64,000 nucleotides of DNA from a virus. The translations under genes were made by a program, and so were the position numbers. This document shows positions 1-64,000 of the stretch, piece by piece. The number at the start of each line of letters is the position of its first letter. Position 1 is the first letter of the stretch. The stretch is from positions 41,430 through 105,429 of IMG/VR virus record IMGVR_UViG_3300014257_000015. The stretch is one strand, 5' to 3'. The notes beneath the pieces were generated by a model, which was given only the letters and a program-made list of their open reading frames with translations, ran no database searches and had not been told where the DNA came from.

Positions 1-6
1 GTCAGC

Positions 7-1197
7 GTGGTGAAGAAGATCGAAAAATTCGCTGAAGAGCAGAAACAAAAACTCGAAGCAGAAGAAAAAGAAGACTCTGAAGATCTTTCAGCCTCGAAGC
101 CGAGCGAAGGTGGCGATGAACAAGGGAAATCAAAGGCTGGCGGGTTGGAATCGGAAACACAGAAACAAGACGACGGCGAGTTGATAAAAATCGAAGTTGC
201 AGAAGGGGCATTAGGCGAATCGGATACAGCAGACATCAAAGATGAAACAAAAGAGCGAATCAAGGAGATGGTGCGAAGGGACATCGATCTCAACAACCGT
301 TACATCCCGCACCCTGCAGCCGTAGCGAGAGACAAAGTCATCAAACCATTAGGTGACATAGTTGATTACAACCGCTGTCGCGATATCGTTTCTGATCAGA
401 TAACAGGCCTTCGCGGAAAACTTCTTTCGCTCATTCGTTCCAGGCAACCATCGGTTGAATTGTCGGGGCGTCGTCACGGTAAATTGGACACTAGACGTCT
501 GGGAACAATTGCTTCAGGAAACACCAATGTGTTCAAGGTTGAAATTGAAGGTGAGAAGCTGGACACAGCAATCACTGTGCTGATTGACATGTCTGGTTCA
601 ATGGGCAGCGGGCATTGCCCAGGACACCCAGCACACCAAGCCAAATTGATGGCCATTGCGTTGGCAGAAACCTTTGAAGCGCTCCAAATACCTTTTGAAG
701 TGATTGGATTTGAAACTGATACACCAGAACGATGCGTTGGAAAAGAGGAAATAAGTGATGTGTATTCTCGGTATTCTCCGATGTTATACCATGAGTTCAA
801 ATCGTTCGATCAAAAGCACAGAACAGTAAAGCAACGGATGTCTGACATTGCCGGCTCTTTAGACAATGACGACGGCGAGGCGCTTCTGTACGCTGCGAAG
901 CGATTGATCCAACGTGAAGAATCGCGCAAAATCATGTTCGTTCTTTCAGACGGTTGCCCGGCCACCAGAGATGCATCGCACGAAAGGCTAAATGGACACT
1001 TAGTCGAGGCCATCCAGCAGGCAGCATCATGGGGGATTGAGATGTTTGGAATAGGTGCATGCTCTGATCACGTCGAACAGTTCTATACCAAGAAGTTCAA
1101 CAGCAGTTGTATCGTAGTCAAGGACATCAAAACATTGGCAGTCGATGTGTACAAACTGATGCGCGATCGACTCCTGTCGACGAATAGGAGTGTGTGA
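7..1197 (+). CDS. CobT-like VWA (MIDAS) domain protein, probably truncated at the window start
   Basis: MIDAS motif LIDMSGSM, then NDDGEAL..AAKRL and RKIMFVLSDG; acidic linker upstream; typical partner of a phage CobS/MoxR AAA ATPase. Confidence 0.8.
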   Translation: MVKKIEKFAEEQKQKLEAEEKEDSEDLSASKPSEGGDEQGKSKAGGLESETQKQDDGELIKIEVAEGALGESDTADIKDETKERIKEMVRRDIDLNNRYIPHPAAVARDKVIKPLGDIVDYNRCRDIVSDQITGLRGKLLSLIRSRQPSVELSGRRHGKLDTRRLGTIASGNTNVFKVEIEGEKLDTAITVLIDMSGSMGSGHCPGHPAHQAKLMAIALAETFEALQIPFEVIGFETDTPERCVGKEEISDVYSRYSPMLYHEFKSFDQKHRTVKQRMSDIAGSLDNDDGEALLYAAKRLIQREESRKIMFVLSDGCPATRDASHERLNGHLVEAIQQAASWGIEMFGIGACSDHVEQFYTKKFNSSCIVVKDIKTLAVDVYKLMRDRLLSTNRSV

Positions 1198-2381
1198 TGG
1201 CAGTGAACTTCAAAGACGGCTACACAGTGCCATCGCACGTTCGTGAGATGTATCCTGATTTGGAGAAAAATTTGCTGCCATTGATTAAACGTCGAGCACA
1301 ACAAATGCGCCATGCCATACCCGGGATCGACGTGGAAGATGCAATACAAGAGGGGCGTCTTGCTTTGTTGTCTTGTTTGACTCGGTATGATGCTAACAAG
1401 TGTTCGTTTGATTTGAAACGCTACGTGTCCAAGACATTACGCAACACATATGCTATGATGTTGTACGAGGCGTTGGCTCAACGTCGCACTCCTCGGGCAC
1501 ACATACAAGACGGCGAAGGGAATTGGGGTGTTGCGCCGCGTGTCCCGATTAGTCTTGATGAAATGTTGACGTACGAACCTGTTGAAGGCGATCTCAGCCC
1601 CGAGGCGCGCATCATCGAGATGGAGCGATTGAGCTCATGCATTCGAATCAAAATGAAAATGATGGAGATGTTGACCGGGCGAGATCTTGATGTGTTCAAG
1701 TCGATGCTTGAAACGTCGTGCGAATTTCTGGAACCAGAAGAGATCCGACGCATCATAATCAGAGAGGAGCAAAGGAAACAGACGGGCGAACCGCTAAAGC
1801 ACGATGGGTGCTTAGCAGCAGTGGACGCGGCCGGCGGCGACGTAAATTCATTGTCCAATATTTTGGTTGCCAATTATCTCAACATCAACAAGAATATGAT
1901 TGATTGGTCCATCAACAAAATTCGCATGCTGTTCTCCAAATTGGTGAAACAAGAAGAAGTTGAAGCGCCCAATGTCTTGGAGGCGATGGAAAAGCGTGGC
2001 CTTCCAGCAATACAAGTGAATCGAGGAACGCACTTCAGCGCAAGTTTCGTTCGTTCCGTGATGACTGTGCGGAATTTGCGTGACGAAGAGCCGCACATAG
2101 AAATACAGAGCGCATCGCATCGGGGTTGCACAAATTATTGGATGCGGAGGATTGAGCGCCACACGTGGGGGGCGGTGTTGGTCCTGAAACGCGGCGGTGA
2201 ATTTGTTACCGCTGTGATTGAAGGTCGTTTGAATTTGTTGACTGGCGACGTATTCAGCCTTGAATTGGGCGGGGCGAGAGATAAACTGCCGGTTGAATGG
2301 TATCAACAGTTGTCCAGAAGATTGTCGGAGGTGTACGGTGGCCAGGAAAATACGGATGCCACATTGCGTCGGGCAGTATGA
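1194..2381 (+). CDS. RNA polymerase sigma-70 family factor (SigH/ECF-like) with C-terminal extension
   Basis: Region 2-like EDAIQEGRLALL..L.RYD...F..Y; region 4-like HTH LSNILVANYLNINKNMIDWSINKIR. Confidence 0.7.
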   Translation: MMAVNFKDGYTVPSHVREMYPDLEKNLLPLIKRRAQQMRHAIPGIDVEDAIQEGRLALLSCLTRYDANKCSFDLKRYVSKTLRNTYAMMLYEALAQRRTPRAHIQDGEGNWGVAPRVPISLDEMLTYEPVEGDLSPEARIIEMERLSSCIRIKMKMMEMLTGRDLDVFKSMLETSCEFLEPEEIRRIIIREEQRKQTGEPLKHDGCLAAVDAAGGDVNSLSNILVANYLNINKNMIDWSINKIRMLFSKLVKQEEVEAPNVLEAMEKRGLPAIQVNRGTHFSASFVRSVMTVRNLRDEEPHIEIQSASHRGCTNYWMRRIERHTWGAVLVLKRGGEFVTAVIEGRLNLLTGDVFSLELGGARDKLPVEWYQQLSRRLSEVYGGQENTDATLRRAV

Positions 2382-3225
2382 GCCGAAGAATGATGTGTGC
2401 AATGGAGATCCGTCGAAATCGAAGGATACCGAAGATGGTGTGCCGTGTTGGTGTCGCGATAGATGCATAGCACTTCGGTTGTGGTGTGGTGAGCGGGGGA
2501 AAGAACCGGATCACTTTGTTGCCTTGCAAATTGTGAAAGAAAATGGTGTAGAGATGACAGCAGCCGTGCCAAAGATGAGCAACGAGATATTCGCAAACAC
2601 GCTCGATAAAACCATTGCCAATTATGGCGTAATCAACGGACGCATCACCAGACCAAACAAGGGCGGTGCACCAAAGAAGAAAATACAAGCACCCGCGCCA
2701 ACCAGAGGGAAACCTGGCCCGAAGAAGGGGAAGCGGCCTTGTGTTGAGGCAAGAGTGAAATCGCGCCGGGCAGTAATAGCACGTGCGAAAGCTCGACGAG
2801 AAGAGTGCAAGTTGTTGTTCGGCCATTTCAAGAAACATCTGGAGGTGGCCTTGCATGGACAGAAGTGGAGTGCTAGAAATTCAGCTATTGCTGCTGATAG
2901 GCTGTACATTAAAGACAGGTTTGACAATTCCGGCTACGCTACGGTGTATTGCAAAACGAGGATAGGGCGGGATACGCCAGTGGTGACAGCAAGGCTGAAA
3001 ACGGCGACGTTGACCTTGATGATAGGGTTGCCGGTGACTTTAGAACAGCTGGAATCACAGATAGGAAAGGCCACGTGCAAAAAGCTATCCCCATACAGAA
3101 TATTGGACGGATATTTCATCACAGCCGTGAACAACGTCGACAAAGAGCGTGCTGCTTTGATCGCAGAGACTATCGGCCGACTGGTGAAATCAGGTATTAT
3201 AAATTTGCCTGCCGCCGCGCAATGA
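2260..3225 (+). CDS. Hypothetical basic protein with N-terminal Cys cluster (true start probably near 2356)
   Basis: 321-aa ORF between the sigma-like gene and the hairpin; C..C..CWC.DRC cluster; Lys/Arg-rich middle. Confidence 0.6.
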   Translation: MNWAGREINCRLNGINSCPEDCRRCTVARKIRMPHCVGQYEPKNDVCNGDPSKSKDTEDGVPCWCRDRCIALRLWCGERGKEPDHFVALQIVKENGVEMTAAVPKMSNEIFANTLDKTIANYGVINGRITRPNKGGAPKKKIQAPAPTRGKPGPKKGKRPCVEARVKSRRAVIARAKARREECKLLFGHFKKHLEVALHGQKWSARNSAIAADRLYIKDRFDNSGYATVYCKTRIGRDTPVVTARLKTATLTLMIGLPVTLEQLESQIGKATCKKLSPYRILDGYFITAVNNVDKERAALIAETIGRLVKSGIINLPAAAQ

Positions 3226-3241
3226 CGCTGCAGAGCGGGCA

Positions 3242-3295
3242 GGGGCGAGCGATTGGATTCTTGGGCCTTGGCCGGTTCTCTCCAACGCTCGCCCC
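3242..3295 (+). ncRNA. Intergenic stem-loop whose loop is antisense to the shared translation-start motif (candidate regulatory sRNA)
   Basis: Arms GGGGCGAGCG(A)TTGGA 3242-3257 and TCCAACGCTCGCCCC 3281-3295; 23-nt loop contains TGGCCGGTTCTC (3269-3280), the reverse complement of GAGAACCGGCCA. Confidence 0.55.
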
Positions 3296-3313
3296 GATCC
3301 ATCGAGCAAATCC

Positions 3314-4276
3314 ATGAGAAAACGTGTTGTGATAGTTGGGGGTGGAGTCTCAGGGCTCATAGCATCGTATGTGTTCAGCGGAATCCCCGGTGTAGAAACA
3401 AGAGTATTTGAAGAGAAAACAACCGGCGGCGAATTTCTAGCTGGCGGCTTGAAGTACATCCACCACACAGAAGCAATGGTGGATATGTTTGATGAGCTAG
3501 GCCTGTGTCACTCAAATTTCATGGTGAATGGTGGCATATTGTTGAGCGACGTTGTTCAGCCGTACCCAAAGTGCTTCCAAGACATGGCACCCGAACGAGC
3601 CGCCCGCATCCAGGATGACCACTGGAGGAAGACGCGCCGATCAGAGCCGGGTTCTGATTCCAAGAAAGCAATGAATGATCCGGCGAGCACGAAGCCAAGG
3701 CAAGCCCTTCGCTGTGACTTTGTGGATATGATCAATGAGCTATCAGATTGCGCAGCGATCACCAACGCAGCCGTAGTTGAGATCAACCAAAATGATTTGC
3801 TGACCAGCCAGAAAGAACGGGTGCTGTTTGATTTCGCGGTGGTGACTTTGCCGCTGTGGGTGATTAGGGAATTGGTGAAGTGGTATGTGCCGCACGGTAT
3901 GGCTATGGCCCTCAACGTGGCAAAGGTGAATGTTCGCGGGGATCGCTTTGCGCGCTGGGATTACGTCTACACGCCCTACACGCCGTCCAATTGTGTCCAT
4001 CGATTTTCACCGGTGGCAGGCGGATATTCGGTTGAGACGAATGGTGAATTGAATCTTGGTGAAATCGAGTCTGACTTGAATTTCCTTTGGCCTGAAGGTT
4101 GGGCAATGATGGAACTGAAAGAGGGGCTAAAGGGCCACCTGCTTTCATTGGACACTAAGCCTGATTGGCCGCGTAACATAGCACCAATCGGAAGGTTTGC
4201 AAAATGGGACAGCCGGGCAACCATCGATGTAGCGTTGGAAGACTCGATAGCGTTAGCCAAGAGGTGGCTTGGATGA
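3314..4276 (+). CDS. FAD-dependent oxidoreductase (Rossmann fold, UGM/PPO-like superfamily)
   Basis: N-terminal VVIVGGGVSG...VFEE...GG dinucleotide-binding motif; C-terminal IGRFAKW. Confidence 0.75.
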   Translation: MRKRVVIVGGGVSGLIASYVFSGIPGVETRVFEEKTTGGEFLAGGLKYIHHTEAMVDMFDELGLCHSNFMVNGGILLSDVVQPYPKCFQDMAPERAARIQDDHWRKTRRSEPGSDSKKAMNDPASTKPRQALRCDFVDMINELSDCAAITNAAVVEINQNDLLTSQKERVLFDFAVVTLPLWVIRELVKWYVPHGMAMALNVAKVNVRGDRFARWDYVYTPYTPSNCVHRFSPVAGGYSVETNGELNLGEIESDLNFLWPEGWAMMELKEGLKGHLLSLDTKPDWPRNIAPIGRFAKWDSRATIDVALEDSIALAKRWLG

Positions 4277-5220
4277 ATCTTTGGTCAGAGATGTGGGAAA
4301 GGCAGAAGAAGCAACAGGAGCACTTCAACCTCGACCCCAAAGCGATGTCACCAATCGTGAAGGCTGGTGTTGCGAAGGATTTGACGCTGGGATTGCTTGA
4401 AGAGGCGGGGGAGCTTTCGAGGGCTGTGGCTCGATTCAAGGCACACCTTTTGAAAGACAGGCCTGTGGACAAGATCAATGTCTGCGAAGCTTCGGTTGAT
4501 GTGCTGAAATATCTGATAGCGATTGCGCAATTATATGGCGTCTCGTCTGAAGAGATGTTCAACACTTTCATGCGAAAAAGCGACGTTGTTGATGACAAGG
4601 CGCGTTGCGAACGGGTGGAACTGGAGCGCCACACCAAGCTGATTGTGAGTGATCTGGATGGTTGCATTGCAGACCTATCTTCGTGGCAGGACGAAATGGA
4701 TCGACAGCGCGGGAACGCTCCGATGAATGATGCCACATTGGCGATGCTCGAAAAATTGAAAGAGGAGTTTTACAGATGCGGCGGGTTTTTGAATTTGCCG
4801 CCGATACCTGGAGCAATCGAAGCAACCAAGAAGATACGTGAAGCAGGATACAAACTGGCCATCATCACAGCCAGGCCAGACTGGCAATACAAAAGAGTGT
4901 ACGCTGATACAATCCAGTGGCTTCAGAAACACGACATACAATATGATTTGATTTTGTTTCAGAAGGACAAGGCAGAAGCCGTGGTGGATCACATCTTTCC
5001 GGCGCGCCCTCTGTGTTTCGTTGAAGATAGGAGTAAACACGCCATCGAGGTCGCTAGCATTGGTGTGCAAGTGTTGTTTCTGACTTCTGGCAAAAGCGAA
5101 TTGGCGCCTCACCCTTTGATTCAGCGAGTTCAAGGCTGGGGTGAAATCGTCGAGTACATCAATGCAACACAAGATGGGAGAAGTGAATATGGGACACCCA
5201 CATTTGATGGGAACAGTTGA
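4273..5220 (+). CDS. MazG-like NTP pyrophosphatase fused to HAD-family (NT5C-like) nucleotidase
   Basis: MazG EEAGEL...EASVDVL; HAD motif I DLDGCIAD, motif II IITAR, K, motif IV VED. Confidence 0.8.
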   Translation: MNLWSEMWERQKKQQEHFNLDPKAMSPIVKAGVAKDLTLGLLEEAGELSRAVARFKAHLLKDRPVDKINVCEASVDVLKYLIAIAQLYGVSSEEMFNTFMRKSDVVDDKARCERVELERHTKLIVSDLDGCIADLSSWQDEMDRQRGNAPMNDATLAMLEKLKEEFYRCGGFLNLPPIPGAIEATKKIREAGYKLAIITARPDWQYKRVYADTIQWLQKHDIQYDLILFQKDKAEAVVDHIFPARPLCFVEDRSKHAIEVASIGVQVLFLTSGKSELAPHPLIQRVQGWGEIVEYINATQDGRSEYGTPTFDGNS

Positions 5221-6355
5221 GTACAGGCCGGTAACGTTTAGCAGCGGGAATGGCCCTTGGCTGTATGTTTATCATGATGGAGAAACAAAGACAGATTATC
5301 TGGACTTTTTCTGTGATGTCGGAACGTCCAGCCTTGGTTACGGCGGGAAAGAACAACAGGATGTCATTTCCAGGATGTATCATTTGCCTGCTCACGCGCC
5401 GAACATATTTGGCTTCGATGAGCGAGACCGAGCGGCACGGCGCCTTTGTGAAATGACGCAAATGGATCGCGTGTTCTTTTGCAATAGCGGAGCAGAATCA
5501 GTTGAGGCGGCAATCAAACTGGCGCGGCTTTGGTCGTACAAGAAAGGCTGTGGCGCTGATCACATCTACAGTTATGTCGGCGGATTCCATGGGCGGACAT
5601 ACGGGGCGTTGTCCGCCGGTGACGGCGCGCCATATCACTACGAAGGTTTCGGCAAGATGTTGGACGGGGTGTTTCACTTCAAAGAAGCATGGGAAATCAC
5701 AGACCCCGAAACTTGCGCCATCATTCTCGCCCCCTGCTTCGGCAACAACGACATTCGAGAGTACCCGGATGGTTGGTTGAAAGATCTCAGAGAATTCTGT
5801 GACAACAACGGGATTCTACTGATCTTTGATGAGGTGCAAACAGGCTCGGGGCGCACCGGCATGATGACGTACGCGCAACGATGCGGCGTGAAGCCAGACA
5901 TTATGACGTTGGCGAAGGGCATTGGGATGGGTGCCCCTGTAGGTGCCATGTTGGCGTCGGCTGACATCGCCGAAGTGTTCACGCCAGGAACGCATTTCAG
6001 CACATTCGGCGGGAATCCGTTGTCTTGTGCCTTCGTGAATGGGATGTTGGACTGGTTGGAACGTCCTGGAAATCTGGAGTCTGTGAATCGAAAGGGCGAG
6101 TTCATAAAAGAAACATTGCAACGATTCGGATGGGCAAAGAACATTCGCGGCCCAGGAATGCTGATTGGATTTGATATCGACATTGACACATCTGAATTCG
6201 CGGCCCGCTGCTTAGAAAATCAGTTGCTCATCGGGGCCTTTAGAAAGGGGCCTGGGGCTGTAAAAATCAGCCCGCCGCTGAACATCGAAAAAGAAGACAT
6301 CATCAAGGGATTGACCATATTGGATGAATCCTACAAGGAGCTGATCAATGGCTGA
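5189..6355 (+). CDS. Class III PLP-dependent aminotransferase (ArgD/acetylornithine aminotransferase-like)
   Basis: NSGAES, GFHGRT, IFDEVQTG.GRTG, PDIMTLAKG (PLP lysine), HFSTFGGNP; GGGAG RBS before ATG 5189. Confidence 0.9.
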   Translation: MGHPHLMGTVEYRPVTFSSGNGPWLYVYHDGETKTDYLDFFCDVGTSSLGYGGKEQQDVISRMYHLPAHAPNIFGFDERDRAARRLCEMTQMDRVFFCNSGAESVEAAIKLARLWSYKKGCGADHIYSYVGGFHGRTYGALSAGDGAPYHYEGFGKMLDGVFHFKEAWEITDPETCAIILAPCFGNNDIREYPDGWLKDLREFCDNNGILLIFDEVQTGSGRTGMMTYAQRCGVKPDIMTLAKGIGMGAPVGAMLASADIAEVFTPGTHFSTFGGNPLSCAFVNGMLDWLERPGNLESVNRKGEFIKETLQRFGWAKNIRGPGMLIGFDIDIDTSEFAARCLENQLLIGAFRKGPGAVKISPPLNIEKEDIIKGLTILDESYKELING

Positions 6356-7295
6356 GCCGAAAGTCACATTGCTGACTTGGACGAAAGACCCGTTGGAAAC
6401 TGTGTACTCTGTATGGTGGCAGTCGAAGAACGAAAAACCGTTGATGACACCGGATGAGGTGAAAGAAAATGTCCCGCCGTCTGAGGTCGAAGAGCTATTC
6501 AAAGCGGTAATAGCACAACGAATCCCTGTTGGAGAACACCTGGATTTCGTGTTTGTTATGGAGAACGTTTCTGTGTCTTGGCGTGAGCAGGCCGTTCGCC
6601 ACCGCATCGGGGTGAAAGTAGGCGGCGAACGTTTAGGGGTGGACGTAATACCGAACCTGGCTGATTCAAGCTGGTGGTCACAATCCATGCGCATCCAGAA
6701 TATGGGAAGTTTCTTCAGCAACGGCGCATACAGGATGCCAAAATCATTGGATGCTCACCCGGAAGCTAAAGCTGTTTTTTGCGACATCATGTGTGACATC
6801 GAGGCTGCGTACAATAATCTGATTGACATGGGTGTGCCGATGGAAGACGCCAGAGAGGTTATCCCACTCGGCGCGCAACATCGGATCAGCTGGAAGCTTA
6901 ACATAGGCGCTCTCCAGCACATCATGGAAAAGAGAGGTTGCTGGATACTGCAACTTGGAACGTGGGGGCCGATCATTACCGGGATGGTGGATGAGTTGGC
7001 CAACAAGGTTCACCCTGTGTTTCGCGAATTGGTGACGCCGCCTTGCATCCGAGGGGATAAATTCAACTCGTGTGTGTTCATGGAAGAGTGTCGCCGCCGT
7101 TTGACAGGTGATGATGAATTGCCACCGTGCCCACTCCACTACAACTACCACGTTCTGCCTGAATCGCAACGTGGAATGATTCCGCTGTTGGTCAAGAAAT
7201 TGGAAATCCCGATGAAGTCGGAGATGATGCGACGGTCGGAAGATTATGCGAATTTTTGGGGCCGAGATCCGTTCACAGGTGAAAAAATTGTGTGA
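6348..7295 (+). CDS. Divergent flavin-dependent thymidylate synthase (ThyX)-like protein
   Basis: EH..F.F....VS...REQ.VRHR, SQSMR, G.PMEDAREVIP; insertion within the RHR..S motif and a Cys-rich C-terminus. Confidence 0.75.
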   Translation: MAEPKVTLLTWTKDPLETVYSVWWQSKNEKPLMTPDEVKENVPPSEVEELFKAVIAQRIPVGEHLDFVFVMENVSVSWREQAVRHRIGVKVGGERLGVDVIPNLADSSWWSQSMRIQNMGSFFSNGAYRMPKSLDAHPEAKAVFCDIMCDIEAAYNNLIDMGVPMEDAREVIPLGAQHRISWKLNIGALQHIMEKRGCWILQLGTWGPIITGMVDELANKVHPVFRELVTPPCIRGDKFNSCVFMEECRRRLTGDDELPPCPLHYNYHVLPESQRGMIPLLVKKLEIPMKSEMMRRSEDYANFWGRDPFTGEKIV

Positions 7296-7872
7296 CAAGA
7301 TAATCGTGTTGGACGGGGTGAATGGGACAGGGAAATCAACGAGCGCAAAAGTTCTGCGCGAATTGACAGGGTGGCCCATCATACGGGCGTTTCGTGATGA
7401 CTCTGATTCACATCTAGGATACAACGCGCCTATGGAGGGAGAACTCAAAAAACTCGGCGTTCCTGTGAACACATACGTTGATGACTTGTACGTTGCTGAT
7501 TTTTTGCGCGCAACACGGCGAGGAGCGATATTGGATAGATCGATGCCATCGGCATTGGCATATCCGATGATGCGCGGCGAAGAGATAACACCAAAGACAG
7601 CAAAAAAATTGGTTGTTGTTTGGGAGCAGATTCTGCGCGCTGCGAAGATACCTGTGGTTTATGTTTGGATGCAAGCATCGCACGAAGTGGTGAAAGAGCG
7701 TTGTGTTGGACGGTGGCATCCAAACAAAGCACAATACGCCAAATTGGAATCGACTTTCAAGAGAGTTTTCGTGACGTTGTCGCTGTGCAAAAGAAGAGTG
7801 GTGACCACAGAGCTTAGTGAAAACGAAACGATCAAAACCGTTCGCCAGGTGGTGGATGATGCCGACGATTGA
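7279..7872 (+). CDS. dNMP (thymidylate-type) kinase
   Basis: IIVLDGVNGTGKST P-loop; ILDR motif; start approximate. Confidence 0.8.
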   Translation: MKKLCDKIIVLDGVNGTGKSTSAKVLRELTGWPIIRAFRDDSDSHLGYNAPMEGELKKLGVPVNTYVDDLYVADFLRATRRGAILDRSMPSALAYPMMRGEEITPKTAKKLVVVWEQILRAAKIPVVYVWMQASHEVVKERCVGRWHPNKAQYAKLESTFKRVFVTLSLCKRRVVTTELSENETIKTVRQVVDDADD

Positions 7873-8191
7873 TGAAATCAGAGTTTGGTTGAGTGGCCAA
7901 GAGATCGAAGGATTGCCCGCTTTGCGTGAGCGTGAGCGTGAGCCAGAAGCGAAACATCCGCCGAAGGCAATGAAAACGCCTGCCGATATGCGCAACCAAG
8001 GGAGATATCGGCTGCACCGTGATGACTCCGGTCACGTCATCGATGCCACTTTGTATTTTGGAAAGTACAATGGGTTCTGCCTAAGTAAACTTTCAACCAA
8101 TAGAGAAGGGAAGGACTACCTGTCATGGATGTTGAAACAGGACTTCCCTGGTGAATTGGTGGAGTTGATCACCAGTATGGGATGGGCGTGA
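7856..8191 (+). CDS. Small protein with FGKYxG...YL.W domain (ExoX C-terminal/DUF3820-like)
   Basis: LYFGKYNG...YLSWML. Confidence 0.55.
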   Translation: MMPTIDEIRVWLSGQEIEGLPALREREREPEAKHPPKAMKTPADMRNQGRYRLHRDDSGHVIDATLYFGKYNGFCLSKLSTNREGKDYLSWMLKQDFPGELVELITSMGWA

Positions 8192-11100
8192 TGGAAGACT
8201 TTGTAGGGTTGCACAACCATTCGGATGCTAGCCAACTAGACGGTGCTGGGAAAATATCCGAATACATCAAGGCCGTAGTCGAACGCAAGGCGCCTTCAAT
8301 CGCTTTCACCGAACACGGGACAATGCGCGGGTACCAGACGCAATATGATCAATGCAAAGAACACAACATCAAGCCAATTTATGGGATTGAATTCTATGTG
8401 GCCAATGACATGCGTCGAAAGGGCCTAACCGAAGACGAGCGCGCGGACATCACGAAAGGCAAACCTCGAAGCGAGCACAAAGATGCCATCAAGAAGTATG
8501 AAGAGCAACACGGCATCCGAGACAGATGGCATTTGACGTGCTGGGCGAAGAACGCAGAGGGAATGCGGAATATGATGCGCTTGGCGTCGCTTGCATACAC
8601 CGAGGGGTTCTACTACAAGCCGCGCATTGACTTGAACGAACTGTACAAGTACAAAGAGGGGTTGGTGGTGGCGACGGGATGTTGTTCCAGCGTCATCTAT
8701 GACAGGGCCGTGTTGGGGAAAAAGAAGCTTGCATTAGAAATTGCCGATGAGATGCGTGAACAATTTGGGGAAGATTTGTGGATTGAGATACAACCGCACG
8801 CAATCGAAGAGCAGGTGATCTCCAACCAGTTGGCACTGGAATTGAAGGATAGGTGGGGGAAGAAGGCGCGCCTGCTTGCAACGCAAGACGCACATTATGT
8901 CAGGCCGGAAGATTGGGAAACGCATGAAGTGATGCTCTGTATCGGAACCAATGATGTGATGAGCAACCCCGAGCGTTTTCGTTTCACCGGGAATGATTTT
9001 CATTTCAAAACCCGAAAGGAAATGTTTGCGAAGTTCAGATCAACACACGCTTACTTGACCAGAGAGCAAGTCAAAGAATCTTTGGACAACACGTTGGTGT
9101 TCATGGACACAATATCTGATGGCCTGGTTACCATCGATAAAGACAAGTGTCTCATGCCACCAATACCGGTTCCTGAGAAGTATGACGGCAATGAGTTCGC
9201 ATACTTGAAGGATTTGTGTTTGCGCGGTTGGGCATGGCGTGACATACCGGCCCGCGCCACTCTGTTGTCAAAGCGCGAGGGCGGCGACGAAGCAGAATGG
9301 CTGAAACGATACGTGGCAAGGTTGAAAAGAGAACTGACAGCAATCAAAAGCCAAAAGTTTGTTTCATATTTCCTTCTTGTTCACGATTTATACAATTGGG
9401 TGCGCCAGCAGGAAATCATGTGTGGGCCTGGACGAGGCTCAGCGGCGGGTTCGCTCGTTGCATACCTGACCGGCATCACATCGGTTGATCCGATAGAGCA
9501 CAATCTGTTGTTCGAACGATTCATAAGCCCAACGCGTGTCGACCAGCCCGATATTGATATGGACTTTGAGGATCGGCGCCGACAAGAGATCATCGAGTAT
9601 CTGCGAAACAAATACGGCAATGATAAGGTGTGTCAGATTGCCACCGTAGGCAAGCTTTCGGGGAAGGCTGTAATCAGAGACATATCGCGTGTTCTTGAAG
9701 TGCCGTATGCAGCAGTAAACCAAGTCACCAATTCCATCATCGAAAGAAGCAGCGGCGACGAGCGGGCCAGCCAGACGGTTGAGGACTCTTTCAAAGAATT
9801 CAAGGTGTGTCGCGAATTCAACGCCAAATACCCGGATGTTCTGAGATATGCGAAGAAGCTCGAAGGAATGGCCAAGACGCTTGGAATACACGCAGCAGGC
9901 GTCGTGACTTCTCCTGAACCGTTGATGAATCTTGTCCCATTGGAGACGAGAAAGCATGATGGCCGTGACGTTGTGGTGAGCGCCATCGATATGTACGGGG
10001 TGGCAGCGTGTGGGTTGCTGAAATTGGACGTTCTTGGGCTGCGAACGCTGAGTGTCATTCGTGAATGTCTAGAAGCAGTTGAACAACACACTGGTGAAAA
10101 GATCGACCTCGAACGCATTGATTTGAATTTGAAAGACGTTCTTCAAGGATTCACAGATCACGATTATTGTGGCGTGTTTCAGTATGATTCCCCGGGTGCC
10201 GACAAGATTTGCACAGGCGTTGAGTTCAAACACTTCGAGGACATCGCTGCCATGACAGCGTTGAATCGACCGGGCACCGCGCGAAGCGGCCTAGCCACGC
10301 AATATGTGGCACGAAAGCGCAACCCGAAATTGGTTGAAAAGGCATCGTTTCACCCAGCGGTGAGTGAAATCACGAAAGACACATTGGGAATCATCGTGTA
10401 TCAAGAGCACGTGATGCGTATTTTCACCGACATAGCCGGGTTTGCCCCAGCAACGGCGGACAGCTTGCGCAAGAAAATAGCCAAAAAATTTGGCGATGAG
10501 ACGATTGGAAAAGAACGCGAGAATTTCATTAAGGGTGCGATGGAAAATTGGGGTGACCGAGGGATGACCAAAGAGATCGCAGGAAAGATAATGGATGCGA
10601 TCACGTTCTTTGGATGTATACCTGGTGAATCGTTGGTTTTAGTGGTCGAGGGAAGTGATGAAGACTTGTGCGCATTGCGAGAGGAAAGTGTTGGCAAGGG
10701 GATTGTGCTCAATACACTACCAGAGGGAATACAGGAAGGAAAGAACGGTGATCGGGAATCCTGTGAGTTCAGAGCACAACAAGATAGGGGTGCTTGGGCG
10801 CGGGTGGAAGTCAGCGCCTGGGGCGAGGGTCATTGCGTCGAACAAGTTGCAATCCAAGAAGATAACAGGGGCATTAAATCCGTCTTGGAAGGGCGGACAC
10901 ATCAAAAACTTCAAACTAGCAAGGAACAGGTTGTTGAAGGAAGAGAAGGGATGTTGTCGTTGCGGCACTTCGTTGATCAAGGGATCAGGGCCGAATCAAA
11001 AGTCATTTCACATCCACCACAAGAATCGAAACAAAGCGGACAACCGAGAAGAGAACTTGGAAGTGCTGTGTCAAAGTTGCCACAGCAAAGAACACACGAA

Positions 11101-12942
11101 AGAAAAAATTGCTGGGCGACTTGGAAAGAAATCGAAACGCTAAAGGTTGGTGATTGGATAGTGTCTTTTGATGACGACATTCGCCCCGAGCTAAATAGAG
11201 TGAAAAGAATAGAGTGCACAGGGGTGAAGCCTGTCCGCAGGATGACACTCGAACAAGGCGAAATTTGGGCGACCGGATCGCATTGGTGGATGAATAGCAC
11301 AGGGGAATATATAGAGACAAAGGATTGCACGCCTGGTACAGAATTGCGTGTTGGTGATTCGATTTTCAAGGTTCTTGGTAATCGAAAAGATGGGCGATTG
11401 AAGACTTGGGACTTGGAGTGCGAATTCGAACCTAGCAACTATGCCGTCAGATTATTCAACAGCGATTCGTGTAATTACTTGATAAGCCATAATAGTTATG
11501 GATTCAACAAGTCGCATGCCACCGCATATGGAATCATCGCGTATTGGGAAATGTTCTTGAAAATACGCCACCCGATCGAATTCTATTGGGCGCTATTGAA
11601 GAACGAACCTGACCGAATACGAATCCAACAGATCGCTAAAGATGCTAAAAAACATGGCATAGAATTGTTGCCGCCGTCGGTGGTGAATAGCGGTAAGCAT
11701 TTCACAATAGACAGAGCAAATAATGCCATTCGTGGTTCGCTCGTCGACATCAAGGGCGTAGGTGATGCTGCGTCTGAATCAATCATGGTCGCCCAACCAT
11801 ACAAGGACTTCGGTGACTTGATTCAACGCGTGGACCGCCGAAAAGTACACAAGGGTGTCATTGTGGCATTGGCGAAGGCCGGGGCGTTAGATGACGTGGT
11901 GCCGAATCCTAAGTGGCTGATAGAAAACATCGAAGATTTTTGGACAGAGTTGGGGAAGAAGGGGTGGACAGAGAAAACAGAAAGATTGTTGCGAGATTCG
12001 GCTGATGCTCCGCAGTTCACCACCGAAGAGAGGCAGGTTGTGGCCTCGAAGGTTAGTCCACTCGCATTCGGGAAACATCCGCTCGATGCGTATGCGAATT
12101 TCATGGAACGTAGTGTGAAGGTTCCCATCGCGGCAATGTCTGATGAAGACTTTTTCAAAGACAATGACAATCAAGGCGTATTCATCGCTGGCGTCGTTGT
12201 TGAGGTGAAGTACAATCAAATTGGAGATTTCAACACAGGTGAGCTTCCCAGTGAGTTGGAAAGGAAACAGATGTTCTGGGGCCGCCGTTACGCCAATGTT
12301 AATGTCGAAGATCTTGGCGGGAAACAAAATAGGATCAAAGTGGATTTTGACATCTTTGATGATTATCGAGATGTGGTTGATTCTGGAATAGGAACGCCTG
12401 TTGTTCTTCATGCTTTTGTGAACGCGAGGTTTGAGAATTTACGTTGTCATTTCATGATCAATCTGGAAGAGTACAGGCTAGCAGTCGAAGCAGGACAAGA
12501 GTTGACAGTGTGGCAAAGCATAGTCGCTGGTCGCCATCCAGCCAAAGAATATGAATGGAAAGATCCGTCAAAGTTGATCAAATACAAGACCCCAGAGGGC
12601 GAAGAGCGCGAGGTGAAAAGGCGTTCCAATGCAATCAGGAACAAAGCATTTTGGGATCGCGTATCACCTTCGTTTGTTGGCGTTGTCACGCACGTTCGGC
12701 CAAAATATGACAAGAATGGAAACCGGATGGCATTCTTGGGATTGCTGGACGGTGGTTCGCGATTCATCAGCGTGATAGCATTCGCATCCAGTTGGACAAA
12801 AGAAGTGCGACGTGTTTTGAAACCCGGGGCGTTGGTGAAAATAGAATTGGACTCCAAAAGAGACAAACGCAGTTGGTCATATTTCTACAACGGCGGAAAA
12901 CTCAGGGTTCTGAGGTCAGCGCCATCAACCACATCACCATAG
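8182..12942 (+). CDS. dnaE: DNA polymerase III alpha subunit (DnaE), intein-containing
   Basis: PHP domain (LHNHS..S.LDG, TEHG, TQDAHY), GRGSAAGSL, PDIDMDF, GIHAAGVV, KLDVLGL, YGFNKSH, C-terminal OB folds; probable start 8191. Confidence 0.97.
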   Translation: MGVMEDFVGLHNHSDASQLDGAGKISEYIKAVVERKAPSIAFTEHGTMRGYQTQYDQCKEHNIKPIYGIEFYVANDMRRKGLTEDERADITKGKPRSEHKDAIKKYEEQHGIRDRWHLTCWAKNAEGMRNMMRLASLAYTEGFYYKPRIDLNELYKYKEGLVVATGCCSSVIYDRAVLGKKKLALEIADEMREQFGEDLWIEIQPHAIEEQVISNQLALELKDRWGKKARLLATQDAHYVRPEDWETHEVMLCIGTNDVMSNPERFRFTGNDFHFKTRKEMFAKFRSTHAYLTREQVKESLDNTLVFMDTISDGLVTIDKDKCLMPPIPVPEKYDGNEFAYLKDLCLRGWAWRDIPARATLLSKREGGDEAEWLKRYVARLKRELTAIKSQKFVSYFLLVHDLYNWVRQQEIMCGPGRGSAAGSLVAYLTGITSVDPIEHNLLFERFISPTRVDQPDIDMDFEDRRRQEIIEYLRNKYGNDKVCQIATVGKLSGKAVIRDISRVLEVPYAAVNQVTNSIIERSSGDERASQTVEDSFKEFKVCREFNAKYPDVLRYAKKLEGMAKTLGIHAAGVVTSPEPLMNLVPLETRKHDGRDVVVSAIDMYGVAACGLLKLDVLGLRTLSVIRECLEAVEQHTGEKIDLERIDLNLKDVLQGFTDHDYCGVFQYDSPGADKICTGVEFKHFEDIAAMTALNRPGTARSGLATQYVARKRNPKLVEKASFHPAVSEITKDTLGIIVYQEHVMRIFTDIAGFAPATADSLRKKIAKKFGDETIGKERENFIKGAMENWGDRGMTKEIAGKIMDAITFFGCIPGESLVLVVEGSDEDLCALREESVGKGIVLNTLPEGIQEGKNGDRESCEFRAQQDRGAWARVEVSAWGEGHCVEQVAIQEDNRGIKSVLEGRTHQKLQTSKEQVVEGREGMLSLRHFVDQGIRAESKVISHPPQESKQSGQPRRELGSAVSKLPQQRTHERKNCWATWKEIETLKVGDWIVSFDDDIRPELNRVKRIECTGVKPVRRMTLEQGEIWATGSHWWMNSTGEYIETKDCTPGTELRVGDSIFKVLGNRKDGRLKTWDLECEFEPSNYAVRLFNSDSCNYLISHNSYGFNKSHATAYGIIAYWEMFLKIRHPIEFYWALLKNEPDRIRIQQIAKDAKKHGIELLPPSVVNSGKHFTIDRANNAIRGSLVDIKGVGDAASESIMVAQPYKDFGDLIQRVDRRKVHKGVIVALAKAGALDDVVPNPKWLIENIEDFWTELGKKGWTEKTERLLRDSADAPQFTTEERQVVASKVSPLAFGKHPLDAYANFMERSVKVPIAAMSDEDFFKDNDNQGVFIAGVVVEVKYNQIGDFNTGELPSELERKQMFWGRRYANVNVEDLGGKQNRIKVDFDIFDDYRDVVDSGIGTPVVLHAFVNARFENLRCHFMINLEEYRLAVEAGQELTVWQSIVAGRHPAKEYEWKDPSKLIKYKTPEGEEREVKRRSNAIRNKAFWDRVSPSFVGVVTHVRPKYDKNGNRMAFLGLLDGGSRFISVIAFASSWTKEVRRVLKPGALVKIELDSKRDKRSWSYFYNGGKLRVLRSAPSTTSP
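10615..11493 (+). mobile_element. Intein (293 aa) in DnaE, just before the YGFNKSH motif
   Basis: FFG|CIPGES.. N-terminal Cys; IETLKVGD; block B ATGSH; block F TWDLEC; ISHN|S C-terminal splice junction. Confidence 0.92.
10658..11143 (+). CDS. HNH homing endonuclease encoded in the +1 frame inside the intein
   Basis: CAHC..ARGLCSIHY Zn finger; NPSWKGG; CCRCG...HIHHKNRNKADNREENLEVLCQSCHSKEH; GAGGGA SD upstream. Confidence 0.88.
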   Translation: MKTCAHCERKVLARGLCSIHYQREYRKERTVIGNPVSSEHNKIGVLGRGWKSAPGARVIASNKLQSKKITGALNPSWKGGHIKNFKLARNRLLKEEKGCCRCGTSLIKGSGPNQKSFHIHHKNRNKADNREENLEVLCQSCHSKEHTKEKIAGRLGKKSKR

Positions 12943-12963
12943 GCTAAAAGCAACGAGGGTATC

Positions 12964-13305
12964 ATGTCAAGTCTATTGACGGCGGCGAAACGGGCAGGGC
13001 TTCACCCGGCGCGATGCGAAAACTGCCACCGAAAAATAAACACAAAAGCAGCAGTCAAAGAACTGTTCAACACAATCATACAGATGTGTGCCGATGGCGA
13101 GGTGGTACGCATCGACAATTTTGGCGTTTTCAGACTTCGCCTCCACCAGGGACGCACCATTGAATCTTCAGTCCTGCCTGGTGGAAGGGCAGAATTTGAA
13201 GACAGGATGGTGTTGAGTTTTAGACAGAGTGTTGGCGTGAAGAATAGGCTGTCGAAGATCATCAAGGCCAACAACAACAAGAAGGAAAGAAAGGGCAAAA
13301 AATGA
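12964..13305 (+). CDS. HU/IHF-family DNA-binding protein
   Basis: GE.VRIDNFGVF...GR...LSFRQS...K. Confidence 0.8.
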   Translation: MSSLLTAAKRAGLHPARCENCHRKINTKAAVKELFNTIIQMCADGEVVRIDNFGVFRLRLHQGRTIESSVLPGGRAEFEDRMVLSFRQSVGVKNRLSKIIKANNNKKERKGKK

Positions 13306-13829
13306 GTTTTAGCCAAGTAGAGTTGGTGGTCAACGGCGACAAGGTTCAGGTGGACCTCGAAGAAATTCTGTCCATACAAGACATCAGCCGTGACATGGAC
13401 CAAGTAGCCTCTCAGATGAGCTACTGGGGAGCGGTATGGGCGGCAGCCGACGAAGAAAGCCAGAGGGCTGACGCGCACTATCGAAAGTGGCGAGCAGAGA
13501 CTGGACAACGAATCCTATCAGCCAACGAGAAGACTGCTGAGTGGAAAGTGAAACAAGACATCGAGTCTGATGAAACGTTCCTGAAGCTCAAATCTAGTCT
13601 TGCGCAAGCAGCACACAATGTCACACTAGCCAAAGCCATCTTCGAAGCATTCAAGATCAAGGCCAACATGCTTCAGTCCAAGGGTGCCATGGCACGAGCA
13701 GAGTTGGATTCAACTGGAATGGCCACGAAAGTCGAGGCGCCGAAGCGCAGCAGCGGCGAAGACGAAGAAAGGAAGCTGCGCGAGAAAGAAGAGATCGTGA
13801 AGCGCGCCTTGAAAAACAAGAAGAAATAA
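13302..13829 (+). CDS. UvsY-like recombination mediator
   Basis: Helical protein with the UvsY-like pattern EAF.IK..MLQS.GA..RAE; adjacent to SSB and RecA. Confidence 0.5.
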   Translation: MSFSQVELVVNGDKVQVDLEEILSIQDISRDMDQVASQMSYWGAVWAAADEESQRADAHYRKWRAETGQRILSANEKTAEWKVKQDIESDETFLKLKSSLAQAAHNVTLAKAIFEAFKIKANMLQSKGAMARAELDSTGMATKVEAPKRSSGEDEERKLREKEEIVKRALKNKKK

Positions 13830-13860
13830 CAGACAAATCCAACGCCAAAGGAGAAAATCA

Positions 13861-15117
13861 ATGGCTATCGACATGAAGAAGATGAAGAAACACAAAGAAG
13901 AACTGGCCACTGGCGGCGAGTTCCTCACATACCCATCGGGCGAGACGCGAATATACATCCACGGGCAATGTCGCCCTGATGATGAGACGCCACCCACCGC
14001 TGGATTCCCTTGGGTTCCTATCACTGTTCATTTCAATGTTGGCAAGAACAATGCGATGTGTGTTTGCCTTGACAAGAACAGAAACGAGATTTTGAAACAC
14101 CCGTATTTGAAGGGAATGTTGAAGGCGCGAAAGAATGCGCCGAAGCTCGATGGGACGTGCCCTGTTTGTGAAGAGATTGAAAACGGCGGGATGGATTCCG
14201 AGGAAGCCACAGAAGCTCGCCCACAGACGAAGTGGTTGTGGGGAACAACCAAAATCGCGTCGCGTGGCAAAGGTGATGATGATTGGAATGCGCAATCATT
14301 CAAGCCGGGCGTGACGATGGCTAACAAGACCATACACACCGGATTCATCGACATTTTCGACCAGGCTGGCGATGTTACGGATGTGCAAGAAGCCACGTTG
14401 GCCATTGTTGGACGAGAGGGGAAAGGGAAAAATGACACCAAGTACAAGGTGTCTGTTGATGTTCCAACGATAAAGAGTCCATTGAAATTGGACAAGAAAT
14501 GTCGTGGCGCTTTGAAAGTCGCTATGAGCGAGGGCGGCGATTGTGATTTGTTCAAGATCGCGGCAAATATGATCAAATCACCGGCCGAAATCAGAGCAAT
14601 GCTGACTGGTGTAAAAATGGAAGACCCTGATGATGACGATGACGACGAGGCTGAGTTGGAAGAGTCGTTGAAGAAGGGGAAAAAATCGCGCATCATCGAC
14701 GATGACGACGATGATGAAGACGAGCCGCCTAAGAAGTCAAAGAAAAAGGTCGTTGTCGATGAAGATGACGACGATGACGAAGACGAAGACGAGCCGCCTA
14801 AGAAGTCAAAGAAAAAAGCCGTTGTCGACGATGAAGATGACGACGAAGACGAAGACGAACCGCCGAAAAAGTCAAAGAAAAAAGCCGTTGTCGATGATGA
14901 CGATAATGATGATGAAGACGATGAAGACGATGAAGACGATGAAGACGATGATGAACCGCCGAAGAAGTCAAAGAAAAAAGCCGTTGTCGAAGACGACGAT
15001 GACGATGACGAACCACCTAAGAAGTCCAAAAAGTCAAAGAAAAAGGATGAAAGCGACGAGCTAGACGATTTGGACGACGAGCTGGAAAGAATCACGAAAT
15101 CAAAGAAGGGGAAGTGA
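13861..15117 (+). CDS. gp32-like single-stranded DNA-binding protein with long acidic/basic repeat tail
   Basis: H..C...CPVCE Zn site, DVTD..E...G.GKNDTKY; located before recA. Confidence 0.65.
   Translation: MAIDMKKMKKHKEELATGGEFLTYPSGETRIYIHGQCRPDDETPPTAGFPWVPITVHFNVGKNNAMCVCLDKNRNEILKHPYLKGMLKARKNAPKLDGTCPVCEEIENGGMDSEEATEARPQTKWLWGTTKIASRGKGDDDWNAQSFKPGVTMANKTIHTGFIDIFDQAGDVTDVQEATLAIVGREGKGKNDTKYKVSVDVPTIKSPLKLDKKCRGALKVAMSEGGDCDLFKIAANMIKSPAEIRAMLTGVKMEDPDDDDDDEAELEESLKKGKKSRIIDDDDDDEDEPPKKSKKKVVVDEDDDDDEDEDEPPKKSKKKAVVDDEDDDEDEDEPPKKSKKKAVVDDDDNDDEDDEDDEDDEDDDEPPKKSKKKAVVEDDDDDDEPPKKSKKSKKKDESDELDDLDDELERITKSKKGK
14695..15045 (+). repeat. Coding tandem repeats (DE)n-EPPKKSKKK(A)VV, five copies
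   Basis: GAxCCxCCxAAxAAGTCxAA repeated with poly-Asp spacers. Confidence 0.85.
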
Positions 15118-15118
15118 A

Positions 15119-16183
15119 GTGAAAGATTCCAAGAAAAAAGCTGGCGATAGGCCTGGCGGCGCAGATATCGCCAGCGAAGTGTTGGAATCAATCAACGATA
15201 AACTTGGTGGCAAGGACGTTGCACAGATGTTAGGTAGCGAGGGCCTTGCCATCAAGATCAGGGGTGTGATATCGACAGGCTGCGCCACCATCGACGCCGC
15301 ATCAGGACGTGGTGGCGTGCCTCTCGGTAGGTTGATAATATTGCATGGGGCTGAAGCGAGCGGAAAAACAACATTGGCACTCCAGATAGTTGCACAAGCG
15401 CAACTTCAAGGCGGTGTCGCTGTATACATGGACACAGAATATAAGTTGGATCCAGATTATGCGGCAGCCCTTGGTGTGAATACCAAGAGGATGATCAATG
15501 TCCAGCCGAGCTATCTGGAGCAGGCTTTTGCTGTCTGTGAAGGGGCGATCGAGCGCGCGGCCAAGCACAGAGAAAGCACAGGGCTATCGACGCCAATCTT
15601 GATCGTTCTCGATAGCATGAACAGCACCATTTCAAAATCACAATTCGAAGGCGAGTGGGATGATCAACATTACGCTCCTCAAGCGCGCGTATTCTCCGCG
15701 CTCCTTCCCAAGCTGATGCCTAAAGTTTCACGTGAAAATGTCTGTCTGCTGTGGGTAAGCCAAGTCAGAAAGAAAATGGGGGTGATGTATGGTGATGACG
15801 AAGAGATAGCGGGCGGAAACGCACCACGATTTTACGCCAGCCAGGTGCTGAAAGTGCGACGAATCGGAACGGTGAAAAAGGGCGAAGAAAAAGTCAAGGT
15901 GGCTAACAAAATCACAGTTGAATTCGTGAAAAATCAGGTTGCGCCACCATTCAAAAAAGCCGAGTGTGAACTTGAATACGGGAAGGGATTCAACCAGCCG
16001 CTGGCCATACTCACACAGGCTGAAAAATGGGGGATTGTTGAAAGGGATGGGAACACATACCGCTATGAAGGGAAAAAGATCGGCGGTTCCATAGCATATG
16101 CTGTAGCAAAATTGGATGATGATGATGAATTGCGTGAGAAGATCTTGTGCGCCATTCGCGACGAGGGCAAATGGAAATGGTAA
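15119..16183 (+). CDS. recA: RecA/UvsX recombinase
   Basis: GGVPLGR, GAEASGKTT, IVLDS, QVR.KMGVMYG, GGNA..FYAS, KNQVAPPFK. Confidence 0.95.
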   Translation: MKDSKKKAGDRPGGADIASEVLESINDKLGGKDVAQMLGSEGLAIKIRGVISTGCATIDAASGRGGVPLGRLIILHGAEASGKTTLALQIVAQAQLQGGVAVYMDTEYKLDPDYAAALGVNTKRMINVQPSYLEQAFAVCEGAIERAAKHRESTGLSTPILIVLDSMNSTISKSQFEGEWDDQHYAPQARVFSALLPKLMPKVSRENVCLLWVSQVRKKMGVMYGDDEEIAGGNAPRFYASQVLKVRRIGTVKKGEEKVKVANKITVEFVKNQVAPPFKKAECELEYGKGFNQPLAILTQAEKWGIVERDGNTYRYEGKKIGGSIAYAVAKLDDDDELREKILCAIRDEGKWKW

Positions 16184-16482
16184 TGAAAGCTGAAGATGTA
16201 GCAAAACTATGGCGCGAGATGCTTGAACACGAGATGAGCATCAAACCAGAAGACGAAAAGCTGGTTGCTTTTTTGTCTGCTGAATTCCTTTCAAGATGGA
16301 AGAGCACAGCGATCAAAGAGTCAGAGAATGGCGGTGATGAACTGCTCAGGTTTCATTCGTTGTACATCGAAAACAAGGGCAATGCGTTGGTTGCCATTAT
16401 TGCTTTGCTAAAGGCGATGCGCATGATTAGTGTTGGTATCGGTTGCAACTTGATGGTTGCGGAGCATCCCTGTGGAACGTAG
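16177..16482 (+). CDS. Hypothetical protein
   Basis: ORF coupled between recA and the SbcD-like gene. Confidence 0.5.
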   Translation: MVMKAEDVAKLWREMLEHEMSIKPEDEKLVAFLSAEFLSRWKSTAIKESENGGDELLRFHSLYIENKGNALVAIIALLKAMRMISVGIGCNLMVAEHPCGT

Positions 16483-17584
16483 GTATAGAGCTGCGTTCAT
16501 CGCAGACATACACGGTAGCAACAAGCTTCCATATTCCAAGCCCACAAAACAAGATCGCACCGACAGACTAGACGACCAAATAGCGCTGCTACGTCGCTTC
16601 AGAGCTTCGGCCGAAGAGTATGATGTCGATGCCATCTATGTTCTAGGCGACCTCTATGACAAGTCGCTGGTGGACCCGGTAACACTAACGCACATAGTTG
16701 AAGAGGTCGTGTCTTGGCCATTCAACACATACATCCTCCCAGGCAATCACGAAGCAAATAGTCTTCGAGGTGGACGTTTTGCTGTTGAGGCCTTTGGTGT
16801 GATGGGTCGGGATCATCTGTTTGTGATTGGCAATGATGTTGAGCCTGTGATCATTGATGATTGGTTGAATTTCTGGCCAATAGCGTTCATGCCAGTCGGG
16901 GCAACAAAGCGGCGAATCGAAGCGATACGCGGGAAAATCAACAAGAAATGCACTAATGTTCTTCTTATGCACAACAGCGTTCTGGGAGCGAATCACCAGG
17001 GCTGGACGTGTGATGACGGTCTGTTGGTAGAGGAAGTGTGCAACGGTTTCAATTGGACGTTATCAGGCCATTTCCATACACCACAGAAATTTGGTGGGAC
17101 AGGCTTGTATCTCGGCGCACCAATGCACCACCATTACGGTGATGTGGGACGAAAGGCCGGTTGGTGGATTATGGATTTCTGTGGTGGCGATCTCAAAAGG
17201 AAGTTCATCGACGGCGCTGCGCCACGATTTCACATATTGGATGGGATAGACAAAAAAACAGCATCGAAAATCAGCAAAGGTGATTATGCGCGAATTGAAA
17301 TCAACGCAACAAGCGAAGATTGGGTGAAGATGAAGCCCGAAGTCAAGGCGTATTGTGCTGCACTTGATGAAAAAGGCATCAATTCATCTTTTCGACACAT
17401 CCCGATTGCTCGTCATGGAATGCGTATGGCATCGTCGAAAACGGCGGCGATGACGCTTGACGAGGCGGTGGCCAAATACCCAGAAACAGCTAGCGTTGAA
17501 ATTGGTTCGTTGGACAAGAAAAAGTTGAAATCAATTGGGCTTGAAGCGCTTCAAGCGGCGAGAGGTGAATATGGAGTTGCTTGA
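16472..17584 (+). CDS. SbcD/Mre11-like metallophosphoesterase nuclease
   Basis: ADIH, LGDLYD, PGNHE, LMH, SGHFH motifs. Confidence 0.9.
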   Translation: MERRYRAAFIADIHGSNKLPYSKPTKQDRTDRLDDQIALLRRFRASAEEYDVDAIYVLGDLYDKSLVDPVTLTHIVEEVVSWPFNTYILPGNHEANSLRGGRFAVEAFGVMGRDHLFVIGNDVEPVIIDDWLNFWPIAFMPVGATKRRIEAIRGKINKKCTNVLLMHNSVLGANHQGWTCDDGLLVEEVCNGFNWTLSGHFHTPQKFGGTGLYLGAPMHHHYGDVGRKAGWWIMDFCGGDLKRKFIDGAAPRFHILDGIDKKTASKISKGDYARIEINATSEDWVKMKPEVKAYCAALDEKGINSSFRHIPIARHGMRMASSKTAAMTLDEAVAKYPETASVEIGSLDKKKLKSIGLEALQAARGEYGVA

Positions 17585-19463
17585 GGTGGGTGGAAAGGAT
17601 TTTGGGCCATTCAGCGAATTCTCTCTTCAATTGCACAACCAGGGGTTGGTTTGGATTGGAGGGGTGAACAATGACTCCAAGGCTGCTAAATCAAACGGCT
17701 CGGGGAAATCACACATATTCAAAGCAATCACGTGGTGTTTGTGGGGAGAAGCGATTGACAAAGAAGTAGGCGACAAGGTCATTCGCAATGGGACCAAAGA
17801 GGCGACAGTGTATGTCAAGTTGGGTGGCGGGTGGAAGGTGTGTCGTGTGCGGCGAAAAGGTTCGCCACGCCTTTCACTCATCACACCAGAAGGGGAATCT
17901 TGGAAGGCCATAGGCAAGGATGTACAAGAGAAGATCAATGAATTGGTTGGTTTAGATTTCAAGGCTTTCAAAAATACAGTCCTGTATGGTCAAAACGATT
18001 CTCTTCGTTTTGCCAATCCTTCGACACGCGACGGCGATCGCAAGGACATGCTCCATAAGATTTTGCGCACCGAGTTGTTGAAGCATTGTCACAATTGGGT
18101 TAAGGAACAATCCAAACAATTGAATGCCAAACTATCGGATGTACAATCACAATCATCGTCCGTGAAGGCGCGCCTTGAAGAGCAGGACGTTTCAGGGCTC
18201 CAGGAAGAGCACGACGAATGGGAAGAGGAACGGCAAGAAGCAATTGAAGAGCACAAAGAGTCAGCGAGACTCAAAAAGTCATTGGCTGAAGCTGAGCTGA
18301 AAAAAACGGTTGATGTCTCGAAGTTGAAATTGGAAATCAAAAAGCTTAATGCCGTCGTTGAAGAAGGTGTAGTTGCTGAAAGGGACATTGCTGCGCTGGA
18401 CAAAAAATTGGATGTTCTTAGATTCACTAGGGAAAATTGTTCCAACGAGTTGGCTAGGATGGAGACAAAGATCGAAGGAACGATTGAAAGGTTGGAACAG
18501 ATGGATGAGGATGAGTGTCCCATCTGTAGGTCTCCAATGGGCAAAGGCGTAGCTCTTCGCACAAAAAAGAACCTGGAAAAAATCAAATCCATAATCGAGA
18601 GCGAAGCAGAGGAGAAAAAGGCCAACATCGTAGGGTTGGCTGAAGACATAAGTCGTGTTGCCGAAGAGAGGAAAGCGAAGTCCAAAATTGTTTCAGCTGC
18701 CACGGATGCCTCAGGGGAGATATCTGACTTGAACGCAAAGATAATGGCAGCGACAGCAGTCAACGATCGTGTCGATGCGTACATCGCCGCCGCTCGCGAA
18801 TCTCTCAAACAAGCGAAGGCGAAAGCAGCAGAAAAAAACCCGTACGCTGCGCGCCTAGCCACAGCAGAATCCAAGGCAAAAGCATTCCAACAACGCCTAC
18901 ATGAGCTTCAGGAAAAAGAGTCAGAAATCAGCAATGAGCTCGCACACGTGAAGTTCTGGGTGAAGGGGTTTAGCGGCGCTGGGTTGCCGTCGTTCATCCT
19001 CGACAGCGTGATGCCGTACATCACCGAGCGCGCCAATCACTATCTGGGCACATTGGCGGACGGCGACATCAAACTGAATTTTGATACGCAACGTGAATTG
19101 AAGAGCAGCCGGGGCGAATACAAAGACGAGATTGAGATCAGTTGGGAAATTGAGGGGGCAAGCGACACATACCCGGCCAGCGGTGGTCAACTGAAGAAAA
19201 TCGAAATTGCCACAGATTTGGCGCTGATGGATTTGGTGGCAACTCGGGAAGGCGGCCATGTTGATCTACTGATGCTCGATGAAGTTCTGGATGGTTTGGA
19301 TGAAGAAGGCCGACAGCGTGTGCTCATGCTCCTTCAAGAATTGAGAGCCAAAAGAGGTTCGATATTTGTAATCAGCCATGAAGTTGACATGGCCGAGATA
19401 TTCGAGAAGTCTGTGATGGTGAAGAAAGATGGTGGGGCGGCCATATTGGAGTTGGCAGCATGA
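17571..19463 (+). CDS. SbcC/Rad50-like ATPase
   Basis: NGSGKS Walker A, coiled coil with CPIC zinc hook, SGGQ signature, LMLDE, ISH. Confidence 0.92.
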   Translation: MELLEVGGKDFGPFSEFSLQLHNQGLVWIGGVNNDSKAAKSNGSGKSHIFKAITWCLWGEAIDKEVGDKVIRNGTKEATVYVKLGGGWKVCRVRRKGSPRLSLITPEGESWKAIGKDVQEKINELVGLDFKAFKNTVLYGQNDSLRFANPSTRDGDRKDMLHKILRTELLKHCHNWVKEQSKQLNAKLSDVQSQSSSVKARLEEQDVSGLQEEHDEWEEERQEAIEEHKESARLKKSLAEAELKKTVDVSKLKLEIKKLNAVVEEGVVAERDIAALDKKLDVLRFTRENCSNELARMETKIEGTIERLEQMDEDECPICRSPMGKGVALRTKKNLEKIKSIIESEAEEKKANIVGLAEDISRVAEERKAKSKIVSAATDASGEISDLNAKIMAATAVNDRVDAYIAAARESLKQAKAKAAEKNPYAARLATAESKAKAFQQRLHELQEKESEISNELAHVKFWVKGFSGAGLPSFILDSVMPYITERANHYLGTLADGDIKLNFDTQRELKSSRGEYKDEIEISWEIEGASDTYPASGGQLKKIEIATDLALMDLVATREGGHVDLLMLDEVLDGLDEEGRQRVLMLLQELRAKRGSIFVISHEVDMAEIFEKSVMVKKDGGAAILELAA

Positions 19464-19633
19464 ATTGTCCCAATTGTGGAGCTACAATGGTGGCCATCAG
19501 ATCGACAAAAGTTGAAGCGGACGTCATCGATTCAACTTCCACAGAGACCACCGACGTTTTGTTACCAATTTCGAAGAGCGAAGAAGTAAATGGTCTGACG
19601 TGTGAAAACTGTGGCTATCTGGAGGAATGGTGA
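19460..19633 (+). CDS. Small zinc-ribbon protein (57 aa, below the ORF-track cut-off)
   Basis: MNCPNCG...CENCGY; ATG overlaps the SbcC stop. Confidence 0.55.
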   Translation: MNCPNCGATMVAIRSTKVEADVIDSTSTETTDVLLPISKSEEVNGLTCENCGYLEEW

Positions 19634-20193
19634 TGGTTTCCACGAAGCTGAAGGGAAAGAACGTGTGGCTCCACGTCGAATTGGACGATGAGGAAAGAGC
19701 TGCTATGGTGTCTATCCAACGCAAAATGCGTCCATTGATGGATATCGGCGTCATATGCCCTTGTTGTCGACGCAAGTGCAAGGTGTACAAGCAGCGGATA
19801 TCGTCAACGATGGCAGCAACGTTGTATTGGATGCATAGAAGGTCAAAGAAAAACGGCGGCAAATACATTCGAATGTCTAGGGTTGCTCCAAAATGGGCAG
19901 TGGCAGCACCTGAGCGTGCGCGTCTTGCTAAGTGGGGGTTGATAAAAGCGAAGCCGCTGGGCGGGGAAAAGGGAAGACTGAAGAACAGCGGAAAGTGGAA
20001 GATAACGCAAAAGGGGATCGATTTTTGTAAGGGCAAAATAGCAGTCGAGAAATACGTTTGGCTTTTGAATAACGTTGTGATTGAAAGATCAGAAGAAACA
20101 ACAGATCTACAAAGTTGTCTTTCGAACAAATTCGATTACTCTGCGTTGATGCGTGGCGAATATGACGATCTAGAGTCGATACCAAGGAGATGA
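19627..20193 (+). CDS. Hypothetical protein (CPCC, winged-helix-like)
   Basis: GGAGG RBS; CPCC and W.ITQKG motif. Confidence 0.55.
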   Translation: MVMVSTKLKGKNVWLHVELDDEERAAMVSIQRKMRPLMDIGVICPCCRRKCKVYKQRISSTMAATLYWMHRRSKKNGGKYIRMSRVAPKWAVAAPERARLAKWGLIKAKPLGGEKGRLKNSGKWKITQKGIDFCKGKIAVEKYVWLLNNVVIERSEETTDLQSCLSNKFDYSALMRGEYDDLESIPRR

Positions 20194-20194
20194 T

Positions 20195-20896
20195 ATGGGT
20201 TTGAAAGTCATAGGCGCCGACATTTCGCTGAATCACGGCGCCCTTGTCGAGATTACGGATGGAGAGTTGTCCAATTTTTGGTATTGGACTGACGTTGCAT
20301 CATCAGCATCCAGGAGCAAGCGTGGATATAGGATGGTTGTTCTGAACACGAAAGATCGTGGGTTGAAATCAATACACCGATTGGCCAATATCGAGAGGTA
20401 TCTGTACGGCATATTGGAGGGGGCCGAGCCGGACTACATTGGCATCGAAGACTATGCCATCAGAGAAGAACAAGGAGCGCACTACCTCGGAGAAGTGGGT
20501 GGCATTTCGAGGATGTTATGTTGGAAATTGAACATTCCGCTTCGCCTTCACGACCCGACCAGTGTGAAGATGTTCGTTGCGCATGACGGAACGTGCCAAA
20601 AGGATTCAGTCGAACGTGCTGTGTTGGATAGGTGGGGTGTCGACTTTTCAAGGTTCAACCAACCAATAGCGAAACCAAACAAAAAAGTGAAACAACCGAA
20701 ACAATCCCGCCGCACCAGCGAGGATCTGTGTGATGCATTTGGAATAGCACACATGGTTTGGACTGAAGTACAGCTGCGTCGGGGAGAAATCGCCATGTCA
20801 TCGCTTCATGAAAAGGAAATCAGAGTCTTCAATAGAGTCACCAAGACTTACCCAGTTAACTTGTTGGATAGGGAATGGATCAAAAGATGCGACTGA
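20195..20896 (+). CDS. RuvC-like Holliday junction resolvase
   Basis: IGADISL, IGIEDYA, LGEVGG, PTSVKMF, EDLCDA. Confidence 0.8.
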   Translation: MGLKVIGADISLNHGALVEITDGELSNFWYWTDVASSASRSKRGYRMVVLNTKDRGLKSIHRLANIERYLYGILEGAEPDYIGIEDYAIREEQGAHYLGEVGGISRMLCWKLNIPLRLHDPTSVKMFVAHDGTCQKDSVERAVLDRWGVDFSRFNQPIAKPNKKVKQPKQSRRTSEDLCDAFGIAHMVWTEVQLRRGEIAMSSLHEKEIRVFNRVTKTYPVNLLDREWIKRCD

Positions 20897-21150
20897 TGGA
20901 AGCGATCGGGTGGATTGGGACGTTTTTGTATGCTGTGGCTGGGTGGCCGCAAGCTATCAATTCAATTCGTCGTGGGAATTCGGACGGCGTTCGCATTGGA
21001 TTTTTATCGATGGTGATCGTTGGAGGTTTCTTGCATGTTGCCTACAGTTTGCATTTAGACTCTTCACCCCTCGTGGTTTGTAACACATCAACCATTTTGG
21101 CGATGGGCGTGGTTATGAAATATCGATTGGCACCGAGGAGAATTTCATGA
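20896..21150 (+). CDS. PQ-loop/SemiSWEET-like small membrane protein
   Basis: IGWIGT....WPQ....R.G..DGV; three hydrophobic segments. Confidence 0.75.
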   Translation: MEAIGWIGTFLYAVAGWPQAINSIRRGNSDGVRIGFLSMVIVGGFLHVAYSLHLDSSPLVVCNTSTILAMGVVMKYRLAPRRIS

Positions 21151-21374
21151 GCGAAGAATGGTCAACAGACGACATCATCGGGGCGTCTGATTACGATGGT
21201 GAGACGGTCGGTGTCAGCTACGAAGGAATCGAGTATGTAACTAATCTTGCCGCTAAAATAATCATCGATGGAGAAAAGTTTTGGGTGCCGAAGTCAGTCA
21301 TTGTGGACGCGGACGACGAAACTGTGATCGTGAAATCATGGTGGGCAGAAAAAGAAGGTTTGGAAAGCTTTTGA
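21147..21374 (+). CDS. Hypothetical acidic protein
   Basis: GAGGAG RBS; FWVPKS motif. Confidence 0.55.
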   Translation: MSEEWSTDDIIGASDYDGETVGVSYEGIEYVTNLAAKIIIDGEKFWVPKSVIVDADDETVIVKSWWAEKEGLESF

Positions 21375-21609
21375 CTTGTCCGTCTTGTGGATTGGATTAC
21401 AATGATTTCAAGACTGGTTACAAGTATGCAGATGTTTGGTTGTTGCTGTGGAGCGGCAGTGAAGATCCTGCGACTTGGAAGTACAAAAGGCGCAGTACGG
21501 TGCTGGGACTTTGGCACCAATTGAAGATGGAGATGTGGAATTATCACACAGAAATGTGTTCGTTGCAGGCAGAATGTGAAAGCACGCAACAGAACGACGA
21601 GGTGCCATT

Positions 21610-22530
21610 TTGAAGGCAGACACACTTATATTCGATGGGAAACACCTGCTTTGGCGTTGTGCCGATGCATTCAATACGCTGTCGTACGAGGTTGAAGGCG
21701 AAGAAATTGGGACAGGTGCGATATACGGTTGGCTGTCGTGCGCGATGCGCGTACGGATGCGATACGGGGGCCGTGCAATCGTGGCGTGGGAAGGTTCGAA
21801 CAACTTCAGATACAAATTGTATCCCGAGTACAAAGCAAAGGATGAGCCTGACGAAGAAAAACGGCTGTTTCTCGAAGATATGAAGAAACAGGAGAAGCGT
21901 TTGAAGGCTGTTCTTCGTGCCATTGGAATGCCTCAATTTCTCGCCAACGGCGGTGAAGCGGATGACGTCATCGGGACATTAGCAGCCAGACACGAAATGG
22001 CACACCGTCGCGTTGTCATATACAGCGGTGATTCTGACTTGCGCCAACTCGTCACTAGCAAAATCTCAGTTGTTTCCCCGGGGTTCAAGGGTAAAGAAAC
22101 GATGTATGGGGATTCAGCAGCAGTCAAAGAGAAGCACGGCGTTGATCCGATGCTCATACCCGACCTGAAGGCGTTGGCTGGTGACAATTCTGACAACATT
22201 CCGGGGATGCCTGGCATAGGAGACAAACGAGCGGTCCAGGCCATACAAGAGTGTGGTGACATTGACGAGATCATCACGGCGGCAAAGAGCGGCAAACCCA
22301 TTGGCATCCCCGAACGATTCAGGGCTGTGTTGATAGACAACGAGGAATCTCTTAGGCTGTACAAGAGGCTCACAACGATCAATCTTGGCGTTGGAATGGA
22401 TGCGATTAAACCAAAACGCAGCAGAAAAAGGGTGGCGCAGTATTTCATGGCATACGGCTTTCGGTCGTTGATGGAAGCTCCTGAAATGGAAGCTGTGATG
22501 GCGCTCGGGGATGAAGACGACGAAGATTGA
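21610..22530 (+). CDS. 5'-3' exonuclease / flap endonuclease (PolI N-terminal, T4 RNase H-like)
   Basis: FDG, YPEYKA, EADDVIG, SGDSDL.Q, LAGDNSDNIPG. Confidence 0.93.
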   Translation: MKADTLIFDGKHLLWRCADAFNTLSYEVEGEEIGTGAIYGWLSCAMRVRMRYGGRAIVAWEGSNNFRYKLYPEYKAKDEPDEEKRLFLEDMKKQEKRLKAVLRAIGMPQFLANGGEADDVIGTLAARHEMAHRRVVIYSGDSDLRQLVTSKISVVSPGFKGKETMYGDSAAVKEKHGVDPMLIPDLKALAGDNSDNIPGMPGIGDKRAVQAIQECGDIDEIITAAKSGKPIGIPERFRAVLIDNEESLRLYKRLTTINLGVGMDAIKPKRSRKRVAQYFMAYGFRSLMEAPEMEAVMALGDEDDED

Positions 22531-22533
22531 TCA

Positions 22534-23130
22534 ATGTTGAATCGAAAGCTCAAGGCATTGGATAGGATTGAAGGTGTTTGGGCTGATTGCGAAGAGTGCC
22601 CGCTGTCTATGGGTCGCAACAGAATAGTGTATTGGAGGGGTTCGCCTGAGGCAAGGTTGGTGGCAATCGGCGAAGGCCCGGGGCGAGATGAAGATGAACG
22701 CGGGATTCCGTTTGTTGGCGATGCTGGAAAGACATTGGATGGGTTGCTGTCTGAGGCTGGCCTATCGGTGGTGGACGATATCTTCATCACAAACGTTGTA
22801 GGGTGTCGCCCGCCGAACAACAGACAGCCGACGTTCGATGAAATGAAATCATGCCAAGAACGTTTGGAATCTATGCTTTGGGTGGTATCGCCACGTTGTT
22901 TATTGCTCATGGGCGGAACGGCTGCCAGGTTGACTGGTGTTCAGAAGGTTGGACAATGGCGTGGAAGCGAAACGACCACCGAGATGATTCTTTTGGGGAA
23001 GAAACTTGTGAGGTACAAGACGGTGGTGACTTGGCATCCGTCGTATCTGAATCGCAAGGGTGGGGATGCGCAAATACGCGAGCAGATGATACACGACATC
23101 AAGCTCGCGTTCAATTTGGCGATGGAGTGA
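22534..23130 (+). CDS. Uracil-DNA glycosylase family 4
   Basis: C..C.L, GEGPG..ED..G.PFVG, TNVVGCRPPNNR.P, WHPS. Confidence 0.92.
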   Translation: MLNRKLKALDRIEGVWADCEECPLSMGRNRIVYWRGSPEARLVAIGEGPGRDEDERGIPFVGDAGKTLDGLLSEAGLSVVDDIFITNVVGCRPPNNRQPTFDEMKSCQERLESMLWVVSPRCLLLMGGTAARLTGVQKVGQWRGSETTTEMILLGKKLVRYKTVVTWHPSYLNRKGGDAQIREQMIHDIKLAFNLAME

Positions 23131-23616
23131 ATGATGGCTGGTGCTTTGAAGAAGTATGTGTTGGGGTTCTACTTCCGTCACCAAGGCTCTGCAAAAACAG
23201 AAGTGCTGTTGGTGTTGAAGAATAGGCCGCCTTGGCAAAACGGTAGGGTGAATGGAATTGGCGGACACATCGAGCCAGGGGAAACCCCTGAAGGCGCGAT
23301 GGAACGCGAGTTCAGAGAAGAAACCGGATTGGACTTCACCGCTATCAAGGAGTGGAGGCTGTTTGCAATTCTTCGATCGAAGGGTGATACTGAAGATGAG
23401 GATGGATTGGTGTATGCATTCAGAATAGACATCGATTACGGGCCCGCACCTGAAGGATTGGTGAATGACGTTGGGGAAAGCATTGGGTTCTATGATTTGG
23501 AGTATTTACCGCCGAACGTCTTGTCCAACATCAGGTGGCTGTTGGAGATGTCTGACATCAGATGTTCGAATGACCACCCATTCTATGTTGAAGAGAAGGC
23601 GCGAGGCGACGGATGA
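23131..23616 (+). CDS. Nudix hydrolase
   Basis: GGHIEPGET...AMEREFREETGL Nudix box. Confidence 0.92.
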   Translation: MMAGALKKYVLGFYFRHQGSAKTEVLLVLKNRPPWQNGRVNGIGGHIEPGETPEGAMEREFREETGLDFTAIKEWRLFAILRSKGDTEDEDGLVYAFRIDIDYGPAPEGLVNDVGESIGFYDLEYLPPNVLSNIRWLLEMSDIRCSNDHPFYVEEKARGDG

Positions 23617-24047
23617 ATAGGAAACAAGCCAAAAAACGACGCAAGAAGCCCGATGTGTCTGTGAAACAAGCCGCAGCAGCGGAAAGACAGCGGCTATTGT
23701 CCCAGCACCTTCCGACTACAAACGCAAAGATCATCAGAGAGTTGATGGTGGAATCGAAGGTGAAGGGGCACTGGAAGGATTTTGTTGTCATTGCCGGGAA
23801 AAGGTTGATGGATTGGCGTGGGTCATACGACATGACGGCGGAAGACGGCAAATCAATTGGTGTTGATGGAATGGTAATCATCCACAAATCCAAATTGGCC
23901 AAAGTAGTTGGAGAAGAGACGGCGTTGAATTTTTGGCGCCCTGGAATTGGGCGAATTGGGTTGAATGACGCTCGAAGTTTTGAAGTGCGTCGTGACGCAG
24001 CGCAAGACAAAGAGGCGCATTGCGTCGGGCAAGAAGATTGCCCCTGA
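23613..24047 (+). CDS. Hypothetical protein
   Basis: ORF coupled to the Nudix gene. Confidence 0.5.
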   Translation: MNRKQAKKRRKKPDVSVKQAAAAERQRLLSQHLPTTNAKIIRELMVESKVKGHWKDFVVIAGKRLMDWRGSYDMTAEDGKSIGVDGMVIIHKSKLAKVVGEETALNFWRPGIGRIGLNDARSFEVRRDAAQDKEAHCVGQEDCP

Positions 24048-24088
24048 TTCATCGATTCGACACTAGAAACGGGTGAAAGGCAGAAAAG

Positions 24089-24535
24089 ATGCGGCCATCC
24101 AAGGATGAATATTTCATGGGAATAGCCAAAGCTGTAGCGGCGAGATCAACTTGCACTCGGCGGAAGGTCGGTGCGGTTCTTGTTCGCGATGGGCTAATTG
24201 TGTCTTCAGGGTACAATGGATCCCCAGAGGGATTGGAACATTGCGTTGACGTTGGGTGCGACGTAGTGAATGGACACTGCGTAAGAACGGTTCACGCAGA
24301 AGCCAACGCGTTGATCCAGGCCGGTCAAGTTGGTGCTCGTACGAGTGGTGCGACGCTATACACTACCGCATCACCTTGTCGAGCGTGTATGTCATTGATC
24401 ATCAATGCTCGGATAGCTCGGGTGGTGTATGCTGAACCGTACCAAGATCCAACGCATGATGGAGATGAAAGCCGTTGGGCGTTGGATACAGCAGAACGCC
24501 TGGGAATCGAAATGAAATTGGTCTGTGTGGATTAA
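24089..24535 (+). CDS. dCMP deaminase
   Basis: RSTC.RRKVGA, GYNG, HAEANA, PCRAC. Confidence 0.93.
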   Translation: MRPSKDEYFMGIAKAVAARSTCTRRKVGAVLVRDGLIVSSGYNGSPEGLEHCVDVGCDVVNGHCVRTVHAEANALIQAGQVGARTSGATLYTTASPCRACMSLIINARIARVVYAEPYQDPTHDGDESRWALDTAERLGIEMKLVCVD

Positions 24536-24749
24536 AGTCTGAGAAATTGGGTGTGATCTGTGGGACTGAAGCAGACATATGGATGTAGATTTGACTGCGA
24601 GAAGCCATACATGACTGCCGCCGAGATGAGCGTGTTCAAGGACATCCGTGACAACATGTCGTTTTATCGTACGGCCATATGTGTTGTGTGCGGAGTCGAA
24701 ATCATAAAGGGCAAGCAGTTCTGTTCATTGAACTGCATGGAGAAGAAAC

Positions 24750-24986
24750 ATGGCGAAGAAGAAAATCAGCGGTAATTGGATTGATGCGTTGACCACACAA
24801 GTCGACAAATTCATCACATTGGAAACAACAGACGGCGTAGTGCGCCAGGGCCGTATGACTGGTTTTGGTACGCAGCGAATCATTCTCGATGGTTCCGTCA
24901 TCGAAGTTCTCGTTGGAATTCAATTGAATGGAGATCTTTCAGATGAGGTTCCAATCAATAGATTAGCAAAAATCACCATAGAATAA
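24750..24986 (+). CDS. Hypothetical protein
   Basis: GGAG RBS, 78 aa. Confidence 0.5.
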   Translation: MAKKKISGNWIDALTTQVDKFITLETTDGVVRQGRMTGFGTQRIILDGSVIEVLVGIQLNGDLSDEVPINRLAKITIE

Positions 24987-25026
24987 CATCTGTTACAATT
25001 GAATGGCTAGTGCCATACGATTTTGG

Positions 25027-25055
25027 TCGACTTCCAACGGCAAATAGTTTATGAT
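25027..25055 (+). promoter_or_regulatory. Sigma70-type promoter (repeat family member)
   Basis: GATTTTGG-TCGACT-17bp(TCCAA..)-TATGAT. Confidence 0.65.
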
Positions 25056-25149
25056 CAACGCAAAGGAGAACCGGCCAAAATCCAATCAGCCGAAAAACCA
25101 ATCCACCAAAATACAGAAGAGCCAATTAAAGATCCAAGGAGAACCGACA

Positions 25150-25857
25150 ATGGCAAAGAAGACCAAATTGAAGACGAAAGAAGAACCGAAGAAAGCCACC
25201 AAGGCCAAGGCCGTTGAGCATAACGCGCGCGTCGAAGGCCACGTTGATCACCCTGCCCATCCGAAATGCCCAGAGTGTGGGCGTGCCATGTTCAAATGGA
25301 TGGGTGTGAATTCAGAATACGCCAACAAAACACCCAAAAAAGAAGACCCTTGGGCATATTGTCGAAACAAGGCGTGCTCGCTATTTGGTGAAGATCAGTC
25401 AGAATCGACCCCAAAAAAGGCCAAAAAAGAAGACAAAGGCGAGGAAGTTACAAAGAAAAGCAAACCCAAAGAGAAGGGCCTGGATGAAGAGCTGGAGGGC
25501 TTTGGCGCGGATGATGAAATAGACGCCATCGACGAAGACGACGAAGACGACGAGGGCGACGAAGACGATGATGAAATAGACGCCATCGACGACAACGACG
25601 AAGACGACGAGGGCGAAGAAGTCGTGCAAGACGAAGATGGCGATGAAGAAGATGAGGTTGACGATGATGCCGCGCAAATAGCGTTGGCCAATTGTCGAAA
25701 ACGCATCGTCAAAGCCATTCGAAAAGGCGGGAATAAAGCCAAGGACGCCATCCAACTCGCGCTATCTGTCCTTCATGGTGAAACGTCCATCAAACAAGTC
25801 AACGAAATGATCGATGAATTCGACCTCGAAGATGAATACGGCTTGAAGAAAAAATGA
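25150..25857 (+). CDS. Hypothetical protein with Zn motif and long acidic tract
   Basis: GGAGAACCGAC-A-ATG; CPEC..C...C; duplicated DDEIDAID acidic repeat. Confidence 0.65.
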   Translation: MAKKTKLKTKEEPKKATKAKAVEHNARVEGHVDHPAHPKCPECGRAMFKWMGVNSEYANKTPKKEDPWAYCRNKACSLFGEDQSESTPKKAKKEDKGEEVTKKSKPKEKGLDEELEGFGADDEIDAIDEDDEDDEGDEDDDEIDAIDDNDEDDEGEEVVQDEDGDEEDEVDDDAAQIALANCRKRIVKAIRKGGNKAKDAIQLALSVLHGETSIKQVNEMIDEFDLEDEYGLKKK

Positions 25858-25942
25858 AAACGCGCGCCCTTGGCGCCTTGTTGTATCTGGCAATGCTGGC
25901 AATTTCATTCGGAATTGCTGTCTTGGTGAATCGCCACCCAAT

Positions 25943-26010
25943 CTAAAAAAGTACCTTTTCTAAAAAGTACCTTTTCTAAAAAGGTACTTCCAATCCAAAA
26001 AAAAGTACCT
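25943..26010 (+). repeat. AAAAGTACCT direct and inverted repeats upstream of a promoter
   Basis: CTAAAAA(A)GTACCTTTT twice, then inverted AAAAGGTACTT, then AAAAGTACCT. Confidence 0.75.
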
Positions 26011-26027
26011 CTGCACGTCGATTTTGT

Positions 26028-26056
26028 TTGACTTCCAATTCAATTGGAGTTACAAT
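26028..26056 (+). promoter_or_regulatory. Sigma70-type early promoter with palindromic spacer
   Basis: TTGACT-TCCAATTCAATTGGAGT(17)-TACAAT. Confidence 0.85.
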
Positions 26057-26084
26057 CTATTTATACGTTGAAGGAGAACCGGCC

Positions 26085-26255
26085 ATGACATCAACGCAAG
26101 CAAATTTCGGGTTGAACGGCGTGATCACATCCAGGCACGTAGTAACCAACATGCGCGACATCGTTTCTGGGTTTGGTTGGGGTGCTTGGTTTCGGTGTTT
26201 GAAAGTAGCTGCCACAGGGAAAAGAACAACCTTCCTAGCCACAATCTGGAAGTAG
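26085..26255 (+). CDS. Small hypothetical protein
   Basis: GGAGAACCGGCC-ATG start. Confidence 0.6.
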   Translation: MTSTQANFGLNGVITSRHVVTNMRDIVSGFGWGAWFRCLKVAATGKRTTFLATIWK

Positions 26256-26266
26256 GAGAACCGGCC

Positions 26267-26428
26267 ATGTCACAGCTAACGAAAGAATACATCGAACACC
26301 AACTTCAAGAACAGGGTTTGCGTCTCGCGACGTTGAACGACAGCGGTTGGTATCTGAAGGTGTATGACATCAACGAAGAGATTGTCACAGTTTGGGTGAC
26401 CGACATCACCAAGAACGAAAACAACTAG
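26267..26428 (+). CDS. Small hypothetical protein
   Basis: GGAGAACCGGCC-ATG start. Confidence 0.6.
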   Translation: MSQLTKEYIEHQLQEQGLRLATLNDSGWYLKVYDINEEIVTVWVTDITKNENN

Positions 26429-26437
26429 GAACCGGCC

Positions 26438-27394
26438 ATGACAACAGAAATCAAAAACACCTATCTGATGTGGATTGGAAAAGAACATTACGCCGATATC
26501 GCAGAGTGGACAGACGAAGCGATCAAACAAGGCATATCCAAGCGACTCCCAAACATGGAGATGGGTGCTGCGCTGATGGAACCTGGTGTGGTGATTTTTG
26601 TCGCGCACGACGAAGGCGAGAGCAAGCCGTGTCCGAGCTGCGCTGGAACAATACAATGTCCAGATTGCCGAAAGCGTTGGGTAGAGGGGGATCGCCTCGA
26701 AGAGCAAGGCGAGAACGTTGTCGTTGAAAATCCACAGATGGCTTCTCGCTTGTTTCAACGCAAGACGCAATTGTACAAAGATTGCGAAAATTGTTCGACT
26801 TGTGGCGGAACAGGAAAGATTGAAGATGGGACGGGCGGCAGCGTGACTTTGATGTATGACGGGATTGTCACAGAACGGTGGGATTACCGCAGGTACAACT
26901 ACTGGCTCCATCAGCCGAAGCAATGGACGCCGAAGGATGTTGTGTCGAAAGATATGTGTTCCCATTGCGGTGGCACTGGTCGACTCCCAGAGGGGAAGGT
27001 TTTTGGGTTGTTTCTTCCCGACACAATCGAGTACATCCTGCCCGAAGGGGCTGATCCAGAACTTCAACAAGCCATCGAGGAACGAAAGATCAAGACAGTG
27101 ACGATGGAAGAGGTGCGTCACGAAGAGCGGCGACGCTGCGGCATCAGAAAATCCGGGGGCGTGTACGTCGTGGCCTCGACGAAAACGAACGAACGAGATG
27201 CAAAAGAAATCGTTGTTGAGTTGGTGAAAGAGGGGAAGATCAACGCTGATGGAGTTGAAATCAACGGCGGTCTAATTCGATTCATCGAACCAATTGGTAT
27301 TGATGTAAAGCGCTTTCGTGGGTTGAAGAAATGGAATCTAGACCCGAGGGCGGAACGTGAAGCTGAAATGATCCTGGATGCCTTGGCCGGTTGA
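26438..27394 (+). CDS. Hypothetical protein with DnaJ-type CxxCxGxG zinc motifs
   Basis: CPSCAG, CPDC, CENCSTCGGTG, CSHCGGTG; GGAACCGGCC-ATG. Confidence 0.7.
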   Translation: MTTEIKNTYLMWIGKEHYADIAEWTDEAIKQGISKRLPNMEMGAALMEPGVVIFVAHDEGESKPCPSCAGTIQCPDCRKRWVEGDRLEEQGENVVVENPQMASRLFQRKTQLYKDCENCSTCGGTGKIEDGTGGSVTLMYDGIVTERWDYRRYNYWLHQPKQWTPKDVVSKDMCSHCGGTGRLPEGKVFGLFLPDTIEYILPEGADPELQQAIEERKIKTVTMEEVRHEERRRCGIRKSGGVYVVASTKTNERDAKEIVVELVKEGKINADGVEINGGLIRFIEPIGIDVKRFRGLKKWNLDPRAEREAEMILDALAG

Positions 27395-27400
27395 AAGGAG

Positions 27401-27432
27401 GTGGCGAGGCGTCTTGATTGGCGCCTCGCCAC
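27401..27432 (+). terminator. GC-rich stem-loop after a gene (putative terminator)
   Basis: GTGGCGAGGCG / CGCCTCGCCAC inverted repeat; weak U tract. Confidence 0.55.
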
Positions 27433-27457
27433 TTACACCACAGGCCAAAATTGGAAA

Positions 27458-27486
27458 CTAAACGGCGCGTGTAAACGAGCCGTATT
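27458..27486 (+). promoter_or_regulatory. Candidate ECF-type promoter
   Basis: CTAAAC-N17-CGTATT; same layout at 29375. Confidence 0.5.
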
Positions 27487-27507
27487 GGAAGAAAAGGAGA
27501 ACCGGCT

Positions 27508-27867
27508 ATGAAAGAAAAACCAACCATATTGATTGTTGACGATGATCCAACACTCGCGCGCACTTACGCTCGGATGTTCAGGAAACAGTTCACAGTAATC
27601 ACATCCAGCGATGTGAACGAGGCAGTGGCGTTGTTACGAGGCGGTGACATCGACATCTGCACTTCGGATTGGCGGATGCCAAACGGCGGTGGCCGAGCAA
27701 TCATTGATGTGGCATCAGTGCCCGTTGTTTTGGTCACGGGAAGCTCCGAAGACCTCACATTGGAAGATAAATTGAAGGTGTCGGCAATTGTCGATAAACC
27801 GTGCAACGCAGACGAATTGATGGGTGCGGTGTTTGCGTCCTTGTTGCTTCCTCGGGATGTGGGATGA
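27508..27867 (+). CDS. Stand-alone response regulator receiver domain
   Basis: ILIVDDD, SDWRMP (phospho-Asp), VTG, DKP. Confidence 0.88.
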   Translation: MKEKPTILIVDDDPTLARTYARMFRKQFTVITSSDVNEAVALLRGGDIDICTSDWRMPNGGGRAIIDVASVPVVLVTGSSEDLTLEDKLKVSAIVDKPCNADELMGAVFASLLLPRDVG

Positions 27868-28256
27868 CAAGGAAGACTTGGGGCCAGTCGCTTGTTCTCC
27901 TTGTGGTTGATGATCACGAGGAGATCTTGCGAACGCAAAAGGCGTTGTTGTCCCAAGAATTCGGCCTTGTGCTGACAGCGGCGACTGTGAAAGATGCTTT
28001 GGGATTACTCGCCCGAGCGCACATCGATATCGTGTTATGTGATTGGAATTTACCGGATGGCGTTGGGGCCGAAGTTGCTGGTGCTACTGAACGCCCCGTC
28101 GTCATCCACACAGGCGGATTCGAGGCCCTCCAGCCGTCCGAGATGGATCAGATTAGGCGAGCGGCTGGAGTGGTGGAGAAACCGACATCAAGGCGCGCTA
28201 TGATTAAAGCGCTGCGTGAAGCCTACGAGCTTCGCAAAAGGAGCACAGAATGTTGA
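27864..28256 (+). CDS. Stand-alone response regulator receiver domain
   Basis: LVVDDH, CDWNLPDG, HTG, EKP. Confidence 0.88.
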   Translation: MTRKTWGQSLVLLVVDDHEEILRTQKALLSQEFGLVLTAATVKDALGLLARAHIDIVLCDWNLPDGVGAEVAGATERPVVIHTGGFEALQPSEMDQIRRAAGVVEKPTSRRAMIKALREAYELRKRSTEC

Positions 28257-28756
28257 CACGCTTGATCACAATTTTGATGCTAGTGGCATCCGGTTGTTCT
28301 GCTCCAGAGGGTTGGACCATCGACCCCGGCCCGTACACGGTCGACCAGTTTCTGGCAACAGCGGACATCGTCCTGTCGCGTGCTGAGGAGGAATTCCCCG
28401 GCGTGCGTGAAAAGGTTGAAGCCGAATCTCTCGACATTCGCGTTTTGCCGATGGACGAAACATTCATGCTTTGTCGCCAAGCCGCGAACACCGTAGGTTG
28501 TCGTATTCCAACACAACCCACTCCGATGTTGGTTATAGGCGTGCAACAAGATCCGTGTGGCGCCTTCACCAATTTTGCGCACGAATTGGAACACCAAATA
28601 CTCCGCACGCTCGGGAAAAACAGCGAGAGCAGCGAACACAAATACCCATATTTTGCATATTATTATTCCGATTCAATTCCATCGACAGCACCGGCTTCGA
28701 TCGATGAGTTGAATGCCGCTGATGTTACGGAACAAATCTGCGACTTCAGCGAATAA
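28250..28756 (+). CDS. Putative lipoprotein with HExxH motif
   Basis: Signal peptide ending ASGC; FAHELEH. Confidence 0.6.
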   Translation: MLTRLITILMLVASGCSAPEGWTIDPGPYTVDQFLATADIVLSRAEEEFPGVREKVEAESLDIRVLPMDETFMLCRQAANTVGCRIPTQPTPMLVIGVQQDPCGAFTNFAHELEHQILRTLGKNSESSEHKYPYFAYYYSDSIPSTAPASIDELNAADVTEQICDFSE

Positions 28757-28797
28757 GGGTGAATTCACAAAGTACACGAAAGCAGGAGAACCGGCCC

Positions 28798-29364
28798 ATG
28801 TTTAAAGCAAACGATCACTTCCGAAGCGCAGCAACAACTGTGAGAAACGCTCCCAGCCCGAGTGCAGGGAAGTTTACGTTTGATTCAAAAAACGTGACAG
28901 GGTTGTTTGACGCCGCGCGTGCACAAGCGGGCGTTGAAAATGTTCGACCGTCCACCAGACAAGAGTTCAAGCACTCCACAGACGCATCATCTGTTTGCGA
29001 GGATAACCGCGAAACTCATTCCAAAGCAATGGCCCAACAAACCAGGATGCAAAAGCTTTTGGAATCAATTGCTGCCTCTCAAAAGCGCAAAGAAGAGGAG
29101 CAGCGACGGCGGATTGTATCGTCCACCACTCCGACTGAAGTGGCTGGAATAAAAATGGCCATCGAGCCATTGAAGAGCAAAGATCGATGCGATTTAGATG
29201 CGGACACAGAAAACGCTATTGCCTTGCTGTGTGAACTTTCTAGTGCACACTCCCAAGCATCTGAATCCATCCAGAACATCGTTGATTTGAAAAATCATCT
29301 CAATGAGGTTCTGATTGCGTTGAAAGAGATCGATGGATTGTTCAGCCTGAATCTCAAATGGTGA
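28798..29364 (+). CDS. Hypothetical protein
   Basis: GGAGAACCGGCCC-ATG. Confidence 0.6.
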   Translation: MFKANDHFRSAATTVRNAPSPSAGKFTFDSKNVTGLFDAARAQAGVENVRPSTRQEFKHSTDASSVCEDNRETHSKAMAQQTRMQKLLESIAASQKRKEEEQRRRIVSSTTPTEVAGIKMAIEPLKSKDRCDLDADTENAIALLCELSSAHSQASESIQNIVDLKNHLNEVLIALKEIDGLFSLNLKW

Positions 29365-29374
29365 ATGTGAAGGG

Positions 29375-29403
29375 CTAAACGATTCGAGAGAAAGAGCCGT
29401 ATT
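29375..29403 (+). promoter_or_regulatory. Candidate ECF-type promoter
   Basis: CTAAAC-N17-CGTATT followed by GGAAGAAAAGGAGAACCGGC, as at 27458. Confidence 0.5.
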
Positions 29404-29424
29404 GGAAGAAAAGGAGAACCGGCC

Positions 29425-29772
29425 ATGTTAACAGAGCACCAATTCATTCTTGACACCGTCCACCAAGACCCAGAAACCAAACAATCATACAAGATTGTGT
29501 GGGAAGAGAAGATTCAAGGCGGAAAAGATGTTGAACGCCGTGTGGCAGTCGAAGAGATGGTTGTAGATGAAAGCAAGGGAACTGCTAAGTATCGCGTGAT
29601 CACCGCTACGTGCTCATTGGATTGTGCAGCACCAAAATGGGCGCCAAGAACAAATTGGAAGGACACCTACGAGGCGGCGTTGGAACGCGCACAAGCTGTG
29701 TATTCTTGGAATTGTGATTACGCCCACGAACATGGATACAAGACGCCTTGCGAAATCATCGCAGGCAAATAG
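29425..29772 (+). CDS. Hypothetical protein
   Basis: GGAGAACCGGCC-ATG. Confidence 0.65.
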   Translation: MLTEHQFILDTVHQDPETKQSYKIVWEEKIQGGKDVERRVAVEEMVVDESKGTAKYRVITATCSLDCAAPKWAPRTNWKDTYEAALERAQAVYSWNCDYAHEHGYKTPCEIIAGK

Positions 29773-30056
29773 CCAACGCCAACAGCAATAGGATATGATC
29801 AAAATAGAAAGGGGCATCAATCATGAAGGGTAAATACCACACAGCGCACATTGAACACAATGGGACGACATACGAAGGGCACGGGAAGAGCGAAAAGGCT
29901 GCTTTGAAAAGTGCTTACGACAGGATGGCGAAGGCTTTAGGGGCCGATGTACCAAAGATGGAAGATTTGACTGAACATGTTGTGGAGGAGAAATTTGGCC
30001 AATTGCCTCGAACCTTGAAGCGGTAGGCGGTTGGAAGATGGATCCAAGCATCAAGA

Positions 30057-30719
30057 TTGGAACAAGTAGTAACAATGCGGTCGAACGAGTTCCGGGGTGT
30101 GAAAATTCACGAAGTGAAGAGGTTGTTGAAGGGCGGATTGCTTTTGCTCCTTGGGATTTCGTTTTCGTTGATGCTTCAAATTTGGTTGCACCCAATCTTA
30201 GTTTCATTGGGAATAGTGGCACAGATTTCGATGTATGTCGTGGCAGCATCGAAGCAATGGAGGCTGTGGTTTTTGCGCCCAACTTTTTTCACACGTCGAG
30301 GGGTTGCTGTTTGGACAAACGGGCTGCCGGTGACGAAAGGTGCGATGGAGATGGCCGAAGAACGTTTCATCTCAGTACTTACTCGCGAGGCATCGCAATT
30401 CGTGACCGAGGGCGAGCTTTGGATGATGTTGCGCCACACTGGAATCGAGTGGACGAAAAAAGCAGTCCATGTGGACACTGGCTGTCACGATGTTTGGGAT
30501 CAATATGGGATTCAGCACGGGTATCGTTTGGAAATTCGTTGGTCAGGGACGGTGTTGGAATCCCCGTTGTATCATGAGCTTCTTCACGAGGTGAACGAAA
30601 CGATCAGGCTACCAAAAATACAGCAAGCATTCGAACGTGCCTGCTTTCGAGAGCAGGATTGCCGCCACAGCGAAACAGATTGGTGGAAATTGGAGAAGAC
30701 GCTGATGGGCGTCTTTTGA
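30057..30719 (+). CDS. Membrane protein with HExxH motif
   Basis: Two hydrophobic segments; YHELLHE; start uncertain. Confidence 0.55.
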   Translation: MEQVVTMRSNEFRGVKIHEVKRLLKGGLLLLLGISFSLMLQIWLHPILVSLGIVAQISMYVVAASKQWRLWFLRPTFFTRRGVAVWTNGLPVTKGAMEMAEERFISVLTREASQFVTEGELWMMLRHTGIEWTKKAVHVDTGCHDVWDQYGIQHGYRLEIRWSGTVLESPLYHELLHEVNETIRLPKIQQAFERACFREQDCRHSETDWWKLEKTLMGVF

Positions 30720-30731
30720 GAGGAATCGGCC

Positions 30732-31415
30732 ATGAAATCTAGAAACAAAGACACACATCCAGCCTACGGGGCAGCAGTATTCAGCCGAGCACAAGGGCAC
30801 CCTGGGAAGCTATTTGGCAGTAATTTGAAAACACACAACAGCTTTGTGATACTCACGATCAAAGAGGCTGAGCAATACCACGACGAAGGCCGGGATTGGA
30901 TACACCCTAGAAAAGAGTTGGCGCGTGTGTATTTCAGCGCCGCCCAATTTGCGCAACTAATCACCACGATGAACGTGGGTGACGGAACCCCTTGTACAAT
31001 CAAGTACATGAACGGCGAGATTCCCGAGGCGCCAGACAACGAGACAGAGCACGAACGTTGTTATGATGGGTTCGAAGAGAAGGTGCACGAAATACACGCT
31101 GATGTTGAAGCGAATGTGAAAGAGCTTCAAGAGATGTTGGACACGAAACCAACGATTACAAAAACCGATAGGGCTAAGATCTCAGAGTTGCTTAGAACCA
31201 TCCAAAGGGAAATGAAGCTCAACATACCATACCACATCGAAGCCTTCCAGGAAGCGGTTGAGAAAACGACGCAGCAAGCCAAGGCTGAGATTGATGCCAC
31301 ATTCACAACAGCCATACAGAAGGCTGGGGTGAAGGCAATTCGCGATAGTAGCGAGGCGATAGACGCGAAGTCTGCTCGGATTTGGAAGGCATTGGATGAC
31401 GGAAAAGACGAATGA
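30732..31415 (+). CDS. Phage hypothetical protein
   Basis: GGAATCGGCC-ATG; HPAYG..SR..G..LFGS motif, coiled C-terminus. Confidence 0.65.
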   Translation: MKSRNKDTHPAYGAAVFSRAQGHPGKLFGSNLKTHNSFVILTIKEAEQYHDEGRDWIHPRKELARVYFSAAQFAQLITTMNVGDGTPCTIKYMNGEIPEAPDNETEHERCYDGFEEKVHEIHADVEANVKELQEMLDTKPTITKTDRAKISELLRTIQREMKLNIPYHIEAFQEAVEKTTQQAKAEIDATFTTAIQKAGVKAIRDSSEAIDAKSARIWKALDDGKDE

Positions 31416-32017
31416 TCAAGGGGAAGATCAAAGGCCGTAGCGCTACATCTGTCATCATCGATGATCCAATAGAACAACGCGGTGATGGTTTGAATTTGGC
31501 TACGTTGTCGAAGAATGGAAGACTTGTAGTTAAGGCGTGTCGAAAAATAGCCGTATCGGCGCCGGATTACTATGCGGCCTGGGCGTCAAGGGAGAAGAAA
31601 TTCATTGTTTATAGAGACCCATTCACGGAAATTCCTTCAGAAGAATACGACAAACTCAAAGACGACACTATTGATTTTGATATTTTAGAAGGTGGAAAGA
31701 GCGTTGGAAGGGATTCGGCTGGACCGACATCGGCTGACATCGTAAATCACGCGCACCTACACCTATCTGGTCAGCCGTTGCGTGGCCTAGGGTTGATAGG
31801 GAAGGTGACGAAGATTCATTCTTTAGATGCGTACAAGGCTGAATGCTTCGAAGGCATTATTAGTTGTACAATTGGTTATTTTGATCGCGATGGTGATTTT
31901 ATAGACGAGGTGTTACCATCCCACCCAATCGAAGAAGCGCCAATAACAATGACGATCGATGAATTCAGGGATTGGGTTTTCAACGGTTCATTGGCGAAAA
32001 ATGATAGAACAACATGA
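31412..32017 (+). CDS. Hypothetical protein, paralog 1
   Basis: Aligns with the next ORF (DGLN.ATLSKN.RLVV.ACRKIA..APDYYA). Confidence 0.7.
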   Translation: MIKGKIKGRSATSVIIDDPIEQRGDGLNLATLSKNGRLVVKACRKIAVSAPDYYAAWASREKKFIVYRDPFTEIPSEEYDKLKDDTIDFDILEGGKSVGRDSAGPTSADIVNHAHLHLSGQPLRGLGLIGKVTKIHSLDAYKAECFEGIISCTIGYFDRDGDFIDEVLPSHPIEEAPITMTIDEFRDWVFNGSLAKNDRTT

Positions 32018-32633
32018 CGATGGATTGAATATGGCGACGTTATCCAAGAACGAAAGGCTTGTAGTCGATGCGTGTAGAAAGATAGCAACGACCGCACCTG
32101 ATTACTACGCAACAAAGGACAACCTAGAATTCGTTTTGTTCAGAGATCCATTCACAGAAATACCTTCAGGAGAATACACAACGCTCAAGGATGGCGTCGT
32201 TGAGTTTGATGTATTGGAGGACGGGAAAAGCATTGGGAGACAGCGCGAGTTGCAACAGTGTGATATCGTGAACCACATCCCGAAACATCTTTCTGGTCGA
32301 AGCCTACGCGTATTGTCCATGATAATAGGGAAGGTGACTAAGATGCACCCATTTGGTGTATACAAAGCAGAATGCTATGAACGAGATATCCCTTGTACGA
32401 TTGGTTTTTTCGATTCCAATGGTGATTTCATGCACGAGACGCAACCGCCGGAAGTGAATGGTGAAGCGCCGTTAACGATGACAATTGAAGCGCCGTTAAC
32501 GATGACAATTGATGAGTTGAGGAATTGGGTTTCCAAAGGCGCCCTAACTACGGGTGGGGCGTCCAGGATGCTTGCTGATTCTGTGTTGGCAACTGCTGGC
32601 TGGGCAGCCAAGAAGAAAAGGATGCCAAAATGA
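32014..32633 (+). CDS. Hypothetical protein, paralog 2 (start approximate)
   Basis: Tandem paralog with an internal 24-bp duplication (EAPLTMTI twice). Confidence 0.65.
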
Positions 32634-32923
32634 ATAATCACAGACGACCTCGGAACAGAGAAGAAGCGTTGAAGAGATTCGATGGCCAATTTGGAATGAA
32701 TACGACATCGAAAGACAACGTTGATTCAAAGTTTTTGGTCTGGTTTGAAGCCCAATTTGGGCCAGAACCTTTGCCTGGCGTAACAATTTTTGATTTGTTT
32801 GAACGGATAGCGTCTATGGCTGCCGAAGAGTTGCGTGTGAAACAGCAATTGGAGCGAAAGGAACTTTGGGAAGCGCATCGCGATGCTGCATTAAAGGCCT
32901 GGTGCGCAAAGCGCTCAGCTTGA
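32630..32923 (+). CDS. Hypothetical protein
   Basis: Translationally coupled ORF. Confidence 0.5.
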   Translation: MNNHRRPRNREEALKRFDGQFGMNTTSKDNVDSKFLVWFEAQFGPEPLPGVTIFDLFERIASMAAEELRVKQQLERKELWEAHRDAALKAWCAKRSA

Positions 32924-33137
32924 ATTGGTGAATTACCAATAGAGTTATCATGGTGCTAGTAGGCACAAGAACATGGAGGGTTGGGATGAAAAAGCACGTG
33001 TTGTACTATGCGCAGCAAGACGAGGAGTTGGAGCAGCGCAAGCTCGAAGCTATGACGGTGGCCGAGGCTAAGATTGTGATGTTGATTTTGGTGGTGATGG
33101 TTGCCGTCGTTGTATGGATTGGATTAGCAGTTTGATG

Positions 33138-33230
33138 TTGCCCGCAATTCGGCGGGTAAGTCGGTGATCCGTGGAAACTTTGATGTTTATAAGGTCTCAC
33201 GCCAGCACGTTGGATAAGCGGATCGCCGAC
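33138..33230 (+). other. Structured intergenic element (hairpin plus 12-bp closing stem)
   Basis: TTGCCCGC/GCGGGTAA; GTCGGTGATCCG 33160-33171 pairs with CGGATCGCCGAC 33219-33230. Confidence 0.5.
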
Positions 33231-33250
33231 ACAAACGAGGAGAACCGGCC

Positions 33251-33454
33251 ATGATAGAACCAAAGCAGAAGAAAGACAGGGTGGAAAATCTCCATTATAA
33301 GGTGGTTTTGAGCGAGGAAGATCTTTTCACGCTGAGCCAATCAAAGCTTGAACCGAATGCACAATTGGTCGTGCAAAAAATACTTCAAACCGCGATTGAG
33401 ACCAAACGCATCACGCTGAAGCCGTTCAAAGAATCGGTGCTAGGCGAGAAGTGA
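33251..33454 (+). CDS. Small hypothetical protein
   Basis: GGAGAACCGGCC-ATG. Confidence 0.6.
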   Translation: MIEPKQKKDRVENLHYKVVLSEEDLFTLSQSKLEPNAQLVVQKILQTAIETKRITLKPFKESVLGEK

Positions 33455-33846
33455 TGGCGCGGCGCAATTGTTGTAATGGTGATTGTTGTCGACGTTTTAC
33501 AATTCCGTATTCTCCTGATGAAATTGCTGAGAACTATCGCGCTTGGCAGGCGTGTGAATTGAATGGGGATCAAGGAGAAGACCGCCTTGGACACCGTATC
33601 GTTGAAGAGATTTGGCTGATTGCTCCGATGCTTCGATACATCGGGGAAAGAAACACAACACCGGCCGGGAAGAAACTAGATTCCCCGTGCCATTGGTACA
33701 CGTGTGTACACTTTGATGGGAAAGATTGCGGCATTTACAAGATTAGACCAAAGATGTGTCGTGATTACCCATATGGTCGAAAGTGCCAATATCCTGGATG
33801 TCGACACACGAACAGGAAACGCCGCGAAGCTCGATGCGTTGGATGA
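33451..33846 (+). CDS. YkgJ-family Cys-rich Zn/Fe-chelating protein
   Basis: CC.GDCC...C....C.IY..RP..CRDYP. Confidence 0.75.
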   Translation: MMARRNCCNGDCCRRFTIPYSPDEIAENYRAWQACELNGDQGEDRLGHRIVEEIWLIAPMLRYIGERNTTPAGKKLDSPCHWYTCVHFDGKDCGIYKIRPKMCRDYPYGRKCQYPGCRHTNRKRREARCVG

Positions 33847-34607
33847 AAGGAACGAAAATGGCCTGGATCGATATTCTGGAAAAACACATCAAAGCGCTGG
33901 AGCAGGCTGATTTCCCGCCTAATTCCATCTGCCAGCACACTGGTGTAACGATAGAGGGCATGAGGCTGGAAGCGTGGGTTGGAATTGTGATTTGCGGTGC
34001 TAGTCTGACCATCACTATGTATGGTAAAAAACCACGAGCAAAAATGGTGTTTGATGATTGGAGAGAAAAGATTGAATCTAGAATAGGGAAAGTGATGCAT
34101 TCGTGGAATGGGGAAGAGGGCTGCGCTGGCGTCACTTTTGTTCTGGATAGAATAGCGCCAATTGATTTCTTCTTGGCAATAGAACGATATAGGTCGATAA
34201 AGGATGTTTTCAACCTAACACCAAAAGAGAAAGAAGGCTTCGAGGAGTTCAATAGAGCTTGGTTGGCATCGATAAAAAGGCAGGGGATTGGAATCAAATC
34301 GCCGAAGAAATCTTGCAAAATCAAATTTAAGATGAAGGTTGATGCGTTGATTGGCGAAATTTGGGATGCTGAGATGATGATAGCCGGGGACACGTGGAAG
34401 GTGTTGACGGATTCGAGGATTGCCAGGTTGGAATTCAGAGCGGGTGGTGAAAACCGTTCCGCCAAGTCATCCCTCTACAAAGCAGGCGATATGGTCCAAT
34501 TGTTGAATTTGATTGAACGTACGTTGGCAAAAATGAAGCCTAACTCGTTGACTACCGAACAATCCAAACGTCATCGCCAAGCCAAATCCAAATGGACACG
34601 TCCATGA
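33843..34607 (+). CDS. Hypothetical protein
   Basis: Long + strand ORF; start approximate. Confidence 0.55.
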   Translation: MKGTKMAWIDILEKHIKALEQADFPPNSICQHTGVTIEGMRLEAWVGIVICGASLTITMYGKKPRAKMVFDDWREKIESRIGKVMHSWNGEEGCAGVTFVLDRIAPIDFFLAIERYRSIKDVFNLTPKEKEGFEEFNRAWLASIKRQGIGIKSPKKSCKIKFKMKVDALIGEIWDAEMMIAGDTWKVLTDSRIARLEFRAGGENRSAKSSLYKAGDMVQLLNLIERTLAKMKPNSLTTEQSKRHRQAKSKWTRP

Positions 34608-34867
34608 AGGGGAAGTCGATGAACAAAGCAGAAATTCGCAGATTCGCTTGGCATCTATGTGCCGCTGATTTAGAGGCGCATTATGACAACGCCGAGGGGT
34701 TTGAAGTGATTGACCAAGACGTTGAGCACACTGAAGAAGAGGAGAAAGAGTTCAGAGCAACGCTGAGGAGAATAATCAATTTGTTGTATCGTTACGCAGG
34801 CGTAAAGAGGGCGCTTTGAAAAGGTACTTTCAATCCAAAAAAAAGCACCTCTGTACGTCGATTTTGG

Positions 34868-34896
34868 TCGACTTCCAATTCAATTGGAGCTAGAAT
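34868..34896 (+). promoter_or_regulatory. Sigma70-type early promoter (repeat family)
   Basis: TCGACT-TCCAATTCAATTGGAGC-TAGAAT; about 50 bp upstream also match 25979-26027. Confidence 0.8.
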
Positions 34897-34929
34897 CATA
34901 ATATAACGAAACGAACGAAGGAACCGGCC

Positions 34930-35544
34930 ATGACAGTACGAATCGAAAAATCCAACGGTAAGTTGATTGTCAATTCCCCGTACAACCCAAATTTCGTGAA
35001 ACACGCGCGCACTCGCGGGAAATGGAACTCATCGAAGAAGGCTTGGGTGTTCGACGAGCGTGACGAAGATTGGGTGCGCGATATGTGCAAAAACGTCTAT
35101 GGCACCGACGGCTCGGACGCGAATGAACCTGGTGTAAGCGTACGCATCGAGCTTCGCGGTGAAGGCGTCGAGGCAACCGGAAACGCTGGATGGGAGTCGT
35201 TGTGCATCGACGGCATCACGCTCGTCACCAGGTCGCACCGCGATCGGCCTGTGATCTTCTCTGACAACGTCGTGTTGGTAAAGGGCGGTTTCCCGGACAG
35301 CGGCGGCTCTGTTAAGTGGCCAGCCGTCCAGCCAGATGACGGCACTGTAGTTGAGCTTCGGGACATCCCAGCTCGCAAGGCCGAGGAACTGATGGCTGCT
35401 TATCCAGAAACTGTTCGGCGTGTTGGGTCGTACCCTGGCGACGAACAGCGCGAGAAGCTGTTGGCCGAGGGGAAGCGTTGTTTGTCTCGGCTGCGCGAAA
35501 TTGAGGCGCTGTTGGGCGAGTGCATCGTGGTCGATCACGAATAG
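34930..35544 (+). CDS. Hypothetical protein
   Basis: GGAACCGGCC-ATG; SPYNP.FV...GKW....KAW motif. Confidence 0.7.
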   Translation: MTVRIEKSNGKLIVNSPYNPNFVKHARTRGKWNSSKKAWVFDERDEDWVRDMCKNVYGTDGSDANEPGVSVRIELRGEGVEATGNAGWESLCIDGITLVTRSHRDRPVIFSDNVVLVKGGFPDSGGSVKWPAVQPDDGTVVELRDIPARKAEELMAAYPETVRRVGSYPGDEQREKLLAEGKRCLSRLREIEALLGECIVVDHE

Positions 35545-35594
35545 CAGATATACAATCGCTGCCACTTAGGAACCAAACTCGCACGAGGTGAAGC

Positions 35595-35954
35595 GTGAAA
35601 ACAGACGATCAACGAGCTTCCAAAAAATTCGAGGTAGGCGATGTTGTTGTGAAGTTCCACCGCCGTGATTTCGTAATCAGAAAAGTAGCCAAGTCGCTGA
35701 AGAGGTACGTTGTTCTATCCGACGGTTCGAAATACTCGCACATCGGGGAAGAATACCCTGCCGAACGCGGCACTGTATTTTCCACCTATATTATCCCTGC
35801 AACGCCCGATCACATCGCAGTTTACAAAAAGAGAATGAGATGGAGTGGCATTGAGAAGAAATTCAACGAGTTGAAAGAGCGAAGCAGCGAGTTGAAGATG
35901 GATGTCTTGAATTCACTATTTCGAGCATTGGAAAGTGCTTCAAACAAGAGGTGA
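35595..35954 (+). CDS. Hypothetical protein
   Basis: GAGGTG RBS. Confidence 0.55.
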   Translation: MKTDDQRASKKFEVGDVVVKFHRRDFVIRKVAKSLKRYVVLSDGSKYSHIGEEYPAERGTVFSTYIIPATPDHIAVYKKRMRWSGIEKKFNELKERSSELKMDVLNSLFRALESASNKR

Positions 35955-36168
35955 CGTATGTCTGAAATGGCTCATACAAACGTGGCGTTAGATCGATGGG
36001 CGGTGACGACGGACAACGACCAATTGCGCATTGTGATTCGTCCAAACAACAAACCCGACTACACCATCACCAGCCGCTACACGCCTGGCGACTTGGATGC
36101 GTTGATATCATTTTTGGTGCGCGTAAAGGAACGATTAACCAAATAGAAACACGATTCGGAGAAATCAC

Positions 36169-36993
36169 ATGAGAGATCTTGCTGTGTTGTCTGGGGGATT
36201 TGTGTTTGCTTTTCCGAGGGCGATTTTGTCAACGTTGAATGAAAAGGTCGTTAATGGCCAATCGTTGACTACGCATTACACCCGGGGGAAACACGAGATT
36301 GAATGCAATCGATTTCGCGCATTGCTGAATTCTCGACGGAAGATCGGGGTGATTTGCATCTCGATGAAGCCTGATGAAGAAGTCCTTGCTGAGCTTCGCG
36401 CCGAGGGGATATCTGTTATACTCGTGGATGAACTGATGGAAGGGGCGTCTTCAGTTGCCGTCGACAACTATCGGGGCGGGTTCATGGTCGGTGAACACTT
36501 CGCAAAGACAGGCAGAAAACGTTTTGCTGTCGTTTGTGGTGACCGAAAGAGGAATGGGGGATTCAACGCAATTCAACGCGTACAAGGCTTCGAGGATGCG
36601 TTGAAGCGCAACGGGCTGAGTCTCGAACCCAGCCACATCATCGAGGTCATTGACTACTCGTATGGCGATGGACAGCGGGCATTGTCACAAATTTTGTCAG
36701 AAAGAATGGGCGTGGATGCCATATTCTCGGCCGCTGGAGATGATTGCGCAACGGGGATGTTGAGAACGGCACAAGACAACGGCATTAAAATACCGGATGA
36801 AATTGCGCTCGTAGGGTTCGACGATTTGGCTACGTCGCCATTTGCCACACCGGCCTTGACTACCGTTCGCCAACCTCTCGTTGAATTGGCAGAGGTGGCA
36901 TATCATCTGGCCTCTGACCCGAGCGAAAAGTTGATAAGCGCTCCTGTACGGCGCACTTTGGAACCCGTTCTGATTGTGAGAGATTCGGCATGA
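36169..36993 (+). CDS. LacI/GalR-family effector-binding domain lacking the HTH
   Basis: V.VDNY.GG...EH...G; R..GF..AL; DAIF...D..A.G; IP.EIALVGFDD; PALTTVRQP; LIVRDS. Confidence 0.88.
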   Translation: MRDLAVLSGGFVFAFPRAILSTLNEKVVNGQSLTTHYTRGKHEIECNRFRALLNSRRKIGVICISMKPDEEVLAELRAEGISVILVDELMEGASSVAVDNYRGGFMVGEHFAKTGRKRFAVVCGDRKRNGGFNAIQRVQGFEDALKRNGLSLEPSHIIEVIDYSYGDGQRALSQILSERMGVDAIFSAAGDDCATGMLRTAQDNGIKIPDEIALVGFDDLATSPFATPALTTVRQPLVELAEVAYHLASDPSEKLISAPVRRTLEPVLIVRDSA

Positions 36994-37607
36994 CAAAATT
37001 GGAATTCAAAGATGCCGGCCGAGGGCTAAAAAGGGCTGAATTCAGAGATGCCAACGGGGAATTGTGTTCAATACAGATGTCTTCATCCGCAGGCGCCCCG
37101 CACATTTGGCTTGGGTGTAACGAAGGCACGCACCTCAGAGGCGAGTGCATGGCCCGTATGCATCTCAACCAGGAACAAGTCAAATCACTTCTCCCAGCAA
37201 TGGAGAATTTTGTTGCTTCTGGTGTTTTGCAACCGAATGATCAGAAGGCGTTGCTGTCCAATGCTATTTTTGTTCTTCAGCAGATTCACGAAGATTGGAA
37301 CAAGTCATTTGATTGCAAAATAGGCGCTGATGTGATCATAAAAGCAGCGGATGTGATTGAAGAGATATTGGATTTGGGGACGCCTTTGCCGTCAATTGTT
37401 CCGTCGAATGATGGAATACAATTCGAGTGGCACTGCTGTCAAGTGGACTTTGAGATCACAATCTCTTCGACACTTACCATTTCGGCAAGCTACGAAGATC
37501 TCACGACAGGGGAAGAGTGGGATGGGTGCGGGATACTGAGTTGTGTATCGCTGCGACCTTTCATCAGCGTCATCACAAAAAGACACAAGGCGAAAGGAGA
37601 GGGGTGA
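36990..37607 (+). CDS. Hypothetical protein
   Basis: Coupled ORF; F.D.NG..CSIQ.SS.A...IWLG. Confidence 0.6.
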   Translation: MTKLEFKDAGRGLKRAEFRDANGELCSIQMSSSAGAPHIWLGCNEGTHLRGECMARMHLNQEQVKSLLPAMENFVASGVLQPNDQKALLSNAIFVLQQIHEDWNKSFDCKIGADVIIKAADVIEEILDLGTPLPSIVPSNDGIQFEWHCCQVDFEITISSTLTISASYEDLTTGEEWDGCGILSCVSLRPFISVITKRHKAKGEG

Positions 37608-38581
37608 TGGAAATAGTGTCGTTGTTCAGCGGGGGTGGCGGGTTGGATCTAGGTTTTGAACAGGCCGGATTCAAGACGTTGAAATGCGTGGATAACGACC
37701 CCGAGGCTTGTAAAACGCTTCGATTGAATAGGCCGAATTGGGATGTTTTCGAGGGAAGCGTTGAAGCTTGGTTGGATTCCGATGACATTCGCAAATACAT
37801 TGGCGTTGACGGCGTAATCGGCGGGCCGCCGTGCCAGGGATTCAGCGTGGCGGGGAAGAGCGACCCGAACGACGCGCGCAACAAGTTGTGGAAACAGTAT
37901 TTTCGTGTTGTGAATTTACTTCTGCCAACGTTCATCGTGGTCGAGAATGTTCCAGGGATGGCAAGCAAAAGAAACGTGCACCAACTCGAAGAAATGGTTG
38001 AAGCATTCCAGTCCATCGGGTATTGTCTTGAATACGGAATATTGGATGCCGCTGATTTTGGCGTTCCACAACGAAGAAAACGCATAATCATGTTGGGTTG
38101 CCGAGGGGCGCGACTTTCGTTGCCGCTGCCTATGTCGTCTCAATTGGTTACCGTGGAAGAGGCCATAGGGGATATCGCTGGCTTGTATGATTTGCCCAAT
38201 CATTGTCCACCTAAGCACGCTGACAGAGTGGTCGAGAGGTGGAGGAAACTGAAACCAGGTGAATTGGATTATGAATACCGGCGCCAACGCTTGGACAAGG
38301 ATGATGTCAGCCCGACAATCCGAGCGGGCGGGAGTCTCGGCCCGAGCGGAAAGCACCTAGCTGGGTTCCATCCACCAATCCACTATTCGCTACCTCGGCA
38401 ATTGACGGTTCGAGAGGCAGCCAGGATACAAGGATTTCCAGATGATTGGGTTTTCGGAGGCTCGAAGACCGCCGCCGGCCGCCAGGTAGGAAATGCCGTT
38501 CCGCCACCATTAGCCAAAGCAATCGCTGAGTCAATATCCAACAAATTGCAATTTCGGAGAAACAACGATGATCATCGTTAA
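37607..38581 (+). CDS. C5 cytosine DNA methyltransferase
   Basis: SLFSGGGG, GGPPCQGFS, ENV, Q.RKR, R.LTVREAARIQGFP, GNAVP. Confidence 0.95.
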   Translation: MEIVSLFSGGGGLDLGFEQAGFKTLKCVDNDPEACKTLRLNRPNWDVFEGSVEAWLDSDDIRKYIGVDGVIGGPPCQGFSVAGKSDPNDARNKLWKQYFRVVNLLLPTFIVVENVPGMASKRNVHQLEEMVEAFQSIGYCLEYGILDAADFGVPQRRKRIIMLGCRGARLSLPLPMSSQLVTVEEAIGDIAGLYDLPNHCPPKHADRVVERWRKLKPGELDYEYRRQRLDKDDVSPTIRAGGSLGPSGKHLAGFHPPIHYSLPRQLTVREAARIQGFPDDWVFGGSKTAAGRQVGNAVPPPLAKAIAESISNKLQFRRNNDDHR

Positions 38582-38815
38582 GCGACAAGGATTTATGCTT
38601 TGGACGCAAGGCATATTGATGGACCGAGACCGCGAAGGGAACGTGGTCATTGGGGATGACACGAAGAATGAAGAGGCAGAAAAGGCTCTCGAACGAGGCG
38701 AAGAGATTGGGCTAACTATCAATGGCCGATTGGTATCAACGATGAAGCTCGAAGACGGCGCGTTTGTGGAGAAATTGTACAGCGCCCCGAAGGTGAAGAC
38801 GAAGAAAGGGAAGAA

Positions 38816-39376
38816 ATGACTACAACCAAAAAACACATATGGGAACCAATAGAACACGAATTCAGACGTACTGTTTCCATATGCAAAAGATGCGGAATTC
38901 GGCGCCAGACAATATCGTATGGTGGACGGTGGCCGAATGTTAGTTGGAAAACCACATACATCGTGAATGGCAGAGAAAGTCGCACAGCAGGGCGCTGCAT
39001 GGCTTTCATGGATTTTCACAAATGGAAACATCGAGAAGGCGAACCTTGGATGCATTGCGTGGTGTGTAAGGCGCAGATGATGACAACATTGGTGGCCGCT
39101 GGAAAGGAATCCAAGTCAACACTCTATTTTCGAAAGTCACCTGACGACAAGTGGTCCAAAGGGTATTTGGGCTGTGAATCAGAACGAGTCTCAGCGTTGA
39201 AAAAGATGGCACCGGGGACAACGGTTGAAGTCAGAATGGACGACGACACCACAATCAAAACAACGACCAAATCCGAGCCATGGGAAGCCTACGCAGGGCA
39301 GTGGTTGGTTCTGCTCGAAGGGTTCTCAGCCGGGTATGATCTATCAAGGGTGACACCTGTAGTTGATCAAGGGTGA
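38816..39376 (+). CDS. Hypothetical protein
   Basis: Coupled ORF with H/C motifs. Confidence 0.5.
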   Translation: MTTTKKHIWEPIEHEFRRTVSICKRCGIRRQTISYGGRWPNVSWKTTYIVNGRESRTAGRCMAFMDFHKWKHREGEPWMHCVVCKAQMMTTLVAAGKESKSTLYFRKSPDDKWSKGYLGCESERVSALKKMAPGTTVEVRMDDDTTIKTTTKSEPWEAYAGQWLVLLEGFSAGYDLSRVTPVVDQG

Positions 39377-39641
39377 GGTGATCAAGATGAGATTGGTGAA
39401 ACGAGGGAAGAAGCATTGAAACTTCAAGTGATGATGGTTGACAAGATTGGCACCGATATTGCTCTGTTCCACCAGAACGAATGCGTTCCATTTCGTCGAA
39501 GGCAAATCACCATAGAACTCACTCCAGAACAAATTGATGAATTGAAACCTAGGCACACAGGAAATATCAACGGGGATGATTATTTCGAGGAAATAGGGAA
39601 CGTGTGGATCGAGGACTGATAAACGAGTTGAAAGAGAGGGA

Positions 39642-40490
39642 GTGGTGATCAAATTCATAGGGATCGATTCGTCCACAGACACCAAGTCTGGATTCCAAAT
39701 AGGGCACGCTCTGATGTGGGTAGGCGACGGTTCCAAGCCAGGCGTGTTGTTTAGGTGCAAAACCGAAAGAGCGGTGTCAGAAAAAGATGCCGATGAAATG
39801 GTGTCTTCGGGAAAATTCAAAGCATTCTCGGACTTGCTCGAATTGGACGAAAACAAGATCCAAAACATCCCGAGACGAGAGTTGTATCTAGCGCAGATTA
39901 CCAGAGAGTCATTGGAGGCGTACGGCGAAGATTTCCTGTTACGTAGTGCGCTGAAAGAGATGGAACTGGAAGTGACAGCAATTCACAGTTGGTTGGATAC
40001 GTTCGGTTGGAAAACAATACTGTTGCGTGGTGTGAAAAAAGGTTCTGTCGACATCCAACCCTATGACCGAACGCCAAAGGACATGAAGATGAGATTGGTG
40101 AAACAGAAAAAGGTTGGGCAATGTGGTCCGGCGTGCCTCGCTATGGTTACGGGGATGACGTTGGAAGAGGTGATGGAAGAGGTTGGGGATGTTTCCTACG
40201 GTCTCAACGACGCACAAATGGTGGATTTCTTGATGAAGCATAACATTCCAGCCATTTCCTCTACCATATGGCCTTCGGCGGCCATTCCAGCCATCCTCAC
40301 AGTACCATCGTTGAACCATATTGGCTTGCTCCATTACGTTGTTTGGGACGGGGAGCGGTTTCTAGATCCTACGATGGGCCAAAAAGAGTACCCGGGCGAT
40401 GCTCATGTATTGGAGAATGGTCGGGAAATCATCGCTTGGGCAACGGCCATCCTGATTTGGCCCTATCCTGTAGTTGATTTCCCGAAATGA
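39642..40490 (+). CDS. Hypothetical protein with C-terminal C39-like cysteine peptidase domain
   Basis: Q....QCGPACLAMV ... HYVVWDG ... DP. Confidence 0.65.
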   Translation: MVIKFIGIDSSTDTKSGFQIGHALMWVGDGSKPGVLFRCKTERAVSEKDADEMVSSGKFKAFSDLLELDENKIQNIPRRELYLAQITRESLEAYGEDFLLRSALKEMELEVTAIHSWLDTFGWKTILLRGVKKGSVDIQPYDRTPKDMKMRLVKQKKVGQCGPACLAMVTGMTLEEVMEEVGDVSYGLNDAQMVDFLMKHNIPAISSTIWPSAAIPAILTVPSLNHIGLLHYVVWDGERFLDPTMGQKEYPGDAHVLENGREIIAWATAILIWPYPVVDFPK

Positions 40491-40499
40491 AAGGGTGTT

Positions 40500-40817
40500 T
40501 TGATGTCCGGTCACATGGAGACAATTGAAGGCTTTCCGATATTCATTCCAAATGATGTCGAGGAGGGAGATGGCTTTTATGTCAGTTACAACTCCCGTGA
40601 CGTTGCTGAATATGGCAGCGATACGACGGCGCTGGTGGTCGGACAGATGGAACACTTTTACATCTTGAACGGGGACCACAGAAAAGCATACGCAAAGCTC
40701 ATCCCAGAAGGGTTCGAGGCTTGTAAACGGTATTTTGATGAAAACGTGGCTTTGAAGAACAAATACAGCGAATGTGGCACCCATATTTGGGGGAAAGTAG
40801 ACCAAAAGAAGCGATGA
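40500..40817 (+). CDS. Hypothetical protein
   Basis: FYVSYN..D...YG.DTTALV motif. Confidence 0.6.
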   Translation: MMSGHMETIEGFPIFIPNDVEEGDGFYVSYNSRDVAEYGSDTTALVVGQMEHFYILNGDHRKAYAKLIPEGFEACKRYFDENVALKNKYSECGTHIWGKVDQKKR

Positions 40818-42825
40818 CTTTCACAAAAGAGGTCGTGATTTGGTGCGATAATTGCTGTCATTGGGAAAGAGTAAACACCAAAAATGTGCGAAAAGCCAGA
40901 AAGGTGCTGAAAAATAGCGGTTGGAGTAAGGATTCGCACGGCCACGATTATTGTCCAAATTGTACAGACAGAGAAGGGACAGCGCGATGAAGATGACGTT
41001 TATTGGATTGGAGGGCGGATGCCCCGATGATGTCCCTGTGGTGTTTGGAGCAGCGGCCGCAAAAATCGAAGACAGCGACCGCGTGACCAATTGCGTCACG
41101 TGGATGGAATTGTCGGAGAAGCGCTTTGATGAATTGGTGGAAGAGGGACACGCTACGCGAATCACTCCAGCAACCCTCGAAGTTCCAGAAACAGTCAAAT
41201 TGGAAAAACTCCAAGTTTTCATCGCTCGAAGATTGAAGAACGCGAAGAACTATGGGACAATCCGTTGGGAAACGCAGATGAGGTTAAACCCCACCATCAA
41301 CCGCCACATCCTCGGAGAATGGGTAGACGACCGAGGGGACAGGTTCATGGTTGTTGATTCGATTATTGCTGTTCCGCCTGACGAGAGCATGGTTAGGTAG
41401 GGGAGAAGATAAGGGAGTAGAGCGCCATCGATTCTTAGGTGGAAATATTGCGAAAGAAACGTGTGAAAGAAAGAGAGAACGAACGATGGAAGAGGTGAAG
41501 ATTGAATTCGGGGCGATCGCGAGAGAAATCCAACACGCAATCGACACCGGGGCGGCCTATGGGCTGGGGAAACAAATTGGAAAGGGAATCGTCGAAGAAG
41601 TGAAACCGAAGACACAGAAATTGCTCCTCAATGCTCCGAATGAAGAAGGTTGGCAAATCGACTACAGCCAATTGCAAGAGATCACAGAAAACTCCAATAG
41701 GAAGAATTGGGCGAAATTCGTATCATTGGAAGAGGTGGAAGACGTTGCGCTGGCGCTGATGGAAATGGGATTCATCGAAGGGGTTCAACTCTCGGAATCG
41801 AGCGGTGGCCCGTCTAAGCTCAAGCCAAAGAAATCCAAGAAGGGGAAGCACTCCAAACCATGACCACTAAGACAAGGTCAGAATTGGAGCGTGAGACGGG
41901 CATCCCATGCCTCGAATACGAAGAGGGCGAAGGATATGGAGGAGGGTTGAACTGCGAGTATTGCGACGCTAGCGTTGAAGGGGATTGCGACGAGTGTGTA
42001 TTGAACGGCGGAACGAAAGACCCCAGAACGTGGCAAGAATACACTCCAACCAATCCCGAGAACGCCAAATAACATAGCCGCATTACCACCCACGTAACCA
42101 CCCACATAATACACCAATTAGTACAACCTACCATTATTACAATCCACCTAGACACAACCTTATGGTATATCGGCCATATCCAATATCCATCCAATCGACA
42201 CCAATCCCAACCACCCCACACCGCGAAGAGACGAAACCACCTAACGTGTGAAAAGAAGCATAGATGATTGGAAGGACGCCATACCAATCGAAACCAATCA
42301 CCAATACCAAAACACCCACCCATCCCCGTTAAGACCATCCCGAGGCCTAAAGGATGACGTGTGAATAGAAGAGGAATTGAATGGGCTTCCGACCCCTCCA
42401 GACCTATAGGGGCAGAGGGAAGAAAGGAACGAGAGAAGGAGGGAGAAAGCCCCGTAAGGAGAAGAACGAATAACCCATATAATACAATACGAAGTAGAAC
42501 GACGATAGGAGTAGAACGTATACGTAGGAGTAGAGGAGAAGTAGGGACAGGAGAAAAGGGAATTGGAAGTTGAGGAAGAGAACGTGTGTTGTAGGGAGCG
42601 TGTGAGCGTTGTGGCGTCCCGCACACATGTGCCACACCACATCACCAATCGAAAAACCAATACAAGTAACGCGCCAACCACACATCCAGCCAATCGGCGT
42701 ATGCTCCAATCACCAATCCATAGTGCTCCAATGCTCCAATCGTTCGTACGGCGTATTGGGGCGTGTATTGGTTTACAACGAACGTTGTAACGTCGAAGTG
42801 ATGCGCCAGCGCATACGGCCGGATC

Positions 42826-42914
42826 GAATCTAGATCTAGATTCTTATTGCTGAGCCAACTCCAATTGGAGAGCCATCGTGACCGCTAGGCCACCGGCTCT
42901 ACTACGTAGTAGAG
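42826..42914. repeat. Cluster of perfect palindromes
   Basis: GAATCTAGATCTAGATTC 42826-42843, CTCCAATTGGAG 42859-42870, CTCTACTACGTAGTAGAG 42897-42914. Confidence 0.85.
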
Positions 42915-43193
42915 TACATCCCCGTACAAGTGGCTGATGGTTGGAGGGCTTGGTGATGGGAAAGGTTGTTGTGGTGAAGAGAATGGCGCATGTAGCATCC
43001 GCGTTTCTGCGTTGGTTGATAGCATTGGGGCGTCGATTGGCCGCTAGGCCTGTGGATGAGCGTTGGAACGTGTGTGGCCCCACCCCCACTGGCAGCGAAA
43101 CCGAGGGGTGTGGTGGTCGCACTGCCATGGCTGGCACGCCCACACCGCACAACAATTTCGCCAAAAACACCAATAACCAATCAGCCAATAGTG

Positions 43194-43265
43194 CAAGCGT
43201 TGGAACGTCAACCAATCCAAGCGTTGGAACGTCAACCAATCCAAGCGTTGGAGCACCAACCAACC
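43194..43265 (+). repeat. 24-bp tandem repeat, three copies
   Basis: CAAGCGTTGGAACGTCAACCAATC twice plus a degenerate third copy. Confidence 0.85.
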
Positions 43266-43513
43266 CTGCCACCGAAGAACCAACCAACCCCGCCACCTCC
43301 ACACCCCCGAACCCCATCACCCTCACATTCTCAGACCCCGAGGCCGCCACCGCTACCATCAGAGCCGCAATCACATCCATCGAAGCACTCACGAAATGGT
43401 TCAACGCCCATGACCCGAGACCGTTTACCAATGGACCGACATCCCCGCCATTTACACCATTCACACCCACACCAGAAATCGAGAAAAAGATTTGCGTGAA
43501 AGGAGAAAAACCA

Positions 43514-44299
43514 ATGAACAAGAAACCAATACCGAAACAGTGGTCCAGTAAAGTGGACAAGACGAAGGTCCATCCAGCCCTCGTCGAGGTGGTCACACTT
43601 GCTCTCGATGAACTCGCAGCCGAAGATGTGTACTTTAAGGTGTACAGCGGACTGCGAACATTTTCGGAGCAAGACGCCCTATATGCCCAGGGGCGTACGA
43701 CTTCGGGAAATGTTGTGACGAAGGCGAAGGGCGGGCAGTCGATGCACAATTATGGATTGGCGTTGGACCTGGCGCCGTATAAGCCCGGGAGTGATTCTGA
43801 GGTTTATTGGCCTGAGCCTGATAAGAAGAACCCGGCGGGGTGTCCTTGGTATCGATTGGAGGCGGCATTGGAGAAGGCTTCGAGATACCTGGACGAGAAG
43901 GCCCGGGGTGATGGGGTGGATGGTGATGGATTGGAGTTTGAGTGGGGTGGGCGTTGGAGATTCCGTGACGTTCCCCATTGTCAGGTCCGAACGACCATTG
44001 CTGAGCTCCAATCGGGCTACTATCCTCGGTGTGCGGACATGGATTGGAGTGTACGGGCACACCTCGATTGGCTGTGGGGTGGGGATTGGATGAGCCGTCG
44101 TGTCCAATGCCTGTTAGGCCGTCTCGGGTATTATCCCGGGGCTGTCGACGGGGACATTGGCCCACGCTCCAACGCCGCAATGGCGCAGTTCCGTGAGCGC
44201 GAGAAGTTGCCGCGCGAGGGCGAGTTGTTCACGAGGGTGGCGGTGGAGGAGTTGGTGCGCGCGGAGCACCAACTAGCTGATGGCGTTGGAGGGTTGTGA
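43514..44299 (+). CDS. Endolysin: M15 (L-Ala-D-Glu type) peptidase with C-terminal peptidoglycan-binding domain
   Basis: GLRT..EQ..LYAQGRT, SMHNYGLA.D, WGG.W...D.PH; Q..L..LGY.PG.VDG..GP; AAGGAG RBS before ATG 43514. Confidence 0.9.
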   Translation: MNKKPIPKQWSSKVDKTKVHPALVEVVTLALDELAAEDVYFKVYSGLRTFSEQDALYAQGRTTSGNVVTKAKGGQSMHNYGLALDLAPYKPGSDSEVYWPEPDKKNPAGCPWYRLEAALEKASRYLDEKARGDGVDGDGLEFEWGGRWRFRDVPHCQVRTTIAELQSGYYPRCADMDWSVRAHLDWLWGGDWMSRRVQCLLGRLGYYPGAVDGDIGPRSNAAMAQFREREKLPREGELFTRVAVEELVRAEHQLADGVGGL

Positions 44300-44817
44300 C
44301 GACGAGGTGGTTGTGCTGGAGCCGGAACAGAGGGCTGCGCTGATCGAGGCGGGCTTGATGGACGTGAGGCTCCAGCGCTCGGCCACCGGCGCCACAATCC
44401 ATCGCATCAACAACACACGCCAGGTGCTTCGGTCATACTCTGAGATGTTGCGTTCTTCGGCCGACAGCGAAGAGGCGCGCCTGAACCATCGGGAATTGCT
44501 CGCTGCCATCGCCCGCGCATGGGTGTTGGTCGATTCTTCGCGTAAGTGAGTCAGCGTCGCTTCGCGCCGCGCGAAAGAACGAGGCGGCGAGCGGGCTGGT
44601 GCGAATCAAAGCCAATCCCGCTGGTCGCCAGTTCGTGCCATGGTTGACCGCTCGCCAATTTCGAAGGGACAGGCGAAAGATGGTTGTTTTGATGCTCATC
44701 GGTGCCGTGTTGGTTGTTTTAGCGATCGTCGTCATCACCTCCTTGATCTGCACCCCGTTCGCGTACTATGGTTTTTGTCAAAACTACTTGACCAATTGAG
44801 TCACCAAGGAGAAAGCA

Positions 44818-44994
44818 ATGGCAAATACAGTCTATCACATATGTGCGGAGTGCGCTGACACCATTGACAATGAAACGGAAGTCGTGTGTGAGCAGTGTCA
44901 CTATGGATTCTGCGCTTCGTGCTGTGAGACCAACGGCATCTGCGGCGAATGCGTAGACCTCGAACAGCAACAGAACGAACAACAGAGCGATTGA
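44818..44994 (+). CDS. Small Cys-rich zinc-finger protein (58 aa)
   Basis: CAEC, CEQC, CASC, CGEC; AAGGAG RBS. Confidence 0.6.
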   Translation: MANTVYHICAECADTIDNETEVVCEQCHYGFCASCCETNGICGECVDLEQQQNEQQSD

Positions 44995-45041
44995 TCAATT
45001 CGAAGAGCTCATAAATTCAATACACAAAGGAGAAAAAGACC

Positions 45042-45332
45042 ATGGTTGATCTCGGAGACAAAGAGTCAGAGAGGATTGCGTTGAAATATGGGGTGAAATT
45101 CGGGTTGTTCTTCGCGGCAGCCATTGTCTCGAATGCCCCGGGCGTAGCGCCGAAGGATATGGTCATTGCTGAGTTGCTGTTGGAGCTATCGAACGACAAA
45201 GAGAAGATAGAGCCAATAATGGCCGTAGTGTTGGACGACTTGAAGAACGGGAAGTCAGACGGCAAGAAATTCATCCAGCTTGTGTTGGATATCCTGGGAA
45301 TTAAGCAAGCGCTTCCACCAGAATCCGAGTGA
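45042..45332 (+). CDS. Hypothetical protein
   Basis: AAGGAG RBS. Confidence 0.55.
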   Translation: MVDLGDKESERIALKYGVKFGLFFAAAIVSNAPGVAPKDMVIAELLLELSNDKEKIEPIMAVVLDDLKNGKSDGKKFIQLVLDILGIKQALPPESE

Positions 45333-45640
45333 TTCAACTGAAACATCCAATTGGAGATTTGACGTGGGAAACAAAAAGAAACAACACAAACCAAGCGGCC
45401 TTACAACGGGAAAGGTGGATTTCAAAATCGACCAAATCGAATGCACATTGTACTGTGAAGAAGGCGCGTTTTTCGTACACTTTTGCGATGAAGATAGTGG
45501 AAGCGCAGTTTCTTTCGAAAATTGTACGGAAGATATGCTGGATTTGTTGGAAGAATTCATAAAATTAGCAAAAATCATGTTTAACAAGAGGCGAGTGTGA
45601 ATTGTTCGGTAAAATATTTTGGTTGTTGGGTCGATTTTGC

Positions 45641-45669
45641 TTGACTTCCAATTCAATTGGAGTTACAAT
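45641..45669 (+). promoter_or_regulatory. Sigma70-type early promoter
   Basis: 45641-45701 is identical to 26028-26088 (61 bp, from -35 through ATG). Confidence 0.85.
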
Positions 45670-45697
45670 CTATTTATACGTTGAAGGAGAACCGGCC

Positions 45698-45916
45698 ATG
45701 AAAAACATCGACGTCAAAGAAGAAGACATCGGCAAAAAAGTCATTCTTCCTGCTGGAACGAGATATGTTTCAAGAATAACCGCAGAAGGCACGAGTTATT
45801 CTCACACCACAAGCGAAGTTGCTGCTTTGGTGGTGGCGCCTGCCGACGCTGATGTTGAAGGTGATCTCCCGACGTTCCAATTTGGTGGCGAATTCAGACT
45901 GGTGGATTTGGGATGA
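45698..45916 (+). CDS. Small hypothetical protein
   Basis: GGAGAACCGGCC-ATG. Confidence 0.6.
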   Translation: MKNIDVKEEDIGKKVILPAGTRYVSRITAEGTSYSHTTSEVAALVVAPADADVEGDLPTFQFGGEFRLVDLG

Positions 45917-46275
45917 AAGTCAGACACCATACAGAAAACGTCAAGGCTGATCCGTATGGATGCCCGTACGAGGGCTATTATGTAGGCGCCATTGACCCGT
46001 GTGGTGATTTGTATCTGATGTCTGGGCCGTACTACAGCCATGAAGACGCCGCGACACGATATTGGTCAACGCACAACCAGGTTTGCAACGCAGAGCCATC
46101 GGCGCAGGTGTGGGACTGGGGCGTGACAGAATGGTACGGCGTGGATGATGAACGAGTGGCATCTATCACAGAACAAAGAAGAAAAGAAGAGGGTGTTCAA
46201 AAAGCGATAGAGCAAATTCGTGAGAAAGTTAGGTGGTTTGTTCTTGAATCAAATGGAGTCACCGTTGTTCATTAA
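45913..46275 (+). CDS. Hypothetical protein
   Basis: ATGA coupling with the upstream gene. Confidence 0.55.
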   Translation: MKVRHHTENVKADPYGCPYEGYYVGAIDPCGDLYLMSGPYYSHEDAATRYWSTHNQVCNAEPSAQVWDWGVTEWYGVDDERVASITEQRRKEEGVQKAIEQIREKVRWFVLESNGVTVVH

Positions 46276-46302
46276 CACCTAAACACAGAAGGAGAACCGG
46301 CC

Positions 46303-46524
46303 ATGACAGTAGGCGAATTGAAAGCAATCCTAGAAGACCTCGAAGACGACGTTGAAGTTGTGATGCAGTACCAACCCAATTATCCGTTGAAGTCTGAAAT
46401 CGCGGGCGCCACTTTGAAATCAGAAGTGGAAGGTGAGAAACCGGAATTCGATGAGGTTGACGTGCTGTATCTCGTCGAAGGCGAGCAAATAGGGTACGGG
46501 AACAAAGCGGCTTGGAATTTCTAG
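46303..46524 (+). CDS. Small acidic hypothetical protein
   Basis: GGAGAACCGGCC-ATG; MTVGELK..LE.L..D. Confidence 0.65.
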   Translation: MTVGELKAILEDLEDDVEVVMQYQPNYPLKSEIAGATLKSEVEGEKPEFDEVDVLYLVEGEQIGYGNKAAWNF

Positions 46525-46767
46525 GCCGCTGTCAAACGTCGAAGGAGAACTAGTCATGAAACCATACGGCGTCAAAAGAAAAGACAGCTGGTGTTGCCCT
46601 GGGCACGACAAATTCCCTCGGGAAACCTACAGAAACAATCGAAGCAAAAGGGCGCAAACCCGTGACACCAAACTTGCGCACGGGATCGCCCGTTCTCGTG
46701 CTCGACTTGAGTTGAATCGACTTGTTTCTGAGGAAGCTTGAAACCAACGCAGAAAGGAGAACCGGCC

Positions 46768-47370
46768 GTGAACATACCGATTACAAACATAACGCACTTG
46801 GTGGATGTCGCGAAGACCTATTTGAAAGCACAAGGCGTCGAAGAGCCGAGTGAAGATCAACTCGCGGCTGCTATACATACGATCAGAACGCTCAACCCAA
46901 TGCAGTTGAAAGGCGACTACACGCGCCCCGGTCACCACATCATTCGCATCCCAGACGGAACGCTTGCAGAGCGGATTTCGGACAGCTCTAATGAGTTGGC
47001 AGTGATGGGTCTGGCGTCCCAGTACACCCTTGGAAAGATCATTAGGGTGACTGTGAAGAATTCAGTGGTCACCGTGCACTATGACCTCGGATGCATCATG
47101 CTTTTTCATTCGACGGTGATGGAGATAGATGTTCTTTGGGGTGCCACCCATTGTATCCCTGGTGACATCGTGGATATGGCGCGCAGCCACGGGAAGTTTC
47201 GAGGAATCCACCACCCTTTCACGCATGCCAACGTTGATGTGTATAGCTATCAGCACGGGCACATCGACATCAAAGACCCAGACGTTGTGCGACCGAATGT
47301 TCCAGCATATCGCGAGGTGGCGATTTTGTTGAATGACAAGATGACCGTCGAGAAACAGTTGGTCCAATGA
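46768..47370 (+). CDS. Hypothetical protein
   Basis: GGAGAACCGGCC-GTG. Confidence 0.6.
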   Translation: MNIPITNITHLVDVAKTYLKAQGVEEPSEDQLAAAIHTIRTLNPMQLKGDYTRPGHHIIRIPDGTLAERISDSSNELAVMGLASQYTLGKIIRVTVKNSVVTVHYDLGCIMLFHSTVMEIDVLWGATHCIPGDIVDMARSHGKFRGIHHPFTHANVDVYSYQHGHIDIKDPDVVRPNVPAYREVAILLNDKMTVEKQLVQ

Positions 47371-48152
47371 GTCGCCACATCGTACGGGTTGAACCAATTG
47401 TGTCGCGCAAATTCCAGGGCGCTTGTCGGATGCCGTACCCCGGGCGCCCTGGAGGCTGTCCCAACTTCGATCACAAACGCGGTTGCCCATCGGGGGTGCC
47501 TCTGTTCAACGAGGTATTCAGAGGGCCAGTTCACGCTGTATTCTATCGTTTCAACCTCGAAGCGTTCGGCGAACGAATGTTGGCGCGAAACCCGAAGATG
47601 ACACGGAAGCAATCGCGTTGTCTCTTGTATTGGCAACCCCGGGCGCGTAAGCATCTTCGGGAATTGGTCGCATATACGCTGGAATGGTTCAGAGAACGAA
47701 ACAAACGGCGAATGGCCTCGGTTTGCCCAGAAGCTCTTGGTGTCGATGTATTCACAACGATGCGAAACGCTGGTGTTGAGTTGGAATGGCCTGTAGAAAA
47801 GTGGGTGACACTCGTCGCCTTCGTCGCTCGCCCTAGAGATGGATACGCGGACACAGATTGGTGGCATATGATCGGGGGCGCCGAGTATCAAACAGAACCA
47901 AAGCACAATGAAAGTTCGGGTTTGATGACTTTTAGGAAGATCGGCGAAGCTCTGGATATGCACCCGGCCTATGCGCATGCGATTTACGAAAAGGCGTTGC
48001 GTAAATTGCGCCATCCTCGTAACCGTCGGGTGCTTCGTGATTTCATCGATCCTTCGCCCAACGACATCGGCCCTTCAGGCGCCGTTAAACGTCATCCGAC
48101 TTTGGAAGAGATTGAAGAGTATGTGCAGAAATTTTGGCCAAGGTTGATTTGA
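47367..48152 (+). CDS. DUF2284-like metal-binding domain fused to a sigma70 region 4-like domain
   Basis: C......GCPN....GCP...PEALGVDV; C-terminal TFRKIG..L.......IYEKALRKLRHP...RVLRDF. Confidence 0.6.
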   Translation: MSRHIVRVEPIVSRKFQGACRMPYPGRPGGCPNFDHKRGCPSGVPLFNEVFRGPVHAVFYRFNLEAFGERMLARNPKMTRKQSRCLLYWQPRARKHLRELVAYTLEWFRERNKRRMASVCPEALGVDVFTTMRNAGVELEWPVEKWVTLVAFVARPRDGYADTDWWHMIGGAEYQTEPKHNESSGLMTFRKIGEALDMHPAYAHAIYEKALRKLRHPRNRRVLRDFIDPSPNDIGPSGAVKRHPTLEEIEEYVQKFWPRLI

Positions 48153-49604
48153 TGGAAGTCAAATACGACAACATCGAGATTTCATTGCCCACTGCGAAGT
48201 ACATGTTGCGCAAATTGGGCGTGAAGCTCGAAGACGCGAAGCGCCTTGGGGCATTGATGCACCGCGTTGTCCAAGAGGCCATCGAGCGCGAACGAGATGC
48301 AGAAAAGACATTCGAGGCATTCAGGGAAACGAGGCGAAAAACATGAAGTGCAATATTTGTGGCCGCCGCGCTCGTTCGATGGTTGACATGCACGATATCG
48401 GCGGGCCTGTTCTGGGTCTTTGTTCCGATTGCAAAGGTGCGTTGATGAAGAAAATGAATAGGCTAAGAGGGAAGAGGGGTGTTGAATTGGAAACAGAGGT
48501 TACGAGGTGGGCGCTGTCTCGCTGCCGCAAGATTCACAACGAGAGGATACGGAAAACCAGATGGTTGTTGTGGCGCTAATGGAAAGGGCCTGTAGAAATA
48601 TCTCGGCGATTGAACGCCGTATGCTCGCCTTCATCACAGAGCTTCGTGGCGTTTGGCTCCCGAGGTTGAAGGGGCGCCGCGCGAAGCGAATCAAAGACAA
48701 ATTGGACGCTGTTGAAAAAGGGCTACGCGACTCACAATCCATGAGTCACGAGGATGACGTTACTGGCACGTAGTGCGGAACCCCTGTGCAAGTACACCTA
48801 CACAATATTGACACTCGTTGCTTTTGGATAGATATTGGCAACGATTGGAAGTATTATTGGAGGATGGCCTTGGATATCAAAAGAATGTCATCAACCGTCA
48901 CCACACAGGCGTCGAAGGATTGGGACGGCCACCAGCGTGATATGGATTTGTTGAAGGGACGCCTAGCCAAGGCTGTAAAGCGAAATGGTGTGCTCGTTGA
49001 ATGTTGGAGTGAGACGTTGGATGCATTGATGCGCCATGGACGTCATCGCGCTGGATGCCCTCGAAAGACGAAGTCAGGAAAATGCAATTGCATCATTGGC
49101 ACCGTTGTTGAAGAGTTGCGCACCAGAGGTGTAAAGAGAATATCGAAATTGCCTTGAGTCATCGTCCACCACCGCTTTTCAAAATAAAGCGCAGAGCAGA
49201 CCGGAGGTGGCAATGCGGCGGATCAATACTGATATCACAAATTTCTTGAAAGACAAGACCAATGATGTTGTGGATGGTGATTTGGAAGCGCTGGCAACGA
49301 TCGTCAACGAACTCATCGACGAGAAATGGGAAAGAGACGAGCAAGGCGATAGGAAAATTGAATTTCACGTGGTAGATCGCACAACAACAGAACCCTTACC
49401 ATTCATTCCACTTCCTCGGCTTCAAGCTTCGATGAATAGCGAGGAGAAACTGAACGAATACGTAGGTTTGGCCGCCGCCAATGTTCGCCTTGCTCTCGAA
49501 AATCTCACCAACGCGTTGAAAATACGTGATGCTATGGTGAAAAATGAGTTGGAGAAGGCGGCCAACGGCTAACCCCTCGTGCGTCGTTCGGGTACGATAC
49601 AATC

Positions 49605-50291
49605 ATGTTGAAATTGACCAAATCAGAAATGATGGAAGCCATCACCCGAATCTATGGGCGGCTGGCTGAAGGGGCGAAAGACGCAGAGATCATCGAGGAG
49701 ATGGGAATCAGCGCCGATGATTACGTGGCGCTGAAGACATCGATGTTTGACACGAAGGCCGACGAGATACGCACGCGGCCTATCGAACACGTGTACATCG
49801 ACTATCTTTTGAAACAGTCGGAGAACGTCAAAGATCTCACCGACATGATCAAGGAATTCAAGACTACGAAGCAATACACGGCCCTCGTAGGAGCGGTTCG
49901 AGCGCGCAGTGACATCTATGACAAGTTGATCTCAGTCGGCCAGGATTGCGGCTTGATCCATCGCCAGCCGAAACGCAAAGAGATTATGGCAGGAGTGGTT
50001 GTTGCGGACCTCACCAACCTACAGCTCAAGAAAATGATCACGAAAGAGTTGGGCGATCTGAATGCGCTGATGTCGAGGTATGGAGAGCGCAGCATCATGG
50101 AAATTGACGCTGGCGAAATCTATCACGGGAAGGCCGAAAGCTCAGTAGTTCTGGATGATGAAGACGACGAGAGAGATTTGGATGTGCCCGCGATTTTAAG
50201 CTCAGCTCTTCCGTCACACAAACCAAAGTTCAAGAGTGAACGGGATCGCAGGGGTGCCCGCCGCGCGGGCAGGAAGGTGATGAAAGAATGA
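49605..50291 (+). CDS. HTH protein, possible terminase small subunit
   Basis: N-terminal HTH-like G.KDAEI.EEMGIS, helical body; distant from TerL. Confidence 0.35.
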   Translation: MLKLTKSEMMEAITRIYGRLAEGAKDAEIIEEMGISADDYVALKTSMFDTKADEIRTRPIEHVYIDYLLKQSENVKDLTDMIKEFKTTKQYTALVGAVRARSDIYDKLISVGQDCGLIHRQPKRKEIMAGVVVADLTNLQLKKMITKELGDLNALMSRYGERSIMEIDAGEIYHGKAESSVVLDDEDDERDLDVPAILSSALPSHKPKFKSERDRRGARRAGRKVMKE

Positions 50292-51157
50292 GCGGCGAAA
50301 AGTCGTTCGACGGGGCTGAAGCCTTGTCGAAGATCAGCGGCATTCCGAAATCAGAAGTGATGAAGATTTGGGAAGAGGTGAAAGCCAATCAACTAACATT
50401 GGACAGCTGCGAAGGTCCGCACGAATTCTTGAAAGACACTTCCATTCGCGCAAACAGATACAAGTGTACAAAGTGCGGCGGATGGGCTTCGGCTGAGGGT
50501 GCCGGTTGGTACAACAAAGGGCTTCAGCACGGGCGCGACGGCAAATGAAACTCGAAGAGTTGCGCGAGATGTTCTCGGGCAAATCACCCGAAGTAGCGCA
50601 ACATCCCAAAGTGATCCCTGCGAAGAGGATCAAAATCACATTCGACGACATCGCAAGAGCTTCTGTCGATTTCGCGAACATCCCGGATACTAGGGCTGAA
50701 ATAATCAATATGGAGGCGAGGAAGCGGTTGGATGAGAGTGTTATCGGCTCTCACTTCACAACAAGCCCGTCCAGGTTGTGGCTGCTCTCGACGCATTGCG
50801 ACGGCGTTCTTTCGCCTTGTGGCGAGATTCCCACGAATGTTGTCAAAGCATTACCGATGCACACGCCATCAGGCGAGGCAGAAAATTGGTATCTGTGCGA
50901 ACGTTGTGAAAAAGAATACAAAGAGAATTGGCTGGAAAGTTGTTCTGATTGGGACCTTCTTTCTTGCGAGAATTGCAGGACAAAACCGGCAAGGACCATC
51001 CCAGCGCTGACGCGTTATCCTTGGGATGGAACGGGTGAAGATCCCAATAGGCCGCTTGACCTCTGTTTTCGCTGTTCCCGTGATTACGTTGAACATTGGA
51101 AAAATATGTGGGGCGAGTATGCTTCAACCAGATTTTAACGATTGGAGTCGATTTTGG

Positions 51158-51186
51158 TTGACTTCCAATTACAAATAGACTATGAT
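51158..51186 (+). promoter_or_regulatory. Sigma70-type promoter (repeat family)
   Basis: TCGATTTTGG-TTGACT-TCCAATTACAAATAGAC-TATGAT. Confidence 0.8.
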
Positions 51187-51216
51187 CCCCGTATAACTGA
51201 AAAAGGAGAACCGGCC

Positions 51217-51522
51217 ATGACATGTTCACGCAAACACACAGTTCCACAAATACCAGACGAATATTGGAAGTGTTCGAAATGTGGCGAGGTGGATAACTTT
51301 GTCCTTGAACCGCCTGAAGGGATGGAAGACAAGGATGAAGATTGTCCATTGCTACATGATGACGATGATTGTGTCTGCTATTCGTGTGGAAATGCGACGA
51401 CAGCCAAGCGCTTCGCCGCTTCGTTCGCGAAGAAAAATGACTTAGTCGCTTGTCCTTGTTGCGCGGGCAAGGGCCTATTGCCGTCGAAGAAAGCCGCCTC
51501 GATCAAGGAGAAGTTGAAATGA
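51217..51522 (+). CDS. Cys-rich hypothetical protein
   Basis: GGAGAACCGGCC-ATG; CSKC, CYSC, CPCCAGKG. Confidence 0.6.
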   Translation: MTCSRKHTVPQIPDEYWKCSKCGEVDNFVLEPPEGMEDKDEDCPLLHDDDDCVCYSCGNATTAKRFAASFAKKNDLVACPCCAGKGLLPSKKAASIKEKLK

Positions 51523-52409
51523 CAGAATCTATCATTCGCCCTATGTTGGCTGGACAAATCAAGGATGAAGAAAAACTCAAGTATCCGTTGATTGCTTCGC
51601 CGAAGCTTGACGGAATACGGTGCTTGAAGATCGAAGGGCGAGTGCTCGCGCGCTCTCTCAAACCGATCAAAAACAACTACATCAGAACTGTGTTGGAGGA
51701 GTTGCTACCCGACGGTGTGGACGGGGAGTTGATGGCTGGAGACACATTCCAGGCATGCACGTCGGCTGTGATGTCTGAAGATGGTGAACCAGAATTCAAG
51801 CTGTGGTGTTTTGACATGGTTGGCGGAGATTTGAAACAACCGTACATCGACAGACTTCGAGCGTTGAAGAAAGCCATAGTCAAAATCAATGACCCACGCG
51901 TTGAATTCGTTCCAATCAAATCCATCAACTCAAAAGAGGAATTGGACGAGTGCGAGAAGAAGTGCTTGGCCGAGGGGTTCGAGGGCGTAATGGTGCGAGA
52001 TCCGTGTGGCCCTTACAAATGTGGTCGCAGCACCGAACGGGAAGGCTGGTTGTTGAAGCTAAAGCGCTTCGTGGACTCTGAAGCTGAAATCATCGGTTTC
52101 GAAGAATTGATGCACAACAACAACGAAAAGAAAACCAACGAGCTTGGTCTGACACAGCGTTCCACGGCAAAGGCCGGGAAGGTGCCGGGCGGAACGCTCG
52201 GGAAATTTCTTGTGCGTGATCTGAAAAGTGGCGTCGAAGGAAGGATTGGTACAGGGGTTGGTCTGACGCAAAAGCTCAGGCAGGCGATTTGGGACAATCG
52301 AGACGCATATTTGGGCGCTGTTGTCAAATACAGATACCAAGAAATTGGTGTGAAAGACAAAGCACGCATCCCAGTCTTCATCGGCTTCCGCGACAAAACA
52401 GATCTGTAA
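51519..52409 (+). CDS. ATP-dependent DNA ligase
   Basis: SPKLDGIR, DGEL, FD, EGVMVR, LLKLK, OB domain. Confidence 0.93.
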   Translation: MTESIIRPMLAGQIKDEEKLKYPLIASPKLDGIRCLKIEGRVLARSLKPIKNNYIRTVLEELLPDGVDGELMAGDTFQACTSAVMSEDGEPEFKLWCFDMVGGDLKQPYIDRLRALKKAIVKINDPRVEFVPIKSINSKEELDECEKKCLAEGFEGVMVRDPCGPYKCGRSTEREGWLLKLKRFVDSEAEIIGFEELMHNNNEKKTNELGLTQRSTAKAGKVPGGTLGKFLVRDLKSGVEGRIGTGVGLTQKLRQAIWDNRDAYLGAVVKYRYQEIGVKDKARIPVFIGFRDKTDL

Positions 52410-53376
52410 TCATCCTGTAGCAATCCAAACACATAGGTAACAGCGAGAGGAACGCCGCAATGTCGGAAAGATATGCCAACATCCAAGAGTCATTGCAAAT
52501 GATGGCAAAATGGGCGGCGTCTGTTCGTCCGCTGTTGATGGAGTTCATACCTGGTGTGGTTGATGATGAGAATAGACAGAATCTGCTTGACTTCGTTGGT
52601 GCGATGGATAAAATATCGGCGTTACTTTCGACATTCAAAGAAATTGAACAGACGTTTTTTGACTCGATGATGGTCATTCAGCGTTGCGGCGCGCACCTTG
52701 AATCGAAGCTCAAGAGAGACTTCACAGAGAAGGCCCCTTGCCCACCGGTGCGCGTCGAACTAAACCACCCGGTACACAATCCATTTTTCCACAGGCCGGA
52801 AGACTTGAACTAATGGATGCAGATCAACTGATCATAGACCGTCTGCGAGAAGTGATCAGAGATCTTGAAGTGCGAGTCAAAACACAACGCGCCGAACACG
52901 AAGCGGACGCTGTCCGCCGCCTCATCGCAGCACTAAACAAACCCATCCAGAATAGCATCGCACACGGAAACACCGTTGTTCAAATTGGGCTTCTGCGTGC
53001 CATAAATGAAGAGTTCAACGACTCGATAGGTACAAAGAAACAATGCGATGGAACCGTGGTTGAGTTCGTCGTTCGAGGCGATGATGGCGGAACAACACAG
53101 CATACCAAAGGCCAAGGCGAGGATATCAGCACTTCAATTCAACGTGCGTATTCTGAAACGCAAAATGAAGGAAGCTGAAAAGAAATATGAGGTTGCATTT
53201 CGCGCATGGAGACGAGTCGACGACAAGTTGATCGACGCCAAGCATGATCTAGAAGACACCCTAAGAAAGCAACGGATCGAAAAAGAAAAACCAGCGCGAC
53301 CTTGCCGCTGAACCTCCATACGGTTTATGCTTTGGCCTACTGTTGAAGTCGTAAACACCCATTGGAGGAAGAAACA

Positions 53377-53679
53377 ATGTCATCCGGCGTAACAAGAACA
53401 AAGACGGGTTGTGTGGTTGGTACAGGTGCTTCACTTGACGTGAAAACCGTAGGCTTCCAACCGAAGTATGTGAAGGTGGTCAGCGTTGCAGGGTTGGTCC
53501 AAGAAGAGTGGTATGAAGGGATGACCGAAGGTGATGCTGTAAAGCAGGTCACCGACGGAACGCTCAGCCACATCACAGGCGATACAGGGATCACTCCTCT
53601 CGTCAACGGCTTTACGATCGGTCTCGACGTAAACATCAACGTTGCAGGAGTGCCAGTATACTGGCTAGCTGTAGAGTAA
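53377..53679 (+). CDS. Hypothetical protein (possible virion protein)
   Basis: GGAGG RBS; VGFQPKYVKV motif. Confidence 0.55.
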   Translation: MSSGVTRTKTGCVVGTGASLDVKTVGFQPKYVKVVSVAGLVQEEWYEGMTEGDAVKQVTDGTLSHITGDTGITPLVNGFTIGLDVNINVAGVPVYWLAVE

Positions 53680-53738
53680 GGCGACTCGGGCGTGGGCAAC
53701 CGCGCCCAAACCTTTCCCGTACAACAGAGGGTTGAGTC

Positions 53739-54113
53739 ATGGCAGATACGTCCACAGCACCGAAGACGGCGCCGCAATACACACACTACAGGACGGTCAC
53801 CGGCGCCGTGGATACGCTTCCCGAGACGACCAAAGCACACGGAATGAACGCGGCCATATTCGAGCGAGCGAACATCCAGGTAGTTCCATCAGACGGGGCC
53901 AATCCAACGGTTGACGTGCTTTGGTGGAGCGATGAGGCGGATGCCTTCATCCAAGAGCACACCAATATCCAAAAGGCGGGCATTGGCGCTGACACACCGT
54001 ATGAATTCACAATCGAAAGCCTTGGCAGGATATTTTTTGTTGCAGTGACGAGCGGCGTGGCAGCGGGACAGACAGCAAAAATTTTCGTGTCTGGCTACGG
54101 GTTGGACGAGTAG
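53739..54113 (+). CDS. Hypothetical protein
   Basis: ORF after a GCAA-tetraloop hairpin at 53688-53707. Confidence 0.55.
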   Translation: MADTSTAPKTAPQYTHYRTVTGAVDTLPETTKAHGMNAAIFERANIQVVPSDGANPTVDVLWWSDEADAFIQEHTNIQKAGIGADTPYEFTIESLGRIFFVAVTSGVAAGQTAKIFVSGYGLDE

Positions 54114-54409
54114 GAGTTTGCGATGGAAGGCCATTCGCTGGTGCGCACACGGCTGAAAAGAATGCCCGATGTTGTGACCATTTTGAACAAGAATGGCTCA
54201 AATGTCACGCTGGTTTCGGAAGGAATGCTGAAGTGTCGATGTAAATCCTGCGACACCACATTCTACATGTCCAGTGATATGGCACAAGTTTGTCCCTGCT
54301 GCATTGGCAGAGAGATTGAAAAAGTGTGGACAAGGCCGCAGACACTTCTCGTGCCTGAGAATGAATTGCCGATAGCGAAGGCTGCCGCTAAAAACAGCGC
54401 ACGAGGACG

Positions 54410-55894
54410 TTGATGTTTACGCCTTCGGCCGCTGCGAAGCTCGTGCCACTGATTGGCGAGGGGTCAAAGTCAATCGAACACGCAGAGCGCTCCCAGCTCA
54501 TACAATACTATCAGCATTGCAAAGCGATGGGATCCGAATGGATCAAGCGCCAAATCATTGACAACAATCGAATCGATATCCTTGCAATGGCTGTGTTAGG
54601 TTATGAGGTGCAGCCGTTCCACATGTCGATGATGAAGTATCAGTTTCAGCACCCTGACTCGCTACAGCTCGCTTTTCGTGGCGCTGGAAAATCGACCGTT
54701 CTTACCATCACAAAGACAATTCACTATCTTCTGAAAAATCCGAACCTGCGAGTGCTCCTGGCGTCGAAGACATCGACCAACGCCGAAGCGTTTCTGAAAG
54801 AGATCAAAGCGCATTTTGAGTCCAACGAGATGTTGACCAATCTCTTCGGTGCCTATTACGATTCCAACCGCGTCACAAAGTGGGACAACCGTGAGATTGA
54901 GGTTCTTCCACGAACGCAGCGCACGAAGGAAGCGAGTGTTACTTGTGTTGGCGTCGAGGGAACGGTTGTTGGAAAGCACTACGACATCATCATCAGCGAT
55001 GACCTCGTTGACGAGGAGAACACGCGCACGAAGTACATGCGCGATAAGACACAACAATGGTATTACCAAACACTAGATCCAACGCTTGAGCCGCCGTCAT
55101 CAACCGTTCCACATCGAGGTGAACACCATCGCCTCGGCACCCGATATCATTATGATGATTTGTACGGCCACTTGATCGCGAATGAGCTGAAGCATCACCA
55201 CAACATCATTCGCGCCCTCGACGAGCGCGGGAGAAGCCCTTGGCCGTCGAAGTATCCGTCAAAATGGTTCAAGGAGAAAAAACGCAAGTCAGGCGTAATC
55301 ATCTTCAACGCACAGTACCAATGCGACACCGAAGCGATGAAGGGCGAGGTGTTCCAATACGACGATTGCCAGAAGGTTGATGACGATCAGATCCCAGGCG
55401 GCCTTCGTATTTACATGGGAATCGATTTGGCCATCAGCGAAAAACAAGCGGCCGACCACTTTGCGATTGTAGTCGTAGGGAAAGACAGCACAGACAGATA
55501 CTACGTGCTGGATTGGTACGATGGACAACTGCGGTTTTCAAAACAGACAGCGAAAATCATCGAATACTACAACAAGTGGGACCCAATACGGGCATCTATC
55601 GAAACCAACGCATATCAAGAAGCACAATACCAACAGTTGAAAGACGGCGACAAGGATATTCGTTTGTTGCCTACGAAGCAGGACAAGGACAAGATCACCA
55701 GGGCGTGGAAATTGTCGCCAATGTTTGAAGACAAACGCGTTTTTTTCAAGAAGAATATGGACCTGATGATCGAACAACTTGTCTTGTTCCCCAACTATCG
55801 ATACAAGGATTTGTTCGATGCCTTGGATCTAGCCATCGGGGCAAGCAAGAAACGCAAAAGGAAATCACGCAACAAAGAACCCGGCGTGATTTAA
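54410..55894 (+). CDS. Terminase large subunit
   Basis: FRGAGKS Walker A, IISDD Walker B, GTRYH, GIDLA nuclease, DLFDA. Confidence 0.92.
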   Translation: MMFTPSAAAKLVPLIGEGSKSIEHAERSQLIQYYQHCKAMGSEWIKRQIIDNNRIDILAMAVLGYEVQPFHMSMMKYQFQHPDSLQLAFRGAGKSTVLTITKTIHYLLKNPNLRVLLASKTSTNAEAFLKEIKAHFESNEMLTNLFGAYYDSNRVTKWDNREIEVLPRTQRTKEASVTCVGVEGTVVGKHYDIIISDDLVDEENTRTKYMRDKTQQWYYQTLDPTLEPPSSTVPHRGEHHRLGTRYHYDDLYGHLIANELKHHHNIIRALDERGRSPWPSKYPSKWFKEKKRKSGVIIFNAQYQCDTEAMKGEVFQYDDCQKVDDDQIPGGLRIYMGIDLAISEKQAADHFAIVVVGKDSTDRYYVLDWYDGQLRFSKQTAKIIEYYNKWDPIRASIETNAYQEAQYQQLKDGDKDIRLLPTKQDKDKITRAWKLSPMFEDKRVFFKKNMDLMIEQLVLFPNYRYKDLFDALDLAIGASKKRKRKSRNKEPGVI

Positions 55895-55906
55895 GAGAGG
55901 TGGCTG

Positions 55907-57766
55907 ATGGAAAAAACTGTGTCTAGCGTGGTCAGCGCGGTCGCCACCAAGTCAGGGATGCACACGAATCAACAGGCTCTCGACGGCATCCGAGGGAAGC
56001 ACGGAAGCGTACGGGCGCGAATCATCGAGGTGCAAACACAGAAAGATTTCACGGCAGACCCATCGTCACCTGGAAAGTCAAAGAAGGAAAACACAGACCC
56101 TGTCACGAAGTTGGTGAAGAGCGGTCAAGCTCTCCAGCCGCCGTTTGATCTTCTCACACTCTCGATGCTCCCGGAGCACAGCACAGAGCTGGGGCAATGC
56201 ATCGAGGCCATGGAAGGTAACATTGATGGCTTTGGGCATCGCCTCGTGTCTCGGATGCGACTTGAAGACGAGGGGCTTGAGATCCCCGAAGCCATCAAGA
56301 AGGAAATCACCAAAGAACGAGTCAAGCTAATCAACTTCTTTCAGTATGCTTGTGGTGATGATTCGTTTGTGAAATTCAGAAAGAAGTTGCGCAGAGACTA
56401 CGAAACAACTGGCAATGCTTATTTTGAAGTCATTCGTGACATGGCTGGTAAAATACAGGGTTTTCGCCACATCCCGTCGCACCACATATTGATCGGCGGT
56501 CTGGAAGAGAAGGATCAGTTGGTTGATCGTCCTATCCTTGAACTCCAAGAAGATCTCAGTGTGGAGATCAAAAATGTAAAGGAGTGGCGAAAGTTCAGAC
56601 TGTATGCACAGGCTCGAACCGTCACAACCAAAAACCTATCCACATACACCGGGAAGACGCGTTGGTTCAAACAACTCGGCGACCCAAGGATGTACGATTA
56701 CGAGACGGGAGCCGTGGCAGACGAGACTCTGCCGCATGAAAGACGTGCCAACGAAATTGTTCACATTGCCAACTATTGCGCTCGAAGTCCATATGGCCTG
56801 CCCAGATACATTGGAAATCTCCTAAGCATCTTTGGCGATAGGGCCGCTGAAGAAATCAACTTCATCACATTTCGAAACAACAACATTCCATCGATGGTTG
56901 TGTGTTGTTCGAATGGACAGCTCACAGAAGGAACGATTGCGCGAATTGAATCGTTCGTTGAATCGCAAATCCAAGGCAGCGACAATTACTCTAAGTTTCT
57001 GATCCTCGAAGCTGAAACTGATTTAGAGGGTGAAGACGCGGGGCAAGTCAAGCTCGATATCAAGCCGCTCGTGAAAGAGCAGCACAAAGATGCCCTGTTC
57101 CAAAACTACTCCACCAACAACCAAGACAAGATCCGCCGCTGCTTCCGCCTTCCGCCGCTGTTCGTGGGCCGCGCCGATGATTACACACGGGCGACAGCAG
57201 ACGCCAGCCGTCGGCTCGCCGATGAGCAGGTGTTTTCCCCCGAGCGTGATGAATTTGATGAGTTGATGAATCGCATTGTGTTCCCGTACATGGGTGTTTT
57301 GTATCACAAGTACAAATCCAATAGCCCTAACACAACAGACAACGCAGAGTTGGTGAAGATATTGGCAGGCTCGGAGAAGACGGGCGGGATGACGCCGCGC
57401 ATCGCCCGTCAAATCCTCGAAGAAGTGTTGAACAGAGACCTGCCGCCGTTCCCGGCTGACTTCCCTGCCGACGTTCCTTTCAGCCTCACTATGGCCGAGG
57501 CCGTGAAAAACTTGGCGCAGCCGACAGAACCAGGGCAACAATTCACCGCTGTGAAATCACTCACAGGCGAAGACGACGAAGAAGGACCGGCGTTGGTTGA
57601 TGCGGAATGTTTGAAGTGCGGTAACAAGCAACTCGTTCACGCCATCGAGAAGTCGGATGACCCGTTGGTGGAATATCTGGTGAATACGAACAAGGCGATT
57701 GAGGCCAAATGGCAGAAAGCCCTCAAATCATCCAGCCAAGAAGAAAACGACCAGCCAGAAGATTAG
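55907..57766 (+). CDS. Portal protein (PBSX-like)
   Basis: DYETTGNAYFEV.R, YGLP, F.NNNIP, FRLPPLFVG...DY.RATA; follows TerL. Confidence 0.88.
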   Translation: MEKTVSSVVSAVATKSGMHTNQQALDGIRGKHGSVRARIIEVQTQKDFTADPSSPGKSKKENTDPVTKLVKSGQALQPPFDLLTLSMLPEHSTELGQCIEAMEGNIDGFGHRLVSRMRLEDEGLEIPEAIKKEITKERVKLINFFQYACGDDSFVKFRKKLRRDYETTGNAYFEVIRDMAGKIQGFRHIPSHHILIGGLEEKDQLVDRPILELQEDLSVEIKNVKEWRKFRLYAQARTVTTKNLSTYTGKTRWFKQLGDPRMYDYETGAVADETLPHERRANEIVHIANYCARSPYGLPRYIGNLLSIFGDRAAEEINFITFRNNNIPSMVVCCSNGQLTEGTIARIESFVESQIQGSDNYSKFLILEAETDLEGEDAGQVKLDIKPLVKEQHKDALFQNYSTNNQDKIRRCFRLPPLFVGRADDYTRATADASRRLADEQVFSPERDEFDELMNRIVFPYMGVLYHKYKSNSPNTTDNAELVKILAGSEKTGGMTPRIARQILEEVLNRDLPPFPADFPADVPFSLTMAEAVKNLAQPTEPGQQFTAVKSLTGEDDEEGPALVDAECLKCGNKQLVHAIEKSDDPLVEYLVNTNKAIEAKWQKALKSSSQEENDQPED

Positions 57767-59829
57767 TGGATCAATGCTCTTGTGGGCATCGGTCGATAGT
57801 GCTGGATCGGTTGATGGCAGGGTTGACGGCGGCCGATGAGATTGTGGCTAAGGCCGCCGCAGTGTCTGAGATATCGCAAATTGCTCGCATCGAAGTTTTG
57901 TTGAGAGAATACCTTTTATCCAAATGGAATGTTTTGTCATCGACAGCGTTGAAAATTGCTGTAAAGCACGCTGAATCCCTATCAAAATCTGAGAAGATCT
58001 CGAATGACATCGAGAAGGTGATGAAGCGATTCCCAGGCGAGGTGAAAGAACGTCTCGCCTTTGACGTTGGGCGCATCTACAAGCTGTCGAGGATTGCTGC
58101 TTGGAAGAAGGTGAAGACGCGGAAAGGGAGTCTGTCATATGACATGACATACTTCATCCCAACTCAAAAAGCCAAAGCAGAACTGTTACCGTCATTCGAT
58201 GTTCAGGATGTGAAGGCGGTCGAATCAATCACCAAATACCAATACTTTTGGATTGGCGATCATTACGAACGTACAGTGCGCGACGAAATACGCGACACCA
58301 CGAAGAAAGTGATGTTAGAAGCGGGGCAGGATCGAACAGCGGCCGGAAAGCTCATGTCAACCGCTGTGAAAGAAAAGCTGGATCATGTAAAGATGCCATC
58401 TGGCTGGACCGGAACCCAGAGGGCCTACTATGAAGGTCTGACCGCCAACGCAGCAACAGTGGCGAGGGCATATGGAAATCTGCGATCATTCCGCGAGGGC
58501 GGGATCACCAGGTATGAAATCAACAACCCAAATGATGATCGTACGTGCCCGGTTTGTGCGCACATGGACGGGAAGGTTTTCACCGTCGAACACGGATTTA
58601 CCCAAATTGAAAAAGAAATGGGCACCATTGTTACCAATCTAAAAACGCACACCAAAAACGTCCACCCATGGCTTAGCCCAAAACAACTAAGAGAGATCTC
58701 ACCATCGCCAGGAAGAATCGAGGGGAAGGCGGGGGAAAAAGATTCACAAGCCCTAGCCGCCGCTGGACAAGCTTGCCCGCCATACCATTTTCTGTGTCGT
58801 TGTGCGTTGGACATCAGCGAAGAGATTGGGAGCTGGTCTGAAGTTCCCGAAGAAGACGTTGTGCCAAAAACTCCAACCATCACCCCGGGTGATCTGAAAC
58901 CGTCTGCTGTTGACAAGATGTTGTTCAATATGACCACGTCTGAGGTTGAAAGCATAGAGTCAATTGGCGGGAAGAACACCAATGCGGCTAAAAAAGTCAC
59001 GTTGAAAACACAGGGCGGCGAGAAAATAGAAGGCGTATGGAAACCGGCTAGTGGCGAAGTTGATGAACTTCGGATTGGTGTGAAGGGTGGAACATACCAC
59101 CAACGCGAAACAGCAATGTACGAGATAGACAGAATGATGGGTGGTGATACGGTCATCCCGCCAACAATTTCGCGCCATATGGATGACAAATCAGGCCCAG
59201 GAAGCTACCAATTGTGGTCCAAAGGCGCTGCCACAGAATCAGAGGTGAGCAAAAAATACAAAGTGATGCCGGATTCTTGGAAAGAAATGAGGTGGCATGA
59301 ACTTCCGTCCGCCCGCCGAACGTTCTTGATGGATGTCATTGGGGCCAACGATGATAGGCACCAGAACAACGTGTTGTTCAAAGTCCTGAAGAATCCCGCT
59401 GTTAAAGATAAATTGGAAGACACAGTGAAAATGGTAGCCATTGACAACGGGCTATCCTTCCCCAACACAGAGATGGCTCGTTTTTTGTTCCCTGGCGATG
59501 CTTATGGAAAGAACGCAGCGGCGTTTTTGAACTTAGATGTGGAATCAATGAGATTAGTCAGAAATTTGAAGATCCGAGAAGTGGCAAGGACACTATCTTC
59601 ATTTGAAGACATAGACGCCAAATCAATCAAATCCACGCTGGTCAGAATAAAGGCGTTGCAAAACGACCCTGATGCAATAACCAAACTAAGCGGCAGCCAA
59701 CCCGCGCTAAAAGTGGAAAGATTCGTTGAGCAGTCCTTGCGTTATCCGGCAGATTTGGTGGATGAAAAATCGTTGAAAGAGATTGACGAAATCATGAAAG
59801 ACATCATCTCAGCCCGAGATAAACAATAG
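57766..59829 (+). CDS. MuF/head morphogenesis protein fused to a PI3K/PI4K-like kinase domain
   Basis: MuF D.RTCPVC..MDG...PPYH..CRC; kinase VWKP..GE, RE.A.Y.ID, PPT, GSYQ.W, NDDRH..N, AIDNG. Confidence 0.82.
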   Translation: MDQCSCGHRSIVLDRLMAGLTAADEIVAKAAAVSEISQIARIEVLLREYLLSKWNVLSSTALKIAVKHAESLSKSEKISNDIEKVMKRFPGEVKERLAFDVGRIYKLSRIAAWKKVKTRKGSLSYDMTYFIPTQKAKAELLPSFDVQDVKAVESITKYQYFWIGDHYERTVRDEIRDTTKKVMLEAGQDRTAAGKLMSTAVKEKLDHVKMPSGWTGTQRAYYEGLTANAATVARAYGNLRSFREGGITRYEINNPNDDRTCPVCAHMDGKVFTVEHGFTQIEKEMGTIVTNLKTHTKNVHPWLSPKQLREISPSPGRIEGKAGEKDSQALAAAGQACPPYHFLCRCALDISEEIGSWSEVPEEDVVPKTPTITPGDLKPSAVDKMLFNMTTSEVESIESIGGKNTNAAKKVTLKTQGGEKIEGVWKPASGEVDELRIGVKGGTYHQRETAMYEIDRMMGGDTVIPPTISRHMDDKSGPGSYQLWSKGAATESEVSKKYKVMPDSWKEMRWHELPSARRTFLMDVIGANDDRHQNNVLFKVLKNPAVKDKLEDTVKMVAIDNGLSFPNTEMARFLFPGDAYGKNAAAFLNLDVESMRLVRNLKIREVARTLSSFEDIDAKSIKSTLVRIKALQNDPDAITKLSGSQPALKVERFVEQSLRYPADLVDEKSLKEIDEIMKDIISARDKQ

Positions 59830-59837
59830 GTACGAGT

Positions 59838-60092
59838 ATGAAAAAGAAAATCGAATTGGTTCGCGTCAATTTGGATAACAACAAAAAAACGAGGTTAGCC
59901 ACATTCTCTCTGGATGGGGATGAGATGATTTCAGACTGGACAAAAGACGGCGAGTTGACCAAAAAGGAATTGGAACGAAATGGCATCGTTGTGAAAGGTG
60001 TTGTTTTGAAGCCTTCAGACGGAAAAAAGTTTTTCGATGCCATTCCAATAGCATACTCGCAGTCATCATTGGTTTATGCCAAAGTAATTTGA
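59838..60092 (+). CDS. Small hypothetical protein, candidate immunity protein
   Basis: 84 aa immediately after the MuF-kinase gene. Confidence 0.5.
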   Translation: MKKKIELVRVNLDNNKKTRLATFSLDGDEMISDWTKDGELTKKELERNGIVVKGVVLKPSDGKKFFDAIPIAYSQSSLVYAKVI

Positions 60093-60209
60093 TTGAATTC
60101 CACCCACCTATACAAATTGAGCGCACCCAAATAAGTTTTGCTTCTCGACTGATCACGCTATCTTCTAGCTCCAGGCGACGCCACACCCAACCGGCGGCGC
60201 GGAGAAGAG

Positions 60210-60767
60210 ATGAGCAAACTGCCGAGAAAAGCCATTCCAGCGTCCGAGCGATCGGCGCATGTAGCAGTGGCAAAACAAATCACCTCAAGTGACTTGGGAG
60301 AATCCGGCAAGGCCAACCCAGCGTCAATCCCAGGATCAGAAATTGACTTGGAATATGACGAAGAAGACACAGCCAAAATTTTCATCCCAATCATCAAAGC
60401 ATCCGAAGAGCAGAAAACAGTCACAGGTGTTGTCCTTCAACCCGAGACAGTAGATGCGCACGGCGACATCTATGACTCGACGGTCATCAAGAACGCCGCT
60501 TGGGACTTTCTTGAAGGCTTTCAGACCACCACTAAACTTGGCCTGATGCACAAAAAATTCAATGTGCAGTTTGGACTCCTCGAAAGCTACATCGCCCCGA
60601 ATGGTCTTGTTCTGAACAACAAGACGGTGAAGGAAGGGGCTTGGGTGATGACGGTGCGAGTCAAAGATGCCAAAATATGGAAGCTGGTGAAAGAGGGGAA
60701 GATCACCGGGTTTTCTATCGGCGGCCGGGCCAAAGTCAAACAACTGAAGTCACCGAACGCGGAGTGA
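60210..60767 (+). CDS. XkdF-like prohead serine protease
   Basis: V.GVVL.PE.VD.HGD, MH, ESYIAP, G.W, G.ITGFSIGG. Confidence 0.85.
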   Translation: MSKLPRKAIPASERSAHVAVAKQITSSDLGESGKANPASIPGSEIDLEYDEEDTAKIFIPIIKASEEQKTVTGVVLQPETVDAHGDIYDSTVIKNAAWDFLEGFQTTTKLGLMHKKFNVQFGLLESYIAPNGLVLNNKTVKEGAWVMTVRVKDAKIWKLVKEGKITGFSIGGRAKVKQLKSPNAE

Positions 60768-60773
60768 ACAAGA

Positions 60774-61561
60774 TGCCCAGAGAAGCAAAGCGAAGATTTG
60801 TCTCATTGCGCGTCAACGAAGTGTCGTTGGTGGATTCCCCTGCCAACGAGCAGGAATTCATTGTCATCAAAAGTTTAGATCAGGAGGAACCGATGGCCGG
60901 AACAGATCAACAAGTGGCCAACACCGAAACATCGGCACCGGCCAACGCTGAGTCGAATGGGACACAGCAAGCCAGCACCGAACCCGTGGAGAAAATGACT
61001 GTGCATGTCGAAAAGGCAGGAAATGACTCTATGGCCGAAGCTCTGAAGCAAGTGACAGAGTTGGTGAAAAGCGTAGCTTCAGTTGCTGTCAAAGCTTCTG
61101 AAACACAACCCGCTGCTGATGTGAAGAAGGATGCCAACCAGCAGACTTCCGATCAACCAACAGACACCGAAACCGAGAAAGCTAAGGCGTTTACGCCGAA
61201 GCGCTTGGAGCAGGTGAAAAACGCAATGAGCGTTTTGGAAGGACTCGTGAAAGAAGTGTCCGGTGGCAAGTCGGAGACAACCACAAAGGTCGCAGAACCC
61301 GAAGTGCCAACCGTCGACACCGCAAAGGCCGCAGAGCAGAACAACATCCTTTCACAGCAACTCATCGACCTCACCAAAAAGCTCGGCGAGTTGGGTGAGG
61401 CCGTGAAGAATGGATTGGGTGGCGTGTCTGAAATCACGAAGTCCATCGAGTCTCGCGTTGAGGCGATCGAGAAAACTCGTGAGCCGTCGAAGTCCATTGC
61501 GGGCGAAGGCGGCACAGAATCCACCCAGACGCAGAAGAGCTTTTGGTCAGGCGTCTTGTGA
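60774..61561 (+). CDS. Scaffold protein with N-terminal EVSLVDxPAN protease segment
   Basis: EVSLVDSPAN, then low-complexity/coiled region ending FWSGVL; precedes the capsid gene. Confidence 0.7.
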
Positions 61562-61614
61562 GACCAAAACAGGAACTGCCGAAAACACTTTGGTAAAACA
61601 AAAGGAGCAAAGCA

Positions 61615-62808
61615 ATGACAGGCGTTTCCAATGAAGAACTGGTCCAGAAGGCGGTCATCACTACTGATGCTCTGGCTGCAGCTGGCAAGTTAAACCCCGC
61701 GCAAAGCGATCGTTTCATCGATTATGTGATTGATGAAACGGTTTTGAAGAACAACGCACGCGTTGTTCGATTCCGCAATGAGTCTTTGGAAATCGACAAG
61801 ATCGGCATCGGCCGACGTGTTGCCGTTCCGAAGGCCGAAGCGCGTGACCCCAACGTTCGGCGAGGTCTCACCACGTCGAAGGTAACGCTCACCCCGAGCG
61901 AAGTGATGGTGCCTTTTGAGATTGGCGACAATTTCAAAGAGATCAACATCGAAGGCGAAAACGTCGAAGACACCATCATCCGCATGATGGCGACCCAGTT
62001 TGCAAACGACCTCGAAGAAATGTACATTCTTGGCAACAAACTCGGGCCTGCTGTTCTTGAGGGTGACATCTTCGAGAATGGTTCAACCACCCACTTCATC
62101 AAGGACAGCTATTTGGCTCTCCAAGACGGTTGGCAGTTGTTGGCTGACAGCGGACACATTGTGGACGCGGCCGGCGGCAGCGTTGGGTTGAGCATCTTCA
62201 GCCAAGCCATTCGTGCCATGCCAACGAAATTCCGCCGAAACAAAGGCGCCTTGCGTTGGTTCTTGTCGCCAGACCTCTGGCAGATTTATCTTGAGAAGTT
62301 GACCACACGCGCTACGGCGCTTGGTGATGCGGTGGCAGGTGGTGCAAACCACGGTCCATTCGGCATCCCGGCCATCCCGTGTCCGTTGTGGGATTTGCAG
62401 CCGCAAGTCACCGAACACATCGTGCTCAACGGTACCACAGCTACGGCGCTCACCAACGCCCCTGTGTCTGAAGTGCACGTGCTTCCTGCCACATTGGGTT
62501 CGGCGCCTACGGCTGAGTACAGCGCAACCACTGACTATGTGTTGGACGCCAACGCTGGCACCATCGCACGCGTCGGTGGAACCACCATCGGCGATGGCGC
62601 AACTGTGAAGGTGACCTACAAGGCCAACCCACAGATGATGCTCACACACCAGAACAACTTCATCGTTGGCATTGGGCGTGACATCCGCATCGAGAAAGAT
62701 CGCGACATCTACAAGGGCACAGACCAATACGCCATCACGGCAAAAGTTTCTGTGAACTTTGAAGAAGTCGATGCTCTCGTCAAAGTGCGCAATATCGCCA
62801 CCACCTAA
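61615..62808 (+). CDS. Major capsid protein
   Basis: GKLNP.QS.RFI, NDLEE...GN, .MP.KF, RDIRIE.D; AAGGAG RBS; position after the scaffold gene. Confidence 0.88.
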   Translation: MTGVSNEELVQKAVITTDALAAAGKLNPAQSDRFIDYVIDETVLKNNARVVRFRNESLEIDKIGIGRRVAVPKAEARDPNVRRGLTTSKVTLTPSEVMVPFEIGDNFKEINIEGENVEDTIIRMMATQFANDLEEMYILGNKLGPAVLEGDIFENGSTTHFIKDSYLALQDGWQLLADSGHIVDAAGGSVGLSIFSQAIRAMPTKFRRNKGALRWFLSPDLWQIYLEKLTTRATALGDAVAGGANHGPFGIPAIPCPLWDLQPQVTEHIVLNGTTATALTNAPVSEVHVLPATLGSAPTAEYSATTDYVLDANAGTIARVGGTTIGDGATVKVTYKANPQMMLTHQNNFIVGIGRDIRIEKDRDIYKGTDQYAITAKVSVNFEEVDALVKVRNIATT

Positions 62809-62863
62809 CAACCCGTGGTCCGCCACAGGGAAAGTCTAGGCCATTGATTGGAGGAACTCAAAG

Positions 62864-63256
62864 ATGGCAAATGTAGCAGCTAAAGTCGAGCTGACGGGTA
62901 GTATGTCACACACGTACGCTGGTCACATCCTCAAACGAGGAACGCCACAGATAGTGACCAATCCTTCGCTGATTGCGTATTATCGCGCTCAGAAAGGGAT
63001 TTCGGTCACCATCCTCGAAAAGGCCAAAGCACCGCCACCACCCGCTATTCAACAGAAAAAGCAGGTTGAAGACGAGGATGAAAGCGGCGTTGACGGCGAA
63101 GAGAGCGGCGCACAGATTCGGCAATACGCCGAGTCAGAGCTGAAGATGATGACCAAAGCGCAGCTGACTGAAATTGCCTTGGAGTATGCTTTGGCGGTCG
63201 ATGATTCGACCAAAAAAGCAGACATCGTGGCAGCCATCATCGAATCTCAGAGTTGA
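62864..63256 (+). CDS. Head-associated protein with C-terminal HeH/Rho-N-like domain
   Basis: MTKAQL.EIA......KKADIV.AI. Confidence 0.6.
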   Translation: MANVAAKVELTGSMSHTYAGHILKRGTPQIVTNPSLIAYYRAQKGISVTILEKAKAPPPPAIQQKKQVEDEDESGVDGEESGAQIRQYAESELKMMTKAQLTEIALEYALAVDDSTKKADIVAAIIESQS

Positions 63257-63277
63257 TGGTCTATCAAGGAGGCAGCC

Positions 63278-63667
63278 ATGCCACTGGTTTATGTACCGCT
63301 CGGCACACCGCCAAGGCAGGTGGATGACTTCAAGGGTGATTGCGAACGCTCTGTGAAAGGGGCGCTTCACTTCCACCCAGAGTCAACCAGAATCATTTCC
63401 AAAGATGAGTTGGCGCACATCAAAGAGCACCATCGAGACTTTGGAAACCGCCTAGTGGTGATAGATGCCAACATGGCGCCAACAAAAGTTGTGAAGGCAG
63501 AAGAGAAGCCCGAGAAGCCTATGACCACCCGTCAGAAACAACTGGCAGGGCAAAAGGTTTCCCGGGCTCCTTCGGCCCCGCAGCCCAAGGCGTCATACAA
63601 CTTCAGCAGCTCTGAAGAATCGGTCATTTCATCGACCGAGGAGCCGAAGAAGAGCAAACACAAGTAG
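63278..63667 (+). CDS. Hypothetical protein
   Basis: AGGAGG RBS. Confidence 0.55.
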   Translation: MPLVYVPLGTPPRQVDDFKGDCERSVKGALHFHPESTRIISKDELAHIKEHHRDFGNRLVVIDANMAPTKVVKAEEKPEKPMTTRQKQLAGQKVSRAPSAPQPKASYNFSSSEESVISSTEEPKKSKHK

Positions 63668-64000
63668 TGTTGCGGCCTTAGTCCTGCTTGGCCATTAGTG
63701 CTCAATGGGAGGCCGTTGTGCTCAAAATACACACATCCGATGGTCAGACTACGATTGTCGACTTGAAGGATGAAGCATCAGCCAAAGAATTTCTGAGCAA
63801 ATTACGCTCAACCGAAGAACAGCAGCGAATCACGGGAGCAACCGCGACTCGCCGCTGTTCAGGCCGTTTCTATTGTGAGACGTGCGGACGAACCGTCAAA
63901 GCAAAGTGTTCACGCTGTGGTGCAATCGATACCTCTTGTGGCAAGAGCGCGCAATTTTCGCTCAGCAGGCCTATTGGCTTCGAGCGCGTATGGTATCACA

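Follow-up and report, generated by a model that had tools for sequence, protein, structure and literature searches.

The locus lies near the start of the window, the stretch of 64,000 nucleotides analysed here, which forms the last 64 kb of a 105,429-bp IMG/VR record with direct terminal repeats. The record has a G+C content of about 50%, and its + strand carries nearly all genes. A long hairpin marks the 3' end of an upstream regulatory operon that encodes VWA, sigma-like, and 289-aa proteins. This operon starts approximately 3.9 kb 5' of the hairpin with a TTGACT-N17-TAGAGT promoter directly before the VWA gene, whose start carries a short sequence tag. The same -35 box is found in promoters 17 nt 5' of three further tagged starts. 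The operon downstream of the hairpin contains genes for FAD-oxidoreductase-like, MazG/HAD, aminotransferase, ThyX-like, and kinase proteins. In the 289-aa protein, a very basic linker connects a Cys4 motif at the N-terminus with an alpha/beta domain at the C-terminus. Its structural model has a pLDDT of 89, and a Foldseek search against the PDB found no significant match to the protein. The best alignments of the C-terminal domain, at Z of about 7, are to the DNA-binding domain of T4 MotA and to YjbR/frataxin-like folds; the MotA alignment (Z 7.1 and 6.9, rmsd about 3.8-4.0 over about 108 residues) is a middling one. Together with the sigma-like gene before it, the predicted fold suggests that the 289-aa protein may belong to a phage transcription module. 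An earlier sequence-only reading had considered this basic, Cys-containing neighbour as an RNA chaperone; nothing points to that role, and the weak resemblance at Z 7 is to a DNA-binding domain.

The outer stem of the hairpin has 15 bp, mostly G-C, with one bulge (A3252), and encloses 23 nt (3258-3280). An 88-nt context around it folds with -41.8 kcal/mol (z -2.4). The enclosed top is itself structured, and the anti-tag stretch within it, which contains the exact complement of a 12-mer found at gene starts, comprises the 3' half of a hexaloop, the 3' strand of a short inner helix, and a pyrimidine bulge adjoining the outer stem. By direct reading, C3267 also lies opposite the G of the start-codon ATG, with one U-U mismatch. 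The sequence-only reading had already described the stem (3242-3257 with 3281-3295) and its 23-nt loop, the exact reverse complement at 3269-3280, and the additional pairing of C3267, and all of these hold, with A3252 bulged out. Its description of the loop as unpaired holds only in part, since 3263-3267 pair with 3274-3278 below the hexaloop.

With its G+C-rich stem the hairpin resembles an intrinsic terminator. However, the loop of such terminators is short (about 3-8 nt) and is replaced here by 23 nt, and by 10-49 nt in relatives; moreover, GATCCATCGAGC instead of a T-run stands directly 3' of the stem in the window. A consensus terminator scan did not report the hairpin, and no promoter-like site was found beside it on either strand. 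Since both a T-run and an adjoining promoter are missing in this phage, a discrete small RNA would need to be released by processing. An Rfam scan of the window gave no match at the gathering score; around the hairpin, only chance-level rows appeared at E values up to 10, and the C4 model (RF01695) was not matched. Two further interpretations of the site were rejected. A gene start on the minus strand is contradicted by the lack of a start codon after the inverted copy and of a conserved ORF among relatives, and cis control of the ribosome site of the downstream FAD gene by the fact that this gene is untagged in every relative. The FAD gene of this phage has no evident Shine-Dalgarno (SD) sequence.

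Table 1. Features of the hairpin locus and tagged sites, in window coordinates.
Feature	Position	Strand	Basis or remark
CobT-like VWA gene; start 584 nt 5' of the window, with promoter and tag-like start (TGAGGACCGGCC+ATG)	1-1197	+	
Sigma-70-region-2-like gene, same operon as VWA gene	1194-2381	+	Pfam Sigma70_r2, E 1.3e-4, below cut-off
Conserved 289-aa gene, always 5' of the hairpin	2356-3225	+	true start 2356
Whole hairpin (outer stem, internal loops, inner helix, hexaloop)	3242-3295	+	folding, relatives
Outer stem, 5' arm, A3252 bulged	3242-3257	+	
Inner helix (3263-3267/3274-3278) with hexaloop TTGGCC (3268-3273)	3263-3278	+	covariation, 20 relatives
Anti-tag stretch	3267-3280	+	3269-3280 exact complement of the 12-mer
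Outer stem, 3' arm, followed by GATCCATC instead of a T-run	3281-3295	+	
FAD-oxidoreductase-like gene, first in nucleotide-modification operon	3314-4276	+	anchor for finding relatives
Tag copy without following start codon	25065-25077	+	longest complement of the hairpin top (13 nt)
Tag variant (2 mismatches) and ATG, 235-aa gene	25138-25152	+	
Sigma-70-like promoter, TTGACT, 17 nt, TACAAT	26028-26056	+	directly 5' of tagged start
Tag and ATG, 56-aa gene	26073-26087	+	17 nt 3' of promoter 26028-26056
Tag and ATG, 53-aa gene	26255-26269	+	
Tag (1 mismatch) and ATG, 119-aa gene	27496-27510	+	
Tag, one additional C, and ATG, 188-aa gene	28785-28800	+	
Tag and ATG, 115-aa gene	29413-29427	+	
Tag and ATG, 67-aa gene	33239-33253	+	
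Tag and ATG, 72-aa gene	45686-45700	+	3' of promoter 45641-45669
Tag and ATG, 73-aa gene	46291-46305	+	
Tag and GTG, 200-aa gene	46756-46770	+	
Tag and ATG, 101-aa gene	51205-51219	+	3' of promoter 51158-51186

The tag takes in the SD core and the entire spacer, and it reaches into the start codon by one or more bases. The exact 12-mer occurs eight times on the + strand of the window and once on the - strand, and extending the count in both orientations to the whole 105,429-bp record leaves these numbers unchanged (8 forward, 1 reverse), so that the proposed uniqueness of the inverted copy applies to the entire genome. By chance, one strand of 64 kb should contain an exact 12-mer about 0.004 times. 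If one mismatch is allowed, the window contains 11 sites on the + strand and one on the - strand, as compared to 0.34 expected from shuffled sequences, none of which (0/100) reached 12. If up to two mismatches are allowed and ATG or GTG has to follow at a distance of 0-1 nt, a wider word, GGAGAACCGGCC, marks 13 genes. Eleven of these lie in the accessory region (window 25-51 kb), and the other two, just 5' of the window, head the operon that ends in the hairpin. In all, the tag stands before about 15 genes, which are non-structural. An extended match to 16S rRNA was rejected as the meaning of the tag, because the tags of related phages diverge outside the GGAG core. When IMG/VR was scanned for exact copies of the 15-mer tag, only single chance matches came up.

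Several tagged starts share their promoter as well. The one at 26028-26056 has an identical copy at 45641-45669 and a related copy at 51158-51186. The stretches 26028-26087 and 45641-45700 are identical cassettes of approximately 60 nt, each followed by an unrelated small gene; the promoter spacer in them is filled by the palindrome TCCAATT-C-AATTGGA, and a leader and the tag follow. The tag copy at 25065-25077 is situated just 3' of a promoter-like site, and a diverged tag with ATG is found 73 nt further on.

Comparison of the flanking genes with 50,697 phage records retrieved no match at the nucleotide or protein level, and a first scan of IMG/VR with a single protein gave none either. Relatives were obtained by an alignment-based scan for the FAD-like protein, which yielded 14 IMG/VR loci and 52 metagenome loci. 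This protein has more than 170 metagenomic homologues, many of them on contigs of 100-110 kb. About 30 distinct related uncultured phages (approximately 100-115 kb) possess a long hairpin between the homologue of the 289-aa gene and the FAD gene, and every gap between these two genes contains one. The stems measure 12-27 bp and differ in sequence throughout, yet they always pair. A T-rich tail follows the hairpin in 20 of 31 relatives but not in this phage. On the 3' side of the hairpin top a consensus is recognizable, (C)TTGG(C/T)C followed by 2-4 letters and T(C/T)TCC, which abuts the 3' arm. In two relatives (L185 and L124/L201) the hairpin lacks an evident anti-tag.

The tags of relatives were determined independently of the hairpin. 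Ten related records were examined whole, tags were discovered de novo from start-codon contexts alone while the hairpin was ignored, and inverted copies were located only afterwards. This procedure, together with shuffled loops as controls, replaced a genome-wide antisense scan with 9-mers, which was swamped by codon repeats, and a loose matrix for sites near start codons, which was noisy. Each of five relatives with whole or large records (G001, G002, G004, G005, and G006) turned out to have its own start tag, and in each the sole exact inverted copy of that tag is in the hairpin or, for G005, beside it. The tag of G001, GGAGAACGGAC, has 12 letters inverted in the loop. In G002, G(G/A)AGTCAGCC+ATG has 13, including the complement of the ATG. 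The G004 tag, GGAGATCGAA, occurs ten times exactly in forward orientation and once in reverse, in the loop, whereas the single reverse copy of GGAGATCAGC in G005 (7 forward) is just 5' of the hairpin. G006 has four forward copies of GGAGTCCAAA and an inverted copy in the loop. When 500 shuffled loops were compared with the real one in G000, G001, G002, G004, and G006, only 0-1 reached the observed number of matches. Consistently, a set of shorter loci (L212, L213, L190/L220, L214, L216, L217, L230, L193, and G008) contains complements of 9-13 nt to the respective own loop at gene starts 2-6 kb upstream. The homologous VWA gene is tagged in G000, G001, G002, and G005, about 4 kb 5' of the hairpin, and several relatives have a second tagged start about 5.4 kb upstream. 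In G007, G009, and G010, which have neither the gap nor the hairpin, tag discovery gave no tag.

A tag and a loop that change together between relatives are expected of a trans-acting base-pairing sRNA, and this co-variation was found. The sequence-only reading had asked whether loop and motif co-vary with compensatory changes: the tags indeed change with the hairpin top, and the structure that presents the complement covaries too. Hairpin and tag are either both present or both absent in these phages. A loop match by chance is very unlikely, because different motifs are matched at the same spot in at least ten lineages. In G005 (L129:9880-9905) the inverted tag shares bases with the preceding gene's stop codon and is partly paired in a small stem; it is a different placement of the same element. 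G002 also has, on the minus strand (L143, oriented position 76129), a tag-like site with ATG in the usual promoter-like context, which looks like a genuine leftward gene start and a rare exception to the one-strand layout.

Alignment of whole hairpins with MAFFT and RNAalifold gave no consensus structure because their spacing varies. The inner helix was therefore analysed in fixed-length pieces from 20 relatives, selected by the hexaloop word alone. The helix is 4-5 bp long across relatives, beneath a conserved hexaloop. Over the five positions on either side of the hexaloop, 82% of the cells are paired, versus 52.5% in shuffled data, and 34 cells versus 10 are changed on both sides. The covariation score is 0.88 as compared to 0.28 after shuffling; none of 500 shuffles reached the observed values, and slid controls stayed at or below 0.29. 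Thus, compensatory changes conserve the inner helix as well as the outer stems, as would be seen in a trans-acting base-pairing sRNA. For the pairing of loop and target, duplex energy and opening energies were added up, since RNAcofold does not handle a loop that pairs with a linear strand. Duplexes at tagged starts reach -23 to -28 kcal/mol; the median for 139 gene starts is -14.6 kcal/mol. Opening costs about 7 kcal/mol for the hairpin top and 0.5-5 kcal/mol for the targets, which leaves a net energy of -11 to -15 kcal/mol. The three-part make-up of the anti-tag suggests that pairing nucleates at the hexaloop and then displaces the inner helix. The hexaloop contains UUGG, a match to the YUNR U-turn pattern known from antisense recognition loops.

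On these grounds the element is real, and strong comparative support points to a variant of antisense control. The reading that we favour, with a probability of roughly 0.6, is that the hairpin acts as a 3'-end or processed antisense element, which would pair with tagged ribosome sites, those of its own operon included, and damp their translation. In this view, an early regulatory operon for CobS/CobT-like proteins, a sigma-like protein, and the putative DNA-binding protein of 289 aa would end in a conserved, structured RNA element. After transcription, termination or processing would probably leave a nuclease-resistant hairpin. Its hexaloop UUGGCC might nucleate on GGCCA(U), where a tagged message has its start codon. 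From there, pairing could extend along the 3' strand of the inner helix, which is short, and reach the UCUCC that adjoins the outer stem. The outcome would be a duplex of 12-15 bp covering the ribosome-binding site. Translation, and perhaps stability, of all tagged messages would be lowered together, including those of the first genes in the operon that ends in the hairpin, and a single RNA could thereby exert negative feedback on, or shut off, a non-structural regulon of about 15 genes. We infer that the RNA accumulates, pairs in the cell, and represses, and likewise its timing and stoichiometry. A base-pairing RNA would be expected to look like this, a nested stem-loop whose two helices are kept by compensatory change. 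Moreover, the copy at 25065 is the best complement of the loop although it lacks a start codon, which fits selection for pairing and not for ribosome binding.

Some features count against an antisense function. Opening the hairpin top costs energy since the complement is partly sequestered, a 12-bp helix within a 23-nt loop would be topologically strained, and one RNA must serve about 15 kinds of messages. The complement outside the hairpin in G005 and the two relatives without an evident anti-tag belong on this side as well. The central idea of the sequence-only reading, one RNA element that presents the complement of the start motif, is supported nevertheless, with the correction that half of this complement is buried in the inner helix. 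Other parts of that reading have to be abandoned or weakened. It had derived the RNA from the transcript of the replication module, but the hairpin closes the upstream regulatory operon at its 3' end and is terminator-like in most relatives. The postulated temporal switch lacks support, because the operon that would produce the RNA has the same promoter type as the targets and its own genes are tagged. This layout looks like feedback and not like a clean early-to-late switch.

Alternatively, the pairing may be real but purely intramolecular. The 3' hairpin would then fold onto the tagged sites of its own operon transcript of about 4-5 kb, for autoregulation or for protection of the message by joined ends, and the other tagged genes would merely share a strong ribosome site. 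The tagged VWA start about 4 kb upstream in four phages, the promoter directly 5' of it, and the second tagged start about 5.4 kb upstream in several relatives would all suit such folding, and P1 c4 RNA also acts on its own transcript. Yet 11 of the 13 tag copies lie 22-48 kb away in other transcription units and are still identical and complementary to the loop, and the best complement is a distant site without a start codon. We therefore consider a strictly intramolecular role unlikely. It also appears distinctly unlikely that a phage protein such as the 289-aa protein recognizes the tag as double-stranded DNA, with the inverted copy as an operator. Co-evolution of protein and sites would yield lineage-specific motifs too, the adjacent 289-aa protein combines a basic linker with the MotA-like C-terminal domain, several tags are 17 nt 3' of the -10 box of a promoter, and oriented 13-bp stoperators exist in Cluster A mycobacteriophages (cited in PMC3203893). 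However, a DNA site would not have to combine, in each copy, an SD core with a start codon at constant distance and on the coding strand, to include the ATG complement found in some loops, or to keep a constant inverted placement within a nested stem-loop with compensatory changes. The fold match, with Z under 8, is also silent on specificity.

The direction of control might also be reversed. In that case abundant tagged early messages would pair with the top of the nascent terminator, alter termination or processing, and so set the read-through into the nucleotide-modification and replication operon. The hairpin is indeed positioned exactly on the boundary of two operons and is terminator-like in 20 of 31 relatives. 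Complementarity ends at the outer stem, however, so that the stem of 12-27 bp and the T-run would stay untouched, and this phage has no T-run at all; such a mechanism is quite improbable. We regard it as highly improbable that the hairpin is an ordinary terminator or RNase III processing site whose loop match, by chance or as a relic, is functionless. Hairpins between operons are common, and the succession of upper stem, internal loop, and lower stem recalls the RNase III sites of phage T7, but the rarity expected of an exact 12-mer, and the fact that at least ten lineages repeat the match at this spot with differing motifs, speak against a match devoid of function.

Base-pairing RNAs that block ribosome sites are well known, and several phage systems share traits with the proposed antisense hairpin. 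The c4 RNA of P1 and P7 is a structured phage RNA cut from the transcript of its target, and its loops pair over the ribosome-binding site and block translation. The hairpin likewise has a loop complementary to a ribosome-binding site (SD, spacer, and A of ATG) on the same transcript. It has no sequence or structure match to c4, though, and c4 controls one operon (icd-ant) for immunity, whereas about 15 dispersed genes would be targeted here by an element at the 3' end of an operon. P22 sar and other cis-encoded phage antisense RNAs pair over a phage ribosome-binding site too. In contrast to the hairpin, which is encoded elsewhere, on the strand of all genes, with a match of 12-15 nt, sar originates from the strand opposite to its target and is fully complementary. 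T4 RegA shows that a single phage product, bound at the initiation regions of many early messages, can lower their translation, but RegA is a protein with a loose sequence preference, while an RNA effector and an exact tag shared by the targets are proposed here. Lastly, sRNAs derived from 3' UTRs, such as CpxQ and SroC, consist of an mRNA 3' end with a terminator hairpin and a U-tail. Their seed is usually single-stranded and 5' of the terminator, not in the top of a terminator-like hairpin as here, and a corresponding T-rich tail is present in the 20 relatives mentioned above and absent from this phage.

The closest parallel to the tag is provided by the start-associated sequences (SAS) of Cluster K mycobacteriophages, described by Pope et al. 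2011 (PMC3203893). Both are asymmetric repeats of 12-13 nt that contain an SD core, are longer than 16S rRNA can pair with, and are placed a few bases 5' of the starts, mostly ATG, of 11-19 non-structural genes, in one orientation and with a single inverted copy away from gene starts. Motif sequence, phage lineage, and host are unrelated, however. The SAS consensus GGGATAGGAGCCC differs from the tag, Cluster K descent is not indicated by any match among the 50,697 phage records, and the inverted repeats of extended SAS were not seen in this phage. The tag is thus an analogue of the Cluster K SAS and not a member. The original description reported a single inverted copy in each K1 genome and did not decide between RNA and protein as the binding partner of the SAS (PMC3203893); published SAS work assigns no function to the inverted copy. 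The role of SAS was still called unknown in 2024 (PMC11373665) and was left unexplained in 2025 (PMC12699233). A closer inspection of Adephagia (JF704105, record about 58661-58713; L237:33662-33714) revealed that its inverted SAS is the 10-nt loop of a hairpin of about 20 bp on the transcribed strand. This hairpin resides in the gap between genes 92 and 93, the reported start of late transcription (PMC11373665). Validus and Mdavu have kept the complementary loop, Amgine has a degenerate version of it, and Keshu, MacnCheese, and Yuna have none. Phages of the Keshu/MacnCheese type and Yuna retain SAS despite the missing loop, which implies that the tag does not depend on such an RNA there.

The papers searched contain no description of a phage RNA directed against a tag of the phage's own making at a dozen or more of its genes, and to our knowledge no equivalent has been published. 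Private tags combined with a single anti-tag hairpin might represent a general, repeatedly evolved phage control system in which one structured RNA governs the translation of a non-structural gene set. Such a system could be the missing explanation of the Cluster K SAS and, in Adephagia, might bring about a late shut-off of tagged early genes; we put forward this generalization tentatively and at somewhat less than even odds. If correct, such a system would do with RNA what T4 RegA and similar translational repressors do with protein, and it would offer cheap common control of unrelated accessory genes, as a newcomer would need nothing but the tag. The question of the SAS, open since 2011, becomes testable in Adephagia, which is cultured and genetically tractable, has the same layout, and has published RNA-seq data. 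For annotation, tags and a matching hairpin could define regulons in genomes of uncultured phages from sequence alone.

Repeated words that were considered as tags and rejected in two of the relatives without the hairpin deserve mention in their own right. The word in G009 (L165-L166, record about 70,600-98,300) belongs to a promoter-like cassette. Approximately 12 such cassettes precede genes, each consisting of AAAAAGTTCTCGAC, 1-2 nt, and TGTGGAAGCA, and they are themselves preceded by TCCACAA-like words; they look like a phage-specific promoter family. The word in G010 (L168 and L172) is a coding repeat of 18-21 nt of the GAGGAAGCGGCCGAGGAT type, which forms runs encoding an acidic, Glu/Ala-rich sequence. 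These runs are found at both ends of the record, inside the terminal repeat.

Follow-up and report, generated by a model that had tools for sequence, protein, structure and literature searches.

A probable phage-specific five-gene operon with a four-cysteine ThyX homolog and a remodelled ArgD-like transaminase: a candidate pre-replicative route to an amine-bearing thymidine analogue

Analysis of a 64,000-nucleotide stretch of DNA (the window) from a 105-kb uncultured wetland phage suggested that five co-directional, overlapping nucleotide-enzyme genes at positions 3314-7872 on the plus strand form a phage-specific operon that makes, ahead of replication, a dUMP with an amine-bearing substituent at C5 and purges canonical dTTP and dUTP. 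We give this reading, which covers a class of bases and not one particular base, a probability of about one half. A broader version, which we hold more tentatively, is that a virus-only, four-Cys branch of ThyX starts a pre-replicative route in which a flavoenzyme and a repurposed ArgD-type transaminase build a free-nucleotide analogue that would replace thymidine in a widespread clade of DnaE phages with genomes of roughly 100 kb, and that in sister PolA phages this ThyX is paired with a radical SAM enzyme and yields another base. The source material consisted of contigs assembled from ordinary metagenome runs, a point against the main reading.

A preliminary description of this DNA had placed five overlapping genes just upstream of dnaE, and ORF calls located all five at the expected positions on the plus strand. 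In order, they encode a compact 320-aa FAD flavoprotein (3314..4276), a fusion of a MazG-like NTP pyrophosphohydrolase with an NT5C-type HAD 5'(3')-deoxyribonucleotidase (4273..5220; longest ORF from 4204), an ArgD-derived class III PLP aminotransferase whose substrate loop has been remodelled (5189..6355; longest ORF from 5141), a divergent flavin-dependent thymidylate-synthase homolog that we call Cys4-ThyX (6348..7295), and a P-loop dNK/TMK-like nucleotide kinase (7279..7872; longest ORF from 7246). The probable true starts at 4273, 5189 and 7279 are each preceded by a Shine-Dalgarno-like purine run, and with these starts the genes overlap by ~4-30 nt, compared with 50-80 nt from the longest ORFs. 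A small 124-aa ORF (7817..8191, plus strand), identified by ORF calls and present in several relatives in the synteny table, intervenes between the kinase and the 1586-aa DnaE-type replicative polymerase (8182..12942, plus strand; ORF calls and synteny). No minus-strand ORF across the module region had a family match, comparison of this region with Rfam gave no match, and terminator prediction found none inside the five-gene set. The tight packing and the lack of a predicted terminator within the set are consistent with a single operon.

Cys4-ThyX matched PF02511 (Thy1) with 69.1 bits (cut-off 24.8, E 5.6e-19), and every top Foldseek match of its model was a ThyX structure (E about 1e-8). However, it scored 48.7 bits against the equivalog profile TIGR02170, below the cut-off of 87.9, and this match was limited to residues 153-197. 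Relative to canonical ThyX (T. maritima TM0449 and M. tuberculosis ThyX), the fold is the same and the aligned Arg and Glu residues are kept: RHR84-86, S111/Q112/S113/R115, E166, R169, R179 and R196 are conserved, the last four aligning with TM0449 E144, R147, R157 and R174, and the mapped dUMP/FAD-contact residues are intact. The phage protein differs from canonical ThyX in that its RHRx7S(x)R signature is not contiguous, the spacing from RHR84-86 to S113-x-R115 being 26 instead of 7, as a result of an insert of about 19-30 residues that splits the signature in all relatives, and in having a C-terminal extension of about 100 residues in which C198, C233, C242 and C261 are invariant in 34/34 members. 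Identity to solved ThyX chains was 15-18%, and N169 of TM0449 aligned with the invariant His191 of the phage protein. Loop insertions alongside a possible change of specificity recall PolB, the ThyX-derived polyoxin UMP C5-methylase. A pattern scan of 185,579 species genomes revealed no relative of Cys4-ThyX. Among cultured phages, its best E-value was to LIS04, an SP15-type phage whose ThyX (LIS04_124) is without the four Cys.

The aminotransferase matched Aminotran_3 (PF00202; 252 bits, 9.5e-75) and conserves the PLP Lys (LAKG) and the DEVQTG, FHGRT and TFGGN motifs. It shares about 37-40% identity with Aquifex, Thermotoga and actinobacterial ArgDs, and the PLP Lys, the Asp, the FHGRT Arg and TFGGN are common to both. 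Nevertheless, it fell below every NCBIfam cut-off, including those for ArgD (TIGR00707, 286.6 vs 410; NF002325, 309.2 vs 372), and its canonical EPxQGEGG loop, which includes the Glu gating the carboxylate-binding Arg, reads LAPCFGNND. The loop was replaced by xPxxG(N/H)(N/H)D-type residues in all 82 of the nearest homologs, which are members of the phage clade, whereas EPIQGEGG was kept in 38/38 of the next-best cellular ArgDs. In one subgroup, Asp takes the place of the Arg that normally binds the carboxylate of Glu or 2-oxoglutarate, which indicates that donor chemistry is not uniform across the clade and counts against the main reading. All 25 viral loci with an aminotransferase lacking the canonical Glu adjoin module genes (MazG-HAD, DnaE or both), and the same ThyX type adjoins 23 of them. 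The module was absent from all five viral loci whose motif was canonical or of another kind. The loop-variant aminotransferase therefore occurs only beside this module. The preliminary description had allowed that this gene might be an ordinary ArgD without synteny in relatives; this did not hold, since the gene is syntenic across distant relatives and is thus not a stray ArgD. In support of that description, ThyX and the aminotransferase are both active-site variants with altered motifs and scores below the NCBIfam equivalog cut-offs.

HemL is also a class III enzyme, the flavoprotein has a weak protoporphyrinogen oxidase match at its N-terminus, and CobT is conserved two genes upstream, so that the genes might represent tetrapyrrole or cobalamin auxiliary functions, i.e., a HemL-like aminomutase and a PPOX-like oxidase beside CobT. 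We find this hardly credible: the aminotransferase scored best against ArgD families (309 bits) with HemL outside its 25 best matches, the 320-aa flavoprotein matches PPOX over the Rossmann part only, and the intervening genes encode nucleotide enzymes.

The sequence profiles matching the flavoprotein (Thi4, 8e-5, and PPOX-type) covered only its N-terminal FAD/NAD Rossmann part. Its AlphaFold (AF2) model (pLDDT 92) has a two-domain FAD fold with an N-terminal GxGxxG (GGGVSG) and a C-terminal GR-type FAD motif (GRFAKWD), which places it in the amine oxidase/renalase/UDP-galactopyranose mutase/PPOX fold class; the top Foldseek matches were PF1083, UGM, L-amino-acid oxidase, renalase, NicA2 and putrescine oxidase (E about 1e-13, TM up to 0.74), and PPOX structures were matched as well. 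Seventeen phage homologs share the GGLKYIH, HYRKTR, AMNDP and GRFAxWDPR motifs, and the Atlas neighbours of the protein carry an Amino_oxidase domain. The pattern scan of 185,579 species genomes found no relative of the flavoprotein.

In the fusion protein, the MazG domain (PF03819) scored just under its cut-off (21.0 bits vs 22, 4e-4; 22.2 vs 22 in the L002 ortholog), and residues 40-95 matched MazG-like 2q73/YpjD in the PDB. The NT5C/HAD domain (PF06941) scored 32.4 against a cut-off of 24.8 (1.1e-7), the PDB chains nearest to residues 158-240 were cdN/mdN 5'(3')-deoxyribonucleotidases, and the HAD DxD (DlDg) and ED motifs were conserved in 19 homologs. Enzymes of this nucleotidase type prefer dUMP and dTMP. 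The kinase matched Pfam dNK (29.0, cut-off 27) and PHROG 761, 'thymidylate kinase' (6e-14), and its P-loop GxxGxGKS and DRxxxS motifs were conserved in 15 homologs; no match was found in the PDB or among cultured phages. The DR motif and the nucleotide (dNK/TMK) class of the kinase point to chemistry at the level of free nucleotides. None of the five module enzymes is a housekeeping equivalog, and all are phage-only variants.

Conservation of the neighbourhood, proposed earlier as a check, was borne out across distant relatives. The module recurred adjoining DnaE in about 26 viral contigs, over which identity falls to 43% for ThyX and 34% for DnaE. Among 42 viral contigs carrying this ThyX type, an aminotransferase lay within about 3 kb in 26, with MazG-HAD in ~24, the flavoprotein in ~23 and DnaE in ~24. 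Linkage of the module genes was near-obligate, and its recurrence in dozens of divergent viral contigs puts the arrangement far beyond chance. The ThyX of a second phage group, which has PolA, is of the same type and is accompanied by an HD nucleotidase resembling YfbR, a radical SAM/SPASM enzyme, NADAR and a protein similar to Nuc_deoxyribosyltransferase; these phages also carry a degenerate second ThyX paralog. The tailoring sets of known thymidine hypermodification genes are combinatorial (PMC8989533), and different ThyX-headed sets in DnaE and PolA phages follow that pattern.

Another explanation is that the operon yields a small molecule that stays out of the phage DNA, either a nucleotide or nucleoside analogue in free form or a polyamine-type compound, and that serves, for example, as an antimetabolite or a signal against the host or its defences. 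ThyX homologs such as PolB act in nucleoside natural-product pathways, a nucleoside end-product could be released by the nucleotidase domain, and both amine-oxidase-fold enzymes and ArgD-like ones are usual components of polyamine metabolism. We consider this quite improbable, as two phage backbones that are unrelated to each other both place the module invariably directly upstream of their replicative polymerase (DnaE or PolA), and the kinase within the set argues for a dNTP end-product.

For the synthesis of a base analogue destined for DNA, the route would start from dUMP, likely supplied by the phage dCMP deaminase that had been noted at 24089 and was confirmed as a ComEB-type enzyme (24089..24535, plus strand; TIGR02571, 3.7e-41). 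Cys4-ThyX, with reduced FAD and methylene-tetrahydrofolate, would then place a one-carbon unit on C5 of dUMP, with an outcome that may go beyond a simple methyl. The amine would be installed or supplied by the amine-oxidase-fold flavoprotein and the remodelled ArgD-like transaminase, in one of two ways: a 5-hydroxymethyl group could be oxidised to 5-formyl and transaminated to 5-aminomethyl-dUMP, or the two enzymes could make an amine that traps the exocyclic-methylene intermediate of ThyX. The hydroxymethyl-to-formyl step is chemically speculative, because amine-oxidase-fold enzymes rarely oxidise alcohols. The dNK/TMK-like kinase would produce the diphosphate of the product, phage DnaE would incorporate the analogue, and MazG-HAD would take competing dTTP and dUTP down to the nucleoside. 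The preliminary description, in which a ThyX-fold enzyme, an ArgD-like transaminase and a flavoenzyme make an amino-substituted pyrimidine while MazG-HAD purges the canonical precursor, is as a whole partly supported.

To our knowledge, all characterised thymidine replacements and hypermodifications start from a ThyA-fold enzyme. In classical thymine-replacing phages, a thymidylate-synthase homolog and a kinase are accompanied by a dTTPase/dUTPase or by a dTMPase. Gene content and synteny of the module, with its linked nucleotide-level synthase, hydrolase, kinase and polymerase of predicted specificities, fit pre-replicative replacement of the T4/SPO1/S-2L kind. The logic shared with SPO1/phi-e (5-hmdU) and SP-15 comprises a dCMP deaminase, a dUMP C5 one-carbon transferase, a phage kinase, polymerase adjacency and a hydrolase able to remove dTTP, dUTP or dTMP. 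In SP-15, dihydroxypentyl-dUTP is made before replication, and one of two ThyX-family proteins is a proposed hmdUMP synthase (PMC5977210); the extra ThyX-family proteins of SP-15-type phages lie near HD and nucleoside-deoxyribosyltransferase genes. In contrast to the SPO1/SP-15 route, the predicted transferase here is ThyX-fold with a four-Cys site and not ThyA-fold, and the module adds a transaminase and an amine-oxidase-fold flavoprotein.

Most elaborate thymidine hypermodifications are completed on the DNA polymer. In the post-replicative systems (M6, ViI, PaMx11, PhiW-14 and SH-Ab 15599), a ThyA-type hydroxymethylase, 5-HMUDK and aGPT-Pplase are followed by PLP, radical SAM and FAD tailoring enzymes (PMC8989533, PMC13458397). 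The module resembles these systems in its enzyme classes, since there too PLP and flavin enzymes, in combinatorial sets, yield amine-bearing C5 substituents, and in M6 a thymidylate-synthase homolog and a nucleotidase likewise lie near the polymerase (gp58-gp59-gp62). However, the complete phage genome is without ThyA (PF00303), the kinase is of the nucleotide type, and tblastn with M6 gp51, gp52, gp53, gp54 and gp58 returned nothing below E 0.5; at this BLAST-level sensitivity, no homolog of the M6 aGPT-Pplase, 5-HMUDK, PLP decarboxylase, radical SAM isomerase or hydroxymethylase was found. The known hypermodification set of ThyA-type dUMP hydroxymethylase, 5-hmdU DNA kinase and aGPT-Pplase is thus lacking from the genome, in accord with the departure from that route described earlier.

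The main rival explanation, which we regard as less likely, is ordinary dTMP supply. ThyX and the kinase would then yield dTMP and dTDP, respectively, MazG would serve as the dUTPase of the phage and HAD as a nucleotidase acting generally on dNMPs, and the flavoprotein would assist ThyX in redox chemistry, as in PB1-like phages. The aminotransferase would be an auxiliary metabolic gene linked to the others (e.g., for amino-acid or polyamine metabolism) with no nucleotide role. Cys4-ThyX is indeed the sole thymidylate-synthase homolog in the phage and five complete relatives, i.e., in six complete genomes of the clade, no second ThyX being found in the phage genome, and its dUMP/FAD residues are retained; no trimeric dUTPase was found in the genome, a role that MazG could take. 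A flavoprotein-ThyX-HAD-DnaE set in the same order is common to cultured PB1-like phages (Pbunavirus; Pseudomonas phage 109 genes 091/085/083/081). Their flavoprotein (333 aa, annotated 'polyamine oxidase') is a distant profile match (E 4e-7), and their ThyX (profile E 9e-34) shares the C-terminal extension and has three of the four Cys. The PB1-like set, however, is without the aminotransferase, the module kinase and the MazG fusion, and its ThyX lacks the loop insertion and the fourth Cys and has RTR instead of RHR. A limited literature search found no report of modified DNA in PB1-like phages. In Vibrio phage PVA7, a canonical ThyX also adjoins a gene annotated 'phosphoheptose isomerase', which may be a HAD phosphatase because this annotation matches a PHROG family also matched by the module HAD domain. 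The phage encodes a UDG and a C5 cytosine methyltransferase, both of which also occur in phages whose DNA is normal. On the other hand, dTMP supply leaves unexplained a rewritten-loop transaminase confined to the module, the fusion of a pyrophosphatase with a nucleotidase predicted to destroy dUMP and dTMP, and the two ThyX paralogs and radical SAM enzyme of the sister phages, and the ThyX itself is under the equivalog cut-off with its signature loop split.

If synthesis of an amine-bearing analogue is correct, ThyX-fold entry and nucleotide-level transamination would be new in vivo enzymology for functionalised dNTPs, abundant uncultured phages of soils and wetlands would carry a new class of DNA that evades restriction and defence, and a large unannotated ThyX branch and a phage-only ArgD-like clade would gain a function. 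If the module instead represents an unusual dTMP supply, thymidylate synthesis would still gain a new variant, in which a dedicated flavoprotein accompanies a four-Cys ThyX. The module also raises the question of what the flavoprotein and extended ThyX do in cultured PB1-like therapeutic phages.

Elsewhere in the window, plus-strand genes for a UDG-superfamily glycosylase (22534-23130; PF03167, 4.7e-28) and a NUDIX hydrolase (23131-23616; PF00293, 1.6e-12) are, by family assignment, a nucleotide/DNA sanitation context, and the C5 cytosine methyltransferase encoded by the phage indicates that conventional protection is still used. Upstream of the module, the plus-strand orf321 (2260..3225), recognised as conserved by synteny in relatives, had no match in Pfam, PHROG or Atlas, and the order CobT, sigma, orf321, module was preserved in relatives.

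The record that holds the window is 105,429 bp long, carries direct terminal repeats and has a completeness rating of 100% in IMG/VR, and a sequencing-run search recovered the identical sequence as contigs in four wetland metagenome DNA runs, with no RNA run among those listed. A DNA-level search of the operon region against cultured phages gave no match, and the identity of the window DnaE to Streptomyces phage DnaEs was only ~33%. Our results bore out the five-gene block at 3314-7872 that the preliminary description had proposed as a thymine-replacement operon. All five ORFs lie on the + strand and have family matches as claimed, namely a FAD/NAD flavoprotein (3314-4276; Rossmann matches, N-terminal only), a MazG-like protein fused to an NT5C/HAD domain (4204-5220, likely start 4273; MazG 21.0 bits with a cut-off of 22, NT5C/HAD 32.4 vs 24.8), a class III aminotransferase (5141-6355, likely start 5189; 9.5e-75), a Thy1/ThyX-family protein (6348-7295; 5.6e-19) and a dNK/TMK-like P-loop kinase (7246-7872, likely start 7279). 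The dCMP deaminase expected at 24089 was also confirmed (24089-24535; 3.7e-41). The genes do overlap, as had been described, but only by a few to ~30 nt, because purine-rich ribosome-binding sites indicate starts at 4273, 5189 and 7279. Similarly, the polymerase gene (8182-12942) is downstream of the block, but not immediately so, as a 124-aa ORF (7817-8191) intervenes between the kinase and DnaE.

No prominent terminator-like site was seen within the five-gene block, and the signals from a promoter/terminator scan did not exceed those expected of shuffled sequence. Minus-strand ORFs of the module region had no matches in a family search, and an Rfam search of this region gave none. The 88 nt that precede the operon (3226-3313) fold as an extended, GC-rich hairpin (-41.8 kcal/mol, z -2.4), which is not followed by a U-tract. 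Genes for a CobT-like VWA protein and a sigma-70 region-2 protein are located upstream (7-2381), and the order CobT, sigma, orf321 (a conserved ORF at 2260-3225) and module is kept in relatives. An Atlas search with orf321 gave no usable match.

The ThyX fold was evident from an AlphaFold model (pLDDT 75) and a 20-homolog alignment, and all of the top structural matches of the window protein were ThyX structures, with an identity of 15-18%. Profile-to-PDB alignment placed E166, R169, R179, N185 and R196 opposite E144, R147, R157, N163 and R174 of Thermotoga maritima ThyX (TM0449; chain positions minus the 12-residue tag), and two of the latter, E144 and R174, appear by name in mutant ThyX structures among the structural matches. 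This mapping supports retention of the dUMP/FAD-contact residues by the ThyX-fold enzyme. Its thyX equivalog score was 48.7, under the cut-off of 87.9, and an invariant His191 aligns with N169 of TM0449. The invariant segments RHR84-86 and S111-Q-S-x-R115 are separated by 26 residues, vs 7 in canonical enzymes, and the loop between them is predicted to be disordered. In PolB, which is derived from ThyX, the substrate has been shifted via loop insertions. Furthermore, C198, C233, C242 and C261 were invariant in 34/34 distinct family members collected; neither a canonical phage ThyX nor the SP15-type protein has them. The family comprised 407 database proteins at E<=1e-3, of which the best 120 had 57-68% identity, many of them on 90-116 kb contigs. 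A Tyr-to-Ile change after SxR was considered as an unusual trait and rejected, because Ile is also present in the canonical ThyX of Vibrio phage PVA7.

The aminotransferase aligns end to end with ArgD structures and retains the PLP lysine, DEVQTG, the FHGRT arginine and TFGGN, which supports its descent from PLP transaminases that interconvert aldehydes and terminal amines. However, it scored under all ArgD-type cut-offs, and its counterpart of the canonical EPxQGEGG loop reads LAPCFGNND. A loop of the xPxxG(N/H)(N/H)D type was found in 82/82 of the best protein-database matches, whereas the next matches (38/38) were cellular ArgDs of 37-42% identity with EPIQGEGG-type loops. The window enzyme has lost the loop Glu and kept the Arg that binds the carboxylate of Glu/2-oxoglutarate; this Arg is kept in about half of the clade, and another subgroup has Asp. 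Comparison of window 5189-6355 and relatives' loci L003-L005, L011, L014 and L017 with L010, L012, L013 and L016 distinguished two subtypes, with Arg at the VRGxG position or Asp there (xDGxGmLNAFTP), which suggests that they may use different amino donors or acceptors.

The flavoprotein model was confident (AlphaFold pLDDT 92, from a 17-sequence alignment). Its best structural matches were PF1083, UDP-galactopyranose mutase, L-amino-acid oxidase, renalase and PPOX, together with nicotine, putrescine and monoamine oxidases, and its language-model neighbours carry Amino_oxidase. As modelled, the protein belongs to the amine-oxidase fold class, of which it is a compact representative, and its assignment to folds that oxidise C-N or C-C bonds is supported at this level. 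A tetrapyrrole reading of the locus (HemL/PPOX/CobT) was rejected, as the aminotransferase is ArgD-like and the likeness to PPOX is limited to the Rossmann part of the flavoprotein. In MazG-HAD homologs the HAD DxD and ED motifs are kept, and the proteins nearest to the HAD half were cytosolic and mitochondrial 5'(3')-deoxyribonucleotidases. Kinase homologs keep the P-loop and a DRxxxS motif; a search of PDB sequences with the kinase gave no match. These assignments support a putative pyrophosphatase-deoxyribonucleotidase fusion and a nucleotide-type kinase as the remaining parts of the module. No cultured-phage match was obtained by tblastn with either the flavoprotein or the kinase, and a scan of 185,579 species genomes, which relied on short patterns and may have missed some, found no relatives of the flavoprotein or of the ThyX.

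To follow the neighbourhood, viral contigs were scanned with a ThyX profile, which gave 42 loci with the four-Cys type. The module recurs among them: the aminotransferase adjoins ThyX in 26/42 loci, and MazG-HAD (~24), the flavoprotein (~23, two by Pfam only) and DnaE (24) are also nearby. Local gene order varies among the module loci, and the lowest identities are 43% (ThyX) and 34% (DnaE). The reverse scan with an aminotransferase profile returned 30 viral loci. The preliminary description had named an ordinary ArgD that is not syntenic in relatives as one of the grounds for abandoning its proposal; instead, all non-canonical-loop aminotransferases were found within the module (25/25), with a four-Cys ThyX adjacent in 23/25, whereas module genes were absent from the five loci with canonical or other loops (5/5). 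Our results support the view that the five enzymes are phage-specific variants linked to one another and to the polymerase gene. In one lineage, a gene for a 471-aa NAD-dependent epimerase/dehydratase (SDR) lies between ThyX and the aminotransferase (L002:8765-10180, the same as L008:10765-12180), and an extra redox step there is possible.

The most economical reading, to which we assign a probability of roughly one half, is that the module makes an amine-bearing 5-substituted dUMP at the nucleotide level and removes its canonical competitor. Two sub-routes are equally compatible with this reading. In one, oxidation of a hydroxymethyl group to formyl would be followed by transamination to aminomethyl; in the other, an amine supplied by the flavoprotein and transaminase would trap the exocyclic-methylene intermediate of ThyX chemistry. 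5-Hydroxymethyl-dUMP has been trapped out of ThyX reactions. A search of the complete genome found no ThyA, trimeric dUTPase, second ThyX or canonical Tmk, and five complete relatives each have one ThyX and lack ThyA. Membership of the 5-HMUDK/aGPT-Pplase system was rejected, since ThyA is missing and tblastn with the proteins of phage M6, which has known thymidine hypermodification genes, was empty (aGPT-Pplase, 5-HMUDK, PLP decarboxylase, radical SAM isomerase and hydroxymethylase). Therefore, the module falls outside the published post-replicative hypermodification system (PMC8989533, PMC13458397).

Ordinary dTMP supply is a less probable function, and PB1-like Pseudomonas phages speak for it. 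Like the module, they have in order a 'polyamine oxidase', ThyX, HAD and DnaE (Pseudomonas phage 109, Pbunavirus; L080:6635-14732). Their 333-aa 'polyamine oxidase' is a distant profile match (E 4e-7), and their ThyX (profile E 9e-34) shares the C-terminal extension and 3/4 Cys, but not the loop insert. A limited literature search gave no account of DNA modification in this group, and thus flavoprotein, ThyX, HAD and DnaE can occur together where the DNA is treated as ordinary. In contrast, the remodelled transaminase, dedicated kinase, MazG fusion, loop insert and fourth Cys are specific to the module, and our literature search found no description of a module combining ThyX, a class III aminotransferase and an amine-oxidase fold. 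That the enzymes make a small-molecule product outside DNA seems improbable to us, and other or unknown readings take up the remainder.

Among cultured phages, the lowest E-value for ThyX (2e-17) was obtained with Listeria phage LIS04 (Thornevirus SP15; L048:8086-9201). The matching ThyX has 371 aa, and HD, nucleoside-2-deoxyribosyltransferase, macro-domain and PolA genes are nearby. This SP15-type protein (LIS04_124) differs from the module ThyX in that the four Cys are missing. The SP-15 genome encodes two Thy1-family proteins, one of which was guessed to be an hmdUMP synthase, and its dihydroxypentyl-dU is made as the triphosphate, according to work cited in the same paper (PMC5977210). By analogy, these proteins may be taken as a precedent for a ThyX-type route, not as proof.

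Finally, in ~13 further contigs a gene for a family A polymerase lies immediately downstream of a four-Cys ThyX (L028:7886-12746; L044:4950-13200; also L022, L026, L027, L035-L038 and L041). Genes for an HD YfbR-like 5'-deoxynucleotidase and a radical SAM/SPASM enzyme come before ThyX in this arrangement. Often these loci also encode a NADAR protein, a nucleoside-2-deoxyribosyltransferase-like protein and a second ThyX paralog, in which the four Cys are retained and R84, R115, E166 and R179 are lost. Judged from gene content in the DnaE-group and PolA-group contexts, the four-Cys ThyX is a recurrent hub that joins a nucleotidase, a tailoring enzyme and a polymerase, with interchangeable tailoring genes.

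Elsewhere in the window, a recombination/repair set is found downstream of DnaE (15119-22530 and 51450-52409), consisting of RecA (15119-16183), an SbcD-like phosphoesterase and an SbcC/Rad50-like ATPase (16457-19463), a weak RuvC-like match (20195-20896), a 5'-3' exonuclease (21610-22530) and an ATP-dependent DNA ligase (51450-52409). An accessory region encodes a C5 cytosine DNA methyltransferase (37517-38581; PF00145, 9.5e-70). A 274-aa LacI-family/periplasmic-binding-protein-like ligand-binding protein (36169-36993), in which a DNA-binding domain is not evident, is unusual phage cargo.

Follow-up and report, generated by a model that had tools for sequence, protein, structure and literature searches.

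Out-of-frame intein endonucleases and HNH genes hidden in methylases were both published in 2025, and the layout described below is thus not unprecedented; new here are the HNH type of the nuclease, the DnaE host, and the N-terminal hairpin site. In cultured actinophages, inteins were found to carry an endonuclease VII-like gene in another reading frame (“frame 3”), the proposed origin being a free-standing endonuclease gene that invaded an intein, with horizontal transfer continuing (bioRxiv 10.1101/2025.01.02.630785). The ShiLan domain and Pacc40 are hidden HNH insertions in phage DNA methylases, namely out-of-frame HNH genes of ~160 aa which start a few bases into the insert, stop at its end, and leave the host frame free of stops (Arsenault et al. 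2025, PMC11855218). Since these insertions have no detectable splicing domain, the read-through peptide is thought to remain in the host protein. “Fractured genes”, by comparison, are split inteins whose halves flank a free-standing endonuclease gene; their host frame is broken, and trans-splicing rejoins the protein (Dassa et al. 2009, PMC2677866). Finally, engineered inteins have been split at the “S1” site, 10-12 residues in and between two beta-strands, a chain break that was active in 4 of the 14 inteins tested (PMC3620165).

The locus considered here lies in a 64,000-nt window, i.e. the whole stretch of DNA that was analysed, which is part of the complete 105-kb genome of an uncultivated phage. 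Computation established the anatomy, fold, conservation, frame-specific selection, and sporadic distribution of the element, whose features are as follows:

8182-12942, + strand: dnaE-type DNA polymerase III alpha gene, a single ORF for a 1586-aa precursor
10615-11493, + strand: class-1 intein of 293 aa, between ITFFG and SYGFNKSH of DnaE, with invariant C1, H223, D266, H292 and N293 and a Hint fold
10615-10653, + strand: block A and first beta-strand of the intein (CIPGESLVLVVEG), pLDDT >90, aligning with mini-intein P0009
10648-10653, + strand: Shine-Dalgarno (SD)-like GAGGGA, 4 nt 5' of the HNH ATG and within intein Glu-Gly codons
10654-11121, + strand: inserted cassette of 468 nt, with boundaries from alignment to mini-intein alleles
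10658-11143, + strand: +1-frame gene encoding the HNH endonuclease, 161 aa when counted from the ATG, with an alternative GTG at 10655
10667-10717, + strand: N-terminal zinc-ribbon-like motif of the HNH protein (C5, C8, C18, H21)
10952-11098, + strand: HNH core, from the PF01844 match on residues 100-148 and invariant columns
11122-11493, + strand: rest of the splicing domain, with blocks B and F and the terminal His-Asn, pLDDT 92-97
11494-11496, + strand: nucleophilic +1 Ser, with which the C-extein (SYGFNKSH) begins, from the sequence and the extein motif of relatives

Pfam domains (PHP, DNA_pol3_alpha, finger, and HHH_6) and a match to phrog_405 mark the interrupted gene as dnaE. The complete 105-kb genome includes one PF07733 match, and neither PolA nor PolB was found in it; DnaE is hence the sole DNA polymerase detected, and splicing would be needed. 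We consider it highly probable that this only replicative polymerase gene carries a class-1 mini-intein with a complete, out-of-frame HNH homing-endonuclease gene nested inside, for which we infer splicing, internal initiation, cleavage, and homing. As in the actinophage inteins, the host frame is open over the nuclease region and the nuclease is a separate same-strand ORF in another frame, and in the window this ORF is intact and its frame under selection. However, the nuclease of the window is a zinc-ribbon plus HNH protein (PF01844/PF13392) in the +1 frame, it is located at the N-terminal hairpin instead of the canonical endonuclease region that houses the actinophage ORF, and its hosts are DnaE proteins of uncultivated phages. 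The size, start, and stop of the HNH gene and the stop-free host frame are those of the ShiLan and Pacc40 insertions, but the cassette lies within an intein and is therefore predicted to be removed together with it. Likewise, a free-standing-type endonuclease gene inside intein-coding DNA is shared with the fractured genes, whereas the host frame of the window is continuous and cis-splicing is expected.

All class-1 splicing motifs were located, with Cys1 at 10615, the block B T-G-S-H (T220 to H223) at 11272-11283, the block F Asp (D266) at 11410-11412, and the terminal His-Asn (H292-N293) at 11488-11493. The residues C1, H223, D266, H292, and N293 are invariant across 17 aligned inteins, and the extein motif of the relatives also has the +1 Ser. 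An AlphaFold2 model of the intein reached pLDDT >90 at residues 1-30 and 165-294, and nearly every one of its top 44 Foldseek matches (E <=0.001) was an intein or an intein-like HINT domain, with the NpuDnaE intein 4kl5 ranking first (TM 0.77, rmsd 1.7 A). The original prediction had proposed an HMM search of both frames, which succeeded for the HNH (see below) but not for the splicing domain: Pfam gave no Hint/intein or other match to the in-frame intein (P0003) at E <=0.1, and the related mini-intein P0009 displayed a sub-threshold Hint_2 match only. The missing match reflects a divergent sequence and not an absent fold, and the intein was instead identified from motifs, alignment, and predicted fold. 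If the polymerase kept the insert unspliced, as a loop that it tolerates (the proposal made for the ShiLan domain), this Pfam result would be accounted for, and splicing is itself predicted from sequence and fold; yet with all class-1 splicing residues present and invariant, a Hint fold predicted with high confidence, and an insertion that breaks the strictly conserved FFG-SYGFNKSH motif of the sole polymerase, we regard such retention as very improbable. A group I or II self-splicing intron was also rejected, as Rfam returned no match at E <=1 over 10000-12000 on both strands.

The boundaries of the cassette follow from P0009, a 138-aa allele (57% extein identity) that consists of the mini-intein only, at the identical site. 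The window's CIPGESLVLVVEG pairs in the alignment with CLPAGTLVATPLG of this allele, so that the extra DNA falls precisely between ...VVEG and WKEIETL. Read in the DnaE frame, the cassette amounts to 156 residues. They take the place of a 3-residue turn in the Hint fold's first beta-hairpin; the insertion follows block A and precedes the hairpin's second strand, away from the canonical position that separates blocks B and F. The insertion point, after residue 13, is close to that of the S1 split inteins, an equivalence drawn from sequence position and not from residue-level superposition; S1 splits are artificial and yield two polypeptides, whereas the loop of the window is natural and continuous. 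Family searches with the 156 residues gave no match and residues 34-137 of the intein are predicted to be disordered (pLDDT <50), which, along with an identity of 24-31% between homologues, led us to reject a functional domain in this frame. The DnaE frame is free of stops over the whole intein (10615-11493), and the +1 frame stays open from 10643 until its TAA at 11141-11143; stops abound in the remaining forward frame and in each of the three reverse frames across the region.

The +1-frame product exceeded the Pfam curated cut-offs for both HNH (PF01844, 26.8 bits vs 21.4) and HNH_3 (PF13392, 26.1 bits vs 24.8), and was matched by ~20 PHROG HNH families, down to 2.5e-10. Across 11 homologues, the Cys4 zinc site (C100, C103, C139, and C142), H121/H122, N134, and H143 are invariant, while H147 and the zinc-ribbon residues C8 and C18 are nearly so. 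The structural model (mean pLDDT 73.8) includes two strands (119-122 and 135-138) followed by a helix; its top Foldseek matches were HNH nucleases, albeit weak (E 0.3-3), and a profile search of PDB sequences gave no match. The 3'-most 22 nt of the gene overlap the intein codons for WKEIETL. An SD-like motif and a start codon are present at each HNH gene, including upstream of the HNH start in L036, L038, L042, and L045. SD-like motifs similar to GAGGGA are also used by other genes of the window. A programmed frameshift joining the HNH to the N-extein was rejected based on a +1-frame TAG at 10640, 15 nt before the ATG, and a TAA immediately 5' of the HNH ATG of L038 similarly speaks against such a fusion. 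The original prediction had described an intein from C10615 to the His-Asn at 11493, with intact splicing blocks and a +1 Ser, about 160 in-frame residues without a known domain, a zinc finger and HNH with its own SD in the +1 frame (10658 to 11143), two stop-free frames, and an insertion at the N-terminus of the Hint domain and not at the canonical endonuclease site, all of which agree with the features identified here.

None of 20,000 synonymous recodings of the HNH gene, and none of 20,000 permutations of its own codons, left the DnaE frame open, so that this openness is more than chance; in 14 other genes of the window, the longest open run in an alternative frame was 130 codons. The open DnaE frame is maintained purely through synonymous codon choice, as the HNH gene includes no T-ending codon directly before a codon starting with AA, AG, or GA. 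Non-chance openness was also observed in five loci with a GC content of 36 to 63%, in which 0 of 44-65 risky contexts were used. Under the genetic code, NNT-to-NNC synonymous changes alone suffice to free the -1 frame of any ORF of stops, a rule that fits the same relative frame being found in all eleven DnaE cases. A feature that would favor an assembly or sequencing artefact, in which two compensating indels shift an ordinary in-frame HNH intein domain, is an A6 run near the 3' end of the cassette. Such an artefact is scarcely credible, because at least 10 independent assemblies, with protein identities of 41-52%, show the same +1 layout, the HNH ORF is bounded by a start of its own after an in-frame stop and by a stop of its own, and codon choice keeps the DnaE frame open over the full length; as weaker evidence, a search for longer proteins with the window HNH fused in frame found none.

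The original prediction had called for dN/dS per frame. With protein identities of 41-52%, synonymous sites are saturated, which makes classical dN/dS unsuitable for these sequences, and selection was measured instead from per-position diversity and per-frame similarity. Over the cassette, comparisons in the HNH frame yielded 41-50% identity and BLOSUM scores of 260-395, vs 24-31% and 27-146 in the DnaE frame. The most variable position within the cassette was HNH codon position 3, which corresponds to DnaE position 1 (0.62 vs 0.41 and 0.37), while in the splicing domain it was DnaE codon position 3. Selection thus tracks the HNH frame within the cassette and the DnaE frame outside of it, and the substitution pattern over 10 homologues reveals purifying selection in the HNH frame.

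For the window copy itself, blastn revealed no close DNA relatives of the region among 50,697 phage records, IMG/VR pattern scans with the intein alone or the HNH protein alone gave no matches, and the closest relative has 67% identity in the DnaE extein, so that recent mobility of this copy cannot be demonstrated. This would suit a silent relic, i.e. a formerly active HNH gene that is now untranslated and carried only because the intein splices it out, as would the expected inefficiency of internal initiation inside a translated ORF. We consider a relic improbable, however, given the intact ORF, start, SD-like motif, and full set of catalytic and zinc residues, the purifying selection observed across homologues, and the speed at which +1-frame stops would arise in a relic.

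The original prediction had also suggested a search for empty or mini-intein-only dnaE alleles, and both types were found: among 105 homologues analysed, 80 are intein-less and read FFG-SYGFNKSH or close variants, and 25 have an insert at exactly this point, as a mini-intein only (8) or a long allele (17). On the extein tree, the 25 intein alleles require 22 changes and are no less scattered than shuffled labels, with several sister pairs of an intein and an empty allele. For the family, this pattern is the one expected for homing. Alleles with the HNH (P0020), with the mini-intein (P0021), and without intein are within ~1% of one another.

The idea that a free-standing HNH gene invaded a mini-intein is supported by the P0009 mini-intein at the same site, but the picture of a one-off invader did not stand. 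In nine related DnaE inteins, the canonical endonuclease site is occupied by a +1-frame HNH gene homologous to that of the window (41-52% identity), and the DnaE frame is again open; the window HNH is a member of this intein-resident lineage, known from at least nine related inteins and normally found at the canonical site. In L045, the same N-terminal hairpin is occupied by a different, tandem HNH_3 gene in the +1 frame. An HNH tree separated intein-resident from free-standing HNHs, with a resolution too poor to derive the window copy from a canonical-site copy. Other inteins (e.g. L040/L050, L053, L035, L037, and L041) combine an HNH nuclease with a homologous Hint domain at the same site, between xFG and SYGFNKSH. 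Their nuclease, however, is an in-frame domain at the canonical site that separates blocks B and F; it has no N-terminal zinc ribbon and shows a remote similarity to the window HNH (29% over 123 aa).

The HNH cassette could itself be the selfish element, as for ShiLan, parasitising the intein and homing only into HNH-less mini-inteins or permissive loops without mobilising the intein as a unit. One HNH family does occupy two positions within one intein family, P0020 and P0021 share 97-98% identity but are set apart by a precise 146-aa indel, and distant relatives of the window HNH are located out of frame within phage DNA methylase genes without intein (cf. PMC11855218). Against this, P0021 still has the HNH gene's first and last codons and therefore looks like a deletion product and not a naive target, and each intein allele with an HNH is sister to empty alleles, which fits co-mobilisation of intein and nuclease. 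Overall, we consider a cassette homing on its own rather unlikely. It is possible, though less likely than not, that the HNH gene is a self-mobile, “frame-transparent” cassette that moved between the canonical site and the N-terminal S1 hairpin of one intein: kept free of stops in its -1 frame by synonymous codon choice, it could insert wherever a coding gene has a permissive surface loop and leave that gene unbroken. If so, inteins would have in the hairpin a second endonuclease site of natural origin, and the loci described here would be living intermediates of nuclease acquisition by inteins.

Under the preferred reading, a mini-intein with a nested homing endonuclease, ribosomes translating dnaE in frame 0 would make the 1586-aa precursor, in which the HNH gene would be read as a hydrophilic, disordered loop of 156 residues that tips the Hint fold's first beta-hairpin, near the cut point of the engineered S1 split inteins. 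The Hint domain (Cys1, TxxH, block-F Asp, His-Asn, and Ser+1) would fold around this loop and excise all 293 residues, joining FFG to SYGFNKSH and thereby restoring the strictly conserved polymerase motif, although a loop at this position could slow splicing. The nested gene would be tolerated because its read-through peptide is spliced out, and such tolerance, as originally proposed, is supported by P0009, the Hint fold predicted with a disordered insert, and selection on the HNH frame. Separate +1 initiation on the same mRNA, at the ATG at 10658 and its SD GAGGGA, would yield the 161-aa zinc-ribbon and HNH nuclease, whose most likely substrates are dnaE alleles that lack the intein (or the HNH) in co-infecting phages, and repair of the predicted cut would then copy the element in.

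The out-of-frame HNH layout is genuine, and selection maintains it in at least ten related phages. According to the “splicing first” view, inteins took up free-standing endonuclease genes as their nucleases; the present loci may offer natural intermediates of such a capture, with empty, mini-intein, and intein-plus-HNH alleles coexisting in one sequence population at ~1% divergence. The N-terminal hairpin of the Hint fold appears to accept a 156-residue loop in nature, which is relevant to the design of split and conditional inteins. Nested nuclease genes are, in addition, nearly invisible to gene callers: across 5.8 billion clustered proteins, the single called homologue of the window HNH, vs at least 10 loci encoding one, was P0004, a protein with 46% identity on a 1.7-kb contig.

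The window corresponds to bases 41430-105429 of a 105,429-bp IMG/VR virus record with direct terminal repeats and an estimated completeness of 100%. Its DnaE-type polymerase provides the only PF07733 match in the whole phage genome, where polymerases of families A and B were not detectable, and as the sole polymerase detected it is presumably essential to the phage.

Features of the dnaE locus (window positions)
8182-12942, plus strand: DnaE-type polymerase, 1586 aa, with PHP, DNA_pol3_alpha, finger and HHH_6 domains and a phrog_405 match
10615-11493, plus strand: intein insert, with a Cys codon at 10615, a closing His-Asn at 11493 and a Ser codon next
10643 to TAA 11141-11143, plus strand: +1-frame open run, with GTG at 10655, ATG at 10658 and GAGGGA at 10648-10653

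Inspection of the sequence confirmed every detail of the original prediction, from the insert boundaries to the two overlapping frames: the DnaE frame has zero stops through the whole insert and the +1 frame is open and has its own Shine-Dalgarno (SD)-like motif, GAGGGA, while the remaining four frames carry many stops. The +1-frame product (P0002, 161 aa) scored above Pfam's HNH and HNH_3 curated cut-offs and matched many PHROG HNH families, bearing out its assignment as an HNH endonuclease gene, and the in-frame intein translation (P0003, 293 aa) matched no Pfam or PHROG family. An intron was excluded, as the frame is open, intein residues are present and Rfam gave no match. The DnaE frame stayed open in none of 20,000 synonymous recodings drawn from the window's codon usage and none of 20,000 permutations of the HNH gene's own synonymous codons, and the longest alternative-frame open run in 14 other window genes was 130 codons. 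Chance falls far short of explaining that both frames are open.

When P0003 was compared exhaustively by phmmer with 1.84 billion representatives, there were five matches in total, all covering residues 170-290. One of these, P0009, is a 1425-aa DnaE whose N-extein is 57% identical to the window's and which carries a 138-aa insert at the identical point (...ITFFG|C...HN|SYGFNK...). Alignment to P0009 placed the window's extra sequence, or cassette, exactly between ...VVEG and WKEIETL... (P0003 residues 14-169; window 10654-11121; 468 nt). Across 17 aligned inteins of this extein site, five columns are invariant, namely Cys1, the block B His, the block F Asp and the terminal His-Asn. An AlphaFold2 model built on the same alignment had pLDDT above 90 at residues 1-30 and 165-294 but under 50 at 34-137, and Foldseek matched it to solved mini-inteins, including NpuDnaE (4kl5, TM 0.77, rmsd 1.7 A), Ssp DnaB, gp41-1 and Mtu RecA. 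In this model the cassette is bordered by strands 7-12 and 166-172, and by alignment it takes the place of the turn of three residues (P-L/A-G in mini-intein alleles) that links the equivalent strands of the first hairpin. Alignment and model thus agree with the predicted location near the N-terminus of the Hint domain, not between blocks B and F. In engineered S1 split inteins the chain is broken between two beta-strands after 10-12 residues, and 4 of the 14 tested showed activity (PMC3620165), so that tolerance of a loop at this hairpin is plausible by analogy; the cassette would appear to occupy the S1 split site.

More than 5,000 homologues were found by a word-indexed search that used DnaE residues 600-1200 as query. 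The best 105 classifiable at the extein site comprised 80 empty alleles, 8 with a mini-intein only (both kinds had been sought as a check), 14 whose long insert occupies the canonical position between blocks B and F, and 3, the window's included, with one near the N-terminus, although the query enriched this sample for inteins and these frequencies carry no meaning. The extra stretches of the long alleles are of low complexity and have short motifs in common with the window's in-frame residues. DNA of relatives was then collected from IMG/VR and JGI metagenomes by matching a degenerate HN|SYGFNKSH pattern.

Relatives with a nuclease gene in the +1 frame of the DnaE intein
L036/L049, L038, L039/L048, L042, L047, L052, L055, L056, L059: nine distinct loci, ORF homologous to P0002 (41-52% identity), DnaE frame open
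L045:3483-4079 (= P0014; also L044): different gene, tandem HNH_3 (E = 2e-19) with a C-terminal zinc ribbon

The cassette lies at the canonical site in all nine P0002-like loci. The L045 gene, on a 105,469-bp phage contig, sits in the same N-terminal hairpin as the window's; this site has therefore been used at least twice, by unrelated cassettes. An assembly frameshift could also leave an HNH gene out of frame, but it is a very unlikely explanation given the same arrangement in at least ten independent assemblies.

The evidence on selection, a check proposed for each frame, came out in favor of the HNH frame. In pairwise comparisons of four cassettes, identity was 41-50% in the HNH frame (BLOSUM62 260-395) and 24-31% in the DnaE frame (27-146). 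Across 10 cassettes (140 ungapped codon columns), mean pairwise nucleotide differences at HNH codon positions 1/2/3 were 0.41/0.37/0.62; position 3 being the most variable, the wobble-like position is DnaE position 1. The corresponding figures for DnaE positions 1/2/3 of the splicing domain were 0.52/0.44/0.68 (17 sequences, 110 columns). The phase of purifying selection thus shifts to the HNH frame within the cassette, which makes it unlikely that the HNH gene is a silent relic. At five loci spanning 36 to 63% GC, at most 0.4% of synonymous permutations left the DnaE frame open, and none of the 44-65 codons preceding an AA-, AG- or GA-starting codon ended in T. Under the genetic code, NNT-to-NNC changes are enough to rid the -1 frame of any ORF of stops, but not the other frame (e.g. 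ATG then A), a rule that fits the single relative frame common to 11 of 11 DnaE cases.

All five HNH ORFs examined (window, L036, L038, L042 and L045) have an SD-like motif 4 to 9 nt 5' of the start codon, similar to those in front of other window genes. Expression as a frameshift fusion is unlikely because a +1-frame stop precedes the ATG, 15 nt upstream in the window and immediately 5' in L038, and internal initiation at the gene's own start would be the simplest reading.

On an extein-only tree of the 105 proteins, the 25 intein alleles need 22 gains or losses, as many as shuffled labels, and several are sister to empty alleles at short distances, a scatter that is still informative despite the query-enriched sample. 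The nearest relative of the window's extein is 67% identical, and this scatter speaks for the family, not for recent movement of the window's copy. P0020 (intein with HNH; L047 is the DNA of a P0020-like allele) and P0021 (mini-intein) share 97-98% identity, with a precise indel of 146 aa between them, and lie within ~1% of three empty alleles (P0062, P0064 and P0065). Because P0021 keeps residues overlapping both the start and the end codons of the HNH gene, it looks like a deletion derivative by a 438-nt in-frame loss, in keeping with the cycle of gain, decay and loss that homing elements go through. The main live alternative to mobility of the whole intein is that the nuclease mobilizes its own cassette alone. 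Overall, the observation is confirmed and the proposed mechanism of an HNH gene nested in a mini-intein is supported, although fresh invasion by a free-standing gene is the less likely origin of this copy. Such a gene, if naive, would hardly ever happen to lack stops in the host frame, and it is more probable that a cassette already "transparent" and resident in an intein was relocated or reinserted. In a poorly resolved HNH tree, the window's HNH falls among intein-resident ones (nearest L038 and L047), and long, well-supported branches separate these from free-standing relatives.

Out-of-frame nuclease genes in inteins are already published as a kind (2025). Gosselin, Arsenault and Gogarten (bioRxiv 10.1101/2025.01.02.630785) described inteins of actinophages in which LAGLIDADG or VSR-like nucleases lie antisense or an endonuclease VII-like nuclease lies in "frame 3", proposed free-standing endonuclease genes as invaders, and gave an in-frame form as the sole HNH type, unlike the +1-frame HNH in DnaE here. 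Arsenault et al. 2025 reported out-of-frame HNH genes hidden in phage methylases, in that case without an intein (PMC11855218), and Dassa et al. 2009 split inteins whose halves flank a free-standing nuclease gene (PMC2677866). New here are the +1-frame HNH-type nuclease, the DnaE host in uncultivated phages, and, in the window, the non-canonical docking in the first Hint hairpin. Among 33 IMG/VR loci collected because they encode distant relatives (NPSWKGG motif) of the window's HNH, nine have the HNH ORF within a long open host ORF but out of frame with it, seven of them in the "hidden HNH" layout of ShiLan.

Methylase hosts of out-of-frame HNH ORFs
L004:716-3499, L005, L019, L028: C-5 DNA methylases, no obvious intein
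L016:890-4345, L023, L027: N6/N4 DNA methylases, no obvious intein
L012:1431-3938, L014:2091-4352: N6/N4 methylases with an intein (CLSEDTEILT ... SRNHR ... FITGN|S)

In the L012/L014 intein, the endonuclease region is junk in frame and the HNH ORF lies in the +1 frame, the same architecture as in the window but in a methylase instead of DnaE.

Gene callers overlook the nested HNH: 5.8 billion clustered proteins included a single homologue, P0004, called in truncated form from a 1.7-kb contig, versus at least 10 loci encoding one. More distant phage DnaE carry ordinary in-frame HNH inteins at xFG|SYGFNKSH (L035, L037, L040/L050, L041, L043/L053, L058), their HNH resembling P0002 only remotely, and this extein site is a hotspot for several intein/nuclease combinations. 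Three further long DnaE inteins at the same site (proteins P0024, P0036 and P0027) have in-frame low-complexity stretches unlike the window's, that of P0027 at a third position ~35 residues into the intein; more nuclease genes are probably concealed in them, in another frame or on the opposite strand.
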